A DNA stretch of 64,000 nt, from assembly GCA_964478705.1 (NCBI GenBank), contig CAYZIR010000002.1:23760-87759 (forward strand). Direction: 5' to 3'. This document shows, piece after piece, positions 1 to 64,000 of this stretch. The translations under genes and the position numbers were made by a program. The notes below the pieces were generated by a model. The model was not told where the DNA came from. It made no database searches and worked only from the letters and a program-made list of their open reading frames with translations. How positions within the stretch are numbered: the first letter of the stretch is position 1; the number at the start of each line of letters is the position of its first letter. Source of the DNA: an uncultured Candidatus Saccharibacteria bacterium (GTDB taxonomy: Bacteria > Patescibacteriota > Minisyncoccia > Phycocordibacterales > EsbW-18).

Positions 1-33
1 GCACTTACACACATACCAGGGATTCCAATTCCG

Positions 34-444
34 GTGAAAGCGATTTCGGATCTCGTCGTGATTTCAAGTATTGATAAACATGCGGTTGATATCGTTGATC
101 ATAAATTTGTTGATTCGTATGGCAGTGTTGAAATTGATAACCCATTGTTTATGGTCCAAGCACTTTTCAATTACTACACGGTGCTTTCCGAGTTTAAACG
201 GCCGGTACGTCGGTTTATCGTGTATGAGTGCAGAAAGCGAAAAAATAAAAATGGAAAACCACAGCTCAAGCGCCACGTGATAGACTTCAGAAAACACGAA
301 GAAGAGTTCGTCCTCTTTCATCGTTTGGTGAAGGATGCGACCAAAGACCTTCTGTCACGAAAAATATTCTTACCAAATCCATCGGATATGTTTGAGGGGA
401 AAAACTCACTTCAAGTGTATCGATGGGGACTCGAAAAAGAGTAG
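34..444 (+). CDS. hypothetical protein
   Basis: 136-aa ORF with no recognisable motif; followed by a hairpin terminator. Confidence 0.35.
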   Translation: MKAISDLVVISSIDKHAVDIVDHKFVDSYGSVEIDNPLFMVQALFNYYTVLSEFKRPVRRFIVYECRKRKNKNGKPQLKRHVIDFRKHEEEFVLFHRLVKDATKDLLSRKIFLPNPSDMFEGKNSLQVYRWGLEKE

Positions 445-487
445 GATCGCGAATATTTGCGAATAGAGACGCGGATGCACGCAAATA

Positions 488-516
488 AAAACACCCCATA
501 GTATGGGGTGTTTTTA
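488..516. terminator. bidirectional rho-independent terminator
   Basis: CACCCCAT-agt-ATGGGGTG hairpin with an A-run on its left and TTTTT on its right. Confidence 0.6.
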
Positions 517-534
517 TGATCATCCGAAGTGTAT

Positions 535-1224
535 TTACTGTGCCGAGCCGTCGTCAGCCAAGATGGTGTCGATAACCTGCTTTACCACATCGTATGGTTG
601 TGCACCGTTTAATGGGAAGGTTTCGCCATCAGCGGTGAGAACAATGCTGTACGGCGTTCCGCGACCTCCTGCTGCAAGAGCGGCATCTCCATCAGCCTTC
701 ACGCGTGCTGCGAATGTTTTTGCTGCGATACAGCTCTCGAGTGCTGTCCTGTTAACGCCAAGCGTTGCTCCAATTGTGCCAAGGTCAGCACCAGTTTCTG
801 TTCCAGAAAAGAGTGTACCGAGGTATTTCCAGTATGTGTCGTTCCCTGCGAGAGACGCAACACACTCTGCGCTTTCTGCTTTCAGACGTGCTTCAGGGTG
901 GAGCGAGTCGAGAGGGAAGTTGCGATACACCCACGAAACGGTCCCATCTTTACCATAGGTTTCCATGATGCGCTCCATTGTTGCGTGAAAGTCCTTACAG
1001 AACGGGCAGTCGATATCAGAATATTCAATAATCGTGATTGGTGCGTTTGGACTTCCAAACACATGATCACTTGCTGATACTGGTGCAACTTCGATTTCGT
1101 CTGGTGTCCCATCATTATTTGCGTCTGGAGTTGTGTCCTTTGACTTAAAGAACACCGCACCGGCAACAAGCGCTCCTGCGACCAAGATCGCAATCGGTAT
1201 AAGCAATTTGTTCTCTTTTTCCAT
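535..1224 (-). CDS. DsbA-like thiol:disulfide oxidoreductase, membrane anchored
   Basis: N-terminal TM helix; thioredoxin CPFC active-site motif (DIDCPFCKDF). Confidence 0.7.
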   Translation of the reverse strand: MEKENKLLIPIAILVAGALVAGAVFFKSKDTTPDANNDGTPDEIEVAPVSASDHVFGSPNAPITIIEYSDIDCPFCKDFHATMERIMETYGKDGTVSWVYRNFPLDSLHPEARLKAESAECVASLAGNDTYWKYLGTLFSGTETGADLGTIGATLGVNRTALESCIAAKTFAARVKADGDAALAAGGRGTPYSIVLTADGETFPLNGAQPYDVVKQVIDTILADDGSAQ

Positions 1225-1285
1225 AGCTATGAAGATTTACAAGGTTACGTAATGACTGATAGATGCTATCATTGACGATTATATC

Positions 1286-2086
1286 ATGGAGATTCTAGAC
1301 GCAATCATTCTTGGCATTGTGCAAGGAGTAACCGAGTTTCTACCGGTTTCGTCAACAGGGCACCTGATTATTGCCCACCGGTTGCTCGGAGCGCATTCAT
1401 CGAGCGAACTGTTTTTTGACGCAACGCTCCACTTGGCGACGCTGGCTGCGGTTCTCGTATATTTTCGAAACGATATCGCTTCTCTTATCGGCGCGGTGTG
1501 GTCTTTTTTGCGCGGTAGAGGCATTCCTCACGACCAAAAAGGTCTCATGTATGGATTAGTGCTCGGCACGATTCCAGCCGTGGTCATCGGTCTTTTGTTC
1601 GAAGATATGATTGCAGGAGCATTTCGAGGTACAACGGTTGTTGCGTGGGGACTCATCATTGGCTCAATTCTCATGTATATCGCTGAGCGAAAATTCACTG
1701 GCACTGGGCGCGACATGACAGGTCGCCTCGGTTGGCGTTTAGGATGGTTCCAGGCACTCGCCCTCTTTCCTGGCATTTCTCGCTCGGGCGCAACAATATC
1801 GGGAGGATTGTTTGCTGGGCTCACGCGTCCACAAGCAACGCGATTTGCATTCCTTCTCTCATTCCCGATTTTGCTCGGTGGAGGCATCACATCGATGCTT
1901 AAGATTATCGATATGCCCTTTTCAGGTATCGAAGTGCCAGCACTTATCGCAGCGGCACTCGCGGCATCACTCTCAGGTCTTGCAGCAATCCATTTTTTGA
2001 TTCGGTTCGTCAGCACGCGGACATTCAAGTCATTCATTTGGTATCGACTGATTCTCGCAGTGTTCCTACTCCTCTTTCCGTTTTAG
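1286..2086 (+). CDS. uppP: undecaprenyl-diphosphatase
   Basis: N-terminus LPVSSTGHLII and multi-TM topology typical of BacA/UppP; TGCTATCAT -10-like element 13 nt upstream. Confidence 0.85.
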   Translation: MEILDAIILGIVQGVTEFLPVSSTGHLIIAHRLLGAHSSSELFFDATLHLATLAAVLVYFRNDIASLIGAVWSFLRGRGIPHDQKGLMYGLVLGTIPAVVIGLLFEDMIAGAFRGTTVVAWGLIIGSILMYIAERKFTGTGRDMTGRLGWRLGWFQALALFPGISRSGATISGGLFAGLTRPQATRFAFLLSFPILLGGGITSMLKIIDMPFSGIEVPALIAAALAASLSGLAAIHFLIRFVSTRTFKSFIWYRLILAVFLLLFPF

Positions 2087-2128
2087 AGTTTGAGAGGATT
2101 CTTGTGTCTAAAAATTGAGTTCTGTTTT

Positions 2129-2704
2129 TTAAAACCCCAATGAGTAGGTGAGAGCGCTGTCGTTTTTCTCGTCCCATCCGGTGGTATCAATAATGAGCGA
2201 CTTCGTCTCTTGACCGTCACGATACATAATCTTTTTGTTTTTAAGAATATATTCGTAGAGTTCTTTGGTGACCTTCACATCTTGAATACAGTAGTCTTTA
2301 ATCTCTTGAATCTTTCCCTCTTTCCACCAGCGATACGCCTGCAGACCGTCGGCACTTTTACCGGTCTTCAGCGTTGATTCAGCTACATTTTTTAGTGAAA
2401 GTCTGCGTCCGAGTGCGTTTTTAATCGAGACCATCATATCGATTGATTTGATGGTGTAGAGCGACCCAGGATAGTACTTATCGAGAAGGGGAATATCAAA
2501 ATGATCAGAGTTGAATCCGATGAGTACATCCGCACGTTCAAACAGTGGCCACATATCTTTGAATTCTTCTTGGAGATATGAGCTGTAGGAATCAGTTTCT
2601 GAGTCATAAACCCCGACCACAGAAATATCAAGAAGTGCCGGGTCATTTTTCCCGACATCGTCAAAAATATTTCGCGTTTCAATATCGAACACAATTTTTC
2701 GCAT
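2129..2704 (-). CDS. DEDDy-type 3'-5' exonuclease (RNase H-like fold)
   Basis: Exo motifs FDIET, NSDHFD and YCIQDV. Confidence 0.5.
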   Translation of the reverse strand: MRKIVFDIETRNIFDDVGKNDPALLDISVVGVYDSETDSYSSYLQEEFKDMWPLFERADVLIGFNSDHFDIPLLDKYYPGSLYTIKSIDMMVSIKNALGRRLSLKNVAESTLKTGKSADGLQAYRWWKEGKIQEIKDYCIQDVKVTKELYEYILKNKKIMYRDGQETKSLIIDTTGWDEKNDSALTYSLGF

Positions 2705-2706
2705 AC

Positions 2707-4005
2707 TTATCGTTTGGTGACGTGTCCTGCAATATCCTGTATCGCGAGGGTGGCTTCGGTGCCTGACGTAAGTTCTTTCACAGGAATTGTCCCGCGAGAG
2801 AGTTCTTCTTCACCGACCACTGCAATAAACGGGATACCAATCTTTTCTGCATATTTAATCTGATCACCAAGTTTTTTATCACCAAAATAGACCACAGTAC
2901 GTGCCCCATTTTTTCGAATGGTTTCAGCAATCTCGTGCACAGCGACACGGTCTTCTTCACGAAGGACGCAGAGCATCACATCCGCAGGATTTTTTCGTTG
3001 AGGAAGGAGGTTACGTATTTCAAGAAAATCGCGAATGGTGACATCTCCCATGCCGAACCCGACCGCAGGAAGGCTTTCATCAGAAAAGAGCTCGAGGAGG
3101 CGGTCGTATCGTCCGCCACCAAAGAGTGCGCGGTTGTTTTGTGGATCGGTATCAAAGAGCTCAAATACGATACCCGTGTAGTAATCGAACCCGCGCATCA
3201 GGGTTGGGTCGAATTGCACGTTCGTAACGCCAACCATAGCGAGCCCGGCAATGACCTTTTCCAGATCATCAATCCATTTTGTGTCACTCACGCAGTGTGG
3301 CATGTGTTCGCGGAGCTCACTGACACTTTTTGCTTTGAAAATTGAAAGAAGCATGTCGGCACCGACGCCAAGAATCTTCACGAGCGCTTCTTCAAACTCG
3401 CTCTCACTCATTTTTGCTTTTCGATCAATCAAGCCCGCGACAGCACGGCGCTCCTCTTCGGTGATTGCAAAACAATCGGTAAAGAGCGTGTGATACATCG
3501 CACGGTGATTGATTTTCACCACAAAATCTTTACTCGTTGCTCCAAATGCTTCAAGGACGCGCGATGCGATGGTAATTGTTTCAATTTCTCCCGCAATGCC
3601 AGGAACGCCAAATATATCGACATTAAGTTGCCAGTGCTCTCGCAAGCGTCCACGCTGGGGTCGCTCATAGCGAAATACGTTGGGAATCGAGAACCATCGG
3701 GCAGGGAAGGCAATCTCACGACGGCGTCCAGCAATCATACGCGCAACCGTTGGTGTCATTTCAGGACGGAGCGTTACCTTACGGTCACCACGGTCGGTGA
3801 AGGTATATGTTTGCTCGTTGACGTGCTCTTCGTTTGTTTTTGCTGAATAGAGTTCAGCTGGTTCGAGGAGTGACGCGTTATATTCTTCATAGCCGTAGCG
3901 GGCAAGCACAGAGCGCCACGTATCAAAAATGTAGTTCTGGATCGCCTGATCTTCCGGATAAAAATCACGGACGCCTTTATAGGATTCGGTAGAAAGTTTG
4001 GTCAT
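2707..4005 (-). CDS. hisS: histidyl-tRNA synthetase
   Basis: MTKLSTESYKGVRDFYP start and class II HisRS motifs; start trimmed to ATG 4005, which has GGAGG upstream. Confidence 0.9.
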   Translation of the reverse strand: MTKLSTESYKGVRDFYPEDQAIQNYIFDTWRSVLARYGYEEYNASLLEPAELYSAKTNEEHVNEQTYTFTDRGDRKVTLRPEMTPTVARMIAGRRREIAFPARWFSIPNVFRYERPQRGRLREHWQLNVDIFGVPGIAGEIETITIASRVLEAFGATSKDFVVKINHRAMYHTLFTDCFAITEEERRAVAGLIDRKAKMSESEFEEALVKILGVGADMLLSIFKAKSVSELREHMPHCVSDTKWIDDLEKVIAGLAMVGVTNVQFDPTLMRGFDYYTGIVFELFDTDPQNNRALFGGGRYDRLLELFSDESLPAVGFGMGDVTIRDFLEIRNLLPQRKNPADVMLCVLREEDRVAVHEIAETIRKNGARTVVYFGDKKLGDQIKYAEKIGIPFIAVVGEEELSRGTIPVKELTSGTEATLAIQDIAGHVTKR

Positions 4006-4388
4006 GTGCCTCCAAGTGTACGTAAATTTTTCAAAATAGAAAAGGCCTGCCGACGATGGCAGACCTGGGGCGTCATTGACCGTGTGGTCAAGAGAAAGAA
4101 CTGCAGTACGTGAGCCAAATCGAGATGGGCGTGTAGACCACCTCATCGGCTTCTTTTGGAAAATTCATGGAACAATCGCGCGGCTCTCTTTGAAACCATG
4201 ACACCGCGCTTTGACCACACTCCTTGTCCTGTGGCGGATCCCTATACTTCGACGGGGCAATCCGTTGAGAACCCTGTTCAGATATCCGACCAACCCCTCG
4301 GCGACTACTCCCTCAGGAGCACTAAAGAGGCTCGGATCTGACTCACGTACTGAAAAGAGTATAACGAAAGATTGGGATTGCGTCAACT

Positions 4389-6308
4389 CTACAAAATACT
4401 CTCTGGAAAAACATCAACAACGTACGACGGAGGAAGTGTACGAAGTGTCTCAACAACTCTCCGATCTGGCCATGATGTACTTGGCACACTGATGAGTGCG
4501 TGCGCGATAAACATTCCTTTTACTTTTGATATGAATGCGGGGTAAATCGTGATGGTGTAATCGGGAAGGAGGGTTTTGAGTATAGTGAGGTCAGTACGTA
4601 CAGTATCTTTGTCTCCTTTTCGAGTAATTTTGATGCATACGAAATATGGTGGATATCGAAAATCCTTTAATCGTTCTCCTTCGCCACGAACAAACGATAG
4701 TCCATCACCGCGTAGAGCATACATAAGAACCGGAAGCTCGGGCGAGCGTGTCTGTACCACTACGTGTTCACTGCTTGCTTCACGGAGCGACGTAATCAAT
4801 GAAAATGCACGCTCATGCATCCGTATATCGGGTAGTGATGTAAGCGTGTCGAGCGATGCGATAACTGATGTGCCAATGTGTGCACCGATGATGTAGGGCA
4901 AGGAGCGAGCGGTGCCAACAAGTATTCCGTTACCAGATGATTGCCACGCGGTTGCAACCTTCTCCGCTTCGGCGTGAGTTTTGATACTGTCACTCGATAT
5001 TGAAAAGAAGGGTAACGAAGGGAATTCACGCTTCACTGATGCTTCAACGGTTTCAGCACCTGCTCCGTACATGGCGAGGCGCCATCCTCCACAGACGGTG
5101 CAGAGTGTATCCGCATCTTTGGTACGTCCACATCGATGGCAGGCGAATAATCTTCCTGCACGTTCATCGTTTGTTCGTGTTGGCGATTGTCGGTGAAGTA
5201 CCATTGGTGCGTCGCACCGATCGCAGACAAGAATAGTTCCACAATCTCTACAAATGGTGAACGGGGCAAGACCTCGACGTGTTGCATAAATAAATGACAG
5301 AGAATTGGTATCAGCGCTTGTTTGTATTGCTCCGCGAGCAACTTCAGATATCACTGTAGGAGTAGCGTTTGTATCGTTTTCCGGGCGCATATCAACAATG
5401 GATACCGGCGCTCCTTCTTGGTGCATGCGAAGACGCATTGATTCATCGTAGGTGTGGTCGATTGTGTTAAGTATCGTACCTATACGAAGAAATGAGTCAG
5501 CGAATATGAGGGTTTTCCCGTATGTGCGCGCAAGAGTCTCGAAAGCCACACGAACGTCAAGAAATGGACGTGTAGCAATTTTATATGCAGGCGACGATTC
5601 GTGTTCAATGATGTATGAACGAATATCATCGCGCACCAATGAAAAACATACTGGTGTACCGACGAGTACTATAGATTCTTTTGACACAAGTGCTTTCGAC
5701 CACGTATCGCGGAACCGTTTTTTGGTGAGCGTACTCGTAATCAAAAAGCTCCGCTCTTCAATACCTCGCGATAATTGTTCGAACAGCACCTCAGCTTCTT
5801 TGATCGTAGGGGTAATAACAACGGTCGACTCGTTATTTGCTAAACCTTCCCGAATCATTACGCGGTATGATGCGTAGCGATCAGCGCGGGGCATTTGTAG
5901 TGTTTGTGGCGGATAGCGCGGGTTGTCATCTTTTTTTGTACCCAGTTTCTTTTTCTCTGCAGTGAACATGTCAGGCGATTCAAACATTGCCGAAGGCAAT
6001 AAATGTTCAAGAACTGCACCAAGAGGGGCTGCATGCATGTCAGCAATTGCTACCAGTGCCTGCATCATTCGCTCATCAAGCGAAGCATGCTTCACGACAC
6101 TGTCAATTTTTTTTGTCGCGAATGAAGCTTTGCGTAGCTCCGTTTTCAATGTCGACGCGTCTTTACTTTCGATAACCAACGCTATTGTCTTTCGAGAACG
6201 AATAGTGATTCGTACAAACGAGCCGACGGCAACAGCTTCTTTTGCGTAGTAGGAGAGAGCCTGTGGCGCAATCCCACGAAGGATTGGTACGACAGAAAGA
6301 ATGCGCAT
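4389..6308 (-). CDS. priA: primosomal protein N' (PriA helicase)
   Basis: N-terminal 3'-binding domain, helicase core and Cys-rich Zn-finger block (CRDCG...CDRC...CHRCG...CTVCG). Confidence 0.8.
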   Translation of the reverse strand: MRILSVVPILRGIAPQALSYYAKEAVAVGSFVRITIRSRKTIALVIESKDASTLKTELRKASFATKKIDSVVKHASLDERMMQALVAIADMHAAPLGAVLEHLLPSAMFESPDMFTAEKKKLGTKKDDNPRYPPQTLQMPRADRYASYRVMIREGLANNESTVVITPTIKEAEVLFEQLSRGIEERSFLITSTLTKKRFRDTWSKALVSKESIVLVGTPVCFSLVRDDIRSYIIEHESSPAYKIATRPFLDVRVAFETLARTYGKTLIFADSFLRIGTILNTIDHTYDESMRLRMHQEGAPVSIVDMRPENDTNATPTVISEVARGAIQTSADTNSLSFIYATRRGLAPFTICRDCGTILVCDRCDAPMVLHRQSPTRTNDERAGRLFACHRCGRTKDADTLCTVCGGWRLAMYGAGAETVEASVKREFPSLPFFSISSDSIKTHAEAEKVATAWQSSGNGILVGTARSLPYIIGAHIGTSVIASLDTLTSLPDIRMHERAFSLITSLREASSEHVVVQTRSPELPVLMYALRGDGLSFVRGEGERLKDFRYPPYFVCIKITRKGDKDTVRTDLTILKTLLPDYTITIYPAFISKVKGMFIAHALISVPSTSWPDRRVVETLRTLPPSYVVDVFPESIL

Positions 6309-6403
6309 AGTGAGGGTATGGTATCACGGCGGTATATCATAAAAGATGGGTATTTGAATAAAATCTTTGATAAGAATCAAAAAGAGCGTTACGATGGGAA
6401 CGC

Positions 6404-7417
6404 ATGAAATTCTTTGGAAAGAAACTCGGTATTGACCTTGGCACTGCAAACGTGCTCGTATTCGTGCCTGGCCGAGGCATTGTCCTCAATGAACCTTCGG
6501 TTGTCGCGGTGTCTGAATCAGACAATCGCATTCTCGCTATCGGGCTCGAAGCAAAACGGATGGTAGGGAAGACTCCCGAAGACATTATTGCCTACCGTCC
6601 TATGAAAGATGGCGTTATTGCGGATTACCGCGTCACGGAAGCAATGCTTCGTTATTTCATTGACAAGGCTCTCGGTAAGTGGAGCATCATCAAGCCTGAC
6701 GTTCTCATTTCTGTTCCTGCCGGCGTCACGTCGACAGAGCGACGCGCAGTGGTTGAAGCGGCAATCAAGGCTGGTGCAAAACAAGCATTCGTTATTAAAG
6801 AGCCGATTCTCGCAGCAATCGGTGCCGGTATTCCAATTCACGATCCGGAGGGTCATATGATTGTCGATATTGGTGGTGGAACAACGGATGTCGCTGTAAT
6901 CTCGCTCGGCGGTATTGTCACGTGCACATCAGTGAAGGTTGCAGGTAATAAAATTGATCAAGCAATCGTTGACTACGTGAAGAAGAATTATAATCTTGCG
7001 ATTGGTGAAAAAACTGCCGAGGAAATTAAAATCAAAATAGGTTCAGCGGTTCCTGTTGAAGAAGAGTTGTCATTAATTATCAAAGGGCGTGATGTTGTCA
7101 CGGGGCTTCCGCGTGAGATGGAAATGAAAACCAATGAGGTTGTGAAAGCGGTTCGTCGTGAACTGCGCGAGATGATTCGTGCTATCAAAGATGTCTTTCA
7201 AGAAACTCCGCCAGAACTTGCTGCCGATATCATCAGTAAGGGTATGACGATGACGGGAGGAACGTCACAGCTTCGCAATCTTCCCGAGCTGATGTTTCGC
7301 GCAACCGGCGTGAAGGCACGACTCGCTGACGAAGCGCTCTTTTGTGTAGCAAAGGGAACCGGTATTGCACTTGAGCATCTCGATACCTATAAGAAATCGA
7401 TCATCGCGAAACGTTAA
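6404..7417 (+). CDS. mreB: rod-shape determining protein MreB
   Basis: GIDLGTANVLVF actin-fold phosphate-1 motif; full length. Confidence 0.9.
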   Translation: MKFFGKKLGIDLGTANVLVFVPGRGIVLNEPSVVAVSESDNRILAIGLEAKRMVGKTPEDIIAYRPMKDGVIADYRVTEAMLRYFIDKALGKWSIIKPDVLISVPAGVTSTERRAVVEAAIKAGAKQAFVIKEPILAAIGAGIPIHDPEGHMIVDIGGGTTDVAVISLGGIVTCTSVKVAGNKIDQAIVDYVKKNYNLAIGEKTAEEIKIKIGSAVPVEEELSLIIKGRDVVTGLPREMEMKTNEVVKAVRRELREMIRAIKDVFQETPPELAADIISKGMTMTGGTSQLRNLPELMFRATGVKARLADEALFCVAKGTGIALEHLDTYKKSIIAKR

Positions 7418-7425
7418 TCACAAAG

Positions 7426-7503
7426 CATGTAACACGTATCATGTAGCATGAGACGTAGAGAAGGTAACGTTTTTGCTTTATGTTACATGATACGTGTTAC
7501 ATG
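7426..7503. repeat. 24-bp inverted repeat (22/24 match) with a 30-nt spacer, between mreB and holB
   Basis: catgtaacacgtatcatgtagcat ... atgttacatgatacgtgttacatg; the right arm overlaps the holB ORF start. Confidence 0.6.
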
Positions 7504-8174
7504 ATCTCCACCCTATGATTCTCAATCATCACGCATTCTTACTTCCAGGGCTTGGATCGCATGACGTATCGCGCATTCAAGATATTTTTAAAAAGAGCGT
7601 TGTATCTCTCACCGGGCGCATCGTAACCGTGACATCAACGATGCTTTCTGTTGACGAAGCGCGTCTCATCATTGATGAAAGTCTCATTAAACAGGATGCA
7701 GAGACACATTCTTATTTCATTATCGCAATCGACGGTGCAACTCGTGAAGCGCAGAACGCGCTTCTCAAAATTCTTGAGGAACCGCGAGACGGGGTATTCT
7801 TTTTCCTCGCCACTCCACGACCTGAGCGATTGCTACCGACATTTCGTTCTCGTCTCTACATGGATAGTGCGTTGCTTTCACTACTTGGGAAATTAGCAAC
7901 ACCTAGTGATGAGTTTCTTCAAGCGCCTTACAAAAAACGACTTGCCATTATTGCTCCTCTTATTGAAGAGGGTAATAAAGCGGGTGCATTCGAACTCATC
8001 ACGAATGCTTTGTACTCATTACACATTACACATCATACTTCTCCCACTGTTCTGTCTTCTCTCGATAGACTTCGCGACTATATAACGGACACTTCGTCGT
8101 CTTTGAAACAAATACTTGAATACAGCGCTCTTATGATTCCCCAGGTAGAACCCCACCACACAAGAAATTCATAG
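7494..8174 (+). CDS. holB: DNA polymerase III delta' subunit, minimal form
   Basis: AAA+ clamp-loader sensor motifs (NALLKILEEP, TFRSRL); only 226 aa. Confidence 0.65.
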   Translation: MLHDLHPMILNHHAFLLPGLGSHDVSRIQDIFKKSVVSLTGRIVTVTSTMLSVDEARLIIDESLIKQDAETHSYFIIAIDGATREAQNALLKILEEPRDGVFFFLATPRPERLLPTFRSRLYMDSALLSLLGKLATPSDEFLQAPYKKRLAIIAPLIEEGNKAGAFELITNALYSLHITHHTSPTVLSSLDRLRDYITDTSSSLKQILEYSALMIPQVEPHHTRNS

Positions 8175-8227
8175 AGAAGAAAGTGGTATACTGAGAGATA
8201 CGATTATCAGCGCTTACTATCACTTTC

Positions 8228-8740
8228 ATGGAACCAAACATTCAAACAAGTCAGTCTCGAACATTAATTACTATTATTGCTATCGCTCTTATTGTTGTTG
8301 CCGGTGGAGTTATTTGGTTTATGTTTGCTGATCGCGATGACAACTTTGATTTTGAAGGATCAACAACTACTCGACCAAATACCACAGATAGTCGTCCTGT
8401 TGTTGGGCAAAGCCAAAACATCATTGTGTACGCACCGCGTATGAATGAGCGCATCGGAACACCCGTTGTTGTTGAAGGTGAAGCGCGTGTGTTTGAGAAT
8501 GTCGTGAACTACCGACTTGTTGATGCAAACGGCAAAGAGCTCGCAGAAGGTTTTACAAGTGCGGACGCTCCTGACATCGGTCAATTCGGCGCATTTCGTG
8601 GTGAATTAAATTATGCATCGAATGTCGACCAAAAAGGAACGGTTGAGATCTTCTGGTATTCAGCAAAAGATGGTTCAGAGGTCGACAAAGTCACTATCCC
8701 TGTGACCATCACCAAGACTCCGGAATTCATCAAAGGCTAA
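8228..8740 (+). CDS. secreted/membrane-anchored Gmad2-like Ig-domain protein
   Basis: N-terminal TM helix; C-terminal region resembles GerM/Gmad2 Ig-like domains. Confidence 0.4.
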   Translation: MEPNIQTSQSRTLITIIAIALIVVAGGVIWFMFADRDDNFDFEGSTTTRPNTTDSRPVVGQSQNIIVYAPRMNERIGTPVVVEGEARVFENVVNYRLVDANGKELAEGFTSADAPDIGQFGAFRGELNYASNVDQKGTVEIFWYSAKDGSEVDKVTIPVTITKTPEFIKG

Positions 8741-8793
8741 CAAGACGCGGACTCAGGCCTCTTAGTTGATACGGCCGGCTCGCCGGCGGTAGT

Positions 8794-8830
8794 TCCGGAC
8801 TCTCCATGTGTGGGGAGTCCGGTTTTTCTT
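8794..8830 (+). terminator. rho-independent terminator
   Basis: CCGGACTCTCC-atgtgt-GGGGAGTCCGG followed by TTTTTCTTTT. Confidence 0.65.
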
Positions 8831-8846
8831 TTGCTACACTGTTCTT

Positions 8847-9515
8847 ATGACGCCTGCAAAACTTGTTGAACGGAAGAAACGTTTTCAAAAACTGAATACG
8901 GTCTTGAAGAAACTCTATCCTGAAGCAAAAATTGCACTCAATTTCAAAAATAACTGGGAACTGTTGGTCGCGGTTGAACTGTCTGCACAGTGCACTGATA
9001 AAAAAGTGAATGAAGTCACAGCAACGCTTTTTGAAAAATATAAAACACTCGACGATTATGTGAATGCAACCTTTGAAGAATTTTCGCAAGATATTCGCCA
9101 AACCGGATTTTTTAATAACAAAGCAAAGAACATTCTCGCAGCTGCAAAGATAGTGAAAGAAGAATTTGACGGGAAGATTCCAAAAACGATGCAAGAAATC
9201 CTGACAATCCCCGGTGTCGCTCGAAAAACTGCTAACGTTGTGCTTGGAAATGCGTACGGTGTTGTTGAAGGTATCGCGGTCGATACGCACATCAAACGTT
9301 TTTCCCAGAAGTTTGATCTCTCTGACTATACAGACCCGGTGAAAATTGAGCGTGACTTAATGGAAGTCATTCCAAAAGATGAATGGTTCGGATGGACCTA
9401 CCGTTTGATTGATTACGGTCGCGCGATATGCAAAGCAAACCCACACGATTGCACTGAACATCCACTCACAAAAATCTATCCAAAAGCTGCTCACATCTGG
9501 CCAAAAGCGAGATAA
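8847..9515 (+). CDS. nth: endonuclease III family DNA glycosylase (HhH-GPD)
   Basis: N-terminus LYPEAKIALNFKNNWELLVAVELSAQCTD; TGCTACACT -10 element 6 nt upstream. Confidence 0.8.
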   Translation: MTPAKLVERKKRFQKLNTVLKKLYPEAKIALNFKNNWELLVAVELSAQCTDKKVNEVTATLFEKYKTLDDYVNATFEEFSQDIRQTGFFNNKAKNILAAAKIVKEEFDGKIPKTMQEILTIPGVARKTANVVLGNAYGVVEGIAVDTHIKRFSQKFDLSDYTDPVKIERDLMEVIPKDEWFGWTYRLIDYGRAICKANPHDCTEHPLTKIYPKAAHIWPKAR

Positions 9516-9609
9516 ACCGATCTGAAAATCTTGGTTCCCGAGGCGAAGCAGGACGACTGTAGCCAGGGAGGGGTTTTCAGATTGGTTTAAATAAGTACAC
9601 TAAGGCGAT

Positions 9610-10884
9610 ATGAAATACCCAGCGCCCAAACGAACTATTCTCAAAAACGGTATCCGCCTCATCACCGTGCCGATGTCTGCATCGCCAACGGTTACGGTGA
9701 CGGTGCTTGTGGAAGCTGGCTCCCGCTACGAATCAAAAAATGATAACGGGCTTTCACACTTTCTTGAACACATGTGCTTTAAAGGCACCACAAAACGTCC
9801 TAATTCTGCAATTATCACACGCGAGCTCGAGACGATTGGTGCCAGTTACAACGCATTCACAGGTGAAGAAATGACTGGCTATTGGGCGAAAGCGCGTTTG
9901 GAGCATTTCGATAATATCCTTGATGTGGTGTCTGACCTCTATCTTGACCCATTGCTTCCTGAAAAAGAGCTCGAGAAAGAGCGCGGGGTGATTATCGAAG
10001 AAATCAATATGTATGAAGACCTTCCGCAACAGAAGGTTCATGAAATCCTCGATACGTTGATGTATGGCGATCAACCTGCAGGTCGTCCGATCATTGGACC
10101 AAAAAGCAATATAAAAAAGTTCTCACGCGCTGATTTCGTTCGCTATAGAGACACGCATTACACAGGAGCGAAAACCGCAGTCATCATCGCAGGGGGATTT
10201 ACCAATGCAGAGATGGTGCAAAAGGCAAAAAGATATTTCGGCACTGCGCGTAAGGGTGCTCGAGTGACGCGACGTGATACCAAAGAATCACAATCTGCTC
10301 CCGCGTTCATGCATCATGCAAAAACAACTGATCAGACCCACTTTGTGTTGGGCTTCAGAAGTTATCCATTAGGTGACAAGCGTCAGATGGCAACGCGCCT
10401 TCTTGCAGGAATCCTTGGAAGAGGAATGAGTTCACGCCTTTTCTTGAAACTTCGAGACGAGATGGGGGTTTGTTACTACGTTCGCGCGAATCAAGAGAGC
10501 GCGACCGACACTGGTATTTTTAAAATTTCTGCAGGGCTCGATAACAAGCGAGTCGAGGAGGTTATTGAAGCGATTCTTGATGAAGCACGAAAACTTCGAG
10601 ACGTGTTGGTGTCAGTCGATGAACTCGCAAAAGTAAAAGAAATGATTATCGGGGCAATCGCAATGGGGCTTGAAACATCTGACAGCGTTGCAGATTGGTA
10701 CCATGACGAAATTCTTCGCCAGCCACTCAAAACTCCTGCAGATATCATTAAAGAAGTACAAGCGGTCACTCCAGCTCAGATACAAAAAGTTGCAAAGGAT
10801 ATTTTTGTGAACAAGAAATTAAATCTTGCACTCGTCGGGCCAAAACGCAATCTCGCAAAACTCAGGAAAGTCACTAAGATATAA
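9610..10884 (+). CDS. M16 family zinc peptidase (insulinase-like)
   Basis: HFLEHMCFKGT inverted zincin HxxEH motif. Confidence 0.8.
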   Translation: MKYPAPKRTILKNGIRLITVPMSASPTVTVTVLVEAGSRYESKNDNGLSHFLEHMCFKGTTKRPNSAIITRELETIGASYNAFTGEEMTGYWAKARLEHFDNILDVVSDLYLDPLLPEKELEKERGVIIEEINMYEDLPQQKVHEILDTLMYGDQPAGRPIIGPKSNIKKFSRADFVRYRDTHYTGAKTAVIIAGGFTNAEMVQKAKRYFGTARKGARVTRRDTKESQSAPAFMHHAKTTDQTHFVLGFRSYPLGDKRQMATRLLAGILGRGMSSRLFLKLRDEMGVCYYVRANQESATDTGIFKISAGLDNKRVEEVIEAILDEARKLRDVLVSVDELAKVKEMIIGAIAMGLETSDSVADWYHDEILRQPLKTPADIIKEVQAVTPAQIQKVAKDIFVNKKLNLALVGPKRNLAKLRKVTKI

Positions 10885-10886
10885 CT

Positions 10887-12629
10887 ATGCAGTCTTCAGA
10901 GATTAGAAAACGGTTTCTCACATTCTTCGAAAAGCGCGGGCACGCCGTGCTTCCGTCGGCTTCTCTTGTACCCGAAAACGACCCATCGGTACTTTTTACG
11001 ACTGCTGGTATGCAGCCGTTGGTTCCATATCTCTTGGGACAGAAACATCCTGCGGGAGATAAGCTCGTGAACATCCAAAAATGTGTTCGCACCGGCGATC
11101 TCGATGACATCGGAGACAACCGCCACTTCTCATTCTTTGAAATGATGGGGAACTGGTCGCTTGGTTCGTATTTCAAACAGGAAGCAATCTCGTGGAGCTA
11201 CGAATTCCTCACATCCAAAGAAGAAGGATTGGGATTGGATCCAAATCGTCTCTACGTAACGTGTTTTGAAGGTGATGAGAACGCACCTCGCGATGAAGAA
11301 TCACCAAAAATCTGGCAGTCGCTTGGTATTCCCGAGCACCGCATCTATTTCCTTGGAGCAGATGATAACTGGTGGAGCCCGGGTGACAACGGTCCGTGCG
11401 GTCCCGACACCGAAATGTTCTACGACATGACCGATGCCGGTCTTGGTGATCTCTCAAAAGAAGATTTTCTTGCTGCACAAAAGCGCGAAGACATCATCGA
11501 GATCTGGAACGACGTGTTCATGGAATATGAAAAGAAAGACGGGAAGGTTGTCGGTAAGCTCGCAAAGAAAAACGTCGACACCGGCGCAGGTCTTGAACGA
11601 ATTACTGCTGTAATGCAGGGCAAAAAGACCGCATATGATACGGATCTTTTTGAACCGATTCTTGAATACATCAGAAGTCATTCCGCAAAAAAAGATATTC
11701 GCGCCGAACGCATTGTTGCAGATCATATGCGCGCATCGGTTTTTATGATCACTGATGGTGTTCGTCCTTCTAATACAGCTGGAGGTTACGTGCTTCGCCG
11801 TCTTATTCGACGTGCGGTACGTTTTTCAGATGTGCTTGAAATGCCTGAGAACGCTTTACAGATTATTCTTGGACTTGTTGCTGAACAATATTCGGCGGCG
11901 TATCCCGAACTCAAAGAATCAAACGTACAACAAATCTTCCAAGAAGAAGAATCAAAATTCCGTAAAACACTCCAACAAGGTTTGAAGGAACTTGAAAAGG
12001 GAACAGACCCGTTCATTTTGGCCACAACATACGGTTTCCCGATCGAACTCACACTCGAACTCGCTAAAGAAAAAGGAAGATCGGTTGATATCGACGATTT
12101 CAAGAAAAAAATGACCGAACACCAAGAACTTTCTCGCACTTCTTCAGCAGGAATGTTCAAAGGCGGACTTGGTGACACGAGCGAGATGTCGCTTCGCTAT
12201 CACACGGCAACACATCTTCTGAACGCAGCGCTCAAACGCGTGCTTGGTGCTCACGTAAAACAGCGGGGAAGCAACATCACTCCTGAACGTCTTCGTTTTG
12301 ACTTTTCTCATCCAACCAAAGTCACCGATGAAGAAAAAGAAAAGATTACAACGCTCATGAACGAATGGGTATCAAAAGGCTTGGTGGTAACCCGACAAGA
12401 AATGCCTCGCGAAGAAGCAGAAAAGATGGGTGCAGAAATGGAATTTGGCGCAAAGTATCCTGATATCGTCTCGGTCTACACCATCGAAGACACCGACGGC
12501 TCCCCAATCAGCCAGGAATTCTGTGGCGGCCCGCATGTCGAGAACACAAAAGTTCTTGGAACATTCACCATCCAAAAAGAAGAAGCGTCATCCGCAGGCG
12601 TTCGCCGTATCAAAGCAATACTTTCCTAA
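10887..12629 (+). CDS. alaS: alanyl-tRNA synthetase (catalytic, tRNA-recognition and editing domains only)
   Basis: Class II AlaRS N-terminus (FTTAGMQPLVPY, FSFFEMMGNWS) and editing HxxxH (HTATHLLN) present; 580 aa, no C-Ala domain. Confidence 0.85.
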   Translation: MQSSEIRKRFLTFFEKRGHAVLPSASLVPENDPSVLFTTAGMQPLVPYLLGQKHPAGDKLVNIQKCVRTGDLDDIGDNRHFSFFEMMGNWSLGSYFKQEAISWSYEFLTSKEEGLGLDPNRLYVTCFEGDENAPRDEESPKIWQSLGIPEHRIYFLGADDNWWSPGDNGPCGPDTEMFYDMTDAGLGDLSKEDFLAAQKREDIIEIWNDVFMEYEKKDGKVVGKLAKKNVDTGAGLERITAVMQGKKTAYDTDLFEPILEYIRSHSAKKDIRAERIVADHMRASVFMITDGVRPSNTAGGYVLRRLIRRAVRFSDVLEMPENALQIILGLVAEQYSAAYPELKESNVQQIFQEEESKFRKTLQQGLKELEKGTDPFILATTYGFPIELTLELAKEKGRSVDIDDFKKKMTEHQELSRTSSAGMFKGGLGDTSEMSLRYHTATHLLNAALKRVLGAHVKQRGSNITPERLRFDFSHPTKVTDEEKEKITTLMNEWVSKGLVVTRQEMPREEAEKMGAEMEFGAKYPDIVSVYTIEDTDGSPISQEFCGGPHVENTKVLGTFTIQKEEASSAGVRRIKAILS

Positions 12630-12633
12630 TACT

Positions 12634-13119
12634 ATGCGTATTCTTTCAGGAGAAGAAGCCAAACGAGCAGAAGGTTTTATGATTGCTGCAGCACATGCAG
12701 CAAAGAAGGCGACGTGTCACAAAGCACACTGTGGCACGGTCATTGTGAAGAACAATAAAATTCTTTCGGAAGGCTGGAATTCACCAGCACAGGAAGATGA
12801 GGGTCAACGCACCTGTGATAACTCATTTGGTCATGCTGATAAAGATGCATTCGACAGGACTTGCTGTGTGCACGCCGAATGGAGGGCTATTCTTAACGCT
12901 CTTCGTGATCATGGGAATGATGTTACGGGAGCGGAACTTTACTTTTCGAGAATTGATGAGACCGGCGCTATCAAGAAGGCGGGAGAGCCTTATTGCACGG
13001 TGTGTAGTCGTCTTGCACTTGAAAGTGGTGTAAGTGTCTTTTTGTTATGGCGCGAAGAAGGAATTTGTGCGTTCGATACACGAGAATACAATCGTCTGTC
13101 ATATCACTATTTCGAATAG
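12634..13119 (+). CDS. CMP/dCMP deaminase zinc-binding family protein
   Basis: HAE (CVHAEWRAI) and PCxxC (PYCTVCSR) motifs; start trimmed to the ATG after the alaS stop. Confidence 0.7.
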   Translation: MRILSGEEAKRAEGFMIAAAHAAKKATCHKAHCGTVIVKNNKILSEGWNSPAQEDEGQRTCDNSFGHADKDAFDRTCCVHAEWRAILNALRDHGNDVTGAELYFSRIDETGAIKKAGEPYCTVCSRLALESGVSVFLLWREEGICAFDTREYNRLSYHYFE

Positions 13120-13179
13120 CGCTGTGTGGGTTCAATTGTTTTCTTACGAAACAAAAATGCTACACTGATCGGTAGTAGT

Positions 13180-14364
13180 ATGAGTATTTTTTCTCGCGCA
13201 CAACATGCCAGCACGCTTAACCTCATAGTTGCAATTGAGAGTGGAAGTGTGTCAGTTGCAATCGTCCATACGACCGAAACAAACGGTCGTACATTTCTTT
13301 TTTCAACATCACGCTCATTTATGGGCGAGGCGCAAACGGGGAGTGAGCTTCTTTCTCGAATGGGCGATGCGCTGAGGCGTGCGTGTGATGATATTCAAAA
13401 AGAAGGGTTAACGCATATCATTCACGCAACAAAGTCTTCAAAAGGATTCGCAACTATTACTATTCTCTATGGAGCACCCTGGTATGTGTCTCGTGGACGA
13501 ACGGTCACCTTGAAAGAAGCAACAGGACGGACAATTACCAAACGGTTCCTCGCTGAATTGATAGAAGCACATAGTGCAGAAATGCTACCGTCTGAGTTCG
13601 CACATGCGGTCATCATTGAACGTGACGCACAAGCCTTTACCGTTAATGGATACCCTGTAAAAACACCCATCGGTATGACGGGAGAAACTCTGTCGATGAA
13701 GGTGTACGTAAGTGCTGTGGGGGCTGAAACCAAACGGATGGTTGAAGATACGATTGCACGATATTTTCATGCATCACATATCACACATGGGTCAGCATCA
13801 CGTACGCTCATGACAGCAATTGGCGGGTATGCCGTCACTGACCCTCGATATATTGTTGTTGCGGTATCCGAATATGCCACTGAACTTACGCTCGCAGAGC
13901 ATGGTGTCGCCGTTGATGCCATCTCTTTTCCTATTGGTACAGCGCATATTGAATCTGCACGAGCACATACTACGCTTCGTCATGAAGTCGTTCAGCGAGA
14001 GCGCCAGCCCTCTCATTTTGCAGATACAGGTGATCAAGCAGCGCGTGCCCATGCGCTTGTAGATTGGATGCGTGCGTGTGATGGAGCGCTCCGTGATATT
14101 GAAGGTGCCGGTGTTCCAACCGCAATTCCGATGGTTATTGTTGTTGATCCAATCTGGCAGACACTTATTGCAAACGGGCTTCGTTCGTATCGTGTCTCAC
14201 GGGGCGCACATCCATCTGATGAACATGTGTCACTATTTTCTTCGGCTCTTTACGACCGTTTTTATACAAAAGGATCTCACGTGAGATCGCTACCGCCTCT
14301 GTTTATAGCAACATCGGTAATTCCGGAAGCCCATAGCGCGTCTGGTGCACTGAAGAAAATGTAG
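13180..14364 (+). CDS. hypothetical protein, possibly actin-like ATPase fold (FtsA/PilM-like)
   Basis: N-terminal LNLIVAIESGSVSVAIV resembles an actin-fold phosphate loop; weak. TGCTACACT 13 nt upstream. Confidence 0.35.
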   Translation: MSIFSRAQHASTLNLIVAIESGSVSVAIVHTTETNGRTFLFSTSRSFMGEAQTGSELLSRMGDALRRACDDIQKEGLTHIIHATKSSKGFATITILYGAPWYVSRGRTVTLKEATGRTITKRFLAELIEAHSAEMLPSEFAHAVIIERDAQAFTVNGYPVKTPIGMTGETLSMKVYVSAVGAETKRMVEDTIARYFHASHITHGSASRTLMTAIGGYAVTDPRYIVVAVSEYATELTLAEHGVAVDAISFPIGTAHIESARAHTTLRHEVVQRERQPSHFADTGDQAARAHALVDWMRACDGALRDIEGAGVPTAIPMVIVVDPIWQTLIANGLRSYRVSRGAHPSDEHVSLFSSALYDRFYTKGSHVRSLPPLFIATSVIPEAHSASGALKKM

Positions 14365-14471
14365 GGTGAGGGGAAAACCACGAACTTGACGGGAATATGG
14401 TGTGGTATCATACAAGAAACCTCGCGTAAGCAGGGAAAACGCATTATCTGTTCTAAACATTAGCTTTCACT

Positions 14472-15791
14472 ATGCAGGATATTATCAAGCCACAAAGTGA
14501 GCGTCGATCGGTACGTAATATTGCAATTGATCGGCCACAAACGACATCACAGAGCACTGATACAGCAACTGCTCCAGGATTTTCAAAAGAATCATCACTT
14601 CCGCCTATGCCACCATCATCATTCCCCCGTATTCCACGAACAACATCGCACACAACATGGTACATCGTTGGAGGTGTTGTACTTGCAATCATCCTTGTCT
14701 TTGTCGTCGGTTCATTCTTTGCTGGAGCTCATGTTGCAATAACTCCCCGATACGCGGTTGTGAACTTGGACAGCACATTCACTGCATACCGTGATCCAGC
14801 ACCCGGCGCTGTTGGCTTTGAGATCGTTGAGGTCTCAAAGGAAAGCTCTCGTAGTGTGAAAGCAACAGGCGAGGAGCGCATCGAGCGCCCTGCATCAGGA
14901 AAAATCGTTGTCTACAACAACTACGACGACAAGCCACAAAAACTCATCAAAAACACGCGTTTTGAAACTCCAGACGGGAAAATTTACCGTATTCAAGAAT
15001 CAATCACGGTGCCTGGACAAACAAAAGACGCTTCAGGTCAAACGGTCCCTGGTAGTGTTGAAGCAACTGTTTTCGCTGACAGTGCTGGAGAGTCTTACAA
15101 CATTGACCTCACAGATTTCACCATCCCAGGCTTCAAAGAAGGTAATGACCCTCGCTACAACGCATTCTACGCACGCTCAAAAACAGCAATGACTGGTGGT
15201 TTTGCCGGCACCGTCAAGACCGCGTCAGATGCCGACACAAAGGCAGCCGAAGCAGAAATCGACGCAGAGCTTCGCGAGAGTTTGAAAACAGATGCAACGG
15301 TGGGTCTCGCCGAAGGGTTTGTTGTGCTCCCAGAAAGTGCTCAATACTCGTTTGAATCACTACCAAACAAAGAAGGAGAAAATGGAAACGTAATGATTGC
15401 TCGCAAAGGTACGTTAACGCTTCTTGCGGTCAATAAAGATGCCATTGCATCAGCGGCAGCTGCCGAGCGTATCGCTGGGTATGCAGGGGAGTCGGTCACG
15501 TTCTCTGACACCGATGAACTTTCGTTCCAAATTGTTACTGAACCATTCGACATCGTATCTGCAACAGCAACTGATATTCGCGTCACAGGCCCGTCAACAC
15601 TCGTATGGACATTCGATGCAGAAGACATTAAAGGAAAGTTGGCGACTAAGAGTCGAAGTGATGCGTCAGGCGTATTCTCGACATATCCAGGTATCGAAAA
15701 AGCTGATATAGTGATCCGCCCCTTCTGGAAACGATCATTCCCAAGTGACACAGCGGATATTGAAATTTCAATTGAAGAGGCAGGAAACTAG
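14472..15791 (+). CDS. hypothetical single-pass membrane protein
   Basis: Pro/Ser-rich N-terminus, one TM helix, large extracytoplasmic domain. Confidence 0.5.
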   Translation: MQDIIKPQSERRSVRNIAIDRPQTTSQSTDTATAPGFSKESSLPPMPPSSFPRIPRTTSHTTWYIVGGVVLAIILVFVVGSFFAGAHVAITPRYAVVNLDSTFTAYRDPAPGAVGFEIVEVSKESSRSVKATGEERIERPASGKIVVYNNYDDKPQKLIKNTRFETPDGKIYRIQESITVPGQTKDASGQTVPGSVEATVFADSAGESYNIDLTDFTIPGFKEGNDPRYNAFYARSKTAMTGGFAGTVKTASDADTKAAEAEIDAELRESLKTDATVGLAEGFVVLPESAQYSFESLPNKEGENGNVMIARKGTLTLLAVNKDAIASAAAAERIAGYAGESVTFSDTDELSFQIVTEPFDIVSATATDIRVTGPSTLVWTFDAEDIKGKLATKSRSDASGVFSTYPGIEKADIVIRPFWKRSFPSDTADIEISIEEAGN

Positions 15792-15792
15792 C

Positions 15793-16035
15793 ATGAACGA
15801 CCAAACAAAAGGCGAAGTAATCAAAGGACATGTCATTGAAGCATTAGCGAATGCCCACTTCAGAGTGACATTCGAAGGGAAAGAGCCTGACGAAGTGGGC
15901 GGGATGAACCAGCCGGTCATTGCCTATCTCGCAGGAAAGATGCGTCTTCACCGAATTCGCGTCATTGTCGGCGATACCGTTGAATTGCTTCTTGATCCGT
16001 ACGGTGGGAAGCCTCGTATCGTTCGACGTCTATAG
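15793..16035 (+). CDS. infA: translation initiation factor IF-1
   Basis: Full-length S1-like IF-1 sequence (KGHVIEALANAHFRV...RIRVIVGDTVE). Confidence 0.9.
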   Translation: MNDQTKGEVIKGHVIEALANAHFRVTFEGKEPDEVGGMNQPVIAYLAGKMRLHRIRVIVGDTVELLLDPYGGKPRIVRRL

Positions 16036-16199
16036 GTTTAAGGGGTTTCAAACCCTTGATTCCTGTTTTACCCACGTAGGTATTGTGCTTTCGGTATGCC
16101 CGTGTTACTATAGTCGTCTCATAGGGAGGCGACCGTACAAGCCGGTTGTTTTTATGTCTGAGTCGGTTGGAATGCTTGTGAAATCAAACAACGAATTTT

Positions 16200-16313
16200 A
16201 TGCAAGTCAAATCAGCAGTAGCAAAGCGTTGCAACAAGTGCAAAATGGTTCGCCGTGCGGGCCGTCTTCGAATCGTGTGCGATAATCCCCGCCACAAACA
16301 GCGCCAAGGCTAA
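16200..16313 (+). CDS. rpmJ: 50S ribosomal protein L36
   Basis: 37-aa [37 protein letters not shown]; below the ORF-track size cutoff, translated by hand. Confidence 0.85.
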
Positions 16314-16394
16314 AAATCGCTAGGGTATAGCCACTAGAGAATCAGAAACGAAATTCTTCCTACACCCTAGACCCCATACCCTAAAACCTAAACT

Positions 16395-16775
16395 ATGCGT
16401 ATCGCCGGTATCACACTTCCAGATAACAAACGAATGCCATATGCCTTGACGGCTGTGTACGGCATTGGTCGCTCACGCGCATTGAAAGTGCTTGCTACTG
16501 CAAAAGTTGATCCTGCTAAGAAGCCAACAGATCTTTCAGAAGCTGAAGAAGGTGCAATTCGAAAAGCACTCGAAGGGTACATTCTTGAAGGAGATTTGAA
16601 ACGTGAAGTATCAGGAAACATCAAGCGATTGAAAGACATCACATCAAACCGCGGTATGCGCCACAGCAAGCGCCTTCCGGTTCGTGGCCAGCGCACCAAG
16701 ACCAACTCACGAACAGTTCGTGGTAACGTCCGCAAGACCATGGGTTCTGGTAAGCGTAAGGTTGAACTTAAATAA
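16395..16775 (+). CDS. rpsM: 30S ribosomal protein S13
   Basis: Clear S13 homology. Confidence 0.95.
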   Translation: MRIAGITLPDNKRMPYALTAVYGIGRSRALKVLATAKVDPAKKPTDLSEAEEGAIRKALEGYILEGDLKREVSGNIKRLKDITSNRGMRHSKRLPVRGQRTKTNSRTVRGNVRKTMGSGKRKVELK

Positions 16776-16781
16776 TATTGT

Positions 16782-17213
16782 ATGGGAAAGAAACGAGTTG
16801 CATCAAAAGGAGGTACAGCAGGAGAAGGAGCGTCACAAGGCGGTTCACGTCTTTCGCGCAAGCGACTCGACACAGGTCTTTTGTACGTCGAAGCGACCTA
16901 CAACAACACGAAAGTGCTTCTCACTGACACAACAGGTAACACTGTTTCGTGGTCATCATCAGGTACCCTCGGTTTCAAAGGTGCAAAGAAAGGTACACCA
17001 TTTGCCGCTGCAAAAGTTGGTGAGCACGTCGGTGATATCGGCAAGCAGTTGGGCGTTCGAGAAATCGGCATCGTCGTCAAAGGCGTCGGTTCTGGTCGCG
17101 AATCAGCTATCCGTGCGTTCGTGGCAAAGAGCGGTTCCATTATTTCTTTCATCGAAGATCGAACACCGGTTCCATTCAACGGTCCTAAGCCGAAGAAAGC
17201 ACGTCGCGTGTAG
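16782..17213 (+). CDS. rpsK: 30S ribosomal protein S11
   Basis: Clear S11 homology. Confidence 0.95.
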   Translation: MGKKRVASKGGTAGEGASQGGSRLSRKRLDTGLLYVEATYNNTKVLLTDTTGNTVSWSSSGTLGFKGAKKGTPFAAAKVGEHVGDIGKQLGVREIGIVVKGVGSGRESAIRAFVAKSGSIISFIEDRTPVPFNGPKPKKARRV

Positions 17214-17297
17214 ATATAGCACTGGGATATAGGGTTGAGCCACGAGCAAGACCATATACTCCCTAACCCCCAAACCCAACACCCTAAACCCTAATCT

Positions 17298-17909
17298 ATG
17301 TTTCGCCCAAAACGATTTAAATTAGCTCGTCGCCTCGGTCCTGCGGTCTTTGATCAGACCCAGACTGAGCGTTTTGCAATTTCAGAAGCGCGCAAAAAGA
17401 AAGGTGGACAGAAAGACAAACACCGAAAAAATATTTCTGCATACAACACCGCACTTCGTGGCAAGCAATTGGTTCGTATCTACTACGGTATTCCAGAGCG
17501 CCAGTTCAAGCGTTACGTCAAAGAAGCAACTGAAAAGACTACCGGCAACCCAGTAGCCTTGCTCTACACACACCTCGAATATCGTCTCGACAATGTCGTC
17601 TATCGCATTGGTCTTGCACCAACACACCGTGCAGCTCGTCAGATGGTTTCTCACGGCCACATCACGGTAAACGGCAAGAAGATCCGTGTGCCATCGCACA
17701 TTGTTTCGAAAGACGATGTTGTAGCGGTTCGTGCAGGTAGTGCGACAAAGCCGTTGTTTACTGCAGAAAAGACAAATGAGACGAAAATTCCGTCATGGAT
17801 TACTGAGGCAGAGAAAGAAAAGAGCTGGAAGATTACCGGCATGCCACGTGTTGATGAGATTTCATCAGCATTCAATTTCCCGTCAGTCGTTGAATTTTAT
17901 TCACGATAG
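17298..17909 (+). CDS. rpsD: 30S ribosomal protein S4
   Basis: Clear S4 homology. Confidence 0.95.
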   Translation: MFRPKRFKLARRLGPAVFDQTQTERFAISEARKKKGGQKDKHRKNISAYNTALRGKQLVRIYYGIPERQFKRYVKEATEKTTGNPVALLYTHLEYRLDNVVYRIGLAPTHRAARQMVSHGHITVNGKKIRVPSHIVSKDDVVAVRAGSATKPLFTAEKTNETKIPSWITEAEKEKSWKITGMPRVDEISSAFNFPSVVEFYSR

Positions 17910-17940
17910 TATTTATTAATCGCGTATATAAGATTGAGTT

Positions 17941-18909
17941 ATGGAAAACGCAATTCACACACCATCACAGCCGAAAATTGTTTCTGAAAAGGGCAATGCA
18001 GGTATGTACCAGATCGACAACTTGTACCCAGGATATGGGCACACGCTCGGTAACTCGCTTCGCCGAATCGTTCTTTCATCGATTCCAGGTGCTGCGGTTA
18101 CTGCGGTCAAAATTGACGGAGTCTCTCACGAATTCTCTACGCTTGAAGGCGTCAAAGAGGATGTAGTGACACTTATTTTGAATATCAAGCAAATCCGTTT
18201 CGACCTCACCGGTGAAGAGCCACAAAAAGCAACGCTCTCTATCAAGGGTCCAAAGGAAGTGACGGCAGCGGATCTCGTTGTTCCCGGCCAGGTTCGCGTG
18301 TTGACGCCAGACATTCACATCGCAAGTGTGACTGGCAAAAATCCAATTGAGATTGAATTGACGATTGAAAAAGGCCTTGGATACGTTCCAAAAGAGATTC
18401 ACCACAAGGAAAAGGTTGAAGTTGGCACCATCTCACTCGATGCAGTGTTCACACCAATCAAGCGTGTAACGTACGAAGTTGAAAACATGCGTGTTGGCGA
18501 CCGAACAGACTTCAACCGTTTGAAGATGTTTATCGAAACCGACGGCACCCTCACACCTCGCGAGGCACTCGAGCAGTCGATTCGCATTATGATCACGCAG
18601 CTCAAAGCAATTGTTGGCTTTGAAGAGCCGGTCATCGAAGAGCAGTCGTTTACCGATGAACCAGCAGTGCACATCGTAACCGGCGCAGAAAACGAAGAGG
18701 CAGCAAAAGAGTTTTTGAAGACTCGCATTGAGTCATTGTCGCTTTCAACCCGCACCGAGAATGCTCTTACGAATGCAAACATCCGCACCGTTGGAGGTTT
18801 GGTTCGAAAGAAAGAAGAAGATCTTTTTGACCTCGAAGGATTGGGCGAAAAGGGAGTTCAGGAGATTCGTCGAGCGCTTGCAAACTACGGTATCACCCTC
18901 AAACAGTAA
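17941..18909 (+). CDS. rpoA: DNA-directed RNA polymerase alpha subunit
   Basis: Alpha NTD and CTD. Confidence 0.95.
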   Translation: MENAIHTPSQPKIVSEKGNAGMYQIDNLYPGYGHTLGNSLRRIVLSSIPGAAVTAVKIDGVSHEFSTLEGVKEDVVTLILNIKQIRFDLTGEEPQKATLSIKGPKEVTAADLVVPGQVRVLTPDIHIASVTGKNPIEIELTIEKGLGYVPKEIHHKEKVEVGTISLDAVFTPIKRVTYEVENMRVGDRTDFNRLKMFIETDGTLTPREALEQSIRIMITQLKAIVGFEEPVIEEQSFTDEPAVHIVTGAENEEAAKEFLKTRIESLSLSTRTENALTNANIRTVGGLVRKKEEDLFDLEGLGEKGVQEIRRALANYGITLKQ

Positions 18910-18961
18910 TCATTGCTTTCGATTCCCTAAACCCTACACCCGATACCCTAAACCCTAGACT

Positions 18962-19318
18962 ATGCGCCACCACAACGTCAACAGAAAATTCGGCCGAGAG
19001 AAAAACCAGCGTGAAGCATTCATTCGCTCACTTGCTGCTTCTCTTATCTTGAAAAACAAGATTACAACAACGCTTCCACGCGCAAAGGAAATTCGTCCCT
19101 TTGTTGAGAAGCTTGTTACTCGTGCAAAGAACCCAACGTTGGCAAACATGCGCATCTTGAATGCTCGATTGGGCACAGAGAATGGCAAGGTCTTGAAGAA
19201 ACTGATTGACACTGCAACATCAAAGTACAAAGAACGAGCTGGTGGCTACCTTCGTATCACGAAATCAGGCGTGCGAGAGGGCGATGCAGCGCAAAAAGCA
19301 GTTATCGAATTCGTCTAA
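18962..19318 (+). CDS. rplQ: 50S ribosomal protein L17
   Basis: Clear L17 homology. Confidence 0.9.
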   Translation: MRHHNVNRKFGREKNQREAFIRSLAASLILKNKITTTLPRAKEIRPFVEKLVTRAKNPTLANMRILNARLGTENGKVLKKLIDTATSKYKERAGGYLRITKSGVREGDAAQKAVIEFV

Positions 19319-19361
19319 TGCATTTCCTACACGCTATACGCTACAATCTAAACTCTAGAAC

Positions 19362-19703
19362 ATGATTACCATCGACGCACAAAACAAAAAACTCGGACGC
19401 TTGGCAAGCGAGATCGCAAAGCTCCTTATGGGCAAGGACTCTGCTGAGTACCGACGCAACACCGCTCCTGAGCGTGAAATTAAGGTTACCAACGCTTCAA
19501 AAATGGATATTGATGCACGTAAGCTCGCATCGAAGGAGTACGTTCGCTTCACCGGTCACCCAGGCGGTTTGAAAACAGAAACGCTCGGCGCGCTTTCAAA
19601 GCGAAAAGGGTTCGGAGCAGCACTTGAACTCGCAGTCTACGGCATGCTTCCGGGCAACAAACTTCGCCCACGCATGATGAAGCGTCTTACCATCGAGGAA
19701 TAG
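19362..19703 (+). CDS. rplM: 50S ribosomal protein L13
   Basis: L13 homology (short form). Confidence 0.85.
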   Translation: MITIDAQNKKLGRLASEIAKLLMGKDSAEYRRNTAPEREIKVTNASKMDIDARKLASKEYVRFTGHPGGLKTETLGALSKRKGFGAALELAVYGMLPGNKLRPRMMKRLTIEE

Positions 19704-19742
19704 TTAGTCACTCAGTAAACCCAACACTTAAACCCTAATCTT

Positions 19743-20144
19743 ATGGCGGTAGCAAAAAAATACATTGAAGGAATCGGACGTCGAAAGGAAGCGAATGCAC
19801 GCGTTCGTGTCACATTCGATGCGTCAAAGCCAACGTTTGTTGTAAACGACAAACCGCTTGATGAATTTTTCCCACTCCGCGATCTTCAAATGATTGCTCG
19901 CGAAGCGCTTGTAAAGGCTGATAAAGCAGATGCTGCTGTCACGGTGAAAGTTGTTGGTGGAGGAATTCACGCACAGGCTGAAGCAATTCGCCTTGGTACC
20001 GCACGCGCATTGGTTGCACTCGACAAAACACACCGTGCCGTGTTGAAACCAGCAGGCTTCCTTAAGCGTGACCCTCGTACTGTTGAACGAAAGAAATTCG
20101 GCTTGAAGAAAGCCCGCAAGTCTCCACAGTGGGCGAAGCGTTAA
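19743..20144 (+). CDS. rpsI: 30S ribosomal protein S9
   Basis: S9 homology, C-terminal KKARKSPQWAKR. Confidence 0.9.
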   Translation: MAVAKKYIEGIGRRKEANARVRVTFDASKPTFVVNDKPLDEFFPLRDLQMIAREALVKADKADAAVTVKVVGGGIHAQAEAIRLGTARALVALDKTHRAVLKPAGFLKRDPRTVERKKFGLKKARKSPQWAKR

Positions 20145-20149
20145 TTCCT

Positions 20150-20290
20150 TTTTGCCCACTGTGGCGGAAAGGGGTCGGGGAAACTCTCGTTTTCTCGTGG
20201 AGGAATGCAGGGCGAAGCCCGTTGAGAACCGTGGGTTCTTAAAGAGCGAGATGCTAATCTCGCGACGCAGGGGTGCAAAACGTTAGTTTA
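20150..20290 (+). other. structured intergenic region with three tight hairpins; possible small RNA or 3' UTR element
   Basis: GGGC-gaa-GCCC, GAACC-gtg-GGTTC and GCGAGAT-gcta-ATCTCGC in tandem. Confidence 0.25.
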
Positions 20291-20311
20291 AATGCAAAGA
20301 GCAATATCAAA

Positions 20312-20355
20312 AAACAAAATCCAATTTCTCACGCTAAGAAATTGGATTTTGTTTC
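20312..20355. repeat. 18-bp perfect inverted repeat (8-nt loop) upstream of grpE-dnaK; terminator and/or heat-shock operator candidate
   Basis: aaacaaaatccaatttct-cacgctaa-agaaattggattttgttt. Confidence 0.6.
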
Positions 20356-20443
20356 AGTAACTTTTGTTACACGGTACATGTTTCGTGATTATTTGACCTT
20401 TCTGTCAATTCATTTGTCGAGAGAAACATTGTAAAATACACCT

Positions 20444-21007
20444 ATGACGAAGAAGAAAGAAACCTCTCCTGAAGATATTGAGATCATAGAAGACGAAGAG
20501 ACCGTCGCTCGGAAACCTTTTGGTAAGAGCGACAGTAAACTTCGTGATGAGCTCGATCAGGCAAACAAAGAGAAAAAGGAGTACCTTGCCGGCTGGCAAC
20601 GTGCCCAGGCAGACCTCGCAAATTTCCGTAAAGACGCGTTTGAGGCCGAAAAGAAGGTCTTTCCGAGGGCTTTAACGACCATCCTGACCGACCTCTTGCC
20701 GGTCTTGGATAGCTTTGACCTCGCGTTTGGCAATAAAGAAGCATGGGAATCCGCTCCAAAGAATTGGCGTGATGGTGTCACCTATATCCATCAACAATTC
20801 TTAAGCGTTCTCTCGGGGTATGGCGTTTCGGTGATTGATCCCCTTGGCGAGCAGTTTAACCCCTCTGTCCACGAATCAATCGAAGCGATACCTGTTGCAG
20901 AGGCGGATAAAGACGGTAAAATCCTCTCCGTAATGCAAAAAGGGTATCGCATGGGCGAAACAATCATACGCCCGGCCCGTGTGAGAGTTGCAAAATTTGA
21001 GGAGTGA
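20444..21007 (+). CDS. grpE: nucleotide exchange factor GrpE
   Basis: GrpE coiled-coil and C-terminal domain. Confidence 0.9.
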   Translation: MTKKKETSPEDIEIIEDEETVARKPFGKSDSKLRDELDQANKEKKEYLAGWQRAQADLANFRKDAFEAEKKVFPRALTTILTDLLPVLDSFDLAFGNKEAWESAPKNWRDGVTYIHQQFLSVLSGYGVSVIDPLGEQFNPSVHESIEAIPVAEADKDGKILSVMQKGYRMGETIIRPARVRVAKFEE

Positions 21008-21094
21008 AACGACTACAAATTTCGACAACCCCGTGAGACCTCGTAAATTTTTAAACAATACAAACCAACTTACTAACTAATACACACAATAAAT

Positions 21095-22969
21095 ATGAGC
21101 AAAATCCTTGGAATCGATCTTGGAACAACAAACTCTGCTATGGCGGTGATGCAGGGAGGCGAGCCGACCATCATTGAGAACAGCGAGGGCGCACGAACGA
21201 CCCCGTCAATCGTTGCGGTCAGCAAGACAGGCGACCGTTTGGTTGGTTTGATCGCACGCCGTCAGGCCGTCACGAACCCAAAGAACACCATCTACGGCAT
21301 CAAGCGTTTGATGGGACACAAGTTTGATGAGGATGCGGTTCAGAAGGAGAAAACCGTCGTTCCCTACGAAATCATCCGCGCATCGGACGGTTCTGCTGCG
21401 GTGAAGATGAACGACAAGGAATACCGCCCAGAAGAGGTATCAGCGATGATCTTGGGAAAGCTTAAAGCAGATGCTGAAGCAAAACTTGGTGAGAAAATCA
21501 CCGAGGCGGTCATCACCGTGCCCGCATACTTCAATGACTCACAGCGAAAAGCGACCAAAGATGCTGGAGCGATTGCGGGGTTGGATGTGAAGCGTATCAT
21601 CAACGAACCAACAGCTGCAGCGCTTGCATACGGCTTCAACAAGAAAGCAAACGAGCAAATCGCGGTCTTCGACTTTGGTGGAGGAACATTCGACATTTCA
21701 GTGCTTGAGGTATCTGCAGCAGAAGGCGAGCAGAGTGTTGAAGTGAAGGCAACCGGTGGAGACAGCCACCTCGGAGGGCGTGACATCGACCAGAAGGTGA
21801 TTGAGTGGATCATCACTGAATACAAGAAGGAATCAGGTATCGACGTTTCAAAAGACCCACTCGCACTCCAGCGTTTGGACGAAGCAGCCGAAAAAGCAAA
21901 GATCGAACTCTCAACAGCAACAGAAACCGAAATCAATCTCCCATTCATCACGTCAGACTCGTCAGGTCCTCGTCACTTGGTGATGAAAATCTCTCGCGCA
22001 ACGCTCGAGAATATCGCACGCGAATTCATCGATCGTGCACTTACGATCACGAAGCAAGTTATTGCTGATTCACCATTTGAGATCAAAGATATTGATGAGG
22101 TGGTCTTGGTGGGAGGTCAGACCCGCATGCCAGCGATCCAGCAAGCGGTGAAAGAACTCTTCGGTAAAGAGCCAAACCGCTCAATCAACCCTGACGAAGT
22201 GGTAGCGCTTGGTGCTGCAATCCAGGCCGGCATCCTTCAAGGAGATGTCAAAGACGTGCTTTTGCTCGACGTGACCCCATTGTCGCTCGGTATTGAGACC
22301 TTGGGAGGTGTAGCAACAAAGCTTATCGAGAAGAACACCACCGTTCCTGCAAGCAAATCCCAGACCTTCTCGACTGCATCAGACAACCAGACCTCCGTTG
22401 AAATCCATGTGGTTCAAGGAGAACGCCCAATGGCGGCCGACAACAAAACACTCGGCCAATTTATCCTCGATGGTATTCCACCAGCACCTCGTGGTATGCC
22501 ACAAGTTGAGGTGACTTTTGACTTGGATGCAAACGGCATTCTTACCGTCAAAGCAAAGGATAAATCATCCGGCAAAGAGCAATCTATCCGTATCGAAGGC
22601 AGTGGAACCCTCTCTGAAACCGAAATCAACCGTATGAAAGCGGACGCAGAAGCGCATGCCGCAGAGGATGCAAAGAAGAAAGAGCTTGTGGACACTCGCA
22701 ACATGGCAGACCAGACAATCTTCACGGCAGAAAAAGCACTTAAAGACGCTGAAGGGAAGATCGGGGATGATGTGAAGACGTCAGTTACGGGAGCAATTGA
22801 GGAAGTACGCAAAGTGAAGGATGGAAGCGATATTGATGCGGTGAAGAAGGCGACGGAAGCATTGGTGACTGAGATGCAGAAGATTGGAGCTGCTATGCAG
22901 TCGCAGACCCCTCCGCAGGAAACTCCAAACGATGCAGCGGGAGGGGGTGAAGAAAAGAATGATCAATAA
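21095..22969 (+). CDS. dnaK: molecular chaperone DnaK (Hsp70)
   Basis: [16 protein letters not shown] and other Hsp70 signatures. Confidence 0.95.
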
Positions 22970-23147
22970 TGCGCCTTACCAGATTAACTTGGATAAGTAT
23001 GCCCCATAAGAAAAGCCAGTCTCACATTCAAGTTCGAGGTCCAAAGGGAAAATTTGTAAAAGATACTCCAGCAAATCGAAAAAAGAAGAATAACACCGTG
23101 GAACGAGTCCCTAATCCGGGATATGGAGATACCTAAGAATAACCAAC

Positions 23148-23176
23148 AATTCCGGCTTTATGCCGGAATTTGTGTT
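23148..23176 (+). terminator. rho-independent terminator of dnaK
   Basis: AATTCCGGC-tttat-GCCGGAATT followed by TGTGTT. Confidence 0.65.
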
Positions 23177-23201
23177 ATACAAGTGTCATGAATTCTTAAT
23201 T

Positions 23202-24686
23202 ATGCCTACTAAACGTCACACAATTTCTCTCAGCAAGCATCTGGATTTGACTCGCAAAAAATTGGAAAAGATTGGTGTTTTTGACGCAACCCTCGGTGTT
23301 GATACGAGACTCTTTATAGATCCTAAGCTTCTCATCAGATCTAAAATTCCCGAATTTAAGACGTCACGTTATAAAATACTGAAACATTTTGCCAAGCTGA
23401 TTCGCATTCATAAGCTATCTACTAAATCTTCACAGCTTGGCGAGATTGCGCTTTCAATGCTTGCGGTTCCCGAACCTCAAGGACTTGCGATTGGGTACGG
23501 ACATACGACGGATCGAGGTGTGGCAATTTCTGAATCAATCGCAAGAAAGATACTGTTACAGCTCAGTGAAATGATGTCTGTTGGATTGCAGGATAAAGAG
23601 TTGGTCGAACTAATGGCGCTGTTTGTGAAAGGATTTGCCTCCGACAGCATCAGTGATCTGTCGGCACATATTATTTATGACGATCTGTGTAGATATACAG
23701 AGCGAATAGCTAAAAAATTAAAGGTAGAAACAACACTTTTTGATGTAGGGGATAAAAAATACCAGTTACCTAAGCACCCTTTTAAAAACTCACAGGTAAT
23801 TTTTGTTCCTCACACTCTACTCAGCCCACTTCCTGTAGCTACTTCATGGGAGGAAATAGAAGCTGCTGCTGCACACAATCGAAAACTGAGGAAAACTTTT
23901 AGTGAAATTGTTAAGCCTAGTGTATATGCTGCGATCAAAGATTTGGAACGTCTGAATCCTGAGGAACGTGAGGATTTCAAGAGCGCGATAGAGAAGCTTG
24001 TTGAAGTCTATCAGGGTATTCGGGTATCGACATATAGCCTGCGACAAGATCGAAAGGGGTATTACGGCATCCAACCGTTTGTAGACAAGGAAGAGTCCAA
24101 TTATATTCCGTCTAACCTACCGACAACTGCGGAGGAACTAATCACTTCGGTTCGAGAGATTATCACACAGTACCAAAAATCTATTGAACATAATGCTGGT
24201 AATCGACTGCTCTATCATCGAACAAAATCAGGTTCAATTTTGAAAAATAAACCCCATAACGAAGACGTCGCTCAAAATTTGTTCTTCCAACTCGCTGATC
24301 AATACTGCTCAATGGCCAATATTCTTTTGTCCAGAGAGCCTAATGCGGGTATAGGTGCTGTTGATTTTTCATTAGGAAAAGGTTACGACTCTAAAATCTT
24401 AGTCGAAATCAAAAAATCTACCAACACTGGACTAGAGAGCGGCTACAAAAAACAAATAACGGCTTACGAGAAAAGCGAGTCATCAAAGCACTCTTTTTTT
24501 GTTGTGATTATCGTAAAGGAAGGAAAAAAGAAGAAAAATGAGTACCCCCCACAACTCCAAACGGTTAAAAATCTATACGACTCAAATGTCAGCAAATCTA
24601 TCTCTACTCCAGAATTGTTTATCATTGATGGCCTGATCTATCCCTCTCCCAGTAAGCGTCGTGAGAAAAGCAATACCTTATCTTAA
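23202..24686 (+). CDS. hypothetical protein with a PD-(D/E)xK-like motif near the C-terminus; candidate restriction endonuclease
   Basis: No recognised N-terminal domain; GAVDFSL...ILVEIKK fits D...ExK; AT-rich; first gene of a four-gene operon with an MTase. Confidence 0.4.
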   Translation: MPTKRHTISLSKHLDLTRKKLEKIGVFDATLGVDTRLFIDPKLLIRSKIPEFKTSRYKILKHFAKLIRIHKLSTKSSQLGEIALSMLAVPEPQGLAIGYGHTTDRGVAISESIARKILLQLSEMMSVGLQDKELVELMALFVKGFASDSISDLSAHIIYDDLCRYTERIAKKLKVETTLFDVGDKKYQLPKHPFKNSQVIFVPHTLLSPLPVATSWEEIEAAAAHNRKLRKTFSEIVKPSVYAAIKDLERLNPEEREDFKSAIEKLVEVYQGIRVSTYSLRQDRKGYYGIQPFVDKEESNYIPSNLPTTAEELITSVREIITQYQKSIEHNAGNRLLYHRTKSGSILKNKPHNEDVAQNLFFQLADQYCSMANILLSREPNAGIGAVDFSLGKGYDSKILVEIKKSTNTGLESGYKKQITAYEKSESSKHSFFVVIIVKEGKKKKNEYPPQLQTVKNLYDSNVSKSISTPELFIIDGLIYPSPSKRREKSNTLS

Positions 24687-24719
24687 TTTTATGGCCCTGT
24701 AGTAGGGTTGGGTTCAAAT

Positions 24720-25580
24720 ATGACCCCAGAACTGCTATATTTAAGGCCTCCCATGGCCACAAAAACGCAAACAAAGAAGGTGTTAGAGTCTGTTGGCCAG
24801 AAGCCGTATTTTCATGGTGATGATTTTGCCCTCTACCACGGCGATTCAATCGAACTCCTTTCAAAACTTCCTGAAAATTCAATCGACATGATTTTTGCCG
24901 ATCCTCCGTACAATCTCTCGAACGGAGGTTTTAGTGTTCATGCTGGACGCATGGTGAGTGTCAACAAGGGTGACTGGGACAGAAGTAAGGGTTTTCAAAA
25001 CGACTATGAATTTCATGTCCGCTGGCTCGAAGCCGTTCGTAAAGTACTAAAACCAGGAGGAACATTGTGGGTGAGTGGAACATATCACTCAATTTATCAA
25101 TGTGGCCATGCCATTCAATCGCTCGGATACCACATTTTGAATGATGTTTCGTGGTTTAAGCCAAACGCTTCGCCAAACTTAAGCTGCCGCTTCTTCACTG
25201 CAAGCCACGAAACATTAATTTGGGCACGCAAAGACAAGAAGGCAAAACACACCTTCAATTACGATAAAATGAAGAATGGTGATTGGGGTAGTGATTTCAT
25301 TAAAAAACCAGGGCTACAAATGCGCTCTGTCTGGTCTGTAGGAACACCAAAGCCGGACGAAAAGAAATTTGGTAAGCACCCGACACAAAAACCACTTGAA
25401 CTTTTGCGCCGTATTGTCCTGGCAAGTACCAAAAAAGGGGATATTGTTCTTGATCCATTCACCGGTAGTTCAACCACAGGTATCGCTGCTGCAAAAGAGG
25501 GTAGGAAGTTTATTGGTATTGATATGGAAAAGAACTACCTTGATCTTTCCGTTAAAAGGTTTAATTCTATTAAAATATGA
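24720..25580 (+). CDS. beta-class N6-adenine/N4-cytosine DNA methyltransferase
   Basis: Motif IV DPPY lies before motif I (DPFTGSSTTGIAA), i.e. beta-class permutation; the ORF track starts it at TTG 24708 but the first ATG is 24720. Confidence 0.85.
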   Translation: MTPELLYLRPPMATKTQTKKVLESVGQKPYFHGDDFALYHGDSIELLSKLPENSIDMIFADPPYNLSNGGFSVHAGRMVSVNKGDWDRSKGFQNDYEFHVRWLEAVRKVLKPGGTLWVSGTYHSIYQCGHAIQSLGYHILNDVSWFKPNASPNLSCRFFTASHETLIWARKDKKAKHTFNYDKMKNGDWGSDFIKKPGLQMRSVWSVGTPKPDEKKFGKHPTQKPLELLRRIVLASTKKGDIVLDPFTGSSTTGIAAAKEGRKFIGIDMEKNYLDLSVKRFNSIKI

Positions 25581-26098
25581 AAGAAGGTGGCTTTGGGGGA
25601 GGAAACACCATAACCGGATTAAACTTTGAAAAGGAGACGGATATCCTTTCTCTTTTGGCAACAAAAGCCGGATACGAAGTCAAAGACAACGTTATTTTCT
25701 ATGAAGGAAAGGAGGTTGCAAGAAACTATCGAAAAAATGGACTTTACAAGTTTCTCGAATCAAAAGGTGTCGACTATAAGAAAATTCTTTCCAAGAAACT
25801 CCTACCGGACGATGCACTTTATGTGATTTTAAACAACACTCTTTTTGTCATCGAAGTAAAGTTCCAAAAGGTTGCAGGTTCGGTTGACGAAAAGCTTCAA
25901 ACCTGCGATTACAAACGGAAACAGTACGCAAAATTGATGGCGCCTCTTAATATCGAGGTTGAGTATATTTATATTTTGAGCGACTGGTTTCGTGCAGAGT
26001 CTTATAAAGACACTTTAGATTACATAATCTCTGTTGGTTGTCAGTATTACTTCAAATATCTTCCTCTGCAAAAATTAGGATTGCCAGTACCGAACTAA
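25577..26098 (+). CDS. small PD-ExK-like protein, putative restriction endonuclease or partner subunit
   Basis: ATGA overlap with the MTase stop (translational coupling); DD...LFVIEVKFQK fits a D-x12-ExK core. Confidence 0.35.
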   Translation: MKEGGFGGGNTITGLNFEKETDILSLLATKAGYEVKDNVIFYEGKEVARNYRKNGLYKFLESKGVDYKKILSKKLLPDDALYVILNNTLFVIEVKFQKVAGSVDEKLQTCDYKRKQYAKLMAPLNIEVEYIYILSDWFRAESYKDTLDYIISVGCQYYFKYLPLQKLGLPVPN

Positions 26099-26106
26099 TC
26101 AAAAAA

Positions 26107-27789
26107 ATGCCTACAATAAATAATTCGACCAAGAAGACTCTTTCGAGTGTATTTGATAAGACTATTTTTAATATTCCTAGATACCAACGAGCTTACTCTT
26201 GGGAGGAAAGCAATTGGCGCGAATTGTGGGACGATATTAAAAATAATGTTCTAGAAAAAGACAAGGAGCATTTTCTTGGAGCAATAATTTATTATCATGG
26301 AGATTCCGGTGGCTCTCGATACACACATTATGAGGTCATTGACGGACAACAACGCATTACCACGCTCACAATCTTAATGCGTGTTCTATATGAAAAACTG
26401 AGAGAAAACAACGTTGAAGTCTATCAGAGATTTGCTGATGAACTCTATGAAAAATATATTGGTGATATAGAAAATGAAACTTTCTTCCTTAATTTAAGTA
26501 AAAAAGATCAAGTTTTCTTTAGAGAGTTTATCCAAAAGAGCGTTCCAATTAGAAAACAGGGGAAGTTAATTTCCAACAAAAGCATAAGAAAGTGTTATGA
26601 ATTTTTTGTAAAGAAAATCGATGACATTTCAAAAGAGAGCGGCATAAAAGAAATTGAAGAATTCTGTTGGGAATTAAAAAAGAAGCTCGAAACTAATTTG
26701 GTTTTTGTCGTCATTGATGTGAATACTGATGTAGATGCATATATGATTTTTGAAAGCATCAATTCCAAAAGACAAGGACTAACAACATCCGATCTTCTTA
26801 AAAACTATATATTTTCGGCTGCTGATCAATACGAAAAGATAAAGCCTGAATCAAAAAAATTATCAATTACAGAAGACGCATGGGACAGGATGGAACAAGA
26901 GCTAGACAGAATTGAAATAAACCAATATGTTCGACACTTTTGGATATCAAACTACGGAAAGGTTTTTGAGAAAGAACTTTATCAACAAATAAAACTCAAA
27001 TTCAATAATAATAACGAGGCGATATTAAACTTCTTTGAGAACGTCGTAACCGAGTCAGAGGCTTATTCGAGCATATTTAATGCAAACATTTCCAACTTTC
27101 CACAAGATGGTCTTCATGCGCTAGAACAACTACGTCAACTAAAAAATAGACAATACTACCCTTTAATACTATCTGCTTTGTCTGGGTGGCCTTCTCAGGA
27201 AGTTTCCGATCTCATAAAACAAATAGCTTCAGTGGCAGTTAGAAGAGCGCTTATTGGCAAAAACCCAAATGAACTAGAGAATTTCTTTGCTGAAAGCGCT
27301 TCAAAACTTAGAACCAAGAATGTTACCCCCCAAGATCTCATAACGATCCTTGCTACAGACTTCTGGATTGAAGACAGCGAGATCTTGGAAGAAATTAAAG
27401 ATACAGATTTCGAAGACCAGGAATACCTTGCAAAGTTCTTACTTAAGGAATTTGAAACAAGCAGTAATCCTGCCAATGAGAAAAGTCTTGGCAAGGTATC
27501 ACTTGAACATATTTTACCTAGAAATCCTGAGAGAGTTGAGGATTGGGATATGAAAGAAGATAGACAGACCGAGCTTGTTTGGAATATTGGCAATCTTGCC
27601 TTAATTGGTCAGACTTACAATAATAAGATGTCTAATAAATCTTTTTTAAAAAAGAAACCTTGGTTTAAGAAAACAGAAATTAAAACAACAGTTATTTTGG
27701 CAGAACACGAACAGTGGACAGAGAAGGAGATCTTAGAAAGAAACGCTCAGGTTGGAAAGTTTTTGATAAGATGGTGGGCAAAAAGTTAA
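26107..27789 (+). CDS. GmrSD-family type IV (modification-dependent) restriction enzyme-like protein (DUF262 + DUF1524)
   Basis: N-terminal DUF262 hallmarks (PRYQRAYSW, DGQQRITT); C-terminal His-Me/HNH-like block (SLEHILP...NIGNLALIG..YNN). Confidence 0.8.
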   Translation: MPTINNSTKKTLSSVFDKTIFNIPRYQRAYSWEESNWRELWDDIKNNVLEKDKEHFLGAIIYYHGDSGGSRYTHYEVIDGQQRITTLTILMRVLYEKLRENNVEVYQRFADELYEKYIGDIENETFFLNLSKKDQVFFREFIQKSVPIRKQGKLISNKSIRKCYEFFVKKIDDISKESGIKEIEEFCWELKKKLETNLVFVVIDVNTDVDAYMIFESINSKRQGLTTSDLLKNYIFSAADQYEKIKPESKKLSITEDAWDRMEQELDRIEINQYVRHFWISNYGKVFEKELYQQIKLKFNNNNEAILNFFENVVTESEAYSSIFNANISNFPQDGLHALEQLRQLKNRQYYPLILSALSGWPSQEVSDLIKQIASVAVRRALIGKNPNELENFFAESASKLRTKNVTPQDLITILATDFWIEDSEILEEIKDTDFEDQEYLAKFLLKEFETSSNPANEKSLGKVSLEHILPRNPERVEDWDMKEDRQTELVWNIGNLALIGQTYNNKMSNKSFLKKKPWFKKTEIKTTVILAEHEQWTEKEILERNAQVGKFLIRWWAKS

Positions 27790-27830
27790 AATAGGACAGA
27801 CACCTTTTTGAAAAATGGTAGAATGGGTGA

Positions 27831-28472
27831 ATGTACATCACCAAAATCGGCCATTGTTGCCTCCGTATCAAGGTTAACGGAGTAACATTCCTCACCGACC
27901 CGGGAGCGTATTCAGAAGGACAGGGGAGTGTCACGGGTATTGATATCATCCTTATCACCCACGAACATGGGGATCACCTCCACATCGAGTCGCTGAAAGA
28001 GGTGTTGAAGAACAATCCGACCGCAGACGTGATTACAAATGCAGGCGTCGGAGCTAAGCTTGGTGAAGCGGGGATTCCGTACACGATTTTGCAGGGAAGA
28101 GACTCATCCGAATCTCGAGGAATCATGCTCGAAGCATTCGATGCGAAGCACGAAGAGATCTTTGAGGACTTCGGTCAGGTGCAAAACACCGGCTATTTCA
28201 TTGCAGAGAAATTCTTTTATCCCGGCGACGCATTCAAAGACCCTGAACGCCCCGTCGATATCCTCGCGCTCCCCGTTGCAGGACCATGGTGCAAAATTGC
28301 TGATGCGGTTCACTATGCCCTGAGAGTGAAGCCTCGTGTCGCATTCCCGGTCCATGATGCAGGTGTCATTGAAGAGCGCCTCGGCAGTGCTCATGGCGCT
28401 CCCGCGCATTTCCTCCCAAAGCACGGCATTGAATTTGTCACTCTCAAAGAAGGTGATTCACACGAATTTTAG
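27831..28472 (+). CDS. MBL-fold metallo-hydrolase
   Basis: HEHGDH motif. Confidence 0.8.
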   Translation: MYITKIGHCCLRIKVNGVTFLTDPGAYSEGQGSVTGIDIILITHEHGDHLHIESLKEVLKNNPTADVITNAGVGAKLGEAGIPYTILQGRDSSESRGIMLEAFDAKHEEIFEDFGQVQNTGYFIAEKFFYPGDAFKDPERPVDILALPVAGPWCKIADAVHYALRVKPRVAFPVHDAGVIEERLGSAHGAPAHFLPKHGIEFVTLKEGDSHEF

Positions 28473-28487
28473 ACAGAATTTCTATAC

Positions 28488-29135
28488 ATGATCAAAGCAG
28501 TTATATTTGATATGGACGGGGTGATTTCTGACACGCAGAAACTCCATGCAAAAGTGGAATCTCGCATCCTTGCAGAGTTCGGCATAGTGCTTTCCCCCGA
28601 AGAAATTACGATGAGATATGCGGGCGTGAGAACACGCGAGTTCTTGTCTGACCTTTTGAATAAACAAGGAGCGGCCTACGACATTGAAGCTTTGCTCAAA
28701 GAGAAATGGGCTGCAATGGAGAAAGCAGCACAAGAAGAGGTTGAAGAAATTCCAGGCTCTGTCGCACTCATCACCGACTTACGGGAGAGGGGTATACCAC
28801 TCGCTGTTGCTTCCGCATCAAATCTTGAATATGTTCGCACCGTTCTTCAAAAACTCGGAGTATTTGAAAACTTTCAAGCGGTTGTGACAGGAGACATGGT
28901 ACAGAAAGGGAAGCCCGATCCTGAAAGCTTTCTTCTCGCTGCCGAGAAGTTAGGTGTCGCTCCTGAAGATTGTCTCGTGATAGAGGACGGAATCAGCGGA
29001 ATGGAAGCAGCAAAAAGAGCATCTATGTGTTGTATTGGATTGGTTGAAAACCTCAACAAAGAATACCCAACAAAAAACCTTGTTACCTCCATGAAAGATA
29101 TTTCACTCTCTTATATCCAAAGTCTCTCTACATAA
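28488..29135 (+). CDS. HAD-IA family hydrolase (beta-phosphoglucomutase-like)
   Basis: FDMDGVISDT motif I; C-terminal motifs K...EDGxSG. Confidence 0.8.
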   Translation: MIKAVIFDMDGVISDTQKLHAKVESRILAEFGIVLSPEEITMRYAGVRTREFLSDLLNKQGAAYDIEALLKEKWAAMEKAAQEEVEEIPGSVALITDLRERGIPLAVASASNLEYVRTVLQKLGVFENFQAVVTGDMVQKGKPDPESFLLAAEKLGVAPEDCLVIEDGISGMEAAKRASMCCIGLVENLNKEYPTKNLVTSMKDISLSYIQSLST

Positions 29136-29140
29136 AGCGT

Positions 29141-29169
29141 TATTGACAAAAACACTATTGTGGTGTATA
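29141..29169 (+). promoter_or_regulatory. consensus-like sigma70 promoter
   Basis: TTGACA, 17-nt spacer, TATATT; a GGAGG SD lies 6 nt before ATG 29225. Confidence 0.6.
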
Positions 29170-29224
29170 TTGGCAGTACGAATGCAAGAGTGCATTCATG
29201 CTCTTTCCCAAACGGAGGTTCACA

Positions 29225-29509
29225 ATGACCACGAAGACCGAAGTGCCCGTCGCGATGATCACCCCCGCCACCGAAGGAAAGTGGAAGCTCGAAGGGTACG
29301 ACACCTTCGAAGGTGGTCCGGACGCGTACTATCCCATCGAGGGTGAGTACGATTCGCAGGCGGAGGCAGAAGCTGCCGCCAGCAAGCAACTTCAGAATCT
29401 TGAGAAGTCCCAGCCGAGCAGTTCCTCGGGTGGTCAGACCTTCCAAGGGATCCAAGATCGAATCTATACCGTGTCGCCGGACGGTACCCGTCGCCGTTTC
29501 ATCGGCTGA
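29225..29509 (+). CDS. hypothetical acidic protein
   Basis: Strong GGAGG SD; start trimmed from ORF 29198. Confidence 0.5.
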   Translation: MTTKTEVPVAMITPATEGKWKLEGYDTFEGGPDAYYPIEGEYDSQAEAEAAASKQLQNLEKSQPSSSSGGQTFQGIQDRIYTVSPDGTRRRFIG

Positions 29510-29543
29510 TCTTCCAGATCACAGACAAACCAAGGAGGAAGCC

Positions 29544-29870
29544 ATGTACGACGGATTCTATTGCCTTGTGAAGCATCAGGTCGCGGTGACGCCTCAGCTT
29601 CTCCGAAAGCTTCTCGAAAAAGCGCAAGTGATGGCGAGAACTCGGGAGAGCAGAAGCCACTTTCTCACTGAGGATGCCACCGGCGTCGTGACGACAGTCT
29701 ATCAGCACAACGTGATGGGCTCGATCGCCGGCATCCGCTTCGACGCCGAAGTGGAGAGCGATCTTGGCAAGGGTCACGTCGCTTTCCTCGTCGAGGAGAA
29801 TCATCTCGACGAAACAGACATGAGCACCTTGCGCTTCTTCAGGGTTCCCCAGGGAGCCTGGGTTCGCTAG
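29544..29870 (+). CDS. hypothetical protein
   Basis: AGGAGG SD 6 nt upstream; start trimmed from ORF 29313. Confidence 0.5.
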   Translation: MYDGFYCLVKHQVAVTPQLLRKLLEKAQVMARTRESRSHFLTEDATGVVTTVYQHNVMGSIAGIRFDAEVESDLGKGHVAFLVEENHLDETDMSTLRFFRVPQGAWVR

Positions 29871-29894
29871 ACTTATCCAACGGTTCATCACCGC

Positions 29895-29937
29895 ACCACC
29901 CGCGGAGGCCACGCCTTCTTGGGTGGTCTTTTTGTTT
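29895..29937 (+). terminator. rho-independent terminator
   Basis: ACCACCC...GGGTGGT stem followed by CTTTTTGTTT. Confidence 0.6.
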
Positions 29938-29957
29938 AGTTCAATATGCAGAGGAGC

Positions 29958-30227
29958 TTATTCTAAGTTTCTGCAGAAACCGAGAACCCTTGCACCGGTG
30001 TCGGTGAGGAGATGTTCAAGGGCAAGTCCGTTTCTCCGTTTTGTAATCAAACCAGCCAACGCAAGCTTCCGTAGGTGCTCAGATATCGTTCTGAAATCAC
30101 CTCGGAGTGTGTCGGCGATGTCGAGTCCTGATAGTTTTGGCCGGCGTTCAAGCACGAGCAATATGTTGAGTCGATGAATATTTGCACACCCCTTAAAAAT
30201 TCGTTCCAATTCTTTTTGGTTTTTCAT
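29958..30227 (-). CDS. ArsR/SmtB-family HTH transcriptional regulator
   Basis: 89-aa winged helix (NIHRLNILLVL...LSGLDIADTL...ISEHLRKL); TATACT -10 directly before the ATG, so leaderless. Confidence 0.75.
   Translation of the reverse strand: MKNQKELERIFKGCANIHRLNILLVLERRPKLSGLDIADTLRGDFRTISEHLRKLALAGLITKRRNGLALEHLLTDTGARVLGFCRNLE
29967..29980. promoter_or_regulatory. palindromic operator candidate copy 1, inside the 3' end of the arsR-like CDS
   Basis: Perfect 14-bp palindrome GTTTCTGCAGAAAC. Confidence 0.45.
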
Positions 30228-30246
30228 ACTAGTATAAATCTGCCTT

Positions 30247-30268
30247 CTTAGTTTCTGCAGAAGCTAAG
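30247..30268. promoter_or_regulatory. palindromic operator candidate copy 2, in the divergent promoter region
   Basis: 22-bp near-perfect palindrome CTTAGTTTCTGCAGAAGCTAAG. Confidence 0.55.
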
Positions 30269-30290
30269 AATACTCATTTGGGATAAAGGG

Positions 30291-30842
30291 GTGGTAAAAT
30301 GCGAGTCTATGAAAAAACCGACGCGTCAAAAACGAACAAAGATGGTTGTCGTCAACGACTCTATGCAAAAGGGCTATCGGTATGAGCTCGTAGAACCAAT
30401 CGGTAAAAATTTTGATCCCACATTCAAACCAGATCTGACGCCTAAAGAAATACTCAAGCTCGGCATCTTCGGCGGGCTTCACCTGAACGATTGCACAAAA
30501 GAGTTTCCGAAGAGCTGGTTTGCTGGCGTGCAGTTTTCAAGCACAGGAAAACACGAAGCGAAGCTAAACTATTTTGGTGTAAACGCGTCGCAATCATTGG
30601 CTGAATGGAAACGTAAGGGCTGGGTTTATAAAGATGACCCGCGAGGGTGGTTTCAGTGGTACTGTCGCTACTACATGGGTCGCCGTATCCCGAAAGAAGA
30701 CGCGCGACAAATCAAACGCTGGAAGGCAATCACTCGTCATATTGCCCAAATCAAACACAACTGCAGAGCGGGGGATATCATGTGTCGCCCCGTCCAACGC
30801 CAAGCGCTCCTCCACTGGGCATACGATTCACGAAAATTTTAA
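30291..30842 (+). CDS. hypothetical protein with a conserved W/Y/R-rich C-terminal block
   Basis: GTG start; GWFQWYCRYYMGRR...IKRWKAITRH block of unknown family. Confidence 0.45.
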   Translation: MVKCESMKKPTRQKRTKMVVVNDSMQKGYRYELVEPIGKNFDPTFKPDLTPKEILKLGIFGGLHLNDCTKEFPKSWFAGVQFSSTGKHEAKLNYFGVNASQSLAEWKRKGWVYKDDPRGWFQWYCRYYMGRRIPKEDARQIKRWKAITRHIAQIKHNCRAGDIMCRPVQRQALLHWAYDSRKF

Positions 30843-30855
30843 ACTTCTTAAGCAT

Positions 30856-30895
30856 TTGCACATTCTCAAGTTCTTAAGAACTTGAGAATGTGCAA
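30856..30895. repeat. 40-bp perfect palindrome
   Basis: ttgcacattctcaagttcttaagaacttgagaatgtgcaa; all 20 base pairs verified by hand. Confidence 0.9.
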
Positions 30896-30951
30896 GTGTG
30901 CTGTGAGAGGTTGGGCGGGTTTTCTGAGCTCTATTCAAGCCTATTTCTATT

Positions 30952-30973
30952 CTCTATTTCTGCAGAAACAGAG
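30952..30973. promoter_or_regulatory. palindromic operator candidate copy 3, upstream of gene 31081
   Basis: CTCTATTTCTGCAGAAACAGAG, with a perfect 12-bp core. Confidence 0.5.
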
Positions 30974-31080
30974 AAGCCTCTTTTGTTAATTCGCACCATT
31001 TCACATTCTTGTCTTTTTAAGTCCGAGGCGTATACTCGCGGGAGATTGAACCAACCGATAGACGGGAAAGGAGATGACTC

Positions 31081-31626
31081 ATGAAAGCGATCGTTGGATA
31101 CGATAGGGATTTTGGTGTGCAGTTCTTCCGTCGAACGTTCGCAGAACTAACATCACAAGGTATCGATCTGTGGAAAGCGATTACAGAGGAAGAGCGAGAA
31201 TACATCGCTCAAAGGCTCGGTGACACGCTGGTTTTGCATCCATATTCTAAACTAGGGTCACCCTGGATTTCAGACGATTTTAAGAAGCTTTTCAAAGATG
31301 GGAAGTACTGCGTCGATCGGGTGACACACGACCGTGCTGAACTCATGGCAAATCAAATTCTGATCTACCAAGGCATCGTCTCCCTGGGAGGAATCTGGAA
31401 ATTCAGAGATGGTCGTTCGACCGGTACGACTCGTGCTTTCTACGAAGACGTTGCGGCAAAGCTCTTTCGTATCGCTGCTCGGTGGCCTTATCTGAACTCC
31501 GACGAACGGAGGGTTCTGAATGAGGTGGGAGAACACACGAGCTTGTGGATTGATATCTTGGCTCAGGTGATGGGGAATGACTATCTCGAAGAACTCGGGA
31601 CAGGCAGTCCAATCGTTCTCGCCTGA
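31081..31626 (+). CDS. hypothetical protein
   Basis: AGGAG SD 8 nt upstream; terminator downstream. Confidence 0.55.
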   Translation: MKAIVGYDRDFGVQFFRRTFAELTSQGIDLWKAITEEEREYIAQRLGDTLVLHPYSKLGSPWISDDFKKLFKDGKYCVDRVTHDRAELMANQILIYQGIVSLGGIWKFRDGRSTGTTRAFYEDVAAKLFRIAARWPYLNSDERRVLNEVGEHTSLWIDILAQVMGNDYLEELGTGSPIVLA

Positions 31627-31639
31627 TAGCAGTTCATAC

Positions 31640-31670
31640 TGGCTCCGCGCATATACCCGCGCGGGGTTTT
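31640..31670 (+). terminator. rho-independent terminator
   Basis: CCGCGC-atataccc-GCGCGG followed by GGTTTTCTTATT. Confidence 0.55.
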
Positions 31671-31689
31671 CTTATTATCTACAACCTTT

Positions 31690-31724
31690 AAAAACAAAAC
31701 GGGTCCGCACAAACGTGCGAACCC
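31690..31724 (-). terminator. rho-independent terminator for minus-strand gene 31750..32283
   Basis: GGGTTCGCAC-gttt-GTGCGGACCC followed by GTTTTGTTTTT on the minus strand. Confidence 0.6.
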
Positions 31725-31749
31725 TGTGAAAACGATGGGGAAGAACAGA

Positions 31750-32283
31750 TCAGGCAGTGCGACCACGACAGATGTTGATCGTGTGCCGAACGTCACTCGC
31801 GTCGTACTCGTTGAATCTCTCTCCGGGGTCCTCTCCATCCTTGTAATGGATAGAAGAGATGCGTTTCGCGAATCGCTCGAGCGCCGGAACGTGTCGCTCG
31901 CTACCGATCTTCTCCATGATCTCGAGGATCAGAGCACGGTACGAACGATCCTCTCCTTCGAAGAACTCATCCCACTCGAGGATGCTCGCGATGCGGTCGG
32001 CATCTTCTTTGCCTACCGCTTCCTCGATAGCGACTAGCAGATGCAAGAAACCGTCGTCGGGTGTCTTCAGAATCAACACACCATTTTCACGCTCGTGTTC
32101 GATGAGCGAGAGAATCGCATCGATCGCACCGGGGAACTTGTTCGCCCTCAAGTGCATCGCGAGCCACTCACTCCTAGCAAGCTTGGCGCAGTAGTTGGAA
32201 AAACCGGGGCGACCCTGGATCACGTCGCACAAGACCACCCTAGCGGTCTCCAGGATCTCTTCCTTGCTCATCACTACTGGCAT
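31750..32283 (-). CDS. hypothetical protein
   Basis: AGGAG SD 7 nt upstream on the minus strand. Confidence 0.55.
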   Translation of the reverse strand: MPVVMSKEEILETARVVLCDVIQGRPGFSNYCAKLARSEWLAMHLRANKFPGAIDAILSLIEHERENGVLILKTPDDGFLHLLVAIEEAVGKEDADRIASILEWDEFFEGEDRSYRALILEIMEKIGSERHVPALERFAKRISSIHYKDGEDPGERFNEYDASDVRHTINICRGRTA

Positions 32284-32385
32284 GCTGTTCTCCTCTGGTT
32301 TGATGGTTGCCTAGGATATACTCTGAAGACAGAGTACCTTATTTACTGTGATATGTCAAATCGCACAATGAGAATAACAATTTAT

Positions 32386-32416
32386 ATCAAAAAAGACTCT
32401 GCGCGTGGCAGAGTCT
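32386..32416 (-). terminator. rho-independent terminator for minus-strand gene 32430..32747
   Basis: AGACTCTGC-cacgc-GCAGAGTCT followed by TTTTTTGAT on the minus strand. Confidence 0.6.
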
Positions 32417-32429
32417 CGTGGGTTTGTGT

Positions 32430-32747
32430 CTAGGGCGACGGACAGTTCTTTTCGAAGCAGATCGGCACTCCACTGTTTCGGAGTGCCCGAGCAATCGCGA
32501 CCATCGTCTCTTGGTGGCGATTGCACACCGCCGTGATGGTTTGTACGGAACCGGGCGAGCGAATCTCCATCCGCACGCCGGTCTTGATTTCACCGGTGAC
32601 CGCAAAAGCGAGCTTCACCTTCCGCTCGGGACACCGGCCGTTGACCTGTCTGATTGCGCCGGGCTTGATGCTAGCGACCCCCGGCACCTGTGCAGTGAGT
32701 TCTGCAACGTTCCTCGCGAATTCGGTTGTTTGGGAGTGCGCCCCCAT
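32430..32747 (-). CDS. hypothetical protein
   Basis: GGAGGA SD 4 nt upstream on the minus strand. Confidence 0.5.
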   Translation of the reverse strand: MGAHSQTTEFARNVAELTAQVPGVASIKPGAIRQVNGRCPERKVKLAFAVTGEIKTGVRMEIRSPGSVQTITAVCNRHQETMVAIARALRNSGVPICFEKNCPSP

Positions 32748-32879
32748 TAATCCTCCGGAGTAGTGGTGCGTCCGGAGCGATTATTACAGCCATGTCGATA
32801 TTTGTCAATCGTTCGCGATGAGTTGCTGTTTTATATGAAAATCCCGCCGTTGGCAAAAAAGCCTGGGCGGGAAGATGTC

Positions 32880-33254
32880 TCAGAGAACGATATCTTCGAG
32901 GAACTTGTCCGTCGTTCGAAGAAGGAGCTCGATATGATCCTTGCTCGCGAAAATCTGGTTTTCACCCTGGATTAGCCCAAAAATGTCGCACTTCAACTGA
33001 TCGAGAAGATGCGCGACGATTGCTTGAGCCAGCGGTGTTAGCCTGTACTTCTCGTACGAACCAACCTTGTGGACATCTCTCTCAGAGAAGAGTCGAGAAC
33101 TCCCATCTTGAGATCTTCCGTCGACGAGCACGGCTAGCTTCTCCCGCAACTGCCTCACGAATTCTGGGCAGAAACCATTGATGACTACGGAAGAAGTTCG
33201 CAGAGACGGGAGAGCCGGCGTGGGCACTGTGGCAGGCTTTCTTTTTTGCATCAC
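32880..33254 (-). CDS. hypothetical protein
   Basis: AGGAGA SD upstream on the minus strand; weak resemblance to wHTH proteins. Confidence 0.4.
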   Translation of the reverse strand: MMQKRKPATVPTPALPSLRTSSVVINGFCPEFVRQLREKLAVLVDGRSQDGSSRLFSERDVHKVGSYEKYRLTPLAQAIVAHLLDQLKCDIFGLIQGENQIFASKDHIELLLRTTDKFLEDIVL

Positions 33255-33376
33255 TTTCTCCTATCGGTTATTACTCCACGAAGAAAGTACTGTATATTTT
33301 ATATGAAGTCAATACACTCACGCTGATGCACCATAGGTCATTGAAATTTCATAAAAAACTGTCATAATAGTCGCCT

Positions 33377-34468
33377 ATGGCAAAGGACTACTACTCCATT
33401 CTCGGCGTTTCAAAGAGTGCTTCAAAAGACGACATCAAAAAAGCATTTCGAACACTCGCGCACAAATACCATCCCGATAAAAAAGGTGGGGATGAAGCAA
33501 AATTTAAGGAAATCAACGAGGCGTACGGTGTTCTTTCCGATGATTCAAAACGTAAACAGTACGATTCATTCGGCAGTGCTGGACCTGGCATGGGTGGTGC
33601 AGGGTTTGACCCGCGTGGGTTCGGTGGCTTCGCGAATGGCCAAGGGTTTGATTTTTCTGGGTTCGCCGGAGCCGAAAACGGTTTTTCATTCGATCTCGGT
33701 GATATTTTCGGTGATATTTTCGGCGGTCGTGGAGGTGGTCGGGTTCGCCGTGGGCGGGACATCTCGATAGACATCGAACTCGACTTTAAAGATTCTATCT
33801 TTGGTACTACGCGGAATGTTTTGGTAAAGAAAGCAAATCTCTGTGGCACGTGTAAGGGTTCGGGTGGCGAGCCGGGAAGCCAGATGAAAAAATGTGAGAC
33901 GTGCAATGGTCAAGGTAAAATTTCTGAAACACGTTCTTCGTTGTTCGGTAACTTTTCGACCACCACCACGTGCGCTACGTGTAACGGTCGCGGAGAAACC
34001 CCACTAACACAGTGTTCAACATGTAAAGGTGCCGGCATTGTGAAAGAAGAAAAAGATATTCGTATTGCAATTCCTGCAGGCATCGAAAACGGTGAAATGA
34101 TTCGTTTGACGGGAGCTGGTGAAGCGATTCAGCACGGTTCTGCGGGCGACCTCTATGTAAAAATTCACGTAAAGGCGCACAAGATTTTCGAAAAAGAGGG
34201 ATTTGATTTGGTCACCTACCTCCCCATAAAAATTTCTGAAGCGGTGCTGGGAACAACGAAAAAACTTGAAACACTTGAAGGCGTCGAAGAAATTGTTATT
34301 CCGTCGGGTTCAAAAGATGGTCATGAAATAAGAATCCGCGGAAAAGGTGTACCCGCAAGTGGTGGGAAGCGGGGGAATCTCCGTGTTGTACTCGAGTTGG
34401 AAATCCCTCAAAAGCTCTCGAAGAGCGAACGCGAGTTGTTTGAAAAGCTTAAGGAACAGGGGATGTAG
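33377..34468 (+). CDS. dnaJ: chaperone DnaJ
   Basis: J-domain HPD, G/F-rich region, four CxxCxGxG zinc-finger repeats; TGTCATAAT -10 element 8 nt upstream. Confidence 0.9.
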
Positions 34469-34490
34469 CGACACAACAAAATAATTCTTA

Positions 34491-36278
34491 ATGAAACAAA
34501 CTTTTGCAACAATTGTTCGGGCATGCAAACTTGCGTGGGGCGCCACTCCATGGACGTCATTCATTTTGATCGTACTCCATGCGCTCATAGCACTCCTTCC
34601 GTTGGTGCAAGCAAAAGTAACGGGGTCTGTCATCGACTCGGTTGTTTCCTCACTTTCGCACGGCGTCGGTGTCCCTGTCATGCTTGTTGCTCTCTACGGT
34701 ATCGTGTGGGTGACAACGCGCCTCGCTCAAGCGGTGCGTGGTTTTTTCGACAAGCGCTGGCATTTGAGTGCTCAGGATGAGGTTGATATGACCGTGATGC
34801 GTGCGCGCACCAAAATTGATCTTGCACACCATGAAAACGCTGAGTTCCAAAACTTGATGACGCGTGCCTTTAACCGGAGCAACTTTCCCATCATCACGCT
34901 TGCCGATATTCAGTTCGACAACATCGGATTGATTATCGGTATCATCGGTTCGGCAGCACTCGCACTCTCATATCCGCTCATCTTCGTCATCGTCGTCGGA
35001 AGCCTCATTCCATCATTCATGGTTGAGGTTCGCTACGGCAACAAAAAATGGAACATTTGGTCTGAAAACAGCCCTCGTCAGCGCATGTACGGCACAATCA
35101 GAGGCCACATCAACGGCAAAATCGGCATCATTCAAACGAAGATGCTCCAAGCGGCCGACAACTTGATTGAGCGAGCACGTGGCATTCTTGCATCATTTAG
35201 AGAGGAGCAGTTCAAGGTTGATCGCGCTGACTTCACATGGAGAGTCGTCGCATCGTTGATTGGTGCTGTCGGTGTGGGCACAGCCTTTTACCTCATCGTG
35301 CAAAGTGTCATCCGAGGAGAAGCAGGCGTTGGTGACATCGTATTCTTGACGGGCGTTCTTGCACAATTCGCGGGTTTGAGCACCAATCTTCTTTCAAGCA
35401 TCGCTCGAATGTATGAATCGACCCTCTATGCAAAGGATATTTTTTCAGTACTCGATACGAAGCCAGCAATTGCTGTTTCTGCTCATCCGGTTGCACTCAA
35501 TCTCACCTCAGCGCCCACAATCGAATTCAAAAACGTCTCGTTTAAATACACGGGTTCTGAGGTATGGGCAATCAAAGATGTATCGCTCACCATCAAGCCT
35601 GGAGAAAAGCTCGCACTCGTCGGTGAGAACGGAGCAGGGAAGACGACACTTTTGAAACTTCTCTCACGCATCTATGATCCGACCGAGGGTGAGATTTTGG
35701 TTAACGGCATTTCGCTTCGTGATATTCATCCGGACGAATGGGGCTCGTACCTCGCAATCTTGCTTCAAGACTACCGTATCCATGAATTCAGCGTGGCAGA
35801 ATCAATCGCGATGGGACGCCCTGATGGAGAAGTCTCTCAAGCACGAGCGAAGCAAGCAGCCGAGCTCGCGGGAGCGCACGAATTCATTACCGAGCTAGCT
35901 GATGGGTATGAGGCGCAAATCGGACGAGAGTTCGCGAACGGTATCGAACTTTCAAAAGGTCAGGAGCAACGTGTAGCACTTGCACGCACACTCTACCGCG
36001 AAGGGTTCGTTGTTATTCTCGATGAGCCGACCGCATCGGTTGACTCAATTGCCGAAGAGCGATTCTTCAATCAGATTGAGCAGGCGGTATCAGAGAAAAC
36101 ACTCCTCTTGATTTCGCATCGCTTCAATACCGTACACGGCGCAGACCGTATCGCGGTCTTTGATCACGGCACGCTGGTCGAGCTCGGTTCGCACCATGAC
36201 CTCTTGAACAAGAAGGACGGCCACTACAAGAAAATGTGGGAAAGTCAGGCAAAATCCTACGTTGAGGCCATTTCATAA
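34491..36278 (+). CDS. ABC transporter permease/ATP-binding protein (exporter type)
   Basis: Six-TM N-terminal domain; Walker A GENGAGKTT, signature LSKGQEQR, Walker B ILDEPT. Confidence 0.85.
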   Translation: MKQTFATIVRACKLAWGATPWTSFILIVLHALIALLPLVQAKVTGSVIDSVVSSLSHGVGVPVMLVALYGIVWVTTRLAQAVRGFFDKRWHLSAQDEVDMTVMRARTKIDLAHHENAEFQNLMTRAFNRSNFPIITLADIQFDNIGLIIGIIGSAALALSYPLIFVIVVGSLIPSFMVEVRYGNKKWNIWSENSPRQRMYGTIRGHINGKIGIIQTKMLQAADNLIERARGILASFREEQFKVDRADFTWRVVASLIGAVGVGTAFYLIVQSVIRGEAGVGDIVFLTGVLAQFAGLSTNLLSSIARMYESTLYAKDIFSVLDTKPAIAVSAHPVALNLTSAPTIEFKNVSFKYTGSEVWAIKDVSLTIKPGEKLALVGENGAGKTTLLKLLSRIYDPTEGEILVNGISLRDIHPDEWGSYLAILLQDYRIHEFSVAESIAMGRPDGEVSQARAKQAAELAGAHEFITELADGYEAQIGREFANGIELSKGQEQRVALARTLYREGFVVILDEPTASVDSIAEERFFNQIEQAVSEKTLLLISHRFNTVHGADRIAVFDHGTLVELGSHHDLLNKKDGHYKKMWESQAKSYVEAIS

Positions 36279-36340
36279 GGATTTTTGGGCAAATTGATGG
36301 GGGAGTTGCTTTTCTTGTTAAACGTGCTATTATTCTTCTC

Positions 36341-36640
36341 GGAAGTTAGAGTGTTCTTTTGGGTTGACTAAGGCTCTATCGCGAGGAATCGGCACAGGGG
36401 GTGCTTGAGACCGCGATATACCGTGTGGCGACCATGCATGCAGTGGAGCGACGACTACCTCCGGTCTTCGGTCTCCTGTTCCATGAAGCAATCGCCCTGT
36501 CATTCCTGGTTGTTAAGACCTGGAGTGCGACGCCGAAAAAACCCATCCGGAAGTTCACTGTAACTTCCCCCATCAATGAGCGAAATAGCGAGATGTCCCC
36601 CTCGCTATCGAACTCCTCTTGGTGGGGCTTTTTTTATACA
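36341..36640 (+). ncRNA. candidate structured non-coding RNA or cis-leader of unknown class
   Basis: TGCTATTAT -10 element at 36325; about 300 nt with several hairpins (GGAAGTT-cactgt-AACTTCC, ATAGCGAG/CTCGCTAT); ends GGTGGGGCTTTTTTT; no convincing ORF. Confidence 0.3.
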
Positions 36641-36669
36641 AAACAGGCTCGCTGTGCTATATTTTTTCC

Positions 36670-38055
36670 ATGACTGAGGGCACACAGGTAACCATGGAGT
36701 CAATCATCAGCCTCGCTAAGCGACGCGGGTTTGTGTATCCCGGCTCCGAGATTTATGGCGGAATGGCTGGAATGTATGACTTTGGCCCATACGGTGTTGA
36801 ACTCTTAAACAACATCAAAAAGGCTTGGTGGGAAGAACACGTTCAAAAACGTGACAACTACGTTGGTCTTGATTCGGCGATGTTTAAGGATCCGCGTGTT
36901 TGGGAAGCGTCTGGACACACCAGCGGTTTTTCTGACCCGCTCTCTGAGTGCAAAAAGTGCAACACCCGCATCCGTGTTGATAAAGAGTTGGAAAAGATAG
37001 GCGTTACCGCTGACGAAAAAATGACCGAGGCTCAACTGAACACGCTCTTTGACGAACACAAGACAAAAATAAAGTGTCCTAAGTGTGGAGCAAATGACTT
37101 CACACCCGTCCGTGCGTTTAACCTTTTGGTAAAGACAAACATGGGCGACTTCACCGGCAAGAACGAACAGCCGGTCTACCTCCCAGGAGAAGCGTGCCAG
37201 GGAATCTATTTGAACTTCAAAAACGTCGTGGACACCACACGCGTAAAGATTCCTTTTGGTATCGCACAAATTGGTAAGGCGTTCCGCAATGAAATCTCGC
37301 CACGCAACTTCTTGTTCCGCACGCGTGAGATGGAACAAGCCGATACACAATTTTTTGTTCGCCCGAATGAAAACAAAGAAGCATACGATCGCATCAAGAA
37401 CGAACGCTTTACCTGGTATATAAAAATGGGCATCCGAGAGGAGAATTTGCGTTGGAAACAGCACGAGAACCTCGTTTTTTACGCTTCTGATGCATGGGAT
37501 ATCGAATATAACTTCCCATCCTACGGCTTTGACGAGATGGAGGGTATCCACGACCGCACCGACTACGATCTGACCCAGCATATGAAGCATTCAGGAACCG
37601 ACCTGAACTATACGGACCCGCATACCGGAGAAAAATACATTCCATGGATCTTGGAAACATCGGTCGGGCTTGGACGCATGTTCCTTGCATTCATCTCTGA
37701 CGCGTACGCGGAAGAAGGTGTTGGTGAAGAGTCTCGTACGGTTCTGAAGCTTTCTCCAAAGCTTGCACCAATTAAAGCAGCGGTTTTCCCGCTCTTGAAG
37801 AATAAACCCGAGCTCGTCGAGAAGGCTCGCGCGGTATTCGATATGTTAAAAGAACGCGTTCGATGTGAATTCGACGACAACGGTAACATCGGCAAACGCT
37901 ATCGAAGGCAGGATGAGATAGGCACACCGCTCTGCATCACGATCGACTTCGACACGCTTGAAAACGACACCGTGACCGTTCGCGATCGCGACACCATGGA
38001 GCAGGCGCGTGTCCCTATCTCTGAGCTTCTCGCACGTGTTACCCGCGACCTCTAA
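36670..38055 (+). CDS. glyQS: glycyl-tRNA synthetase (alpha2 class II, archaeal/eukaryotic-like)
   Basis: SLAKRRGFVYPGSEIYGG N-terminus; TGCTATATT -10 element 6 nt upstream of the ATG. Confidence 0.85.
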   Translation: MTEGTQVTMESIISLAKRRGFVYPGSEIYGGMAGMYDFGPYGVELLNNIKKAWWEEHVQKRDNYVGLDSAMFKDPRVWEASGHTSGFSDPLSECKKCNTRIRVDKELEKIGVTADEKMTEAQLNTLFDEHKTKIKCPKCGANDFTPVRAFNLLVKTNMGDFTGKNEQPVYLPGEACQGIYLNFKNVVDTTRVKIPFGIAQIGKAFRNEISPRNFLFRTREMEQADTQFFVRPNENKEAYDRIKNERFTWYIKMGIREENLRWKQHENLVFYASDAWDIEYNFPSYGFDEMEGIHDRTDYDLTQHMKHSGTDLNYTDPHTGEKYIPWILETSVGLGRMFLAFISDAYAEEGVGEESRTVLKLSPKLAPIKAAVFPLLKNKPELVEKARAVFDMLKERVRCEFDDNGNIGKRYRRQDEIGTPLCITIDFDTLENDTVTVRDRDTMEQARVPISELLARVTRDL

Positions 38056-38059
38056 ATAT

Positions 38060-39007
38060 ATGTCTAAAAAAATCTTACTTTCAGGAATACAGCCGAGCGG
38101 TGTTTTGCACATCGGAAACTATTTTGGTGCGATGAAGCAGTTTGTTGATATGCAGGAAGACTACGAATCCTACATTTTTATCGCCAACTATCACGCGCTC
38201 ACAACACTTCAGGATGCCGAAAAGCTCTCACAGTACACACTTGATAGCGTGATTGACCACTTGGCGGTTGGTCTCGACCCGAAGAAGGCAACAATTTTCG
38301 TCCAGTCGGATGTTCCACAGGTCACCGAGCTCACGTGGATCTTCAATACGCTCATCACCGTGCCATACATGGAACGCGCGGTCGCTTTTAAAGACAAAGT
38401 CGCGAAGGGGATTGAACCGACCATGGGACTGTTTGACTATCCGGTCTTGATGGCCGCAGATATTCTCTTACCGTTGGCGGACATCATCCCGGTTGGTCAA
38501 GATCAAAAGCAACACGTCGAATACGCACGCGATATCGCACAGAAGTTCAACAACACGTTTGGTGAGGTATTTAAAATTCCTGAAGCAAAGATTTTACCTG
38601 AAGTCGCAACGGTGCCTGGCACTGACGGACAGAAGATGAGCAAGAGCTACGGCAATACGATTCCGCTCTTCTCCACACGCGAAGAAATCACCAAAGCGGT
38701 TATGTCGATCGTGACCGACTCATCGGGCGGTATCCCGGTGAACGTCTACAACCTCCACAAGTGCTTCCGCCCTGAAAGTGAATTAAAAGAGCTCTACGAA
38801 GCTAACAAGGGAAGCTACAAGACGCTCAAAGAGGCGTTGATTGAAGATATTGATGCGTTTATCGCACCACTTCGCGAACGCCGTGCAGAGATTGCACAGG
38901 ACAAAGATGCGGTTATCGCAATGCTCAAAGAAAACGGTGAGAAAGTTCGTGCTCGCGCAGAGAAGGTGATGGATGACGTGCGAAAGAAGACGGGGTTGAA
39001 GTTCTAA
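38060..39007 (+). CDS. trpS: tryptophanyl-tRNA synthetase
   Basis: HIGN variant and KMSKS motifs. Confidence 0.9.
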   Translation: MSKKILLSGIQPSGVLHIGNYFGAMKQFVDMQEDYESYIFIANYHALTTLQDAEKLSQYTLDSVIDHLAVGLDPKKATIFVQSDVPQVTELTWIFNTLITVPYMERAVAFKDKVAKGIEPTMGLFDYPVLMAADILLPLADIIPVGQDQKQHVEYARDIAQKFNNTFGEVFKIPEAKILPEVATVPGTDGQKMSKSYGNTIPLFSTREEITKAVMSIVTDSSGGIPVNVYNLHKCFRPESELKELYEANKGSYKTLKEALIEDIDAFIAPLRERRAEIAQDKDAVIAMLKENGEKVRARAEKVMDDVRKKTGLKF

Positions 39008-39010
39008 AAG

Positions 39011-39040
39011 AAAAAGACCGCGGGGTTCCGCGGTCTCGGC
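39011..39040. terminator. bidirectional terminator
   Basis: GACCGCGG-ggtt-CCGCGGTC; A-run on its left gives a U-run for the minus gene. Confidence 0.6.
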
Positions 39041-39094
39041 GTCAGGGCGCCATCGATTCTGCTCCTGCTAGGGGCGACTGCCTCGAAACTCACA

Positions 39095-39370
39095 CTAGCG
39101 ACTCCTCAACTTCTCAAGGTTTTCTACAAAAGTTCGGAGACCCTCAATCATCTCTCCGAGAAACTTGATAGAAAAACTTTGAGTGAAAGTTGCATTGGAG
39201 TATCGAATCCAGACGAAGGTCTCACCGTCCTCATAGAACAGTGCGTCCTCGCAGAATGCGTACTCGATGATGTCCTCGGTGGTAGCCGAGTACAAATCAT
39301 CTCGCTCGAGCACCACTACTGAGCTGATATCAGCCCGAGAGGGTAGCCACTGTGGGATTTCAGAGTACAT
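39095..39370 (-). CDS. hypothetical protein
   Basis: GGAGG SD; TTGACA -35 upstream on the minus strand. Confidence 0.45.
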   Translation of the reverse strand: MYSEIPQWLPSRADISSVVVLERDDLYSATTEDIIEYAFCEDALFYEDGETFVWIRYSNATFTQSFSIKFLGEMIEGLRTFVENLEKLRSR

Positions 39371-39489
39371 ATCGTCCTCCTAGCTCGTATCGAGCCAGAG
39401 AACTAATCTGTTCGGCGTAGGCCGATACGATTCCTTTTATATCGTATCATTTAAATTATATTTGTCAATTCATAAAAAACGTGCTTCAT

Positions 39490-39745
39490 GTGATATGTTT
39501 TATGAGTAAAGACACCGACGCCGATGACACGGCCGAGTTGGGGAAAGAACCCTCGAAAGAGGTAGTAGAATCTCCCGGGGATGCCCGTAATAGCTGTAAT
39601 GAAGATCCTCCTACGCCAAGGCTTCGGAGGATGCAGTAAGGTGGTACCGCGCTTGGTCTTCCGAAGCCGTTTGAGGCGAAGGAGACACCACAATCGCCCT
39701 TACAAAAGTCACTGACTATTCGGTGGTTTTTGTAAGGGCTATTTT
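39490..39745 (+). promoter_or_regulatory. T-box riboswitch-like leader
   Basis: AGUAAGGUGGUACCGCG at 39635-39651 matches the T-box consensus; GUAAGG pairs with CCUUAC at 39688-93, which is also part of terminator stem CCCTTACAAAA/TTTTGTAAGGG + TATTTTTGTTT (39683-39750); GAC Asp codons followed by A in a 5' stem-loop. Confidence 0.5.
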
Positions 39746-39750
39746 TGTTT

Positions 39751-40059
39751 ATGAAACCAGACACAGTATCATTCATCTATCGATGGCAAATTCCACCCGA
39801 CCTTCACGAGAGCTTCTTACAACAATGGGAAGAACTCTCAAAAATAAACGTCGAGAAATATGGCCTGATAGATGCAAATCTCTATCGCATCGAACCAGAT
39901 AATTTCGTTTCAGTGACACAATGGCCTGATGAAGAAAGTTGGAAAAAATGGAAGGAAAATGATGCGAATCATGAATACCGAGAACGATGGAGACCGTATC
40001 GCATAGCAGGACCAGAACAAATGAGCAGTATTGTTAAAATAGCTAACATTAAACCATGA
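39751..40059 (+). CDS. small ABM/Dabb-like protein (putative monooxygenase fold)
   Basis: 102-aa ORF right after the T-box terminator, overlapping the aspS start by 4 nt. Confidence 0.4.
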   Translation: MKPDTVSFIYRWQIPPDLHESFLQQWEELSKINVEKYGLIDANLYRIEPDNFVSVTQWPDEESWKKWKENDANHEYRERWRPYRIAGPEQMSSIVKIANIKP

Positions 40060-41462
40060 ACCCACGCACACTCATCAAAGATCTCTCAGACCATGTTGGT
40101 AAAGAAGTATATTTTTCTGGATTCGTTCACGCGCGTCGTGACCATGGAAAAATTGTTTTCTTCGATATGCGCGACGAGACAGGGCACGTACAGACTGTTA
40201 TCTCAAGCAAAAATGAAGCTGTGTTCGCGTCAATCAACGATGTGCGCAGTGAGTGGGTACTTACGATCAAAGGTTTGGTTAAAGCGCGTCCGGAAAAGCT
40301 CGTGAACGTTGATGAGGCGAATGGTGGCATCGAGGTTGAAGCGCTTGAAGTGGAAGTGTTGAACAAAGCGAACACACCACCATTTGACCCGACAGCGGAC
40401 ACCGCAGGTATCAACGAGGAAACCCGTCTCCAGTATCGCTACATTGACCTTCGTTCGGAGCGTATGCAAAAGAATATTCGATTGCGAAGCGAGTGGGTGC
40501 GTCGCTGCCGTGACTACCTCTTCGGCGAGCGATTTGTCGAGATTGAAACACCGCTCCTCACACAATCAACGCCTGAAGGTTCACGCGACTTCATCATCCC
40601 ATCACGCCACAACCCCGGCACCTTCTACGCGCTTCCGCAGTCACCTCAGCAATACAAGCAACTCCTCATGGCATCAGGCTTCGAGCGATACTTCCAAGTC
40701 GCACGCTGTGTACGCGACGAAGACCTCCGTGCTGACCGTGGCTATGAATTCACACAAATCGACCTCGAGATGGCGTTCGTGACCAAAGAGGATGTCATGC
40801 AGACGGTTGAAGCAATGGTGACCTCTGCTGCAGAAGCGATGGGCTTCACTATCAAGGAAAAGCCATTCCCACGCATTTCATACAAAGACGCAATGGCGAA
40901 GTACGGTGCAGACAAATTCGATATGCGCACTGAAGAAGACAAAGCAAACGGCGTCCTCGCATACGCGTGGGTTGTTGATTTCCCATTCTTCGAGAAGACC
41001 GACGAAGGGAAGTGGACGTTCACCCACAATCCATTCTCGATGCCAGCTCCAGAGCACCTCGAGTGGCACATGAAGGGCGAGCATCTTGAAGACATCATCA
41101 CCCAGCAGTACGACCTAGTATGCAACGGCTTTGAGTCAGGCGGGGGAAGCATCCGTGCGCACCAGCCAGAAATCTTACGCGCTACCTACAAGAACATGGG
41201 CTACACAGACCTCGAAATTGAAGAAAGTGTCGGCCATATGCTCGAAGCGTTCGGGTATGGTGTTCCACCGCACGGCGGTATCGCGCTTGGTGTTGAGCGA
41301 AACATCATGAACCTTTCGGGAGAATCATACCTCCGTGAAGTACAGCCATTCCCGATGACCGGACGTGGCAAGACCGCAATCATGAACGCACCAACACCGG
41401 CAACACCGGAACAATTGAAAGAACTCGGCCTCTTGGTCGTGAAGAAAGAAGAGAAGAAATAA
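40056..41462 (+). CDS. aspS: aspartyl-tRNA synthetase (short archaeal-type)
   Basis: OB-fold N-terminus; class II motifs (FQVARCVRDEDLRADR, GGGSIRAH). Confidence 0.9.
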   Translation: MNPRTLIKDLSDHVGKEVYFSGFVHARRDHGKIVFFDMRDETGHVQTVISSKNEAVFASINDVRSEWVLTIKGLVKARPEKLVNVDEANGGIEVEALEVEVLNKANTPPFDPTADTAGINEETRLQYRYIDLRSERMQKNIRLRSEWVRRCRDYLFGERFVEIETPLLTQSTPEGSRDFIIPSRHNPGTFYALPQSPQQYKQLLMASGFERYFQVARCVRDEDLRADRGYEFTQIDLEMAFVTKEDVMQTVEAMVTSAAEAMGFTIKEKPFPRISYKDAMAKYGADKFDMRTEEDKANGVLAYAWVVDFPFFEKTDEGKWTFTHNPFSMPAPEHLEWHMKGEHLEDIITQQYDLVCNGFESGGGSIRAHQPEILRATYKNMGYTDLEIEESVGHMLEAFGYGVPPHGGIALGVERNIMNLSGESYLREVQPFPMTGRGKTAIMNAPTPATPEQLKELGLLVVKKEEKK

Positions 41463-41466
41463 ACCT

Positions 41467-41727
41467 ATGCGTAAAGCCTTTGGTTGTATCTTGGGGAGTT
41501 TGACGATACTCTGTGCGATTGTTCTTGTTCTACTCTCCTTCAGCGTCTATGAAAGAAAGCTTTATTATGACAAAGGAGTTGTCGGACCACGTGTAGAAGT
41601 TGGTGGCACTGATCTTTCGGTACGCCAAGAGTGTCTGACAAGAAACCGAATCCCTTGGGAAATTGACGACGGAATTCTCTATGTCAGTGAACAAGATTTT
41701 GACAGTGTGATCAGCGCATGCGCATAA
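41467..41727 (+). CDS. hypothetical small membrane protein
   Basis: 86 aa with an N-terminal TM helix. Confidence 0.4.
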   Translation: MRKAFGCILGSLTILCAIVLVLLSFSVYERKLYYDKGVVGPRVEVGGTDLSVRQECLTRNRIPWEIDDGILYVSEQDFDSVISACA

Positions 41728-41757
41728 TTCTCTTTATTCCTAGGGTATAATAAGACA

Positions 41758-42510
41758 ATGAGTTTCGCAGTCAAAACTCCTGTCTTTGAAGGTCCGCTTG
41801 ATCTGTTGCTTTCGCTTATCGAAAAACGGAAGCTTTTGATCAACGACGTGTCGCTCGCATCCGTTGCGGACGATTATATGGCACACCTCCAAACGACTGA
41901 GAAGTTCCCGACACACGATGTCGCTCAATTTGTGCTCATTGCTTCAACCTTGGTGTTGATTAAGTCACGCTCGTTGCTACCAGAATTCATCTTAAGTAGC
42001 GAAGAAGAATCGGATGTGAAGGAGCTCGAACGACGATTACAGATGTATAAAATCATTCAAGAAGCGTCCCAGAGTCTTCGTGTTCGATTTGGCAAAGCCG
42101 TGTTGCATGAGAGCGTGCGTTCCGCATCAATGGATACGATGATATTTGCTCCGCATGCGGGCATCACACAAAGCGCACTACGAACCGCGGTCGATTGGAT
42201 TATCGCGCGATTTCCAAAAGTTGAAGCACTCAAGAAGACCGTCGTCGAAAAAATCATGAGTCTTGAAGACATGATGACAACATTGTCTGGCCGTATCCGC
42301 TCAGCGATCAAACTTCGCTTCAGTGACTTTGCAAAATCAGCATCAGCGCATGGAAAAACAGAACGGGAAGTGAAGGTGAACACCATCGTCTCATTTTTGG
42401 CGATGCTCGAATTGGTGAAGCAGGGTATACTGATGGTCGAACAGCGCGGTCTTTTTGCCGATATCGATATGGAACCGCACGCTGTCGCAACGCCGGACTA
42501 TTCTTCCTAA
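41758..42510 (+). CDS. scpA: segregation and condensation protein A
   Basis: FEGPLDLLLSLIEKRKL N-terminus; TATAAT 6 nt before the ATG. Confidence 0.8.
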   Translation: MSFAVKTPVFEGPLDLLLSLIEKRKLLINDVSLASVADDYMAHLQTTEKFPTHDVAQFVLIASTLVLIKSRSLLPEFILSSEEESDVKELERRLQMYKIIQEASQSLRVRFGKAVLHESVRSASMDTMIFAPHAGITQSALRTAVDWIIARFPKVEALKKTVVEKIMSLEDMMTTLSGRIRSAIKLRFSDFAKSASAHGKTEREVKVNTIVSFLAMLELVKQGILMVEQRGLFADIDMEPHAVATPDYSS

Positions 42511-42512
42511 CA

Positions 42513-43100
42513 ATGAATCTCTCAAACACCATCGAATCAATACTTTTTTTCAAGGGTGAGCCACTTTCTATCAAAGAGTTGGCGAAGCTTTCAGGCGCAT
42601 CACCTGAAGAGGTTCGAAATGCACTCACTACATTAGGAGAGAGTCTTACGGGACGGGGGGTTGTTCTCGTACAAACCGATGACGAGGTGGCTCTTCGCAC
42701 AGCGCCTGAGAGTGCAGAACTTATTGAGCAACTGCGCAAAGACGAGCTTGAGAAGGATATCGGAAAGGCTGGCCTTGAGACGCTCGCAGTCGTTCTCTAT
42801 CAAGGCCCGGTGACCCGCGCGCACATCGACCACGTACGCGGTGTGAACTCAGCATTCATTGTTCGAAATCTTATGATTCGTGGACTGATTGAACGCGTTG
42901 ACAACCCACACGATCAGCGAAGTTTCCTTTACAAACCAACGCTCGAATTGTTATCGTTTCTAGGCGTCCCTTCGCGCGAAGCACTTCCTGATTGGGAGCA
43001 TGTCCGTAACGCGCTTGGAGCACTTGATGCCGTACCAATAGAAAACGATACACCTAATGCCACCACTACAGCAGACACCACAACCGGAGGAGCGGAATAA
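42513..43100 (+). CDS. scpB: segregation and condensation protein B
   Basis: Tandem wHTH, ESILFFKGEPLSIKEL. Confidence 0.8.
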   Translation: MNLSNTIESILFFKGEPLSIKELAKLSGASPEEVRNALTTLGESLTGRGVVLVQTDDEVALRTAPESAELIEQLRKDELEKDIGKAGLETLAVVLYQGPVTRAHIDHVRGVNSAFIVRNLMIRGLIERVDNPHDQRSFLYKPTLELLSFLGVPSREALPDWEHVRNALGALDAVPIENDTPNATTTADTTTGGAE

Positions 43101-43992
43101 TACAGCGCTCATTTTAACTGGACTCTTATGTATCCTTCTCATCGGAGCAGGGGTCTATTTTTCAACGTACCGACGAAGCGGTCGTACCGATATCCCCGCA
43201 GAAACAAATTCATCGACAGTGACCGATACCAAATGGGACACACTGACGCTTGAAGCACAGGCGGTGTATGTGCTCGATGCGCGAAATCGAGAGCCATTAT
43301 TTGCAAAAAACAGCGACACACCTCTCCCATTGGCATCACTCACGAAGCTACTCACCGCACTCGTCGCTCTTACCACGCTCCCTGAAGATACCCTTGTCAC
43401 AATCGATGCATCATCGCTTCTCACCGAAGGGGACAGTGGACTTGTGGCAGGAGAAACATTCGCACTCAACGATTTGGTTGCGTTCATGCTTGTGGTTTCA
43501 TCGAATGACGCTGCAACAGCACTGCGCCATGCATATGAATCGAAAACCGGTGGTTCTTTTATAACCGCAATGAATGCTGAAAGTGAGCGCTTGGGACTCT
43601 CGTTAAGCTTCCAAAATGAAACAGGGCTCGATGTCGGAGAGATTCCAGCAAATATGGGAAGTGCCCGCGATGTTGCTTTTTTGATGGCAGAAACACTTCG
43701 TCGAATACCCGATGCGCTCGATGCAAGTCGAAACGATTCATTTGTGCTGATCTCACGGGAGGGGAATCGACACGCTGTTAAAAGTACCAACATGATTGCC
43801 AACGATATTCCATGGTCACTCGGCGCAAAAACTGGCTTCACTGACAGCGCGGGAGGCAATCTTGCAATCTCACTTGATACATCAATCGGGTATCCTGTCG
43901 TTATCGTCGTACTTGGCTCAAGTAAGGAGGGGCGTTTCAGTGATGTAACGCAACTCGTTAACGCGACTCTTCACGGTGCGAGCCAAAAATAA
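43057..43992 (+). CDS. D-alanyl-D-alanine carboxypeptidase (S11, PBP5/6-like)
   Basis: SxxK (ASLTK), SxN (SSND) and KTG motifs; N-terminal TM helix. Confidence 0.75.
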   Translation: MPPLQQTPQPEERNNTALILTGLLCILLIGAGVYFSTYRRSGRTDIPAETNSSTVTDTKWDTLTLEAQAVYVLDARNREPLFAKNSDTPLPLASLTKLLTALVALTTLPEDTLVTIDASSLLTEGDSGLVAGETFALNDLVAFMLVVSSNDAATALRHAYESKTGGSFITAMNAESERLGLSLSFQNETGLDVGEIPANMGSARDVAFLMAETLRRIPDALDASRNDSFVLISREGNRHAVKSTNMIANDIPWSLGAKTGFTDSAGGNLAISLDTSIGYPVVIVVLGSSKEGRFSDVTQLVNATLHGASQK

Positions 43993-44013
43993 AGTGCTAC
44001 ACTACTCATATCT

Positions 44014-45078
44014 ATGGAGCTGGATATCGTTAAAGTCATCGCACCGGCAACAGTCTCGTTTATTGTTGGTATTGGCATAACGCCACTCGTTACACACTAT
44101 CTCTACAAATACCGAGCATGGAAAAAACGTGCGGGAAACACGAAGGGGGTCGGTGATATCGAAGGGGTATCAGGGACGCCAATTTTTAACGAATTGCACA
44201 AAGATAAAGAAGTTGGGACGCCACGTATGGGAGGGCTGGTGGTGGTTATCGCTGTCACCGTCACTATTGCGCTCTTTTGGTTGATATCGTTTATCACATC
44301 GGGCGGTCCATCAGGAAAAATCGACTTCCTTTCCCGCGCTCAAACATGGCTTCCATTCGCCGGCTTTATTCTTGGCGCAATTGTTGGCTTCATTGAAGAT
44401 CTTGTGGTCATTGGTGTCTCACGACGTTTTCCTGACGGTCTACCATTTTCATATCGTGCCGCACCGATACTTCTTTTTGGTGTTTTTGTTGCATGGTGGT
44501 TTTATGCAAAGCTCGGCATGACAGCCGTTTTCGTCCCATTGTATGGTTTTTTTGATCTCGGCATCTGGTTTATTCCGTTCTTTCTTTTTGTTCTTCTCTC
44601 AATTCTTGCATCTGGCGTCATCGACGGTATCGACGGTCTTGCGGGTGGTGTACTTGCGATTGTATTTTCTGCGATTGGTATCATTGCGTTTTTTGGAGCA
44701 CACATCGATGCATCAGCGTTTTCGTTTGTAATCGCTGGAGGACTTCTCGCATTCTTATGGTTCAATATTCCGCCCGCTCGCTTCTATCTGACCGAAACAG
44801 GATTCATTGCGCTTGCTCTTGCACTCACTATTCTTGCGTTTTTAACTGATACAGTCGTTCTCCTTCCAATTATTGCATTCATCCAATTCATCACTGTCGT
44901 CACCAACGTACTCCAGGTTGCATCGAAAAAACTCCGCGGAAAAAAGATATTCCGTATCGCACCAATTCATCACCATTTTGAAGCTATCGGTTGGCCTTCC
45001 TACAAAGTTGTAATGCGCTATTGGGTCATCTCAGTCATCTGCGCATTCATCGGTGTTATTATTGCGCTCGTCGGGTGA
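44014..45078 (+). CDS. mraY: phospho-N-acetylmuramoyl-pentapeptide transferase
   Basis: Ten-TM polyprenyl-phosphate transferase with a DGIDGLAGG motif; TGCTACACT 10 nt upstream. Confidence 0.85.
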   Translation: MELDIVKVIAPATVSFIVGIGITPLVTHYLYKYRAWKKRAGNTKGVGDIEGVSGTPIFNELHKDKEVGTPRMGGLVVVIAVTVTIALFWLISFITSGGPSGKIDFLSRAQTWLPFAGFILGAIVGFIEDLVVIGVSRRFPDGLPFSYRAAPILLFGVFVAWWFYAKLGMTAVFVPLYGFFDLGIWFIPFFLFVLLSILASGVIDGIDGLAGGVLAIVFSAIGIIAFFGAHIDASAFSFVIAGGLLAFLWFNIPPARFYLTETGFIALALALTILAFLTDTVVLLPIIAFIQFITVVTNVLQVASKKLRGKKIFRIAPIHHHFEAIGWPSYKVVMRYWVISVICAFIGVIIALVG

Positions 45079-45092
45079 TTGCCTCCTGTTCT

Positions 45093-46205
45093 ATGCGAAA
45101 AAAAATCGATTCTGTCTTTCTCACCATTACACTCTTGCTCACCGGTGTCGGTTTTTTCATTTTTATCTCAGCACTCCTAGGACTCCTTGCGCGTGAAGGG
45201 GGACGATTCTCAGGACTTGCCATCAACCAAGGGCTTTCACTTCTTATCGGACTCGTGCTTTTGTACGCCATGTACCGCATCAAATACACGGTATGGAATA
45301 GATATGCGTTTTATGTTTTTCTTGGAAGCGTCTTGGCGTGTGCGCTCGTCTTCATCCCTTTTTTCGGCTTTGAGCATGGTGGCGCTCGTCGATGGATTGT
45401 TGTCGGAGGGTTTTCATTTCAACCTGCTGAACTTTTGAAATTTGGTTTCGTGCTTTACCTTGCGGCGTGGTATGCGATGGTCAAAACAAAAATTGCGACA
45501 TGGGTGTACGGCATAGGGCCACTCGCAGGACTTCTCGGAATTTCGCTCGTCATGCTCGCTCTGCAACCTGACTTTGGAACAGCTATCATTCTCTCGATTA
45601 CTGGGCTCGTTATGTACTTTGTCGCTGGAGGTGGATGGAAGCATACCGGAGCAATCATTGGTGCAGGATTACTCTTTGTCACACTTCTTGGACTATTCGT
45701 GCCATACATCAAAGACCGCGTGCTTACCTTCGCTGACCCCTCTCGTGATCCACAAGGCGCAGGCTATCAAATCCAACAGTCACTGATTGCAATCGGTTCG
45801 GGCGAAATCGCTGGTAGGGGATTCGGCCAGAGTATTCAGAAATTCAATTTTCTTCCTGAGCCGATTGGTGACTCGATTTTTGCGGTCTTCGCCGAAGAGT
45901 GGGGATTTATTGGAAGCGCCCTCTTGATTGCACTCTTTCTCTCGTTTCTTTTGCGAGGGTATAGAATTGCCCAAGAAGCGCCCAATCAGTTTTCACGCTT
46001 AGTGGTGATTGGTTTTGTTACCATGATTGTCACGCAATCATTCGTGAACATTGCATCAATGCTTGGCATCTTTCCTTTGACAGGGGATCCATTGGTATTC
46101 GTCAGTCAGGGAGGATCATCGCTCATCATGGCGCTCACCGCCTCTGGCATCATTCTTAATATTTCAGGATATACCAAATCTCCAGATCCATTTACTGCAA
46201 GATAA
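45093..46205 (+). CDS. ftsW: SEDS-family peptidoglycan polymerase (FtsW/RodA)
   Basis: Multi-TM protein with SEDS conserved blocks; start trimmed to the ATG after the mraY stop. Confidence 0.8.
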   Translation: MRKKIDSVFLTITLLLTGVGFFIFISALLGLLAREGGRFSGLAINQGLSLLIGLVLLYAMYRIKYTVWNRYAFYVFLGSVLACALVFIPFFGFEHGGARRWIVVGGFSFQPAELLKFGFVLYLAAWYAMVKTKIATWVYGIGPLAGLLGISLVMLALQPDFGTAIILSITGLVMYFVAGGGWKHTGAIIGAGLLFVTLLGLFVPYIKDRVLTFADPSRDPQGAGYQIQQSLIAIGSGEIAGRGFGQSIQKFNFLPEPIGDSIFAVFAEEWGFIGSALLIALFLSFLLRGYRIAQEAPNQFSRLVVIGFVTMIVTQSFVNIASMLGIFPLTGDPLVFVSQGGSSLIMALTASGIILNISGYTKSPDPFTAR

Positions 46206-46209
46206 GTCT

Positions 46210-46737
46210 ATGAAAAAAGTTCTTCTTTTCCCTGGGGCATTCAATCCACCTCACCTAGGACATGTAGCGATTCTTGAGCTGGCACTTAAAAGTGAATCGT
46301 TCGACGAAATTTGGATCATTCCATCAGGAAACCGGGATGATAAGGTCATTTCAACAACCTACGAGAATCGCCGTAATCTTGGTAATCTTTTTACCAAATT
46401 TCTTCAAACAAAGATTTCTACACCAATCAAATTGGTGACTGATGAGCTTGATGACACAACCGGTAGATACACACAAGAAATATTAGGAGAGATCAAATCA
46501 CGACGCGATATACAAACGATACAACTTATCGGATCTGACGGCATGTCGAAGCTTCAAGAGTCACCTAATGAGGAACTAAACACGAAAGACTTTATTGTGG
46601 TACCACGAGATGCCACAAATATCTCAAGTACTCAAATACGCGCCATGATAGAAAAAGGGGATGTGGGTTATCGAAATCTTGTTCCTGAGGAGATCGCCGA
46701 CTATATTAAGATACACGGACTGTACCAGACGAAATAA
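46210..46737 (+). CDS. nadD: nicotinate-nucleotide adenylyltransferase
   Basis: GAFNPPHLGH (HxGH) motif. Confidence 0.8.
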   Translation: MKKVLLFPGAFNPPHLGHVAILELALKSESFDEIWIIPSGNRDDKVISTTYENRRNLGNLFTKFLQTKISTPIKLVTDELDDTTGRYTQEILGEIKSRRDIQTIQLIGSDGMSKLQESPNEELNTKDFIVVPRDATNISSTQIRAMIEKGDVGYRNLVPEEIADYIKIHGLYQTK

Positions 46738-46761
46738 GCTCTTTTTGCTACACTGTATCGT

Positions 46762-47916
46762 ATGAAAATCGTATTAACCGGAGGAGGTTCAGGAGGACAT
46801 TTCTACCCTCTGATTGCCGTTGCGGAAGAAATCCGCCGTATTGCACGAGAAGAACACCTTCTTGAACCGACCCTTATCTACATGGCTGAGTCTGCATACG
46901 ATAAAGACGCGCTCTTTGAACACGATATTGAATTCAAGAAAGCCACCTCAGGAAAGCGTCGTGAATATGCATCGGTTCAAAACTTCTTTGATCTTTTCAA
47001 GCTCGGATGGGGGACACTACAAGCGTTGGTCAAGCTTTTCTTTATATTTCCTGACGTTGTATTCAGTAAAGGCGGATACGTGAGCGTGCCGATACTTATT
47101 GCCGCACGTTTTTTTGGCATTCCTGTCATCATCCATGAATCAGACAGTGTTATCGGTAAAGCGAGCGCATGGTCAGCACGCTTCGCAAAACGCATTGCGA
47201 TTTCATATCCTGAGACAGCGCTTGAATTTCAAAAACTTCTTTCACCAAAAAACAGAGATGCAAAAATTGCAGTTACAGGAAATCCTGTCCGCACTGAAGT
47301 ACTCACTCCTGCACAGACCGGTGCGCGCGAATTCTTGAATCTCAAGGAAAATCTACCGGTTATTGTTGTCTTCGGAGGCTCACAGGGTGCCAAAGCGATC
47401 AACGAAATCATTGTTGAAGCACTTCCACAGTTAACTGAACGTGCCTATGTCATTCACCAGACAGGAAAGGATCATTTTGAGATTACCAAAGAAACCGCAC
47501 GCTTGGCACTTCCTGACGTACAGATGTTTGAACGATATAAACCATTTCCATTTTTGAATGTCCTCGCGCTTCGTATGACAGCGGGAGTTGCCGACATCAT
47601 CATCTCACGCGCAGGATCGGGAGGAATTTTTGAAATCGCAGCGTGGGGCAAACCATCGCTTATCATCCCAATTCCTGAAGATGTAAGTAGAGATCAGAGA
47701 AGCAACGCCTTTTCTTATGCTCGCACCGGAGCTGCCATTGTGATGGAGCAGGCGAACCTTACCCCACATCTTATCGTCTCTGAAGTAACACGAATTCTCG
47801 ATGACGCACAACTTCGCGAACAAATGAGCAATGCAGCAAAAGCGTTCGCGCGCCCTGATGCATCCACAAAAATTGCACGAGAAATTCTTGACTTGGCACT
47901 TGAACACGAAAAATAA
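46762..47916 (+). CDS. murG: UDP-GlcNAc:lipid I N-acetylglucosaminyltransferase MurG
   Basis: GGSGGHFYPLIAV glycine-rich loop; TGCTACACT 7 nt upstream. Confidence 0.85.
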   Translation: MKIVLTGGGSGGHFYPLIAVAEEIRRIAREEHLLEPTLIYMAESAYDKDALFEHDIEFKKATSGKRREYASVQNFFDLFKLGWGTLQALVKLFFIFPDVVFSKGGYVSVPILIAARFFGIPVIIHESDSVIGKASAWSARFAKRIAISYPETALEFQKLLSPKNRDAKIAVTGNPVRTEVLTPAQTGAREFLNLKENLPVIVVFGGSQGAKAINEIIVEALPQLTERAYVIHQTGKDHFEITKETARLALPDVQMFERYKPFPFLNVLALRMTAGVADIIISRAGSGGIFEIAAWGKPSLIIPIPEDVSRDQRSNAFSYARTGAAIVMEQANLTPHLIVSEVTRILDDAQLREQMSNAAKAFARPDASTKIAREILDLALEHEK

Positions 47917-47964
47917 GAGGCGCGGATTATAGCATCTGCCAGCAGGAACACGGTTCAGAAAGCC

Positions 47965-47992
47965 TATTTTTAGGCCTTTTTATTGAACCCTC
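47965..47992 (+). terminator. terminator of murG
   Basis: AAGCCTA-ttttt-AGGCCT followed by TTTTTATT. Confidence 0.5.
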
Positions 47993-48019
47993 AAAAGGCT
48001 TGACAAATGAAATGGAACT
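47993..48019 (+). promoter_or_regulatory. sigma70-type promoter
   Basis: TTGACA, 16-nt spacer, TATACT. Confidence 0.6.
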
Positions 48020-48029
48020 GCTATACTAC

Positions 48030-48385
48030 CTCTGGAGGGTTGGTTGGCGCTGGAGACGTCCGACGCAATCTTCTTTCTTTGGATACACCAGCCTACGGGG
48101 TCCAAGGAATCTGACGTAAAAGAAAGGCTACTCGCGGGGGTGCTCTAATTGAGATTAGACTTGGCCACCCCTTCGAGGAATTTGTTCTTCCGGCACTTGT
48201 ACCCCTCGCGCAGAAACAAAAGCGGAGCTTACGGACAAGCCAGCCGACCAATGCCAAGTCACCCCCACCTTCATCTGTGTCCGGGAGGAAGGGGGTTCAG
48301 AGGCTCTGTCTAACTTTGTCTCTGCGTTGTGGACACGCTTTGCCCCCACGGCTCCTCCAAGCCGTGGGTTTTTCTTTTATCTGAA
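48030..48385 (+). ncRNA. candidate non-coding RNA of about 355 nt with a tmRNA/tRNA-like 3' end (class unresolved)
   Basis: Promoter-to-terminator unit with no ORF; 3' end GGGGGUUCA...CCCCCACGGCUCCUCCA resembles the tmRNA T-arm and acceptor 3' strand; terminator CCCACGGCT-cctccaa-GCCGTGGG + TTTTTCTTTT. Confidence 0.35.
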
Positions 48386-48414
48386 AGCATAAAAATTATG
48401 CTAAAATGGTTGTT

Positions 48415-49731
48415 ATGACCAAGGTTATTACACGCTTTCCACCGTCTCCGACAGGACTTTTTCATATCGGTAGCGCACGAACCGCACTTTTTAACTATCT
48501 TTTTGCACGCCAGAACAAGGGTGAGTTTTTGATGCGATTTGAAGACACCGACAAAGAGCGAAGCAAACGAGAGTTCGAGGACGATATCCTCAAAAGCCTC
48601 ACATGGCTTGGGATTACTGCAGACAATGCTGATATTCCTCGTCAATCTGAACGTACAGCACTCTATCAAGAGTACTTACAAAAACTGATTGCATCGGGTG
48701 GTGCATACGAGGGAGAAAAATCAGAGAAAGGGGAGGGAAACGTAATCCGTTTCAAAAATCCGAATACAACCATCACCTTCAGTGATGTCATTCGAGGCGA
48801 CGTGACGGTCGACACCACTGACCTCGGTGATTTTGTGATTGCACGAAGCGCAGACGAGCCAATCTACCACTTCACGGTTGTCGTCGATGACATCCTTGCA
48901 GGCGTCACTCACGTAATTCGCGGAGAAGATCATGTATCGAATACTCCACGCCAAATTTTGATCCTTGAAGCTCTTGGCGGAACACGACCGGTCTACGCAC
49001 ATATTCCACTCATCCTTGGTCCTGATAAAGCAAAACTTTCAAAACGCCACGGCGCTGCATCAGTGAACGAATATAAAGCACTTGGGTATCTCCCTGAAGC
49101 GATTATTAACCATCTCGGGCTTCTCGGATGGCATCCAAGCACCGATCAAGAGTTCTTTACCATAGAAGAGCTTACAGCACTTTTCACCATTGATCGTGTT
49201 CAAAAAGCGCCCGCGGTGTTTGATATCCAGAAATTAAACGATCTCAATCGCCAACACCTTGCAAAACTATCTAACGAGGACTTTCTTGCTGTTGCGGACC
49301 CATTCATTCCTCCATCGATTAATCGAGCAAACCTCATAAATTTGCTTCCAAGTATTCGTGAACGTGTGACACTGCTCTCAGAACTTCAAACACTGTTGAC
49401 GGACGGAGGAGAGCTTTCTTTTGCCTTTGGGCTCGGAACATACGACTCGGAAAAATTAATCTGGAAAGATAGTTCAAGGGAAGAAACGCTCGAGCATCTC
49501 GTCTACGTACAAAAAGTCATTGAAGATCTTCCTGACTCATGCGAATCATCTGTAGTAAAAAATGCCTTGTGGCCGTATGCGGAAGAAAAAGGAAAGGGGA
49601 ATGTGCTCTGGCCACTTCGTTTCGCGTTGACCGGTAAAGAAAAATCTCCTGATCCTTTCACCGTAGCAGGAATTCTTGGTAAAAAAGAAACGCTCGCTCG
49701 TATTGCATTCGCCATTCAATCTCTTGCATAA
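48415..49731 (+). CDS. gltX: glutamyl-tRNA synthetase
   Basis: HIGS variant and KLSKR motifs; TGCTAAAAT -10 element overlaps ATG 48406, so start placed at ATG 48415. Confidence 0.9.
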   Translation: MTKVITRFPPSPTGLFHIGSARTALFNYLFARQNKGEFLMRFEDTDKERSKREFEDDILKSLTWLGITADNADIPRQSERTALYQEYLQKLIASGGAYEGEKSEKGEGNVIRFKNPNTTITFSDVIRGDVTVDTTDLGDFVIARSADEPIYHFTVVVDDILAGVTHVIRGEDHVSNTPRQILILEALGGTRPVYAHIPLILGPDKAKLSKRHGAASVNEYKALGYLPEAIINHLGLLGWHPSTDQEFFTIEELTALFTIDRVQKAPAVFDIQKLNDLNRQHLAKLSNEDFLAVADPFIPPSINRANLINLLPSIRERVTLLSELQTLLTDGGELSFAFGLGTYDSEKLIWKDSSREETLEHLVYVQKVIEDLPDSCESSVVKNALWPYAEEKGKGNVLWPLRFALTGKEKSPDPFTVAGILGKKETLARIAFAIQSLA

Positions 49732-49734
49732 GTA

Positions 49735-51030
49735 ATGAATTACTTCCGCACCACATTTTGTATTGCACTTGTAACGCTTCTCTTGGTGAGCGGTGGCAAC
49801 AACGTGAATGCCCAAGATGTCGATGAGCTCCGCGATAAAATCAACGAGGCGGAACAGCAAATCGATAAATTAAATGACGAGATTGCAGTGCTTGAAAAAG
49901 AGCTTCAGAAGGTTGGTGCGGATCGTTCAACACTCGAGGCTGCAATACAAGCGTTAAACCTTACGCGTCAAAAACTTCTCTCGGATATCACACTCACACA
50001 AAAGAAAATCGAACAGACAGGGTATTCCATCAAACAACTGGGGATCGAAATAAGCGACAAGGAAGCAAAAATTGAGCGCAACAATACAATACTCGGAAAT
50101 GCGCTTCGCACCGTACAAGCGGCAGACGATCAATCATTGATTGAAACCATACTCGCATACGACTCGCTCTCTGAATTGTGGGTTGAACTTGACCAACTTG
50201 AGACCATACAAGATATCGTGCGCGACCAATTAATCGAACTCCGAGGACTTAAAAGTGAATTGGAATCTGAAGAAGCAAAAGAGCGTCGTGCCCATGAAGA
50301 TTTGAGCACATACAAAAGCAAGCTCGATGGTCAAAAGAAAGTGATTGAAGAAAATAAGAAAGAAAAAGACTCACTCCTTGCAACAACCAAAAGTACTGAA
50401 GCGGCGTACCAAGCGCTCCTCGAACAAAAACGTCTCGCTCGTCAGCAGTTTGAAAGTGCGATGCAAGAATTTGAATCACAGCTTGAATATGCGCTCGATC
50501 CGTCCCGATTGCCGAAAGAGGGAACCAGTATTCTTTCGTGGCCAGTTGAATCACCTGAGATTACGCAGGGCTTTGGATTGACCTCATTTGCGCGAAACGG
50601 AGCATATGGATATGACAAGGCGGGAAACCCAAATCCGCACCGTGGAATCGATTTTAGAGCCTCTGTGGGCACACCATTGCTCTCAGCGGGCTCAGGAACC
50701 GTTAGGGACGCTGTGGATATGGATAAAACCCCTGGATGCTACTCGTACGGCAAATGGATCCTCGTAGATCACGATAACGGCCTCTCAACGCTTTACGCAC
50801 ACCTCTCTGTTATGAGTGTTTCTGCAGGGGATTATGTGAAGCAAGGACAAATCATCGGCTACGCAGGTGCAACTGGCTATGCAACGGGGCCACACCTGCA
50901 TTTTACGGTCTTTGATCAAGAAGCGGTTAAAGTCGCTCCATTCTCATGGAGTAATGGATGTAAAAACACCAAAATTGCCTACGCGCCATTTGAAGCATAC
51001 TTGAATCCGCTCTCATATCTGCCACAATAA
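49735..51030 (+). CDS. M23 family metallopeptidase with an N-terminal coiled-coil (EnvC-like)
   Basis: Signal/TM, long coiled-coil, HRGIDF...HLHF M23 motifs. Confidence 0.8.
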   Translation: MNYFRTTFCIALVTLLLVSGGNNVNAQDVDELRDKINEAEQQIDKLNDEIAVLEKELQKVGADRSTLEAAIQALNLTRQKLLSDITLTQKKIEQTGYSIKQLGIEISDKEAKIERNNTILGNALRTVQAADDQSLIETILAYDSLSELWVELDQLETIQDIVRDQLIELRGLKSELESEEAKERRAHEDLSTYKSKLDGQKKVIEENKKEKDSLLATTKSTEAAYQALLEQKRLARQQFESAMQEFESQLEYALDPSRLPKEGTSILSWPVESPEITQGFGLTSFARNGAYGYDKAGNPNPHRGIDFRASVGTPLLSAGSGTVRDAVDMDKTPGCYSYGKWILVDHDNGLSTLYAHLSVMSVSAGDYVKQGQIIGYAGATGYATGPHLHFTVFDQEAVKVAPFSWSNGCKNTKIAYAPFEAYLNPLSYLPQ

Positions 51031-51051
51031 GAAGAAAGAAAATCACGAATC

Positions 51052-51396
51052 ATGAAGCACGAATCATGTAACATGGAACATACAACGCGGAATACGGAAC
51101 ACGGAACATATACCATAGAACAGGCTACACGTTTTGCGCTTCATAACCGAAGGGGATTCATTAAAATTATTTTACTCATCGTCATCGGTCTCGTGGTGCT
51201 TGGATACTTTGGTTTGAACATCAAAGACATCCTCGCGTCACCCGTCGTCAAAGAGAATCTTGCCTATGCATGGGAACTTGCAAAGACACTCTGGGCGAAT
51301 TACCTCCAGGCACCCGCACAGTGGGTATGGGAACACCTTATTAAGTTCCTCTGGAACCTCTTTTTGGAAGGCTTAGGAAATCTGAAGTCGAATTAG
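51052..51396 (+). CDS. hypothetical membrane protein
   Basis: One TM helix; the 5' end sits in a short tandem-repeat tract, so the true start is uncertain. Confidence 0.35.
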   Translation: MKHESCNMEHTTRNTEHGTYTIEQATRFALHNRRGFIKIILLIVIGLVVLGYFGLNIKDILASPVVKENLAYAWELAKTLWANYLQAPAQWVWEHLIKFLWNLFLEGLGNLKSN

Positions 51397-51399
51397 TTT

Positions 51400-51897
51400 A
51401 TGAAACTCGAATCATCCGAGAATGTTTCGAGTAATCCGCTCCATCAAGCCTATGAGCTTATAGGTGTCACAACGATGCACGGTTTGTCACGTGCCTATAC
51501 CGCAGAGGATCAAAAATTAATGAAAGAAGGGAAGTGGGATTATGAAAATCCAGAACTTCTGACGAATAAAATTAAAATTCTTTTAGAAAAAATCGATCCG
51601 ACTACCCTATCTGAAGAAGAAAAAGAGTGGAGAGGGGAGATTCTTTGGTTCTGGTACCACCATGCCATTAGTTGTGCCATATCGAGATACAAGGATAAGG
51701 AACGCGCTCAAGAATACGTCGAGAAGGCTCTTGAATATCAAGATAATGATCATCCGAACAAAATAACGCGTCTTTTTTATTTTTTACTTCATGATGATTT
51801 AAAGGCAGCTGAAGATTTTGCCGAGGAGATAGAGAATGACAAAGAGACGGCGCAGTGGCTTATCGACGACTACGTTGCAGGAAAGTGGTTTGCTTAA
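51400..51897 (+). CDS. hypothetical protein
   Basis: AT-rich 165-aa ORF. Confidence 0.4.
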   Translation: MKLESSENVSSNPLHQAYELIGVTTMHGLSRAYTAEDQKLMKEGKWDYENPELLTNKIKILLEKIDPTTLSEEEKEWRGEILWFWYHHAISCAISRYKDKERAQEYVEKALEYQDNDHPNKITRLFYFLLHDDLKAAEDFAEEIENDKETAQWLIDDYVAGKWFA

Positions 51898-52035
51898 GCT
51901 TTGCAGGAACTTTATTACAGCGCATTATTTAGTCCTTATTTTAATATATAATGTGTCGCAAAAGATATATTGTGCGACGTTATCTATTTTGAAAAGCCGC
52001 ACAAAGAGGCCTTTGACATTCCTCCCCTCGCGTGG

Positions 52036-52476
52036 TCACTGACAGTTTTGTGCTTTCGTATATCCTGCTTGCTCTGCATCTTTCTCTGTAGCAAACCATA
52101 TTTTATTTTCCTCTTTGATGGTGCGAGCTCCAGGGCACCAAGGGAAGTGGTACTTGCTCCCATGCTTTGAAGCAACAATAGGCTCCGACGCTGACTTCCC
52201 TACCCCTCCTACCTGTGGTGCCTGTGTATCGTCTTTAGCGAGAGTATTTTCTTTGCATACTGTATTGACGCTGGCATTCGAGAAAACGTGCTCTATAACA
52301 ACTTCTGACGACTGTATCTCACCAACAGAAAGCCTACCTGTAGCAAAAGAGCCCACAGCGAGGCAAAGGCCGACCAGCACCGAGAGGAGCTCATCCCGAA
52401 CTGCCTCATCGTGAAGCCAGTATTTGCCTTTTTGCCAAAGCTCTGCTATATTTATGCGGTCTAATAACGCTTTCAT
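52036..52476 (-). CDS. membrane-anchored protein with an Ada-like metal-binding domain
   Basis: C-terminal YHFPWCPGAR...NKIWF...AGY...C matches the Ada N-terminal Zn-binding pattern (CPxAR..N..F..A..G[FY]..C). Confidence 0.45.
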   Translation of the reverse strand: MKALLDRINIAELWQKGKYWLHDEAVRDELLSVLVGLCLAVGSFATGRLSVGEIQSSEVVIEHVFSNASVNTVCKENTLAKDDTQAPQVGGVGKSASEPIVASKHGSKYHFPWCPGARTIKEENKIWFATEKDAEQAGYTKAQNCQ

Positions 52477-52548
52477 GTGGGTCAGATGTCCCTATCCGCA
52501 GGCTAGCATCACGATAGTAAAGACACTCTAAAATTTTAGGTAAATACT

Positions 52549-52821
52549 ATGGCACATAGAAAAGCTGGTGGAACAGCGCGAAACCTGCGAGATTCAAATC
52601 CGAAATTCCTCGGTGTGAAGATTGCTGACGGACAGACTGCAAAAGCTGGTGCGATTATCGTACGTCAGCGTGGTACACCTATCATGCCGGGCAAGAATGT
52701 CGACATGGGCAAAGACCACACGATTTTTGCTCTTAAAGCAGGAGTGGTGAAGTTCGGAACACGACGAAAAATTCGATACGACGGATCGAAAACGACACGA
52801 AAGATTGTCGACGTCATTTAA
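52549..52821 (+). CDS. rpmA: 50S ribosomal protein L27
   Basis: MAHRKAGG...IIVRQRGT L27 signature. Confidence 0.9.
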
Positions 52822-52826
52822 CAAAA

Positions 52827-52862
52827 ACTCTCCCCGCAAAACGGGGAGAGTTTTTGTTATGA
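52827..52862. terminator. bidirectional terminator between rpmA and rplI
   Basis: CTCTCCCCG-caaaa-CGGGGAGAG flanked by an A-run and TTTTTGTT. Confidence 0.7.
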
Positions 52863-52871
52863 AAAGAACTG

Positions 52872-53315
52872 CTACGCTTCGCGCTCAAGGAGTAGAGTGA
52901 CGGTTGCTCGTGCTCCGTGCGCAGAGAGCGTCACCTCATGTGTACCGATATTTTTTATACCATCAACAGGAACGAGATCATTTGCGATGCACACACCCAA
53001 TTGATCATAGATTGCACTTGCAATGGCATCTTTGTGGAGGCGTGCGAACAGATGGCCCTCATCGTTTGCTTTCATACGAATCGTAATCGATTTGCCATCG
53101 ATTGCTTTAAGCGACTCAACCACCTTACCTTCATTTTCTGCTTGATTTTTTGATTCGATTCCCTTCTTTGATTCGAGCTCACGACGCGCTGATGGCGTTG
53201 CGGCTTTTGCCATACCTTTCGGAATAAGAAAATTGATTGCGTATCCTTCAGATACCGTCACAACCTCGGCACGACGGCCTACTTTTGCGACATCTTTGAG
53301 CAGAATGACTTCCAT
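52872..53315 (-). CDS. rplI: 50S ribosomal protein L9
   Basis: MEVILLKDVAKVG N-domain. Confidence 0.9.
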   Translation of the reverse strand: MEVILLKDVAKVGRRAEVVTVSEGYAINFLIPKGMAKAATPSARRELESKKGIESKNQAENEGKVVESLKAIDGKSITIRMKANDEGHLFARLHKDAIASAIYDQLGVCIANDLVPVDGIKNIGTHEVTLSAHGARATVTLLLEREA

Positions 53316-53372
53316 AGTGTCTCCAGACTACTATGTAATGAAGCCGAAATCAAACGTTTGTATACCCTCGCA

Positions 53373-54593
53373 TTATAAGCCCGTAAGGAGGAATCTGACC
53401 GCTCGGTCAAACGGCGGATCCTGCTCCGCAAGAATATCTTCCTCAGTGCGAACTACTTCTATATCGGGGGTAAGACCTGCTTCTGAAATTGAAAGACCTT
53501 CGGGGGTGAGCCACTGTGCAATCGTCAATTTAAGTGCAGTATCATCGGTAACCGGAACAAGTTCTTGCACTGACCCTTTGCCGAATGTACGCTCGCCGAT
53601 GAGCGTCGCTTTCCCATTTTCACGAAGTGCGCCTGCAAGAATTTCTGACGCTGAGGCTGATCCTCTATCAACCAAAACTGCGAGGGTCACAGGCGTCTTA
53701 AGCAACGAGTACCCCTTGCTTCGGTGGACACTTTCTTCGACTCCCCCATCGAACGATTCGCGCACAACAATATCTCCCGCGGGCAAGAAGTAGCTTGCGA
53801 TATCAACCGCCGCATCGAGATAGCCACCCGGATTTCCGCGAAGATCAACGAGAAGTTTCGTACTTCCTGATTGTACAAACTCTTTCATCGCACCATAAAA
53901 TGCATTCGTTGCATTCGCATCGAAGTTATAGAGTGAGATAACAAAAACACCATCCGATCGCATCTCCGTATCAAGTGTTGGTATCACTATCTCAGCGCGG
54001 GTGATAGAGATGACCTCGGGCGCATCGGCACTTTCTCGCAGTGTGGTGAGTTTCACCACGGTGCCCGGCTCGCCTCGTATCAATCCAACCGCTTCATCCA
54101 CAGAAAGATCTCCCGTTGTTTTGCCATCAATTTCAAGAATCATATCTCCAGCGCGAATGCCAGCCATCTCAGCTGGGGTACCTTTGAGTGGCGCAATCAC
54201 CGTGATGATGTCATTTTCCTTACCAATCTCCATACCAACGCCACCAAAACTTCCGCCAATCATTTCTTCAAATTCTTTTGCTTCTTCCGGTGGGAGAAAT
54301 ACGGTGTACGGATCGCCAAGAGAGTTTGCAAGCCCTTCGATTGCACCCCATACCTTGTCTTGAGAAGGCGTTGACGTGCCGGTATCAGCATACTTTTCAT
54401 TGATAAGATTCCAGACCTCCCAGAAGGGCTCAAAATCGACGTCTGTAGGCGCGCCAAGATCCTTGTTATAGACATCGGTCACCGATTCACTTGGAAGTGA
54501 GCGCCGTTCCCCGACAATCATGCCGACATAGAAGACGGCGAGAAAAAGAAATCCTATGCACAGACGTCGTGTGAGCTTCGAAGGAGTCTTCAT
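53373..54593 (-). CDS. ctpA: carboxyl-terminal processing protease (S41)
   Basis: PDZ domain plus the S41 RGNPGGYL block. Confidence 0.85.
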   Translation of the reverse strand: MKTPSKLTRRLCIGFLFLAVFYVGMIVGERRSLPSESVTDVYNKDLGAPTDVDFEPFWEVWNLINEKYADTGTSTPSQDKVWGAIEGLANSLGDPYTVFLPPEEAKEFEEMIGGSFGGVGMEIGKENDIITVIAPLKGTPAEMAGIRAGDMILEIDGKTTGDLSVDEAVGLIRGEPGTVVKLTTLRESADAPEVISITRAEIVIPTLDTEMRSDGVFVISLYNFDANATNAFYGAMKEFVQSGSTKLLVDLRGNPGGYLDAAVDIASYFLPAGDIVVRESFDGGVEESVHRSKGYSLLKTPVTLAVLVDRGSASASEILAGALRENGKATLIGERTFGKGSVQELVPVTDDTALKLTIAQWLTPEGLSISEAGLTPDIEVVRTEEDILAEQDPPFDRAVRFLLTGL

Positions 54594-54637
54594 AGCACTT
54601 CAGTATCGCATGAAGTACAATTGAAGCAAAGAAAAAT

Positions 54638-55558
54638 ATGTCACTCGTACGACGAACATATAAAAAACTCACCTGGATTGATTGTGAGCGACCAACCCGC
54701 GATGAAATTACCTCTCTCATGGAGGAGTATAATATCGACCCCTTGGTTGCAGAGGAGCTGCTCTCTCCAACACGAAAGCCTCGAATCGAACGCTACGCAC
54801 AGCACCTTTTCCTGATTCTTCACTTCCCTGCCCTGCGTCACACTCATCGTTACGAACAGACATTGCAAGAAATCGATTTTGTTATCGGAAACACATTCCT
54901 CATTACCGTTCGATACGATGCGGTTGATGCCATTGAAAAATTCGCTCAAGTGTTTGAGACCAACGTTATCCTTGAACAATCACCTATCGGAGATACTGCC
55001 GGATACCTTTTCTACTTTCTTATCAAAAAACTCTACCACAGCCTCGAGCATGAGCTTGAATATATCGACAGCGGTCTTGAGGGAGTTGAGGGGCGTATCT
55101 TTGCCGGGAAAGAGCGCGCAATGGTTGCTGAACTATCTCTCGTCGGTCGCGACTTAGCCGATATCAGCAAAGCGGTCGGATACCATGAAGAGGTGTTGGC
55201 GTCCCTTGAACGATTTGGAGTGGTATTTTTTGGTGAACCATACCGTGACTACATGAAGCACATTATGAGCGAGTATCATCGTATCAAGCATCAATTATCT
55301 GCATCAAAAAACTTCTTTGACGAGCTCCGAGAAACCAACAATTCACTTCTTTCAACAAAACAAAATGAAGTGATGCAAACATTTACGGTTATGGCGTTCA
55401 TCACACTCCCCCTCTCACTGGTTGCGAGTGTCTTTGGTATGAATGTTGACCACACACCGATTGCTGGGCATCAATTCGACTTTTGGATCGTCGTCCTTCT
55501 CATGGCAATCCTTTCACTTGTGATGTTCTCTCTGTTCAAGTATCGTAAATGGCTCTAA
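54638..55558 (+). CDS. corA: CorA-family Mg2+/Co2+ transporter
   Basis: C-terminal two TM helices with a GMN motif. Confidence 0.85.
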   Translation: MSLVRRTYKKLTWIDCERPTRDEITSLMEEYNIDPLVAEELLSPTRKPRIERYAQHLFLILHFPALRHTHRYEQTLQEIDFVIGNTFLITVRYDAVDAIEKFAQVFETNVILEQSPIGDTAGYLFYFLIKKLYHSLEHELEYIDSGLEGVEGRIFAGKERAMVAELSLVGRDLADISKAVGYHEEVLASLERFGVVFFGEPYRDYMKHIMSEYHRIKHQLSASKNFFDELRETNNSLLSTKQNEVMQTFTVMAFITLPLSLVASVFGMNVDHTPIAGHQFDFWIVVLLMAILSLVMFSLFKYRKWL

Positions 55559-56931
55559 ACCCTATGCTGAAGCTCCATAATACCCTCACCCGCAGAAAGG
55601 AAGTCTTTGAATCGATTGCTCCCCAACACGTCGGAATGTACAACTGTGGCCCCACGGTCTATGACTATGTTCATATCGGTAACCTTCGCACCTATATTTT
55701 TTCAGATATTCTTCGTCGCACACTCATAAAAAACGGCTACGATGTGAAGCAGGTAATGAATATCACCGACGTCGGCCATCTCACCTCGGATGCCGATTCT
55801 GGCGAAGACAAAATGATGAAGGGTTTGAAGCGAGAAGGGCTACCCATCACGCTCGACGGAATGCAGAAACTTGCAAACATCTACACTGAAGCTTTTGTCG
55901 AAGACTCAGTATCTCTTAATCTTTTACCTCCCTCAGTGATGCCGAGAGCGAGCGAGCATATCGCGGAGCAGATTGCGCTTATCACCCAACTCGAAGCAAA
56001 AGGTCTTATCTACAGCACATCAGACGGTGTATATTTCTCCACAAAAGATTACGCAGAATACGGAAAGCTTGGTGGAATCAGTGAAAACGACGAAACATAC
56101 GGGCGCATCGAAGAAAATACAGAGAAGAGAGACAAGCACGATTTTGCCCTTTGGAAATTTAATACCGAGCTCGGTTGGGAGAGTCCATGGGGCAAAGGAT
56201 TCCCCGGTTGGCATGTAGAATGTTCTGCGATGAGCATGAAGTATCTTGGCGAAACATTTGATATTCACACCGGTGGTATCGATCACATTGCCGTCCACCA
56301 CAATAACGAGATCGCTCAATCAGAAGGAGCGTCAGGAAAACCTTTTGCTTATTTTTGGCTTCATGGCGCGTTTCTCAATGTGGACGATACAAAAATCGGA
56401 AAGTCAGCCGGCAACGGCATCACGCGGAAGGAACTTGAAACGAAAGGAATTACTCCCCTCGCCTACCGATATTTTATTCTCACCGCACACTATCGAAGTA
56501 CGGTGAACTTTACCTGGGAAGCGGTTGAAGCAGCACAAACTGCATTCAAGCGTCTCATTGAACGCATTACTGAACTCCCCGATGGTGGCGCGGTGCATCA
56601 AAACTACGACGCACGCTTTCTCGATGCAATCAATGACGACTTAAATACCCCGCAGGCGCTCGCGCTCGTCTGGGATTTATTGAAAGACTCTTCGGTCTCA
56701 GATGCCGATAAAAAAGCGACAATTCTCTCTTGGGATCAGGTCTTTGGACTTCGTCTTGGAGAGACACAAAACATTGTTATCCCTGAGGCAATAACCACTC
56801 TTCTTGGAAAACGCCGTCTTGCACGAGATGCTGGAGATTTCGCCACATCTGACACTCTTCGTGAAGAGATCGAAAAAGCAGGGTTCATCGTCAAAGATAC
56901 AGAAGAAGGCCAAAAAATAACGGTTCGATAG
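55549..56931 (+). CDS. cysS: cysteinyl-tRNA synthetase
   Basis: HIGN variant and KIGKS (KMSKS-type) motifs; overlaps the corA end by 10 nt. Confidence 0.9.
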   Translation: MALNPMLKLHNTLTRRKEVFESIAPQHVGMYNCGPTVYDYVHIGNLRTYIFSDILRRTLIKNGYDVKQVMNITDVGHLTSDADSGEDKMMKGLKREGLPITLDGMQKLANIYTEAFVEDSVSLNLLPPSVMPRASEHIAEQIALITQLEAKGLIYSTSDGVYFSTKDYAEYGKLGGISENDETYGRIEENTEKRDKHDFALWKFNTELGWESPWGKGFPGWHVECSAMSMKYLGETFDIHTGGIDHIAVHHNNEIAQSEGASGKPFAYFWLHGAFLNVDDTKIGKSAGNGITRKELETKGITPLAYRYFILTAHYRSTVNFTWEAVEAAQTAFKRLIERITELPDGGAVHQNYDARFLDAINDDLNTPQALALVWDLLKDSSVSDADKKATILSWDQVFGLRLGETQNIVIPEAITTLLGKRRLARDAGDFATSDTLREEIEKAGFIVKDTEEGQKITVR

Positions 56932-57038
56932 CCTTACCGGTAGAGATACAACGACGTTTCTTTTCCCCAGATAACGAACAGAATACTCCCCTATCCGTTT
57001 CCCATTCGTGAGACTGTTTTGTGCTACCATGGCGACAC

Positions 57039-58430
57039 ATGAGTAATCCAATTACCGGCGTTCGCACCCCACCACAAGACCTCGGCGCAGAACGTGCGCT
57101 CCTTGGCTCTATCTTGCTTCGTCCAGAAGCAATGCATGAAGTATCGGATGACATCAACGCCGAATCATTCTATGCACAGAAGCATCGCATGATTTTTGGG
57201 GCGATGTTTGACCTCTTTAAAAAAAACGAGCCGATTGATCTCGTGTCGGTCTCTTCCCGTCTTAAAGAAACGAAACAGCTTGATTCTGCTGGTGGCATGT
57301 CATATCTCGCCTCGTTGGTCGACACCGTCCCATCGTCGATGAATGCAAAACACTATTCCGAAATTGTTATGCGTAAATCGGCAATGCGAAACTTGATTGA
57401 AGCGTCCCATCACATTGCAGAGCTTGGTTTTAGTGAAGAAGAAGAACTCGACGAGCTTCTTGATAAAGCTGAGAAAAAAATCTTTGAAGTTACCAATGCT
57501 CCCTCACATCACAAATTTATATCAGTAACGCACGTACTCGCTGACGCGTTTGAACGACTTGAGAAACTTTCAAAAACTGACGGCGAACTTCGTGGTGTGC
57601 CGACCGGATTCACCGAGCTCGATAATAAACTCTCTGGATTGCAAAAATCAGACCTCATCATCCTCGCGGCGCGCCCATCTGTTGGTAAAACGTCCCTTGC
57701 ACTTGATATTGCACGAAACACCGCCGTGCGTTTCGGTAAAAGTGTCGGAATTTTCTCGCTCGAAATGAGTTCACAGCAATTGGTCGACCGTATGCTCGCT
57801 GCAGAAGCGCAAGTTGATGCTTGGAAGCTTCGTACCGGAAAGTTAAAGAGTGATGAAGAGTTTGACCGTATCAGCGACGCATTGAATCGTCTTTCTCAAG
57901 CAAAGATTTATATTGACGATCAGCCGGCGAACAACATCATCAAAATGCGCGCTGTTGCTCGACGATTAAAGAGCGAGCACGGTCTCGACCTCATTATCGT
58001 TGACTACCTCCAACTCATGGCGCCCTCAACACGCCTCAAGGCGGATTCGATGGTTCAACAAGTGACGGAAATTTCGCGTTCGTTGAAACAGCTCGCGCGC
58101 GAGCTTGAAGTGCCGGTCGTTGCTCTTTCTCAGCTCTCCCGTGCAATCGAAACCCGCCGAGGTCGTCCTCAACTCTCCGACCTCCGCGATTCAGGTTCTA
58201 TCGAACAAGACGCGGACATCGTTGCCTTCATCCACAGTGAAGACCGCTACAAAGAGCAGTCTGAACGAAGCAATATCATCGAGCTCATTATTGCAAAACA
58301 TCGCAATGGGCCCGTTGGTACGATTGAACTCTTCTTTGACGATAAGAAGACTTCATTCCGCTCAATTGAACGCCATGGTGTACAAGAATTTGAGCAGATG
58401 GCAAAGGGTGCTGACGAACAGGTATTTTAG
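57039..58430 (+). CDS. dnaB: replicative DNA helicase DnaB
   Basis: Walker A GKTSLAL and RecA-like motifs; start at the ATG 8 nt after a TGCTACCAT -10 element (the ORF track extends to GTG 57021). Confidence 0.9.
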   Translation: MSNPITGVRTPPQDLGAERALLGSILLRPEAMHEVSDDINAESFYAQKHRMIFGAMFDLFKKNEPIDLVSVSSRLKETKQLDSAGGMSYLASLVDTVPSSMNAKHYSEIVMRKSAMRNLIEASHHIAELGFSEEEELDELLDKAEKKIFEVTNAPSHHKFISVTHVLADAFERLEKLSKTDGELRGVPTGFTELDNKLSGLQKSDLIILAARPSVGKTSLALDIARNTAVRFGKSVGIFSLEMSSQQLVDRMLAAEAQVDAWKLRTGKLKSDEEFDRISDALNRLSQAKIYIDDQPANNIIKMRAVARRLKSEHGLDLIIVDYLQLMAPSTRLKADSMVQQVTEISRSLKQLARELEVPVVALSQLSRAIETRRGRPQLSDLRDSGSIEQDADIVAFIHSEDRYKEQSERSNIIELIIAKHRNGPVGTIELFFDDKKTSFRSIERHGVQEFEQMAKGADEQVF

Positions 58431-58453
58431 TGATTCTGCTATTGTGTAGACTT

Positions 58454-59062
58454 ATGAAAGGTATTGAGAAACTCGCGAGCTATTTCCAATCATTCCCTGG
58501 CGTTGGTCCTCGCCAGGCAAAGCGTTTTGTCTACTTCCTCTTGCGACAGGACAAGAAAACGCTTGAAGATATTTCGCGCGTGATTGAAAACCTAAAAGCG
58601 AATGTTGCCGAGTGCACATCGTGTCACCGGATGTATGAAGCTGACGGATATGCTGAGGTATGTGACATTTGTGGAAGTCCGAATCGCGACACCGGCCTTT
58701 TGATGATTGTTGAAAAAGATGCCGACCTTGAAGCACTTGAAAAAAGTGGGGTCTACAACGGCAAATATTTTGTACTCGGCGGAACGCTCCCACTCCTTGA
58801 GACTGCTCTCTCTCCTCTTCGCACCGATGGATTAAAAAACCGTGTGAAAAACGCACTCTCAGTACTGACTGAAATTATTTTAGCGACCGGTGCACATCCC
58901 GAAGGAGAATATACAAGCGACCATGTCCGACTGATACTTGAACCATTACTCAAAGATACAAAGATTGCTGTGACACTGCTTGGCCGAGGACTTTCAACCG
59001 GCACGGAGCTCGAATACTCTGACCGCGAAACGCTCAGGAACGCACTGTTGAATAGAAAATAG
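58454..59062 (+). CDS. recR: recombination protein RecR
   Basis: HhH, C4 zinc finger (CTSCHR...CDIC), Toprim. Confidence 0.9.
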   Translation: MKGIEKLASYFQSFPGVGPRQAKRFVYFLLRQDKKTLEDISRVIENLKANVAECTSCHRMYEADGYAEVCDICGSPNRDTGLLMIVEKDADLEALEKSGVYNGKYFVLGGTLPLLETALSPLRTDGLKNRVKNALSVLTEIILATGAHPEGEYTSDHVRLILEPLLKDTKIAVTLLGRGLSTGTELEYSDRETLRNALLNRK

Positions 59063-59075
59063 AAAACCGCCCGAC

Positions 59076-59106
59076 GCTTCATTGCGTGGGCGGGGTTGGA
59101 GCGGAG
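59076..59106. terminator. bidirectional terminator
   Basis: CCGCCCGACGC-ttcatt-GCGTGGGCGG with an A-run on the plus strand upstream. Confidence 0.55.
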
Positions 59107-59117
59107 GCTCCGAGGGG

Positions 59118-59588
59118 TTAGTCAGCGACTGGTAGGACTCTCTCTTCGAACTCCCAATGATTCTGAGAGCCCGCATAGGGATTGTTGGTGGCGGTGGTCT
59201 GGCGAATCAGAATGCGTTCACCGACCGACAACACGAGCCCTTTGTCTCCACGAACCAAGTGAGGAACGTTTCGTGGTTGTTCTCGCGCCACGAAGTAGCA
59301 GGAGTGTCCTGTTGGCTCGTTGCACAGGACAGCTACCGTTGCTTGGCAGACACGACTCTCTTCGATGAAAAGACGAACATGCCCCTTCTCCTCGAAGACA
59401 ACTTGGTAGCCTTCGGGATGTCGCTCTTCACGTTTCACTCCCTTGTTGGTCGAACCTTCCCCATAAAAAACATCGTAGGTGAGACCGGCCACACATAGGA
59501 GCAGAATACTGATTACAGGGTAAGCAATTCGAAGGATGGTTTTGTCGGTCACGAGAGTCTCCTTGGCCAATGGCCATTCAAAGATCAT
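59118..59588 (-). CDS. hypothetical membrane-anchored protein
   Basis: N-terminal TM helix; no recognisable domain. Confidence 0.4.
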   Translation of the reverse strand: MIFEWPLAKETLVTDKTILRIAYPVISILLLCVAGLTYDVFYGEGSTNKGVKREERHPEGYQVVFEEKGHVRLFIEESRVCQATVAVLCNEPTGHSCYFVAREQPRNVPHLVRGDKGLVLSVGERILIRQTTATNNPYAGSQNHWEFEERVLPVAD

Positions 59589-59709
59589 TATTTAAAAGGA
59601 TATTAACAATATAAAAAGTATTTGTCAAACATGACACACTACAACAAAACCCTCTTTCGAGGGCTCTGATTCGCGTGCATTCGCGCTTCGTATTCGCGTA
59701 AATTCGCGG

Positions 59710-60030
59710 TTAGTTAGATAGAATAGAGTCAACTGCAATCGTCGCAAATGGCTGGCGGTGTCCGCGTTTCTTGTGGTATCGGCTCTTTGCCTTGTATTTG
59801 ACCACTACAACTTTCTTTGCGCGACCCTCAGATTCGTAGGTTCCAGTGACCTTTGCACCTGCGATGTATGGTGTGCCGATGGTTGTCGTCTTGCCATCAT
59901 CAACGAGGAGCACTTTGTCGAAAGCGATTTTCTCTCCCGCCTTTGCGTCCTTAATGATTTCAGTGGTGAAGCGGCTCTTCTCGGTAACGAGATACTGCTT
60001 TCCGCCGGTCTGTATAACTGCGAATTTCAT
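59710..60030 (-). CDS. rplU: 50S ribosomal protein L21
   Basis: MKFAVIQTGGKQY L21 N-terminus. Confidence 0.9.
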   Translation of the reverse strand: MKFAVIQTGGKQYLVTEKSRFTTEIIKDAKAGEKIAFDKVLLVDDGKTTTIGTPYIAGAKVTGTYESEGRAKKVVVVKYKAKSRYHKKRGHRQPFATIAVDSILSN

Positions 60031-60098
60031 AACAAATGTGATAGTGGAATCATACTAACAGATAATCCGGCCTACGGCAAGGTCTTTTGGAACACATC

Positions 60099-60138
60099 AC
60101 CCTTATTCTCAAGTTCTTAAGAACTTGAGAATAAGGGT
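60099..60138. repeat. 40-bp perfect palindrome sharing its inner 26 bp with the palindrome at 30856
   Basis: acccttattctcaagttcttaagaacttgagaataagggt; all 20 base pairs verified by hand. Confidence 0.9.
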
Positions 60139-60240
60139 CACTTCAAATTCTATAGAACGACAATATATCGTCAAATATGCTCGTTCTTCGAGAAAAACCA
60201 ACGACACCAGCATGCTACAATTGAAGGCAATCACACTCCT

Positions 60241-61629
60241 ATGAAGAACCGTTCCCCGTGGCTCCACCAACTCCGCTCTGATCGCGAGTCAGCACGACTC
60301 TCTCACGATATCTCAACCGATATCGCGATCGTCGGAGCGGGTATCGCAGGTGTCGCGACCGCATTCTTCACGCTCAAGTACACAGACAAAACAGTTACCC
60401 TTCTCGAAGCCTTTAAGCTTGCCCACGGTGCAACAGGACACAATGCAGGACAGGTTACCAGCTATTTTGAGCGAGGTTTTGCCAGTATCTCAGATGAGTT
60501 TGGATTAAAGCTTGCTGCCGAAGGACAAAAAAGTGTTGAAGGTGCGTGGGAACTCCTTGATGAGATGTATACCGACGCAGGGCTCACTATCCCCTTCTCC
60601 CGATTCGAAGGGCATGCTGGCCTCTCAACATTCGACCAAGTCATTTTTCATTTGCGTAACAATCATGCGCGAAAGAATGCGGGTCTTCCTGTCGAGACAT
60701 TTCGCATCTCAGAGAATGCACCCTTTCTTTCAAGTATCTCAGACGAGTACGAGGGGCTTTTCTCGATTGTTCCTCATGCAGACATTCTTGCACTCCTTGA
60801 AACACACGATGAACGTTTTTTTGCCACAATTTCCTATCAAAAAGGATGCTTGAACAGTGCGCTCTTTTGTGAAGAAGTAATTTTGTTCCTCCTCAAACAC
60901 TACCCTGACCGATTTGCCCTTTTCGAACACACGCCTATCGCAAAAATTATACTGCATGATGACAAAGCAATACTTGATGCAGAAACGCACACCATCAGCA
61001 CTTCTCGTGTTGTTCTTTGCACCAACGGTTTCGACAATATTCATGTGATTACTGCCGATGGACTTGATATCGACACGAAGCTCCACCACAACATCCACGG
61101 TGTTGTTGGGTATATGTCGGGGTATCTTGAGAAGATGAACAAACTCCCGGGCGCATGGAGCTATCTTCTTCCGCCCGATGAAGCCGATGAGTTTTATCGA
61201 AGTGACCCCGATACCGGTGATCCATACTTTTTGATTACACGACGCCCCTATGTGTACGAAGAAAAAACTGATCACAATTTGATTTCTGTAGCAGGACCCG
61301 AAGTGTCTCTCCCCGATAGACGACACTATTCGCGAGACACCGACTACCCTGATGCAATCACCGATGAAATTGATCGGTTTGTGAAGCAAACGTATAACAT
61401 CGAACCTAACAAAAAGATTGACTATATTTTTACCTGGCACGGATTGATGGGCTACACAAAAAATCTGGTGCGCTTGGTCGGGCCCGAACCGACACATCCA
61501 GTACTTCTGTATAACCTTGGATGCAATGGTGTCGGCATCCTTCCGTCGGTGTTTGGCGGGCGCAGGATTGCTGACGTCATCGCAGAACGTCCCGTTGCTC
61601 CATCGATTTTTGATATTCCAGGAAAATAA
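60241..61629 (+). CDS. FAD-dependent oxidoreductase (DadA/DAO-like)
   Basis: DIAIVGAGIAGVATAF Rossmann dinucleotide-binding motif. Confidence 0.75.
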   Translation: MKNRSPWLHQLRSDRESARLSHDISTDIAIVGAGIAGVATAFFTLKYTDKTVTLLEAFKLAHGATGHNAGQVTSYFERGFASISDEFGLKLAAEGQKSVEGAWELLDEMYTDAGLTIPFSRFEGHAGLSTFDQVIFHLRNNHARKNAGLPVETFRISENAPFLSSISDEYEGLFSIVPHADILALLETHDERFFATISYQKGCLNSALFCEEVILFLLKHYPDRFALFEHTPIAKIILHDDKAILDAETHTISTSRVVLCTNGFDNIHVITADGLDIDTKLHHNIHGVVGYMSGYLEKMNKLPGAWSYLLPPDEADEFYRSDPDTGDPYFLITRRPYVYEEKTDHNLISVAGPEVSLPDRRHYSRDTDYPDAITDEIDRFVKQTYNIEPNKKIDYIFTWHGLMGYTKNLVRLVGPEPTHPVLLYNLGCNGVGILPSVFGGRRIADVIAERPVAPSIFDIPGK

Positions 61630-61698
61630 GACATTTCCCTACAACTTCTTTATTTGATATAGTCCTCTCGGACCGCAGGTACAAGGAGGATTTTAGCC

Positions 61699-62190
61699 GT
61701 GAGATTTTTGCTCGGAGGCATGTTGATGATTACTCTTGCCCTACCGTCTGTCTCAAGCGCTGGTTCAGCAAAAATCGATGCACAAGAAGTGCATCTAGAG
61801 CTTTTTTCACTCCAAGAAAACTCACAGGCCAAGGAGTTCCCTCGAGTCGTGTGGCAAACGTTCGGGAACGGAGATACATTCCTTTCCGTTATCACCGACA
61901 GGAATCGCTACCGGTCAGTCTCGGTGACTCCTTGGATTCGAGAGGAGCGGAAGGGTTTCTTGGGAGAATGGCAGAAGTTGCCATCCTTCGGGATCTCTCA
62001 ACAGAGATCTAATCCCCCACGAGTCATTTCAGGGCTGAAACAGGAACGCCGATTACGAGCGATGAACCTGGATGTCCGGCTCGGCGAGTTTAGAGGTGGC
62101 GCCCGATACTGGCTCCGCGTCGAGGTCTTCACCGACGGATACTACGGAAGCCATGAGTTCTCTCAACCCGTCGATCTCCGTAATAACTGA
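61699..62190 (+). CDS. hypothetical secreted protein
   Basis: GTG start with AGGAGG SD 8 nt upstream; signal peptide. Confidence 0.5.
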   Translation: MRFLLGGMLMITLALPSVSSAGSAKIDAQEVHLELFSLQENSQAKEFPRVVWQTFGNGDTFLSVITDRNRYRSVSVTPWIREERKGFLGEWQKLPSFGISQQRSNPPRVISGLKQERRLRAMNLDVRLGEFRGGARYWLRVEVFTDGYYGSHEFSQPVDLRNN

Positions 62191-62195
62191 TTTGC

Positions 62196-62226
62196 TCTGC
62201 CTCCCTCCATGGGAGGTTTTTCTATC
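62196..62226. terminator. terminator hairpin
   Basis: CTCCC-tccat-GGGAG followed by GTTTTTC. Confidence 0.55.
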
Positions 62227-62623
62227 CAATCAAACGGGAAACATACGTGGTGATTCCAGCTACCGCACCTGATACGAATGTTCCCCATGCCATATCAATC
62301 AATGAAATTGAAAGTGTCCAACCCTTGAGCGTCGCAAGATTTGTCATATCGTAAACACCATAAACGACCAGCCCAAGCAATGCGCCCGAGAGTGCAATAG
62401 AAAATGTCGAATGCCCCAGAGAGATACCGGGAACGATGACAAAATATAGAAGTCCAATAACCAAGAGAAGATAAACACCTCCTACAGCAATATAATGAAC
62501 CTTCTCGAGCATCAACGAACCTAATGCTTTCCCATAGATATTTTTTGCGATTCCCAAAAGCCATATCGCATCCAAGACAAGAAATACTCCCAACGCAATA
62601 CAAAAAAGTTTAAATGTGGTCAT
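62222..62623 (-). CDS. hypothetical four-TM membrane protein
   Basis: Hydrophobic throughout. Confidence 0.5.
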   Translation of the reverse strand: MTTFKLFCIALGVFLVLDAIWLLGIAKNIYGKALGSLMLEKVHYIAVGGVYLLLVIGLLYFVIVPGISLGHSTFSIALSGALLGLVVYGVYDMTNLATLKGWTLSISLIDMAWGTFVSGAVAGITTYVSRLIG

Positions 62624-62653
62624 ATGTAAAAAGTATACCGCTAAAATGGAATA

Positions 62654-62680
62654 CCGCGTACAGCACGTACGCGGTATATC
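62654..62680. repeat. 11-bp perfect stem hairpin
   Basis: ATACCGCGTAC-agcac-GTACGCGGTAT, between two minus-strand genes. Confidence 0.5.
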
Positions 62681-62923
62681 TATCGAAACTAGCTACAGTG
62701 TGCGTCGCAAATATCAACCATCCTGATGAAATGTGACACCCCCTCAACGAGAAGGATGATGGATGATGCGTCAGTGCGATGAACACGCCCCGTCACAAAA
62801 CCTCCGCCACGAACCTTGATATACGCTGTGCCACCTCTCCAGAACTCAAACAAGAACATCGCCACCTCCGTAGTGTGGTGTTTCCAGAAATAGGTATAGC
62901 GCAGTTTTTCTTTCTGTGCAAAA

Positions 62924-63325
62924 TTATTCTGTCTTTTTGATGTCCTGCCACACACCGATGATATTGCCTTCAGTGTCTTGTATATACGCGTAGTATCCCA
63001 TACCTGCGATTTCTTGTTTGGGCATTGCAACAGAACCACCCGCAGTAACCACTTTCTCAAGTGATGCATCAAGATCTTGTACGATTGTCGCGATTGTCGG
63101 CGTTGTCGCAGGAAATTTGCCACCGCGTTTAAACATACCGCCGTTGATGAATCCCGATTCTTTCGGCATATTCTTTTCATCAATAGGACCGGTGTGAAGA
63201 CCAACATAGTCTGAACCATCGGGCATTGGGAAGCTCGATGTCTTCCATCCGAATGATGCTTCATAAAATGCTCGTGCGCGTGCCAGATTGTCAGCTGGTA
63301 TTTCGAAGTGTTGTACTTTGTCCAT
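62924..63325 (-). CDS. VOC family protein (glyoxalase/bleomycin-resistance fold)
   Basis: Paired beta-alpha-beta-beta-beta modules, HFEIP...GYYAYIQDTEGNIIGVWQ. Confidence 0.75.
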   Translation of the reverse strand: MDKVQHFEIPADNLARARAFYEASFGWKTSSFPMPDGSDYVGLHTGPIDEKNMPKESGFINGGMFKRGGKFPATTPTIATIVQDLDASLEKVVTAGGSVAMPKQEIAGMGYYAYIQDTEGNIIGVWQDIKKTE

Positions 63326-63382
63326 AGTTTGAATAGTTAGATGAGTAAGCTCTCGTAGTATAGCAATTATATTTTTCTGTAA

Positions 63383-63425
63383 AACAAGAACCCGCCTCGA
63401 GAGGATTAGATTCCTTTGTGTGAGG
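63383..63425 (-). terminator. rho-independent terminator for minus-strand gene 63437..63913
   Basis: CCCGCCTC...GAGGCGGG followed by a T-rich tail on the minus strand. Confidence 0.5.
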
Positions 63426-63436
63426 CGGGCGGGTGT

Positions 63437-63913
63437 TCACTTGCGGAGTTTAGGAACGCGGCTTTCGAGGTGAACGAGCTCTTCCTCAAGGCGAGCTCGA
63501 ATGAAATCCCACGACAGAGTTTTACTAGTCCACTCTTCAAGTGAGACGTATTCGTTGTCACCGAACCGGAAGTAGTTCGGTGCAAACGCCCGGTCATCGA
63601 AACAGAAAAAGCGAACGTCGTTCAGCTTCTTGAGTGGCGGTAAACCTGGAAGAGATGAGTCGATTTGAATCATGAAGGCCATCGTGCTTACCGTTGGCCA
63701 ACCAACGATTTTCTGATCATCGTCCATCAATGTTTTTTTCCGAAACTCCTTTTCCAACTCGGAAAGAAGATACGGGACTCCGGCATCGGTTCTGCGGAAC
63801 AACTTGATTCGCGGGGAGAGTCGCTCGAAGTAGCTGATCCACTCCTCGAGTCTCTGGAGGTCTTCCTGGGGAATCGAGACTTGTTCTGAGGGCGCTTCGG
63901 GCACTCTATTCAT
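63437..63913 (-). CDS. hypothetical protein
   Basis: Start placed at internal ATG 63913 (MNRVPEA); the ORF track extends it to the window edge. Confidence 0.4.
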   Translation of the reverse strand: MNRVPEAPSEQVSIPQEDLQRLEEWISYFERLSPRIKLFRRTDAGVPYLLSELEKEFRKKTLMDDDQKIVGWPTVSTMAFMIQIDSSLPGLPPLKKLNDVRFFCFDDRAFAPNYFRFGDNEYVSLEEWTSKTLSWDFIRARLEEELVHLESRVPKLRK

Positions 63914-64000
63914 GGTACGTTCCTTTCGGGAGTGGTGGGGAGGTACGAAATCTAGCCGTACCATACACCTTTGGTATTGCCGAAGCAATCTCATATACAA

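What the first reader, a model, noticed from the sequence alone, without database searches (positions are those of the whole stretch)
23148..27800. AT-rich four-gene defence-like island inserted directly behind the dnaK terminator
From 23.2 to 27.8 kb the base composition turns clearly AT-rich, and four tightly packed co-directional genes appear. They are an orphan 494-aa protein, a beta-class DPPY methyltransferase, a 173-aa protein whose ATG overlaps the MTase stop (ATGA), and a GmrSD-like DUF262/DUF1524 protein. A conventional restriction-modification (R-M) module sitting next to a modification-dependent (type IV) nuclease, wedged between the conserved dnaK and housekeeping genes, looks like a horizontally acquired defence island. 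Two of the four proteins have no confident family assignment.
Basis: partly seen in the sequence, partly recalled or inferred. Interest (0 to 1): 0.75.

Follow-up and report, generated by a model that had tools for sequence, protein, structure and literature searches.

The report
Three-module defence island behind dnaK
An AT-rich 4.8-kb cassette swapped in between dnaK and a hydrolase gene of a Paceibacteria (CPR) genome carries three separate anti-phage modules: a lone nuclease, a probably GATC-specific methylase with a small nuclease partner, and a GmrSD-type enzyme. It is an ordinary kind of defence island, but its two nucleases belong to large, unstudied families.

Summary
Window 22969-27789 is the GC minimum of the 64 kb (0.385 vs 0.469 +/- 0.022) and carries four tightly packed + strand genes. 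A close relative (DnaK 97%, GrpE 96%, HAD 89% identical) keeps both flanks but holds unrelated cargo, so this is a variable cassette site.

The genes form three independent modules.
- ORF1 (494 aa) is not an orphan. It belongs to DUF8370/DUF8371, with a BamHI-fold PD-(D/E)XK nuclease C-domain and an N-domain without a structural match. It has no conserved partner in 80 other genomes. It is embedded in type I R-M operons and defence islands, so it is a candidate single-gene defence nuclease.
- The methylase is closest to the second (DpnA/LlaDCHIB-type) methylases of DpnII-type GATC cassettes (52.7%), ahead of CcrM.
- Its 173-aa partner is a PD..ExK nuclease of a very large CPR family. That family is almost always next to GATC-type methylases. 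It sometimes replaces and sometimes accompanies a DpnII-type enzyme.
- GATC is the most depleted tetranucleotide in the host backbone.
- ORF4 is a full-length HEC-06-like GmrSD.

Verdict: a real but ordinary defence island, a new member of a known kind. The role of the 173-aa nuclease is the one open question.

The parts
22908..22969 (+). Left boundary of the exchangeable segment, covering the last ~60 nt of dnaK and its stop codon
   Evidence: blastn homology to relatives L180, L181/L182 and L183 ends at window 22900-22908. The DnaK C-terminal tails differ.
22969..23136 (+). 55-codon ORF whose ATG overlaps the dnaK stop (TAATG). AT-rich (GC 0.41). Unverified as a gene.
   Evidence: Called as a gene on the identical public contig. 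Sequence read. No tblastn match in relatives. No PHROG hit.
23148..23170 (.). 9-bp-stem GC-rich hairpin followed by a T-rich tail (terminator-like). It lies inside the AT-rich segment, upstream of ORF1.
   Evidence: Terminator scan. Sequence.
23202..24686 (+). ORF1, 494 aa, family DUF8370/DUF8371. It has a conserved N-terminal domain without a structural match, plus a C-terminal PD-(D/E)XK nuclease with a BamHI-like fold. Interpreted as a stand-alone candidate defence nuclease.
24255..24419 (+). ORF1 nuclease motif: E354/Q358 (helix), D388 (VDFSLG), E402-x-K404 (VEIKKS)
   Evidence: Invariant in 28 sequences sharing as little as 28% identity. Coordinates.
24753..25580 (+). Beta-class N6-adenine DNA methyltransferase, 275 aa, with DPPY at residues 50-53. 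DpnA/LlaDCHIB-like; predicted m6A at GATC.
   Evidence: PF01555 at 6.6e-59. Best annotated homologues are the second methylases of DpnII-type cassettes: pSRQ700 52.7% and Staphylococcus plasmids 50.8%. CcrM 6pbd at 7.6e-63. The NCBIfam CcrM equivalog scores 251 bits against a cut-off of 830.
25577..26098 (+). ORF3, 173 aa: a small PD..ExK nuclease (PDDEXK_11-like) translationally coupled to the methylase through an ATGA overlap. Predicted restriction partner.
   Evidence: Homologues. Invariant P77 D78 E93 S102 E105 K113. PF20472 hit in 46 of 48 members. Conserved adjacency to methylases. Catalytic motif coordinates 25802-25894.
26107..27789 (+). GmrSD-like, HEC-06-type type IV restriction enzyme, 560 aa. 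DUF262 domain with DGQQR (26341-26355) and DUF1524 domain with EHILP (27505-27519).
   Evidence: GmrSD_N at 4.4e-38 and GmrSD_C at 2.1e-21. PADLOC HEC-06 at 3.6e-107, full length. PDB hits to a DUF262 protein and SspE. Motifs. HEC-06 mutagenesis in 10.1101/2024.01.29.577857.
27831..28472 (+). MBL-fold hydrolase gene. GC is normal (0.516), but it lies inside the segment that is replaced in the close relative.
   Evidence: No MBL match in L181/L182. Homology resumes at 28488, the HAD start codon. GC.
28488..29135 (+). HAD hydrolase gene: the right conserved flank
   Evidence: 89% aa and 81% nt identity to L181/L182, starting exactly at 28488.

Best explanation
The segment is a horizontally exchanged defence cassette sitting at a variable site between dnaK and a HAD-hydrolase gene of a Paceibacteria (CPR) genome. 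It stacks three independent immune modules that may be read as one + strand unit. No mobility genes are present. The most likely exchange mechanism is replacement by homologous recombination in the conserved flanks (inferred).

MODULE A: ORF1. A stand-alone two-domain nuclease. The conserved N-terminal domain presumably senses or selects the target. The C-terminal BamHI-fold PD-(D/E)XK domain cuts DNA. It has no cognate methylase, so it must spare self DNA in one of two ways: by recognising a foreign feature (type IV-like) or by staying latent until infection. This mechanism is inferred.

MODULE B: METHYLASE PLUS ORF3. A two-gene type II restriction-modification unit derived from the DpnII-type GATC family.
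- The DpnA/LlaDCHIB-like beta-class methylase makes m6A, most likely at GATC.
- The translationally coupled 173-aa PD..ExK protein cuts the unmethylated site.
- The specificity and the restriction role are inferred from relatives and context, not shown.

MODULE C: ORF4. A HEC-06-type GmrSD enzyme. Its DUF262 domain is an NTPase and its DUF1524 domain is an HNH-type nuclease. It attacks modified phage DNA that escapes module B.
For: ISLAND.
- The segment is the GC minimum of the window.
- In L181/L182 the flanks are conserved and the cargo is unrelated. L183 carries yet another cargo.
- No tRNA, integrase, flanking repeats or Rfam match were found.
- GATC observed/expected is 0.99 inside the island but 0.59 in the backbone.

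MODULE A (ORF1).
- E354, D388, E402 and K404 are invariant.
- None of 80 homologous loci has the methylase, ORF3 or GmrSD nearby, and no neighbour is conserved.
- The homologue is embedded in an HsdR-HsdM-[homologue]-HsdS operon in L006 and L008, and follows HsdR-HsdS in L033.
- Other neighbours include an SLFN-helicase/S24 protein with a MazG-like protein, HEPN/RES, and PLD-ResIII-DUF3427.
- On a Rhodobacter plasmid it sits in a SIR2/DUF3427/GIY-YIG island. On a Nitrosospira plasmid it sits among integrase and toxin-antitoxin genes.
- The N-domain is related to the PADLOC candidate PDC-M36A in 27 of 28 members.

MODULE B (methylase plus ORF3).
- The methylase-ORF3 pair recurs with a 1-nt gap or a 4-nt overlap in three unrelated CPR contexts and in N. 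gonorrhoeae.
- ORF3 homologues of 80% identity sit between a DpnM-like D12 methylase (2dpm 1e-67) and a second methylase.
- In L214 the homologue occupies the dpnB slot of a DpnM-like/DpnA-like/ORF3 operon.
- One family member is fused to a D12 methylase.
- The methylase is closest to LlaDCHIB on pSRQ700. That system is a DpnII isoschizomer at GATC (PMC4190342).
- GATC is the most depleted of all 256 tetramers (z = -7.3).

MODULE C (ORF4).
-.
- HEC-06 is experimentally protective. Its DGQQR and EH motifs are essential.
Against: - No activity has been shown for any of the four proteins.
- ORF3 also occurs in the same operon as an intact DpnII-type endonuclease (L210/211, L213, L212, L219/220). 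It may therefore be an accessory nuclease rather than the restriction enzyme.
- ORF3 is more conserved than its methylase (85-87% vs 75-78% aa at 73% nt identity), which is unusual for a restriction enzyme.
- Its AF2 model was poor (pLDDT 58), and no solved structure matches by sequence.
- The best solved homologue of the methylase is CcrM, which methylates GANTC. GATC is therefore an inference.
- The window has no Dam-like first methylase.
- The defence role of ORF1 rests on context only. A 66%-identical homologue sits in a ribosomal protein operon.
- The mechanism of island transfer is not shown.
Confidence: 0.7

Rival explanations
1. ORF3 is not the restriction enzyme. It is an accessory nuclease that reads GATC methylation. 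Two candidate roles are a MutH-like nickase acting on hemimethylated sites and a DpnD-like factor. Under this reading the methylase plus ORF3 form a maintenance module rather than an immune one.
For: - It co-occurs in one operon with an intact DpnII-type endonuclease in several cassettes, and always with its catalytic motif intact.
- Conservation is exceptional: the top 120 hits are at least 79% identical, there are more than 6,000 clusters, and ORF3 is more conserved than the methylase.
- The gonococcal copy lies in the dam/drg locus.
Against: - It is the only nuclease in most cassettes, including the slot of dpnB.
- One member is fused to a methylase.
- The module moves between unrelated contexts and sits in an AT-rich island beside other defence genes.
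- GATC is depleted in the backbone, as expected under restriction.
- There is no sequence similarity to MutH in the PDB profile searches.
Confidence: 0.2
2. The methylase is a CcrM/HinfI-type GANTC enzyme. It would be either regulatory or part of a GANTC R-M pair, not a GATC enzyme.
For: - CcrM is the best solved homologue (7.6e-63), and similarity runs through the target-recognition region.
- The NCBIfam CcrM model is the best hit (1.5e-74).
Against: - The score of 251 bits is far below the CcrM cut-off of 830, and the CcrM C-terminal domain is missing.
- DpnII-cassette second methylases are closer (52.7% and 50.8% vs 42-44% for alphaproteobacterial CcrM).
- Nearly identical ORF3 partners pair with DpnM-like methylases.
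- GANTC is not depleted (O/E 0.92), whereas GATC is (0.61).
Confidence: 0.12
3. ORF1 is the restriction endonuclease of the adjacent methylase, in an R-M-X arrangement. ORF3 would then be something else.
For: - ORF1 lies directly upstream of the methylase on the same strand.
- Its C-domain has a type II restriction-enzyme fold.
Against: - None of 80 ORF1 homologues in other genomes has this methylase nearby.
- The methylase-ORF3 pair occurs without ORF1 everywhere else.
- A 66-nt gap separates ORF1 from the methylase, whereas the methylase and ORF3 overlap.
Confidence: 0.04
4. ORF1 is a selfish, homing-type endonuclease gene. It would insert next to conserved housekeeping genes rather than act as an immune gene.
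For: - Copies lie directly after dnaK here, and between the L5 and S8 genes in the ribosomal spc operon of another CPR genome.
- Distribution is patchy across phyla.
- The family is present on viral contigs and in a PHROG family.
Against: - It is embedded co-directionally in type I R-M operons and in multi-system defence islands.
- No intron or intein context was seen.
- No repeated target sequence lies at the borders.
- The conserved 330-aa N-domain is shared with a PADLOC defence candidate.
Confidence: 0.08
5. The AT-rich stretch is native. The low GC would reflect weak expression or relaxed constraint rather than acquisition.
For: No integrase, att repeats or tRNA were found.
Against: - The cargo is replaced in a relative with 97% identical DnaK, while the flanks are kept.
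- Each module is found in unrelated contexts elsewhere.
- The GATC statistics of the island differ from those of the backbone.
Confidence: 0.03

Closest known systems
DpnII / LlaDCHI (pSRQ700) / MboI-type GATC restriction-modification cassettes (dpnM-dpnA-dpnB)
   Same: - The window's methylase is 52.7% identical to the second methylase of the pSRQ700 cassette and 50.8% identical to staphylococcal equivalents.
- Relatives of ORF3 sit in cassettes with DpnM-like (2dpm 1e-67) and DpnA-like methylases, sometimes exactly in the dpnB position.
- The host backbone is depleted in GATC.
   Different: - The nuclease partner is a 173-aa PDDEXK_11-like protein with no detectable homology to DpnII-type enzymes: hhalign probability 3.4%, and the Pfam DpnII model hits 1 of 48 members only weakly.
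- No Dam-like first methylase is present in the window.
- The GATC specificity is inferred.
HEC-06 and other GmrSD-like type IV enzymes (GmrSD, BrxU, SspE)
   Same: - Full-length match to the HEC-06 profiles (3.6e-107).
- Both GmrSD Pfam domains are present.
- DGQQR lies at residues 79-83 and EH at 467-468. These are the same motifs whose mutation abolishes HEC-06 defence.
   Different: - It is not embedded in an Hma or BREX system here; it follows an R-M pair.
- The substrate modification is unknown.
- Similarity to SspE and to solved DUF262 proteins is limited to the N-domain.
BamHI/BglII/BstYI/OkrAI branch of PD-(D/E)XK type II restriction endonucleases; PADLOC candidate PDC-M36A
   Same: - The ORF1 N-domain matches the first ~190 positions of PDC-M36A.
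   Different: - Sequence identity is about 11%.
- There is an extra conserved ~330-aa N-domain without a structural match.
- There is no partner methylase.
- The PDC-M36A match is partial (E about 1e-11 to 1e-14), so ORF1 is a relative of that candidate, not a member.
Neisserial leuS-dam/drg (NgoAXI) locus and 'minimal mobile elements'
   Same: - That locus is also a low-GC cassette between conserved housekeeping genes, without mobility genes.
- It contains a homologous methylase (52%) followed, with an ATGA overlap, by an ORF3 homologue (48%) (PMC4269198, PMC6789123).
   Different: - In gonococci both genes are frameshifted.
- The cassette also holds the methyl-GATC-dependent Drg endonuclease, or Dam.
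- The ORF3 homologue is not annotated there.
CcrM (Caulobacter cell-cycle GANTC methylase)
   Same: About 45% identity over the catalytic and target-recognition regions, with the DPPY motif.
   Different: - Lacks the CcrM C-terminal domain.
- Fails the NCBIfam equivalog cut-off (251 vs 830 bits).
- It sits in a mobile cassette with a nuclease rather than being a conserved orphan.

Membership tests
Type II restriction-modification system | DNA methyltransferase with a catalytic (D/N/S)PP(Y/F) motif and a SAM-binding motif | tested here: met
   PF01555 at 6.6e-59. DPPY at residues 50-53 and FTGSSTTG at 236-243.
Type II restriction-modification system | Adjacent nuclease gene with a conserved catalytic motif, whose linkage to the methylase is conserved across genomes | tested here: met
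   P77, D78 and E93 are invariant, and K95 is conserved in at least 90%, of 48 diverse sequences. Adjacency to methylases is seen in CPR, Neisseria and viral contigs.
Type II restriction-modification system | The nuclease cleaves the unmethylated site and is blocked by the partner's methylation | not testable with these tools
   Needs expression and cleavage assays.
DpnII-type GATC cassette | Second methylase of DpnA/LlaDCHIB type | tested here: met
   Best annotated matches are the middle genes of Dam-methylase-REase cassettes on pSRQ700 (52.7%) and Staphylococcus plasmids (50.8%).
DpnII-type GATC cassette | Dam/DpnM-like first methylase in the cassette | tested here: not met
   No D12 methylase anywhere in the window. 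One is present beside ORF3 homologues in L176, L184, L210-L215 and L219.
DpnII-type GATC cassette | Endonuclease of the DpnII/MboI family (PF04556) | tested here: not met
   ORF3 gives no DpnII hit. Only 1 of 48 family members hits weakly (0.0011). hhalign against R.LlaDCHI gives 3.4% probability.
DpnII-type GATC cassette | Recognition sequence GATC | tested here: inconclusive
   Support is indirect only: homology of both methylase types, and GATC O/E of 0.59 in the backbone. CcrM (GANTC) is also a close homologue.
CcrM family (NCBIfam NF050803) | Score above the equivalog cut-off, and the C-terminal DNA-binding domain | tested here: not met
   251 bits against a cut-off of 830. The alignment covers CcrM residues 15-257 only.
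GmrSD-like type IV restriction (HEC-06 type) | N-terminal DUF262 domain with the DGQQR motif | tested here: met
   GmrSD_N at 4.4e-38. DGQQR at residues 79-83.
GmrSD-like type IV restriction (HEC-06 type) | C-terminal DUF1524 domain with the (D/E)H nuclease motif | tested here: met
   GmrSD_C at 2.1e-21. EHILP at residues 467-471. HEC-06 carries EHICP.
GmrSD-like type IV restriction (HEC-06 type) | Full-length similarity to HEC-06 profiles | tested here: met
   PDLC04157 at 3.6e-107, covering residues 28-581 of the protein and positions 7-556 of the 558-position profile.
GmrSD-like type IV restriction (HEC-06 type) | Dependence on modified DNA, and phage protection | not testable with these tools
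   Needs phage assays.
DUF8370/DUF8371 family (ORF1) | Both Pfam domains across the full length | tested here: met
   Precomputed Pfam PF28123 plus PF28130 on the identical protein and on 104 homologues. These models are not in the local Pfam copy.
PD-(D/E)XK nuclease superfamily (ORF1 C-domain) | Core fold with conserved D...(D/E)xK | tested here: met
   [not shown]
PADLOC candidate system PDC-M36 | Full-length match to PDC-M36A, and presence of the partner gene(s) | tested here: not met
   Only profile positions 28-214 of 457 match (E 1.4e-11; best family member 9.4e-14). No conserved partner in 80 loci.
Genomic (defence) island | Deviant composition, and conserved flanks with variable cargo in relatives | tested here: met
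Genomic (defence) island | Mobility hallmarks: integrase or transposase, att repeats, tRNA target | tested here: not met
   No tRNA. No flanking repeats. No recombinase among the genes.

The most novel reading that the evidence does not exclude
The 173-aa ORF3 family may not be simply a redundant restriction enzyme. It could be a distinct, strongly conserved nuclease that reads the GATC methylation state, kept in thousands of CPR genomes. Candidate roles are a MutH-like strand-discriminating nickase or the equivalent of the uncharacterised pneumococcal DpnD. This would explain three observations: it sits beside intact DpnII-type endonucleases in some cassettes, it is more conserved than its methylase, and it is among the most abundant small proteins of this radiation.
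Probability: 0.15. Interest if true: 0.7.

Novelty: new member of a known kind. Interest (0 to 1): 0.42.

Why it matters
- CPR/Patescibacteria largely lack CRISPR and are thought to depend on restriction-type immunity. This locus shows how such genomes stack small immune modules at a cassette site between housekeeping genes without any mobility genes.
- It also points to two large families that nobody has characterised.
- The first is a BamHI-fold stand-alone nuclease (DUF8370/DUF8371) that recurs inside type I R-M operons across many phyla.
- The second is a very conserved 173-aa nuclease tied to GATC methylases.
- If the second one restricts unmethylated GATC, there is a practical consequence. 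DNA prepared in dam+ E. coli should escape a restriction barrier that is widespread in these hard-to-manipulate bacteria.

Tried and rejected
1. ORF3 structure. The AF2 model built from the only alignment allowed (23 sequences, about 83% identical) was poor (pLDDT 58), so it was not used for fold search.
2. ORF3 against solved structures. Profile searches found nothing usable: the best hits were a phage portal protein at 0.033 and NlaIV at 0.19.
3. Synteny through the MBL gene. Its nearest relatives in metagenomes (44-58% identity) have neither dnaK nor HAD nearby, so this was uninformative. Searching with DnaK gave the informative relatives.
4. First guess of GANTC specificity. This came from CcrM similarity. 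It was downgraded after finding the DpnII-cassette homologues and the DpnM-like partners.
5. ORF1 as the cognate restriction enzyme. Rejected on context.
7. Phage GenBank records. No match for ORF1 or ORF3.
8. Mobility signatures (att repeats, tRNA, ncRNA). None found.
9. Names for ORF3 relatives. Only 'hypothetical protein' was returned.
10. DpnD homology. It could not be tested because no sequence was available.

Full report
OBSERVATION

The GC profile falls to 0.33-0.41 between 23 and 28 kb, against 0.45-0.52 on either side. A window of the island's size reaches the minimum for the whole 64 kb here (0.385; mean 0.469, sd 0.022). Four + strand ORFs fill the stretch.

An identical public contig has independent gene calls. 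These fix the likely coordinates:
- ORF1 23202-24686 (494 aa)
- methylase 24753-25580 (275 aa)
- ORF3 25577-26098 (173 aa, ATGA overlap)
- GmrSD 26107-27789 (560 aa)

The gaps are 66, -4 and 8 nt. The hairpin at 23148-23170 is real. However, it follows a 55-codon ORF that starts in the dnaK stop codon. That ORF is already AT-rich (GC 0.41).

IS IT AN INSERTED ISLAND?

DnaK homologues of 97-98% identity exist. One contig ends at dnaK (L180). L181/L182 spans the site. Upstream gene order is the same: S13-S11-S4-RpoA-L17-L13-S9-GrpE-DnaK. Nucleotide homology stops at window 22908 and resumes exactly at 28488, the start of the HAD gene (89% aa identity).

Between these points the relative carries five unrelated genes:
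- a 341-aa unknown
- a LexA/S24-N6_N4 methylase fusion on the other strand
- a DUF2188 protein
- two further unknowns

None of the window's genes is there, and neither is the MBL gene. A more distant relative (L183, DnaK 88%) has yet other small ORFs, then an ArsR-type regulator and dnaJ. In the window dnaJ lies near 33.4 kb.

So the dnaK-HAD interval is a variable cassette site. No tRNA, flanking repeats, RNA family or recombinase is present. Replacement by homologous recombination in the conserved flanks is therefore the most economical mechanism. This is the mechanism proposed for neisserial minimal mobile elements (PMC4269198). It is an inference here.

ORF1

ORF1 is not an orphan. It has more than 100 homologues, most of them from Patescibacteria, and carries Pfam DUF8370 plus DUF8371. 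It matches a PHROG family over its full length (1.7e-72).

Across 28 sequences sharing as little as 28% identity, two sets of residues are invariant:
- E354, Q358, E379, D388, E402, K404 and Q418, which form a PD-(D/E)XK signature
- an N-terminal set: D34, D40, P41, E91, G98, Y99, D148, S151, D152

In 80 loci from many phyla, no locus has the window's methylase, ORF3 or GmrSD adjacent (L015 alone has a short partial methylase match ~3.5 kb away), and no neighbour family recurs in more than 7 loci. What does recur is defence context:
- The gene is embedded co-directionally in HsdR-HsdM-[gene]-HsdS operons (L006, L008) and follows HsdR-HsdS in L033.
- It lies next to an SLFN-type helicase/S24 protein plus a MazG-like protein, next to HEPN/RES proteins, and next to PLD-ResIII-DUF3427.
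- It sits in a SIR2/DUF3427/GIY-YIG island on a Rhodobacter plasmid.
- It sits beside integrase and toxin-antitoxin genes on a small conjugative Nitrosospira plasmid.
- It occurs on 17 IMG/VR contigs.

Its N-domain is distantly related to the PADLOC candidate PDC-M36A (27 of 28 members, best 9.4e-14). A 66%-identical copy sits between the L5 and S8 genes of a ribosomal operon. ORF1 is therefore best read as a stand-alone, mobile, candidate defence nuclease. Its trigger and target are unknown.

THE METHYLASE AND ORF3

The methylase is a beta-class DPPY enzyme. CcrM is its best solved homologue (7.6e-63), but three points argue against CcrM membership:
- It fails the CcrM equivalog cut-off (251 vs 830 bits).
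- It lacks the CcrM C-domain.
- Among annotated plasmids its nearest relatives are the second methylases of three-gene Dam-methylase-endonuclease cassettes: pSRQ700 (52.7%) and staphylococcal plasmids (50.8%). These rank ahead of alphaproteobacterial CcrM (42-44%).

The pSRQ700 system, LlaDCHI, is a DpnII isoschizomer at GATC (PMC4190342). The dpnMAB operon organisation is described in PMC3812788.

ORF3 has more than 6,000 homologous 90%-identity clusters. The top 120 are all 79-89% identical and about 173 aa long. At 50% clustering there are 832 clusters. P77, D78, E93, S102, E105 and K113 are invariant, and K95 and Q97 nearly so. This gives the motif PD..ExK.Q...GSxDEK. 46 of 48 members give sub-threshold hits to PF20472 (PDDEXK_11).

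The methylase-ORF3 pair recurs, with a 1-nt gap or an ATGA overlap, in unrelated places:
- between pyrG and ridA (L082-089)
- between uvrB and a HEPN AbiU2 gene (L172-174)
- in the N. gonorrhoeae leuS-drg (NgoAXI) locus, where both genes are frameshifted

Other cassette arrangements were found:
- ORF3 homologues of 80% identity sit between a D12 methylase and a second methylase (L176, L184-188). That D12 enzyme is DpnM-like (2dpm 1e-67).
- In L214 ORF3 occupies the third slot of a DpnM-like/DpnA-like/ORF3 operon. In L215 the order is M1-ORF3-M2. In L221-223 it is methylase-ORF3.
- One family member is fused to a D12 methylase.

GATC is the most depleted of all 256 tetranucleotides in the window (215 observed vs 352 expected, z = -7.3). 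The observed/expected ratio is 0.59 in the backbone but 0.99 in the island. GANTC is not depleted (0.92).

Together these results favour a GATC-specific type II R-M pair derived from the DpnII family, with an unrelated small nuclease in place of the DpnII-type enzyme. No homology to DpnII-type enzymes is detectable.

WHAT REMAINS ODD ABOUT ORF3

- In L210/211 (M1-ORF3-R), L213 (M1-R-ORF3), L212 and L219/220, ORF3 homologues with intact catalytic motifs lie beside intact DpnII-type endonucleases.
- ORF3 is more conserved than its methylase (85-87% vs 75-78% aa at 73% nt identity).
- A few viral contigs carry it without any methylase, among nucleotide-metabolism genes.

A second, non-homologous isoschizomer would explain the co-occurrence. 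An accessory nuclease that reads GATC methylation is the main rival (about 0.2). Neither can be settled without experiments.

ORF4

ORF4 has both GmrSD Pfam domains. It matches the PADLOC HEC-06 profiles end to end (3.6e-107). It carries DGQQR (residues 79-83) and EHILP (467-471). HEC-06 protects against phage, and mutation of the corresponding Q/R and E/H residues abolishes that protection (10.1101/2024.01.29.577857). ORF4 is a clear member of a known kind. Its substrate modification is unknown.

COMPARISON AND VERDICT

The locus is a small defence island built from three independent modules. Each is found elsewhere on its own in other contexts.
- Modules B and C are members or variants of known systems: a DpnII-derived R-M pair and an HEC-06-type GmrSD enzyme.
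- Module A belongs to a catalogued but uncharacterised family with good contextual support for a defence role.

Elsewhere in CPR genomes the methylase-ORF3 pair is also followed by another small defence-like gene (HEPN AbiU2, an Abi_2-like gene, a NOV_C-like gene). The stacking seen here is therefore typical.

Novelty: a new member of a known kind. Interest is moderate. It rests on the two unstudied nuclease families and on the unresolved role of ORF3.

Noticed in passing
window 22969-23136: A 55-codon ORF starts inside the dnaK stop codon (TAATG). It is AT-rich (GC 0.41) and lysine/arginine-rich. It has no match in the close relatives and no PHROG hit. The terminator-like hairpin follows this ORF, not dnaK.
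   Followed up: partly
L170 461-1927 and L171 740-2206: The closest ORF1 homologue outside this organism (66% identity) lies inside the ribosomal spc operon, between the L5 and S8 genes of another CPR genome.
   Followed up: no
L184 5532-7403 (also L185-L188): A 623-aa protein with no Pfam hit is embedded between the ORF3 homologue and the second methylase of a DpnM-like/ORF3/methylase cassette.
   Followed up: partly
L181 9061-13307 (also L182): At the same dnaK-HAD site, the close relative carries different genes: a 341-aa unknown; a 479-aa fusion of a LexA DNA-binding domain, an S24 peptidase and an N6_N4 methylase, on the opposite strand; a DUF2188 protein; and two further unknowns.
   Followed up: partly
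window 29198-33950: dnaJ lies about 10 kb downstream of dnaK (homology to L183 dnaJ at 33383-33950). The interval 29.2-32.3 kb holds four ORFs without Pfam hits plus an ArsR-type HTH gene, so the variable zone may extend beyond the island.
   Followed up: partly
whole window: Besides GATC, the palindromes GCNGC (100 observed vs 188 expected) and GGNCC (46 vs 85) are depleted. This hints at further restriction pressures in this lineage.
   Followed up: no
L175 3252-4405 (N. gonorrhoeae NZ_CP119140.1, about 10.2-11.5 kb): The gonococcal leuS-drg (NgoAXI) locus holds a frameshifted homologue of the window's methylase. It is followed, with an ATGA overlap, by an unannotated truncated ORF3 homologue (48% identity).
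   Followed up: partly
P0268 (489 aa): A single polypeptide fuses a D12 (Dam-class) methylase to an ORF3-type nuclease domain at residues 321-485.
   Followed up: no
L224-L229 (IMG/VR contigs of 95-120 kb), about 5917-6333: Large viral contigs carry a shorter (138-139 aa) ORF3-like protein without a clearly identified methylase nearby (the next gene in L224 gives only a sub-threshold EcoRI_methylase hit, E 1.8e-4). It lies among dCMP deaminase and serine hydroxymethyltransferase genes.
   Followed up: partly
window 51001-52000: A second low-GC patch (0.41) with small ORFs lacking significant Pfam hits (51052-51396 sub-threshold SNARE only; 51400-51897, 52036-52476 none).
   Followed up: partly

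Follow-up and report, generated by a model that had tools for sequence, protein, structure and literature searches.

The 494-aa protein encoded at positions 23202–24686 (plus strand, stop codon included) of the window, the stretch of 64,000 nucleotides analysed here, is a member of the large and already catalogued DUF8370-DUF8371 family, for no member of which a function has been demonstrated. We consider it rather probable that this protein acts as an autonomous two-domain nuclease, encoded by a single gene that is cargo of a defence island, and that it is not a subunit of the restriction-modification (R-M) system beside which it lies.

The open reading frame is uninterrupted up to 24686, and translation from the ATG at 23202 yields the 494-aa product, whose sequence is 100% identical to that of the family member P0001. 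In alignments, the N-termini of the homologues line up with this ATG and not with the one further upstream, at 23160. The upstream ATG is overlapped by a perfect 9-bp hairpin (AATTCCGGC-TTTAT-GCCGGAATT, 23148–23170, no strand assigned), which is terminator-like, precedes the gene and sits at the left edge of a low-GC island.

The protein had been described in the earlier note as an orphan and as a possible new family, and neither description holds. A word-indexed search retrieved 105 homologues at E ≤ 1e-3, and an exhaustive search yielded 3,797 clusters at 50% identity, of which 919 reached E ≤ 1e-30. Both PF28123 (DUF8370) and PF28130 (DUF8371) are precomputed on P0001; a profile search with the N-terminal domain places PF28123 on that domain, and the homologue P0105, which begins at around residue 200 and has PF28130 only, locates the latter in the C-terminal part. 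The protein has both domains in N- to C-terminal order and the size typical of its class, of ca. 470–490 aa. Additionally, PHROG 30194 matches its full length (residues 7–486, E = 1.7e-72), despite which a tblastn search of 50,697 phage genomes returned no match. No function annotation is attached to PF28123, PF28130 or PHROG 30194, and our literature search found no paper naming DUF8370, DUF8371 or PDC-M36, a candidate system compared below.

Among the best 150 of the 3,797 clusters, the architecture is constant and protein length varies only between 460 and 500 aa. A profile search with the N-terminal domain alone retrieved mostly short, apparently truncated proteins and, otherwise, full-length family members; it produced no DUF8370-bearing match with a recognisable different effector domain. 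The distribution of the family is patchy, with members in Patescibacteria, Acidobacteriota, Burkholderiales and Acinetobacter as well as on plasmids, and truncated or frameshifted copies are frequent. One of the homologues is named "DUF91 domain-containing" in its NCBI record.

The C-terminal region (residues 338–494; 24213–24683, plus strand) is supported as a PD-(D/E)xK-type nuclease domain, as predicted from invariant alignment columns, the topology of the AF2 model, weak recurrent matches to nuclease families and Foldseek neighbours. The strings GAVDFSL and SKILVEIKK, in which a D-(x)n-ExK core had been read previously, are both found in the translation, and the core itself was confirmed: D388 (24363–24365), E402 (24405–24407) and K404 (24411–24413) are invariant in an alignment of 40 homologues showing 28–66% identity, as are E354 (24261–24263), Q358, E379, Q418 (24453–24455), Y422 (24465–24467) and E426. 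All the residues with coordinates, on the plus strand, occupy positions of RecB-like motifs: E354 lies in helix 1, D388 in the G-x-V-D motif, E402 and K404 in the E-x-K motif, and Q418 and Y422 in the QxxxY motif. D476 and S484 are also conserved, at the C-terminal end of the protein. The full-length AF2 model (pLDDT 84, pTM 0.84) contains helix 354–372, strands 375–378, 389–394 and 397–405, helix 411–424 and strand 428–437, which is the canonical alpha-beta-beta-beta-alpha-beta core of these nucleases, with D388 at the start of the second strand, E402 and K404 in the third, and the QxxxY residues, as in RecB/Cas4-like enzymes, inside the helix that follows the ExK strand. The four-cysteine Fe-S cluster of Cas4 and AddB is absent from the alignment, in which a single cysteine, C369, is nearly invariant.

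Profile searches with the 40 aligned members gave matches, all of them under the Pfam gathering scores, to NucS_C (five members, best E = 3.4e-4), PDDEXK_10 (five), Tox-REase-9 (four) and HSDR_N, and also to SduA_C (four of the 40, best E 2.7e-3, with none for the protein of the window itself), LmuA (two) and Cas4 (one). The structure prediction that the earlier note had suggested as a check delivered the nuclease core, but no significant Foldseek match: searches of the PDB with models of the full-length protein and of the N-terminal domain returned nothing at E ≤ 1e-3. The best structural neighbours are nevertheless PD-(D/E)xK nucleases, none of them significant by E-value, and include that of Halogranum tailed virus 1 (probability 0.96, TMt 0.50, E > 0.01), with SfsA, BglII, CinB, Mus81, Can2, Card1, DdmD and Hna as other neighbours, likewise all at E > 0.01. 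By sequence, comparison with the PDB yielded just two matches in a single-sequence search, neither of them significant (E about 0.87), and none in a profile search.

The N-terminal domain (DUF8370/PF28123; residues 1–212, 23202–23837, plus strand) is mostly helical and confidently modelled (AF2; pLDDT 87.5, pTM 0.86), and in alignments it contains the invariant residues D34, F38, D40, P41, E91, Y99, D148, S151 and D152. Its model matched no PDB fold in Foldseek (best E 0.55, TM < 0.2). The previous claim that there is no recognisable N-terminal domain stands only in comparisons with an older copy of Pfam, predating PF28123 and PF28130, which together with NCBIfam gave no usable match; it does not survive the matches to PF28123, to PHROG 30194 and to the PADLOC profile PDC-M36A. 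The last of these aligns with residues 31–211 (E = 1.4e-11) and is matched by all 40 aligned members, only in their N-terminal ca. 200 residues and with a best E of 4.9e-17. Between the two domains, a middle helical region that is part of DUF8371 (residues 213–337; 23838–24212, plus strand; alignment and AF2) includes a low-confidence stretch, at 212–244, and the conserved residues R230, Y278, D283 and E329. We also considered the N-terminal string GFGPDSISDL as a helix-hairpin-helix or HhH-GPD glycosylase motif, and dropped it because neither profiles nor fold supported it. Likewise, we set aside the reading of the protein as a modification-dependent (type IV) enzyme, because nothing in the data points to a modified-base reader domain.

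In the window, the gene is one of four in a low-GC island of ca. 4.8 kb (23000–27800), situated between dnaK and a gene for an MBL-fold protein. The GC content of the four genes is 0.40, 0.43, 0.38 and 0.35, whereas each of the flanking genes has 0.51 and the window as a whole 0.47. The island edges show no notable flanking direct or inverted repeats and no tRNA genes; in the empty-site comparison, the relatives of the flanking MBL gene were at most 58% identical and were not syntenic with dnaK. Downstream of the gene lies that of a beta-class N6/N4 DNA methyltransferase (MTase; 24753–25580, plus strand; PF01555, E = 6.6e-59; PADLOC MTase_II, 6.5e-100). The gap between both genes is 66 nt if the MTase is taken to begin where it was called on a twin contig, a TTG at 24708 being likewise open, and it holds a promoter-like site (24713–24741). 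Our scan found no terminator-like site in this gap, so co-transcription of both genes is possible in this genome.

The MTase has, however, another partner than the one that had been proposed for it. Its stop codon overlaps by 4 nt (ATGA) the start of an ORF for a 173-aa protein with a PD...EVK motif (25577–26098, plus strand; weak PDDEXK_11 match, E = 1e-3), and the two genes are translationally coupled. This small ORF has more than 6000 homologues, found directly 3' of an MTase in every context examined (five loci, in three different contexts), and is likely to be the cognate restriction endonuclease. The last gene of the island encodes a GmrSD-like (DUF262+DUF1524) enzyme of type IV type (26107–27789, plus strand; GmrSD_N, 4.4e-38; GmrSD_C, 2.1e-21), whose closest PADLOC profile is HEC-06 (3.6e-107), an anti-phage system as shown in bioRxiv 10.1101/2024.01.29.577857.

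The description of the gene as the lead of an R-M cassette fits its position in this genome, but the adjacency is not conserved elsewhere: the MTase, the 173-aa ORF and the GmrSD gene of the window occur in none of about 50 other homologue loci, and most homologues have no MTase or R-M system nearby. There is in fact no conserved neighbour at all, since every cluster of neighbouring genes is common to at most six of 44 loci. In three loci (L009, L010 and L012) the homologue lies between hsdM and hsdS of a type I R-M operon; in L014 a homologue that is 41–43% identical to the clade of those three directly follows hsdM, and a partial locus contains hsdR and hsdM upstream of the homologue. Among 131 flanking genes we found ResIII (five), HsdM (four), HsdS (three), resolvase (four) and SLFN-type helicase plus MazG (two). 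Other homologues adjoin ParDE or lie beside SIR2, DUF3427 and GIY-YIG genes; one has an integrase and toxin-antitoxin genes as neighbours on a small conjugative plasmid, and a divergent full-length homologue is cargo of a Tn3 transposon. Association with defence islands is only partial, because many loci have housekeeping neighbours only, such as prpB-prpC-acnD in Acinetobacter.

The organization that we favour, of an autonomous single-gene nuclease carried as defence cargo, would work as follows. The C-terminal third, with its RecB-like PD-(D/E)xK motifs, most likely performs Mg2+-dependent cleavage of DNA, and the N-terminal domain, with its invariant acidic cluster and seemingly always fused to the nuclease, would presumably control or target it as a sensor or regulator. 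From its context, the protein may act as a single-gene effector against phages or plasmids, and would be one of three independent modules of the island, next to the type II R-M pair (MTase and putative 173-aa endonuclease) and the GmrSD/HEC-06-like enzyme. We propose more tentatively, and with the odds somewhat against it, that DUF8370-DUF8371 constitutes a single-gene system of a new kind, directed against phages or plasmids, in which a novel N-terminal fold with an acidic pocket (D34, D40, E91, D148 and D152) would sense infection, or serve as a second catalytic site, and gate the RecB-like nuclease. A sharper form of this proposal is that the DUF8370-DUF8371 protein stands guard over R-M systems, much like PrrC.

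Four other explanations were weighed. The protein could serve the mobile elements themselves, in the transfer, recombination, addiction or stability of islands, transposons or plasmids, which we consider unlikely. Its homologues do include one carried by a Tn3 transposon and one that neighbours an integrase on a conjugative plasmid, four loci have a resolvase adjacent, PHROG 30194 covers its full length, and RecB-like nucleases often act in recombination; yet genes for recombinases, relaxases or replication are not conserved as neighbours, the phage genomes gave no tblastn match, and a place within the operons of type I R-M systems is characteristic of defence cargo. Less probable still is a PrrC-like effector, a second line held inactive by the neighbouring R-M complex, or monitoring it, and released when a phage inhibits restriction. 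This would suit the homologues located between hsdM and hsdS or after hsdM and the R-M pair that the gene abuts in the window, given that PrrC itself hardly ever occurs other than embedded in type I R-M systems (Payne et al., bioRxiv 10.1101/2024.01.29.577857); but most family members lack a nearby R-M system and, hence, no R-M partner can be obligatory. A role as a housekeeping nuclease of DNA repair or recombination is highly improbable, because the RecB-like motifs and the purely metabolic neighbours of some loci are outweighed by the patchy taxonomic distribution, the low-GC island, the variable context and the many truncated or frameshifted copies. Finally, the earlier proposal, which pairs the protein with the adjoining MTase either as its cognate type II restriction endonuclease or as a subunit for specificity or effector function, is scarcely credible and largely refuted by comparative context: the gene lies directly upstream of the MTase on the same strand, with 66 nt and no terminator-like site between them, and its product has a PD-(D/E)xK core, but the MTase overlaps another candidate endonuclease whose homologues directly follow MTases in all contexts examined, most homologues of the 494-aa protein have no MTase nearby and none in about 50 loci is accompanied by this one, and the RecB-like QxxxY signature is typical of processing nucleases and not of sequence-specific type II enzymes.

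The gene does not, then, encode a large type II restriction enzyme of a new kind. It cleanly illustrates a very large family of fixed architecture, with clearly predicted catalytic residues, whose members turn up repeatedly, in lineages ranging from Patescibacteria to Proteobacteria, within R-M operons and defence islands and on transposons and plasmids. Its family size, fixed architecture, unmatched N-terminal domain and recurrence in R-M, defence and mobile contexts make it a reasonable candidate for a defence gene. For annotation, the lesson is that the endonuclease of this R-M pair is likely the small 173-aa ORF downstream of the MTase.

Comparison with known systems shows partial likeness to several of them. 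PDC-M36 consists of three genes in a cassette (FAM_01399>>FAM_00303>>FAM_00303), the composition of which Payne et al. (2024, bioRxiv 10.1101/2024.01.29.577857) list in their supplement without annotation, and PDC-M36A is a candidate detected through its embedding in BREX, DISARM or type I R-M systems (same source). The N-terminal domain of our family is homologous to the putative PDC-M36A, and some members are likewise embedded in type I R-M operons; however, only positions ca. 28–214 of the 457 of the profile are matched, and the family is single-gene, in contrast to the three-gene candidate cassette. In the window there is no full-length PDC-M36A and no match to PDC-M36B, the neighbours being the MTase, the 173-aa ORF and the GmrSD gene.

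With RecB-family and Cas4-like nucleases (the RecB nuclease domain, AddB, Cas4 and lambda exonuclease), the protein shares the core topology and the same motifs in the same order, namely a Glu in helix 1, G-x-h-D, (D/E)-x-K and Q-x-x-x-Y. It differs from them in having neither the Fe-S cysteine cluster nor a helicase partner and in possessing a unique N-terminal domain, and neither profiles nor structures matched these enzymes significantly. Shedu (SduA) and Lamassu LmuA resemble it in combining an N-terminal sensing or regulatory region with a C-terminal PD-(D/E)xK effector, but its own N-terminal domain is unrelated to theirs, there is no LmuB/SMC partner, no SduA_C/DUF4263 domain is found above threshold, and the matches obtained are far under the family thresholds. 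PrrC, lastly, is an ABC-ATPase anticodon RNase (Payne et al., bioRxiv 10.1101/2024.01.29.577857), whose location between hsdM and hsdS is paralleled by three loci of our family, whereas our family is of DNA-nuclease type and most of its members lie outside such operons.

The +3 reading frame on the forward strand is open from an ATG at 23160 through the stop at 24686, and the ATG at 23202, preferred in the earlier note, yields a protein of 494 aa. Since homologue N-termini in a 40-sequence alignment match the position of ATG 23202, and the upstream ATG is covered by a perfect 9-bp hairpin (23148-23170), we accept the coordinates 23202-24686; the strings GAVDFSL and SKILVEIKK are both found in the product, as the earlier note had it. 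This stem-loop (AATTCCGGC TTTAT GCCGGAATT) is located ca. 180 nt past the dnaK stop, where a low-GC island has its left edge, and in either orientation it resembles a terminator. Between dnaK and the gene, the gene caller also placed on the twin contig a lysine-rich ORF of 55 aa (window 22969-23136, forward strand), without a Pfam hit on record.

The protein had been regarded as an orphan lacking a recognisable N-terminal domain, but 105 homologues turned up when 5.8 billion proteins were searched by word index, including an identical one and many proteins of 480-490 aa (28-66% identity), the majority of them patescibacterial. Among 1.84 billion cluster representatives, an exhaustive profile search retrieved 3,797 clusters at E<=1e-3, of which 919 reach E<=1e-30; nearly all of the 150 best are full-length (460-500 aa). 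In a scan of one genome per species, members came from Patescibacteria, Acidobacteriota, Burkholderiales, Acinetobacter, Chitinimonas and Bacteroidota, and plasmid-borne members occur in Nitrosospira, Rhodobacter, Legionella and Sinorhizobium. All hits carry precomputed matches to PF28123 (DUF8370), which truncated proteins identify as the N-terminal domain, and PF28130 (DUF8371), which homologue P0105 identifies as the C-terminal part. Additionally, PHROG 30194 matches the protein end to end (E=1.7e-72), and the PADLOC candidate PDC-M36A matches residues 31-211 (E=1.4e-11) as well as all 40 aligned members (best E=4.9e-17). The local Pfam and NCBIfam copies did not detect the family, which explains the impression that no domain was recognisable. 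Its family, although uncharacterised, is already on record through Pfam DUFs, a PHROG and a PADLOC-candidate relative, and the protein is a new member of it. The homologues inspected are annotated by NCBI as hypothetical proteins, and we found no paper mentioning DUF8370, DUF8371 or PDC-M36; PDC systems, PDC-M36 among them, are candidates defined by their embedding in BREX, DISARM or type I restriction-modification (R-M) loci (bioRxiv 10.1101/2024.01.29.577857).

The C-terminal PD-(D/E)xK motif proposed earlier was confirmed, with D388, E402 and K404 invariant in the 40 homologues and in fold order in the structural model. The other invariant C-terminal columns are E354, Q358, E379, F389, Q418, Y422 and E426, and the motifs run in the order helix-1 Glu, G-x-V-D, E-x-K and Q-x-x-x-Y, the motif set of RecB-family PD-(D/E)xK nucleases (RecB, AddB, Cas4, lambda exonuclease). 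From this alignment, AlphaFold2 produced a confident model (pLDDT 84, pTM 0.84), which places each motif in the expected element: a helix at residues 354-372 carrying E354, strands at 375-378, 389-394 (beginning just past D388) and 397-405 (carrying E402 and K404), a helix at 411-424 carrying Q418 and Y422, and a strand at 428-437. When every aligned member was scanned, recurrent sub-threshold Pfam matches were solely to PD-(D/E)xK families (NucS_C and PDDEXK_10 in five members each, SduA_C and Tox-REase-9 in four each, HSDR_N in one), and PADLOC added matches to LmuA and Cas4. Foldseek gave no significant match; the best local neighbours in the PDB were DdmD, Hna, Nt.BspD6I, SfsA (prob 0.69), CinB, Ecl18kI, PspGI, BglII, Can2, Card1, Mus81 and ACE1, all nucleases of the PD-(D/E)xK fold. 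The top BFVD match was a PD-(D/E)XK nuclease of Halogranum tailed virus 1 (prob 0.96, TMt 0.50, 137 columns). One homologue of 575 aa (P0355) has degenerate nuclease motifs (VMF for VDF, VAVK for VEIK) but retains those of the N-domain and is extended at the C-terminus, hinting that loss of nuclease activity need not entail loss of the N-domain.

The N-domain (residues 1-212) is as conserved as the nuclease domain, with D34, F38, D40, P41, E91, Y99, D148, S151 and D152 invariant. Modelled separately, it was predicted with confidence (pLDDT 87.5, pTM 0.86) to be mostly helical with a beta-hairpin, and had no meaningful Foldseek match among 350,542 PDB chains (best E 0.55, TM<0.2). Because an N-domain-only profile search retrieved fragments or family members only, and no fusion to other effector domains, the domain is a fixed partner of the nuclease and not a promiscuous sensor module; it may serve in regulation, target recognition, or as a second active site formed by the acidic residues. 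We consider it probable that the protein is an autonomous nuclease, whose RecB-like domain would cleave DNA under gating or targeting by the N-domain, and that this single gene would serve a defence or exclusion function.

ORFs were called in 44 homologue loci and all neighbours clustered; the family itself aside, no cluster was present in more than six loci. Several copies lie on mobile DNA: on a conjugative plasmid the gene adjoins an integrase and toxin-antitoxin genes, a divergent full-length homologue is part of Tn3 cargo, and another plasmid-borne homologue adjoins SIR2, DUF3427, GIY-YIG and AAA genes. Other neighbours are ParDE in one locus and resolvases in four. A maintenance or recombination nuclease of mobile elements is a reading that we regard as rather unlikely. 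In Acinetobacter, the gene follows prpB-prpC-acnD. In three loci, a recurring ORF of 257 aa, whose N-terminus by eye is presumably DUF4062-like, lies downstream. Beside the gene in three others (L008, L016 and L035) there are a MazG-like gene and an SLFN-type helicase, probably another defence cassette (L008, 5598-7969). In these unrelated loci the former is 115 aa and the DUF2075-like helicase 673-810 aa; the L008 helicase ends in a tail that by eye resembles the S24/LexA type, in a region without family match. The homologue of locus L004, from a Saccharibacteria genome that is complete (CP064991.1), has unannotated ORFs close on both sides, one of 262 aa upstream (L004 5210-5998, 2-nt gap) and one of 127 aa downstream (L004 7458-7841, 4-nt overlap), and the three genes may form a lineage-specific operon. 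Adjacent to them, on the other strand, there is a type III-like Res/Mod pair.

Among 131 flanking genes, ResIII occurs five times, HsdM four and HsdS three. In L009, L010 and L012, a type I R-M operon that includes hsdR (and, in L009, a Fic gene) carries the gene between its hsdM and hsdS; the gene lies 3' of hsdM in L014, and downstream of hsdR and hsdM in the partial locus L037. As the L014 homologue is only 41-43% identical to those of the first three loci, the placement extends to at least two lineages. A PrrC-like guard of R-M systems would be attractive for these embedded copies but cannot hold generally for the family, and we deem it improbable; a housekeeping repair nuclease is more improbable still. 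Contexts this varied are typical of an accessory gene that is self-contained and travels with defence islands and mobile elements. Beyond the autonomous nuclease that we favour, it is conceivable, if doubtful, that the family represents a hitherto unknown defence system encoded by a single gene, in which the sensor fold would be novel too. The new large type II restriction endonuclease that attracted the earlier note has to be given up; what remains of note is the family size, the fixed architecture, an N-domain without solved relative and the repeated placement inside R-M operons.

In the window, the gene (GC 0.40) precedes a methyltransferase (MTase, 0.43), an ORF of 173 aa (0.38) and a GmrSD-like gene (0.35), against a GC of 0.51 in dnaK and 0.52 in the MBL gene on the flanks, and of 0.47 over the entire window. 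The GmrSD-like gene (DUF262+DUF1524; 26107-27789, forward strand) matches PADLOC HEC-06 (E=3.6e-107), an experimentally validated anti-phage protein family (bioRxiv 10.1101/2024.01.29.577857), and its GC, the lowest of the island, suggests a separate acquisition. The island thus comprises three stacked, putatively defence-type modules downstream of dnaK; no flanking repeats or tRNA genes were found, and an empty-site comparison gave no result, the nearest relatives being too distant.

The MTase (24753-25580; PF01555, E=6.6e-59) is of the beta class and CcrM/HinfI-like by NCBIfam. Directly 3' of it, the 173-aa ORF (25577-26098, forward strand), with a weak PDDEXK_11 match, has its ATG overlapping the MTase stop (ATGA) and contains LLPDDALYVILNNTLFVIEVKFQK, a literal PD...EVK motif; its relatives (more than 6,000, the best 120 at 79-89% identity) lie directly 3' of an MTase in every context examined. 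For these reasons, MTase and ORF form a complete, translationally coupled R-M pair, in which the ORF is the predicted endonuclease. A 66-nt gap with a promoter-like site (24713-24741) separates the family gene from the MTase, and tblastn with the window MTase, 173-aa ORF, GmrSD, dnaK, grpE and MBL against ca. 50 homologue loci gave one weak MTase match (24% identity); the association is unique to the source genome and its twin contig. That the family protein is the cognate restriction endonuclease of this MTase, as first proposed, is therefore the least credible reading of all, contradicted by the coupled partner and by the missing MTase link elsewhere. No 4-bp palindrome of the window (1-64000) is more depleted than GATC, which occurs 215 times where a maximal-order Markov model predicts 352 (O/E 0.61), whereas GANTC, the CcrM-type specificity suggested by the best NCBIfam match, is not depleted (266 against 288), which hints that the resident pair, or past ones, might target GATC. 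For a restriction endonuclease, the PD...EVK protein shows unusual conservation. The class of the adjoining MTase varies: it is N6_N4, as in the window, in locus L052, while in L053-L056 a D12 (Dam-like) MTase precedes the relative and a second, N6_N4 MTase lies two genes downstream, a layout resembling that of DpnII.

Follow-up and report, generated by a model that had tools for sequence, protein, structure and literature searches.

The DNA stretch under study (64,000 nucleotides, referred to as the window throughout) harbors four closely spaced genes on the + strand which are separated by tiny gaps and encode, in this order, a 508-aa protein, a DNA methyltransferase, a 173-aa protein and a GmrSD-type enzyme. 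With a GC content of 0.33 to 0.44, compared to about 0.49 outside, the four genes form a low-GC defence island of about 4.7 kb that is flanked by dnaK and a gene for a protein of the metallo-beta-lactamase fold. The two central genes encode a 275-aa methyltransferase of the DpnA type (beta class, N6-adenine; 24753..25580, + strand) and a 173-aa protein of the PD-(D/E)XK type (25577..26098, + strand), which, based on its motifs, a structural model and its genomic context, is predicted to be the cognate Type II endonuclease. The outer two genes are regarded as neighbours outside this restriction-modification (R-M) module. The upstream 508-aa protein (23160..24686, + strand), which carries a D...E-I-K motif near its C-terminus, matches phrog_30194 (E 1.8e-72) and the PADLOC candidate PDC-M36A (E 1.5e-11), and DUF8370/DUF8371 are assigned to it on the public gene call. 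The downstream gene (26107..27789, + strand) starts 8 nt past the end of the 173-aa open reading frame (ORF), as in the public gene call, and encodes a Type IV (modification-dependent) endonuclease of the GmrSD family (560 aa), as identified by Pfam (GmrSD_N, E 4.4e-38; GmrSD_C, E 2.1e-21) and PADLOC (HEC-06, E 3.6e-107).

The preliminary description of this DNA had placed the methyltransferase gene and the 173-aa ORF at 24708-26098. Both ORFs are found there on the + strand; the start of the methyltransferase, however, is more likely the ATG at 24753, yielding a protein of 275 aa, than the TTG at 24708, since both the public gene call and the alignments with homologues, which begin at residues 1-27 of the 275-aa version, favor the former. 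A further alternative start is an ATG at 24721. The protein matches Pfam N6_N4_Mtase (PF01555, E 6.6e-59) and PADLOC MTase_II (E 6.5e-100). As described earlier, its motifs occur in the order of the beta class, with DPPY (24900-24911) preceding the SAM-binding DPFTGSSTTG (25452-25481). When 72,556 plasmid records were searched, DpnA-type methyltransferases located within DpnII-family cassettes ranked first. The identity amounts to 52.7% (280 bits) for M.LlaDCHI-B of pSRQ700 and to about 51% (50.8% for one of them) for DpnA-like methyltransferases of staphylococcal plasmids, which reside in annotated cassettes of Dam, methyltransferase and endonuclease. CcrM-type enzymes of alphaproteobacteria are 42-44% identical (about 213 bits). 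By sequence, the methyltransferase is thus closest to the DpnA-type enzymes of DpnII cassettes, ahead of the CcrM enzymes that recognize GANTC.

Direct reading of the sequence reveals that the stop codon of the methyltransferase gene (TGA, 25578-25580) overlaps the start codon of the 173-aa ORF (ATG at 25577) in an ATGA (25577..25580, + strand), in agreement with the earlier statement that the ORF begins within this stop codon. The 4-nt overlap is kept in 23 of 59 methyltransferase-to-nuclease junctions from different species, and the spacing is 22 nt or less in 55 of the 59. Via the ATGA the two genes are probably translationally coupled.

The D...E-V-K motif previously noted in the 173-aa ORF is present as P77-D78 (25805-25810) and E93-V-K95 (25853-25861), followed by Q97 and the stretch GSVDEKLQTC. 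P77, D78, E93, K95 and Q97 show no variation among 119 homologues, and the same holds for most residues of the stretch starting at G101 (G-S-V-D-E-K-L-Q-T-C), with S102 being nearly invariant. The best 119 non-identical matches to the protein have identities of 79-89% and lengths of 172-179 aa; D78 and E93 are also invariant across 75 more diverse homologues (36-68% identity). For the genome pattern scan the close alignment was used, as the diverse one has no stretch that is conserved enough for this purpose. In total, 6,160 clusters at 90% identity match the protein at E<=1e-3, and 832 representatives are present at the 50% clustering level; the ORF is, therefore, a real and strongly conserved gene and not a chance ORF. 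At least 580 matches were obtained in GTDB contigs with one genome per species. Homologues span the Patescibacteria, Alpha- and Gammaproteobacteria, Elusimicrobia, Clostridia, Bacteroidales, Planctomycetes and Verrucomicrobia. The family is especially common in Patescibacteria (CPR).

With respect to known families, the only consistent match is Pfam PF20472 (PDDEXK_11), an entry that has neither a function nor a specificity assigned. The copy in the window scores 19.3 bits (profile positions 61-81 of 145), which is below the gathering score of 23.7, whereas 69 of the 75 diverse homologues match PF20472 at E<=10 and a precomputed assignment to it exists for many homologues at 58-67% identity. 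Judged by these matches, the nuclease family borders on PF20472. No match of the 173-aa protein was obtained in NCBIfam or PADLOC, and PHROGs gave only a non-significant one (E 0.12). Similarly, sequence searches against the PDB, using either the single protein or the profile of 75 sequences, yielded nothing significant, the best match being NlaIV (E 0.26) in the PD...E-x-K region. In public records the homologues are named 'hypothetical protein' or 'PD-(D/E)XK nuclease superfamily protein'; we found no published characterisation of the family, and a literature search on PDDEXK_11/PF20472 returned nothing. Structural modeling with AlphaFold2 resulted in a confident model that has an alpha/beta core, with a pLDDT of 88.1 and a pTM of 0.84 when the alignment of 119 sequences was used, compared to a pLDDT of 59.9 with 26 close homologues. 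In the model, D78 is predicted to open one strand and E93 and K95 to be located on the next. A Foldseek search against the PDB gave BstEII (E 2.5e-3, TM 0.46) and MunI as best matches and also listed Bse634I, SgrAI and Cfr10I. The model shares the PD-(D/E)XK catalytic core with all of these restriction enzymes; the matches are, however, weak (12-16% identity), and none of the solved structures in the search is close to the model.

We surveyed the genomic context of the gene in 80 loci from different GTDB species that carry a homologue of the 173-aa protein. Lack of conservation, which the preliminary description had named as speaking against its reading, was not observed: a methyltransferase is directly adjacent to the homologue in 77 of the loci, and in the remaining three the nuclease gene lies within 673 nt of the contig end. 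In 56 loci, a beta-class methyltransferase of the type found in the window is followed by the nuclease. Eight have the order of MboI systems, in which the nuclease lies between a Dam-like D12 methyltransferase and a second, beta-class methyltransferase; four have the order of DpnII systems (D12, window-type methyltransferase, nuclease), and in two the nuclease is located between D12 and a window-type methyltransferase. The other ten comprise incomplete cassettes, cassettes interrupted by GmrSD and loci cut by the contig end. Overall, about 18 of the 80 loci have a Dam-type D12 methyltransferase as a neighbour of the nuclease homologue, and in about a quarter of the relatives the nuclease occupies the endonuclease slot of a DpnII- or MboI-style cassette. 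No DpnII-type or other endonuclease gene was found between or directly beside the methyltransferases of the two-methyltransferase cassettes, with the exception of an unrelated GmrSD gene inserted in two of them (L024 and L027). In addition, two fusion proteins were identified, one consisting of a Dam-like methyltransferase and the 173-aa nuclease domain (P0163) and the other combining PF20472 and PF01555 (P0454). Only five of the 80 loci have a GmrSD gene after that of the nuclease. As for the 508-aa protein, it was found with the pair in no more than an identical copy of the window locus (L001), and a weak partial match to it is present in one of the 80 other loci. Thus, based on its adjacency to the methyltransferase and on the poor conservation of both neighbours at this position, the 173-aa protein is likely to be the cognate endonuclease. 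The earlier suggestion that the small ORF might represent the true restriction enzyme of the methyltransferase is supported by the adjacency, the cassettes and the fusions alike.

The target of the module is most likely GATC. Where D12 methyltransferases lie beside nuclease homologues, they share 44-49% identity with M.LlaDCHI-A and with a methyltransferase of a Streptococcus thermophilus plasmid, which is annotated as 'DNA adenine methylase' and adjoins a restriction enzyme of the DpnII family. We aligned E. coli Dam with three D12 methyltransferases of DpnII-family cassettes and six that are adjacent to or fused with nuclease homologues. In this alignment, K9, N120, G121, R124 and P134 (numbered as in E. 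coli Dam) do not vary, and position 122 is either L or M. Going by the structural literature on the EcoDam-DNA complex, we take K9, N120, L122, R124 and P134 to be the residues that contact the bases of GATC. Within the window, no palindromic 4-mer is depleted more strongly than GATC, which occurs 215 times where 353 would be expected (ratio 0.61). This depletion lends weak support to a GATC target, because across 48 related loci GGCC is nearly as depleted as GATC (0.66 and 0.64, respectively).

Experimental data are at hand for two organisms, N. gonorrhoeae and C. coli, and both tie the module to GATC. In N. gonorrhoeae, the dam/drg (NgoAXI) locus has the order leuS, drg, a frameshifted methyltransferase of the window type and a truncated nuclease homologue. 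The pieces of the methyltransferase are 51-59% and the nuclease remnant is 48% identical to the proteins of the window. Frameshifted homologues of both window genes are, thus, located downstream of drg, but, unlike the pair in the window, these two copies are pseudogenes. Publications on the locus describe only a 'truncated MTase' or a 'DPNIIB-like enzyme', and we found no mention of the nuclease remnant therein. GATC is unmethylated in the gonococcus, and the loss of both genes is consistent with this. In C. coli BfR-CA-9557, m6A occurs at 99.66% of the GATC sites (PMC4687069). In this strain, carB is followed by dpnA (541751-542602, predicted by REBASE to target GATC), a hypothetical ORF of 522 bp (542599-543120) that overlaps dpnA by 4 nt, and an ORF of 423 bp (PMC4687069, supplement). 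The gene order of dpnA and the 522-bp ORF matches that of the C. lari module, in which carB is followed by a 281-aa N6_N4 methyltransferase, a nuclease homologue with 63% identity and a 140-aa ORF. As the strain also possesses a homologue of hp0092, a second candidate GATC methyltransferase (PMC4687069), the methylation is not uniquely attributable to dpnA.

A Type II pair that targets GANTC in the manner of HinfI or CcrM, rather than GATC, is the most probable of the alternatives, but we consider it unlikely. It derives from the findings that the best match among solved structures is the GANTC enzyme CcrM (6pbd; phmmer E 7.6e-63, 215.7 bits), that CcrM is also the top NCBIfam model (E 1.5e-74), and that enzymes of the DpnA type and of the HinfI/CcrM type belong to one beta-class subfamily, which includes the methyltransferase of the window. 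The NCBIfam score of 251 bits is, however, far below the equivalog cut-off of 830; the alignment stops at residue 257 of the 366 residues of CcrM, so that the C-terminal DNA-binding domain of CcrM is missing, and the scores given above are higher for the DpnA-type enzymes of GATC cassettes. Furthermore, homologous nucleases pair with Dam-like D12 methyltransferases that have kept the residues contacting GATC, both the Neisseria dam locus and the methylome of C. coli point to GATC, and GANTC shows no depletion within the window (ratio 0.92).

The module resembles the DpnII, LlaDCHI and MboI cassettes, which consist of a Dam-type first methyltransferase, a DpnA-type second methyltransferase and an endonuclease of the DpnII family (PF04556). 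They have the DpnA-type methyltransferase in common, and the same logic is predicted for both, with m6A at GATC conferring protection and unmethylated GATC being cut; many relatives of the module even have the full gene order of DpnII or MboI. In contrast, the module in the window is devoid of a Dam-type (D12) first methyltransferase, and its endonuclease is, with 173 aa, much smaller than the DpnII-family enzymes, as judged from seven annotated plasmid-borne endonucleases that were aligned as comparison set and are 275-307 aa long. The 173-aa protein does not match Pfam DpnII (PF04556), and among the 75 diverse homologues only a single one does (E 0.0011). The catalytic regions, nevertheless, bear some resemblance: that of the DpnII family reads D...I-E-x-N-x-Y-x-x-G-G-S-K and that of the 173-aa protein D...I-E-V-K-F-Q-K-V-A-G-S-V, so that the distance between the glutamate and G-S is the same in both. 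Comparison of the two families by hhalign gave a marginal match (E 0.023, probability 2%) over a core of 24 columns, IE-x-(K/N)...GS. In a column-shuffle control, one of 200 shuffles reached the real score. When the family HMM of the 173-aa protein was used, real DpnII sequences did not rank above shuffles, whereas the reverse search enriched for real members of the 173-aa family, which are, though, not independent of each other. By any of these thresholds the 173-aa protein would not qualify as a member of the DpnII family; a distant common origin is possible, and if related at all, the two families are so only very distantly.

In summary, three hallmarks of a Type II R-M system are found at this locus, namely the methyltransferase motifs, an adjacent nuclease gene with conserved motifs and the linkage of both genes across unrelated genomes. 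We therefore consider it likely that the two genes constitute a self-contained Type II R-M module with the 173-aa protein as cognate endonuclease and GATC as its most probable target, functionally equivalent to DpnII or MboI. While the genes with their motifs, the class of fold, the conserved linkage and the affinities of the methyltransferase are results of the analysis, the nuclease activity of the 173-aa protein is predicted, as are its dimeric state, its cut position and its specificity. According to the mechanism that we propose, the DpnA-type methyltransferase would place an N6-methyl group on the adenine of the GATC sites of the host. The nuclease would be synthesized by re-initiation at the overlapping ATGA, and its production would presumably be restricted to where the message of the methyltransferase is translated. 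Probably acting as a homodimer, the 173-aa PD-(D/E)XK enzyme would then cut unmethylated GATC in incoming DNA, with D78, E93 and K95 serving in metal-dependent hydrolysis.

One feature of the module is atypical. Restriction endonucleases usually diverge faster than their cognate methyltransferases, and it is for this reason that an endonuclease which is as conserved as the methyltransferase or more so stands out: the mean conservation is 72.9% for the endonuclease and 71.3% for the methyltransferase, and in C. lari the values are 63% and 45%, respectively. This and the high identity among the best 119 non-identical matches, which is unusual for a restriction enzyme, might suggest that the protein is a methylation-directed repair nickase, i.e., an analogue of MutH or Vsr that reads the mark set by the methyltransferase for strand discrimination. 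Its association with Dam-type GATC methyltransferases and its frequent location among housekeeping genes would also be in line with such a role. We consider this very improbable. Profile searches of the 173-aa protein, which the preliminary description had thought might be a Vsr-like repair nuclease, gave the weak PF20472 match described above and no match to Vsr or MutH (Pfam, E<=1), nor were these among the 25 families listed for the 75 homologues (E<=10) or among the 50 Foldseek matches listed from the PDB; also, the partner methyltransferase modifies adenine and not cytosine. Moreover, the patchy spread over many phyla is typical of mobile R-M genes, and the protein occupies the endonuclease slot of two-methyltransferase cassettes of the DpnII/MboI style and is found fused to methyltransferases. 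Finally, the co-occurrence of pseudogenes and unmethylated GATC in the gonococcus is as expected if the intact nuclease cut unmethylated GATC.

The possibility that the 173-aa protein has a PD-(D/E)XK-like fold without being a nuclease, and acts as a regulator or a DNA-binding accessory of the methyltransferase appears more remote still. While the Pfam match does not reach the gathering threshold, the best structural match is weak and the activity of the family is deduced from sequence and model, the catalytic residues D78, E93 and K95 are the same in all 119 close sequences, as are D78 and E93 in the 75 more diverse ones, which speaks against such a role. No helix-turn-helix or controller-protein family was matched in Pfam and NCBIfam scans, and in the two-methyltransferase cassettes there is, apart from the two with the unrelated GmrSD gene, no other endonuclease between or beside the methyltransferases.

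The least probable reading is the two-nuclease arrangement put first in the preliminary description, in which the 508-aa and the 173-aa proteins share one methyltransferase, for instance as a heterodimer or as restriction enzyme and auxiliary nuclease: apart from the arrangement of the four genes on one strand within a single low-GC island and the D...E-I-K motif of the 508-aa protein, little speaks for it, and it fails because the pair forms a self-contained module in many unrelated genomic contexts, with the 508-aa protein absent from all other loci of the pair except for the one weak partial match, and because the plasmid-borne homologues of the 508-aa protein occur singly, in the vicinity of SIR2, AbiE, toxin-antitoxin and integrase genes, and lack a DpnA-type methyltransferase in their neighbourhood.

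Our analysis, thus, leaves the understanding of restriction-modification unchanged: the module itself is an ordinary Type II system, and its value lies in annotation and enzymology, as the family of its endonuclease is very abundant and no characterisation of it was found in the literature. Going one step further, it might be speculated that this family represents a third, minimal family of GATC endonucleases, beside DpnII/MboI and Sau3AI, that has repeatedly come to occupy the endonuclease slot of DpnII- and MboI-type cassettes across many phyla; we regard this as a tentative proposal with a slightly less than even chance of being correct. On this view, the dam/drg locus of Neisseria would be what is left of such a cassette after decay, and the 173-aa family could be the gene behind classical Neisseria enzymes such as NlaII or NdeII, a link based solely on the fact that both cut GATC. 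If the prediction of a GATC-specific endonuclease is borne out, a function and a specificity could be given to more than 6,000 clusters at 90% identity that are so far labelled 'hypothetical' or 'PD-(D/E)XK nuclease superfamily', and the enzyme would rank among the smallest known endonucleases for GATC, of value to enzymologists and as a reagent. Metagenomic methylomes could also be read more reliably with respect to GATC methylation, and a simple evolutionary account would be at hand for the Neisseria dam/drg locus as well as for the strain-variable GATC methylation in C. coli.

The small nuclease lies in a low-GC island (window 23000-27800; GC 0.33-0.44 versus ~0.49) that comprises four defence-type genes and is flanked by dnaK and a gene of the metallo-beta-lactamase fold. 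Only 8 nt past the nuclease starts a gene for a GmrSD Type IV endonuclease (26107-27789, + strand). In five other species (loci L021, L024, L027, L037 and L089), a homologue of the nuclease is likewise followed directly by a GmrSD homologue, and at two of these loci, L024 and L027, the GmrSD gene separates the nuclease from the cassette's second methyltransferase. Thus, the pairing of a Type II with a Type IV system is recurrent.

At the left edge of the island, a perfect 9-bp inverted repeat (hairpin, 23148-23170) overlaps the nominal start of the ORF for a 508-aa protein of unknown function (23160-24686, + strand). This protein matches phrog_30194 (E 1.8e-72) and the PADLOC candidate PDC-M36A (E 1.5e-11), is assigned to DUF8370/DUF8371, and carries a D...E-I-K motif in its C-terminal part. 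As its plasmid homologues stand alone, adjoined by SIR2, AbiE, toxin-antitoxin and integrase genes, it may be a candidate single-gene defence system.

In restriction-modification (R-M) systems, the endonuclease is usually less conserved than the methyltransferase. The reverse applies to several pairs here, as comparison of the window (endonuclease at 25577-26098) with loci L107 and L053 demonstrates: the values are 72% for the endonuclease and 54% for the methyltransferase with L053, and 63% and 45%, respectively, with Campylobacter lari. The nuclease domain also occurs naturally fused to a Dam-like D12 methyltransferase (P0163, 489 aa) and to an N6_N4 methyltransferase (P0454, 270 aa, possibly a fragment); these proteins would be single-chain R-M enzymes.

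Relatives of the nuclease are further encoded in large predicted phage genomes (L123-L126 and L128, which are IMG/VR viral contigs of 95-120 kb, and L115-L117). The INPHARED phage genome collection yielded no match. In L123 (3917-4863), a shortened nuclease of 138 aa, surrounded by nucleotide-metabolism genes, overlaps the start of a small ORF with an NPPF motif that looks like a methyltransferase. Loci L115-L117 harbor the full 173-aa version, and no methyltransferase was found there with the queries used.

In Neisseria gonorrhoeae (L092, 4252-5405; the source record is labeled a plasmid, yet spans 2.17 Mb), the DpnA-type methyltransferase and the small nuclease are both represented by frameshifted copies, which are located 3' of drg at the leuS/dam (NgoAXI) locus. 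In the literature on this locus we found mention of the truncated methyltransferase alone and none of a nuclease remnant. The presence of both frameshifted genes after drg suggests that the neisserial dam locus is derived from a three-gene GATC R-M cassette.
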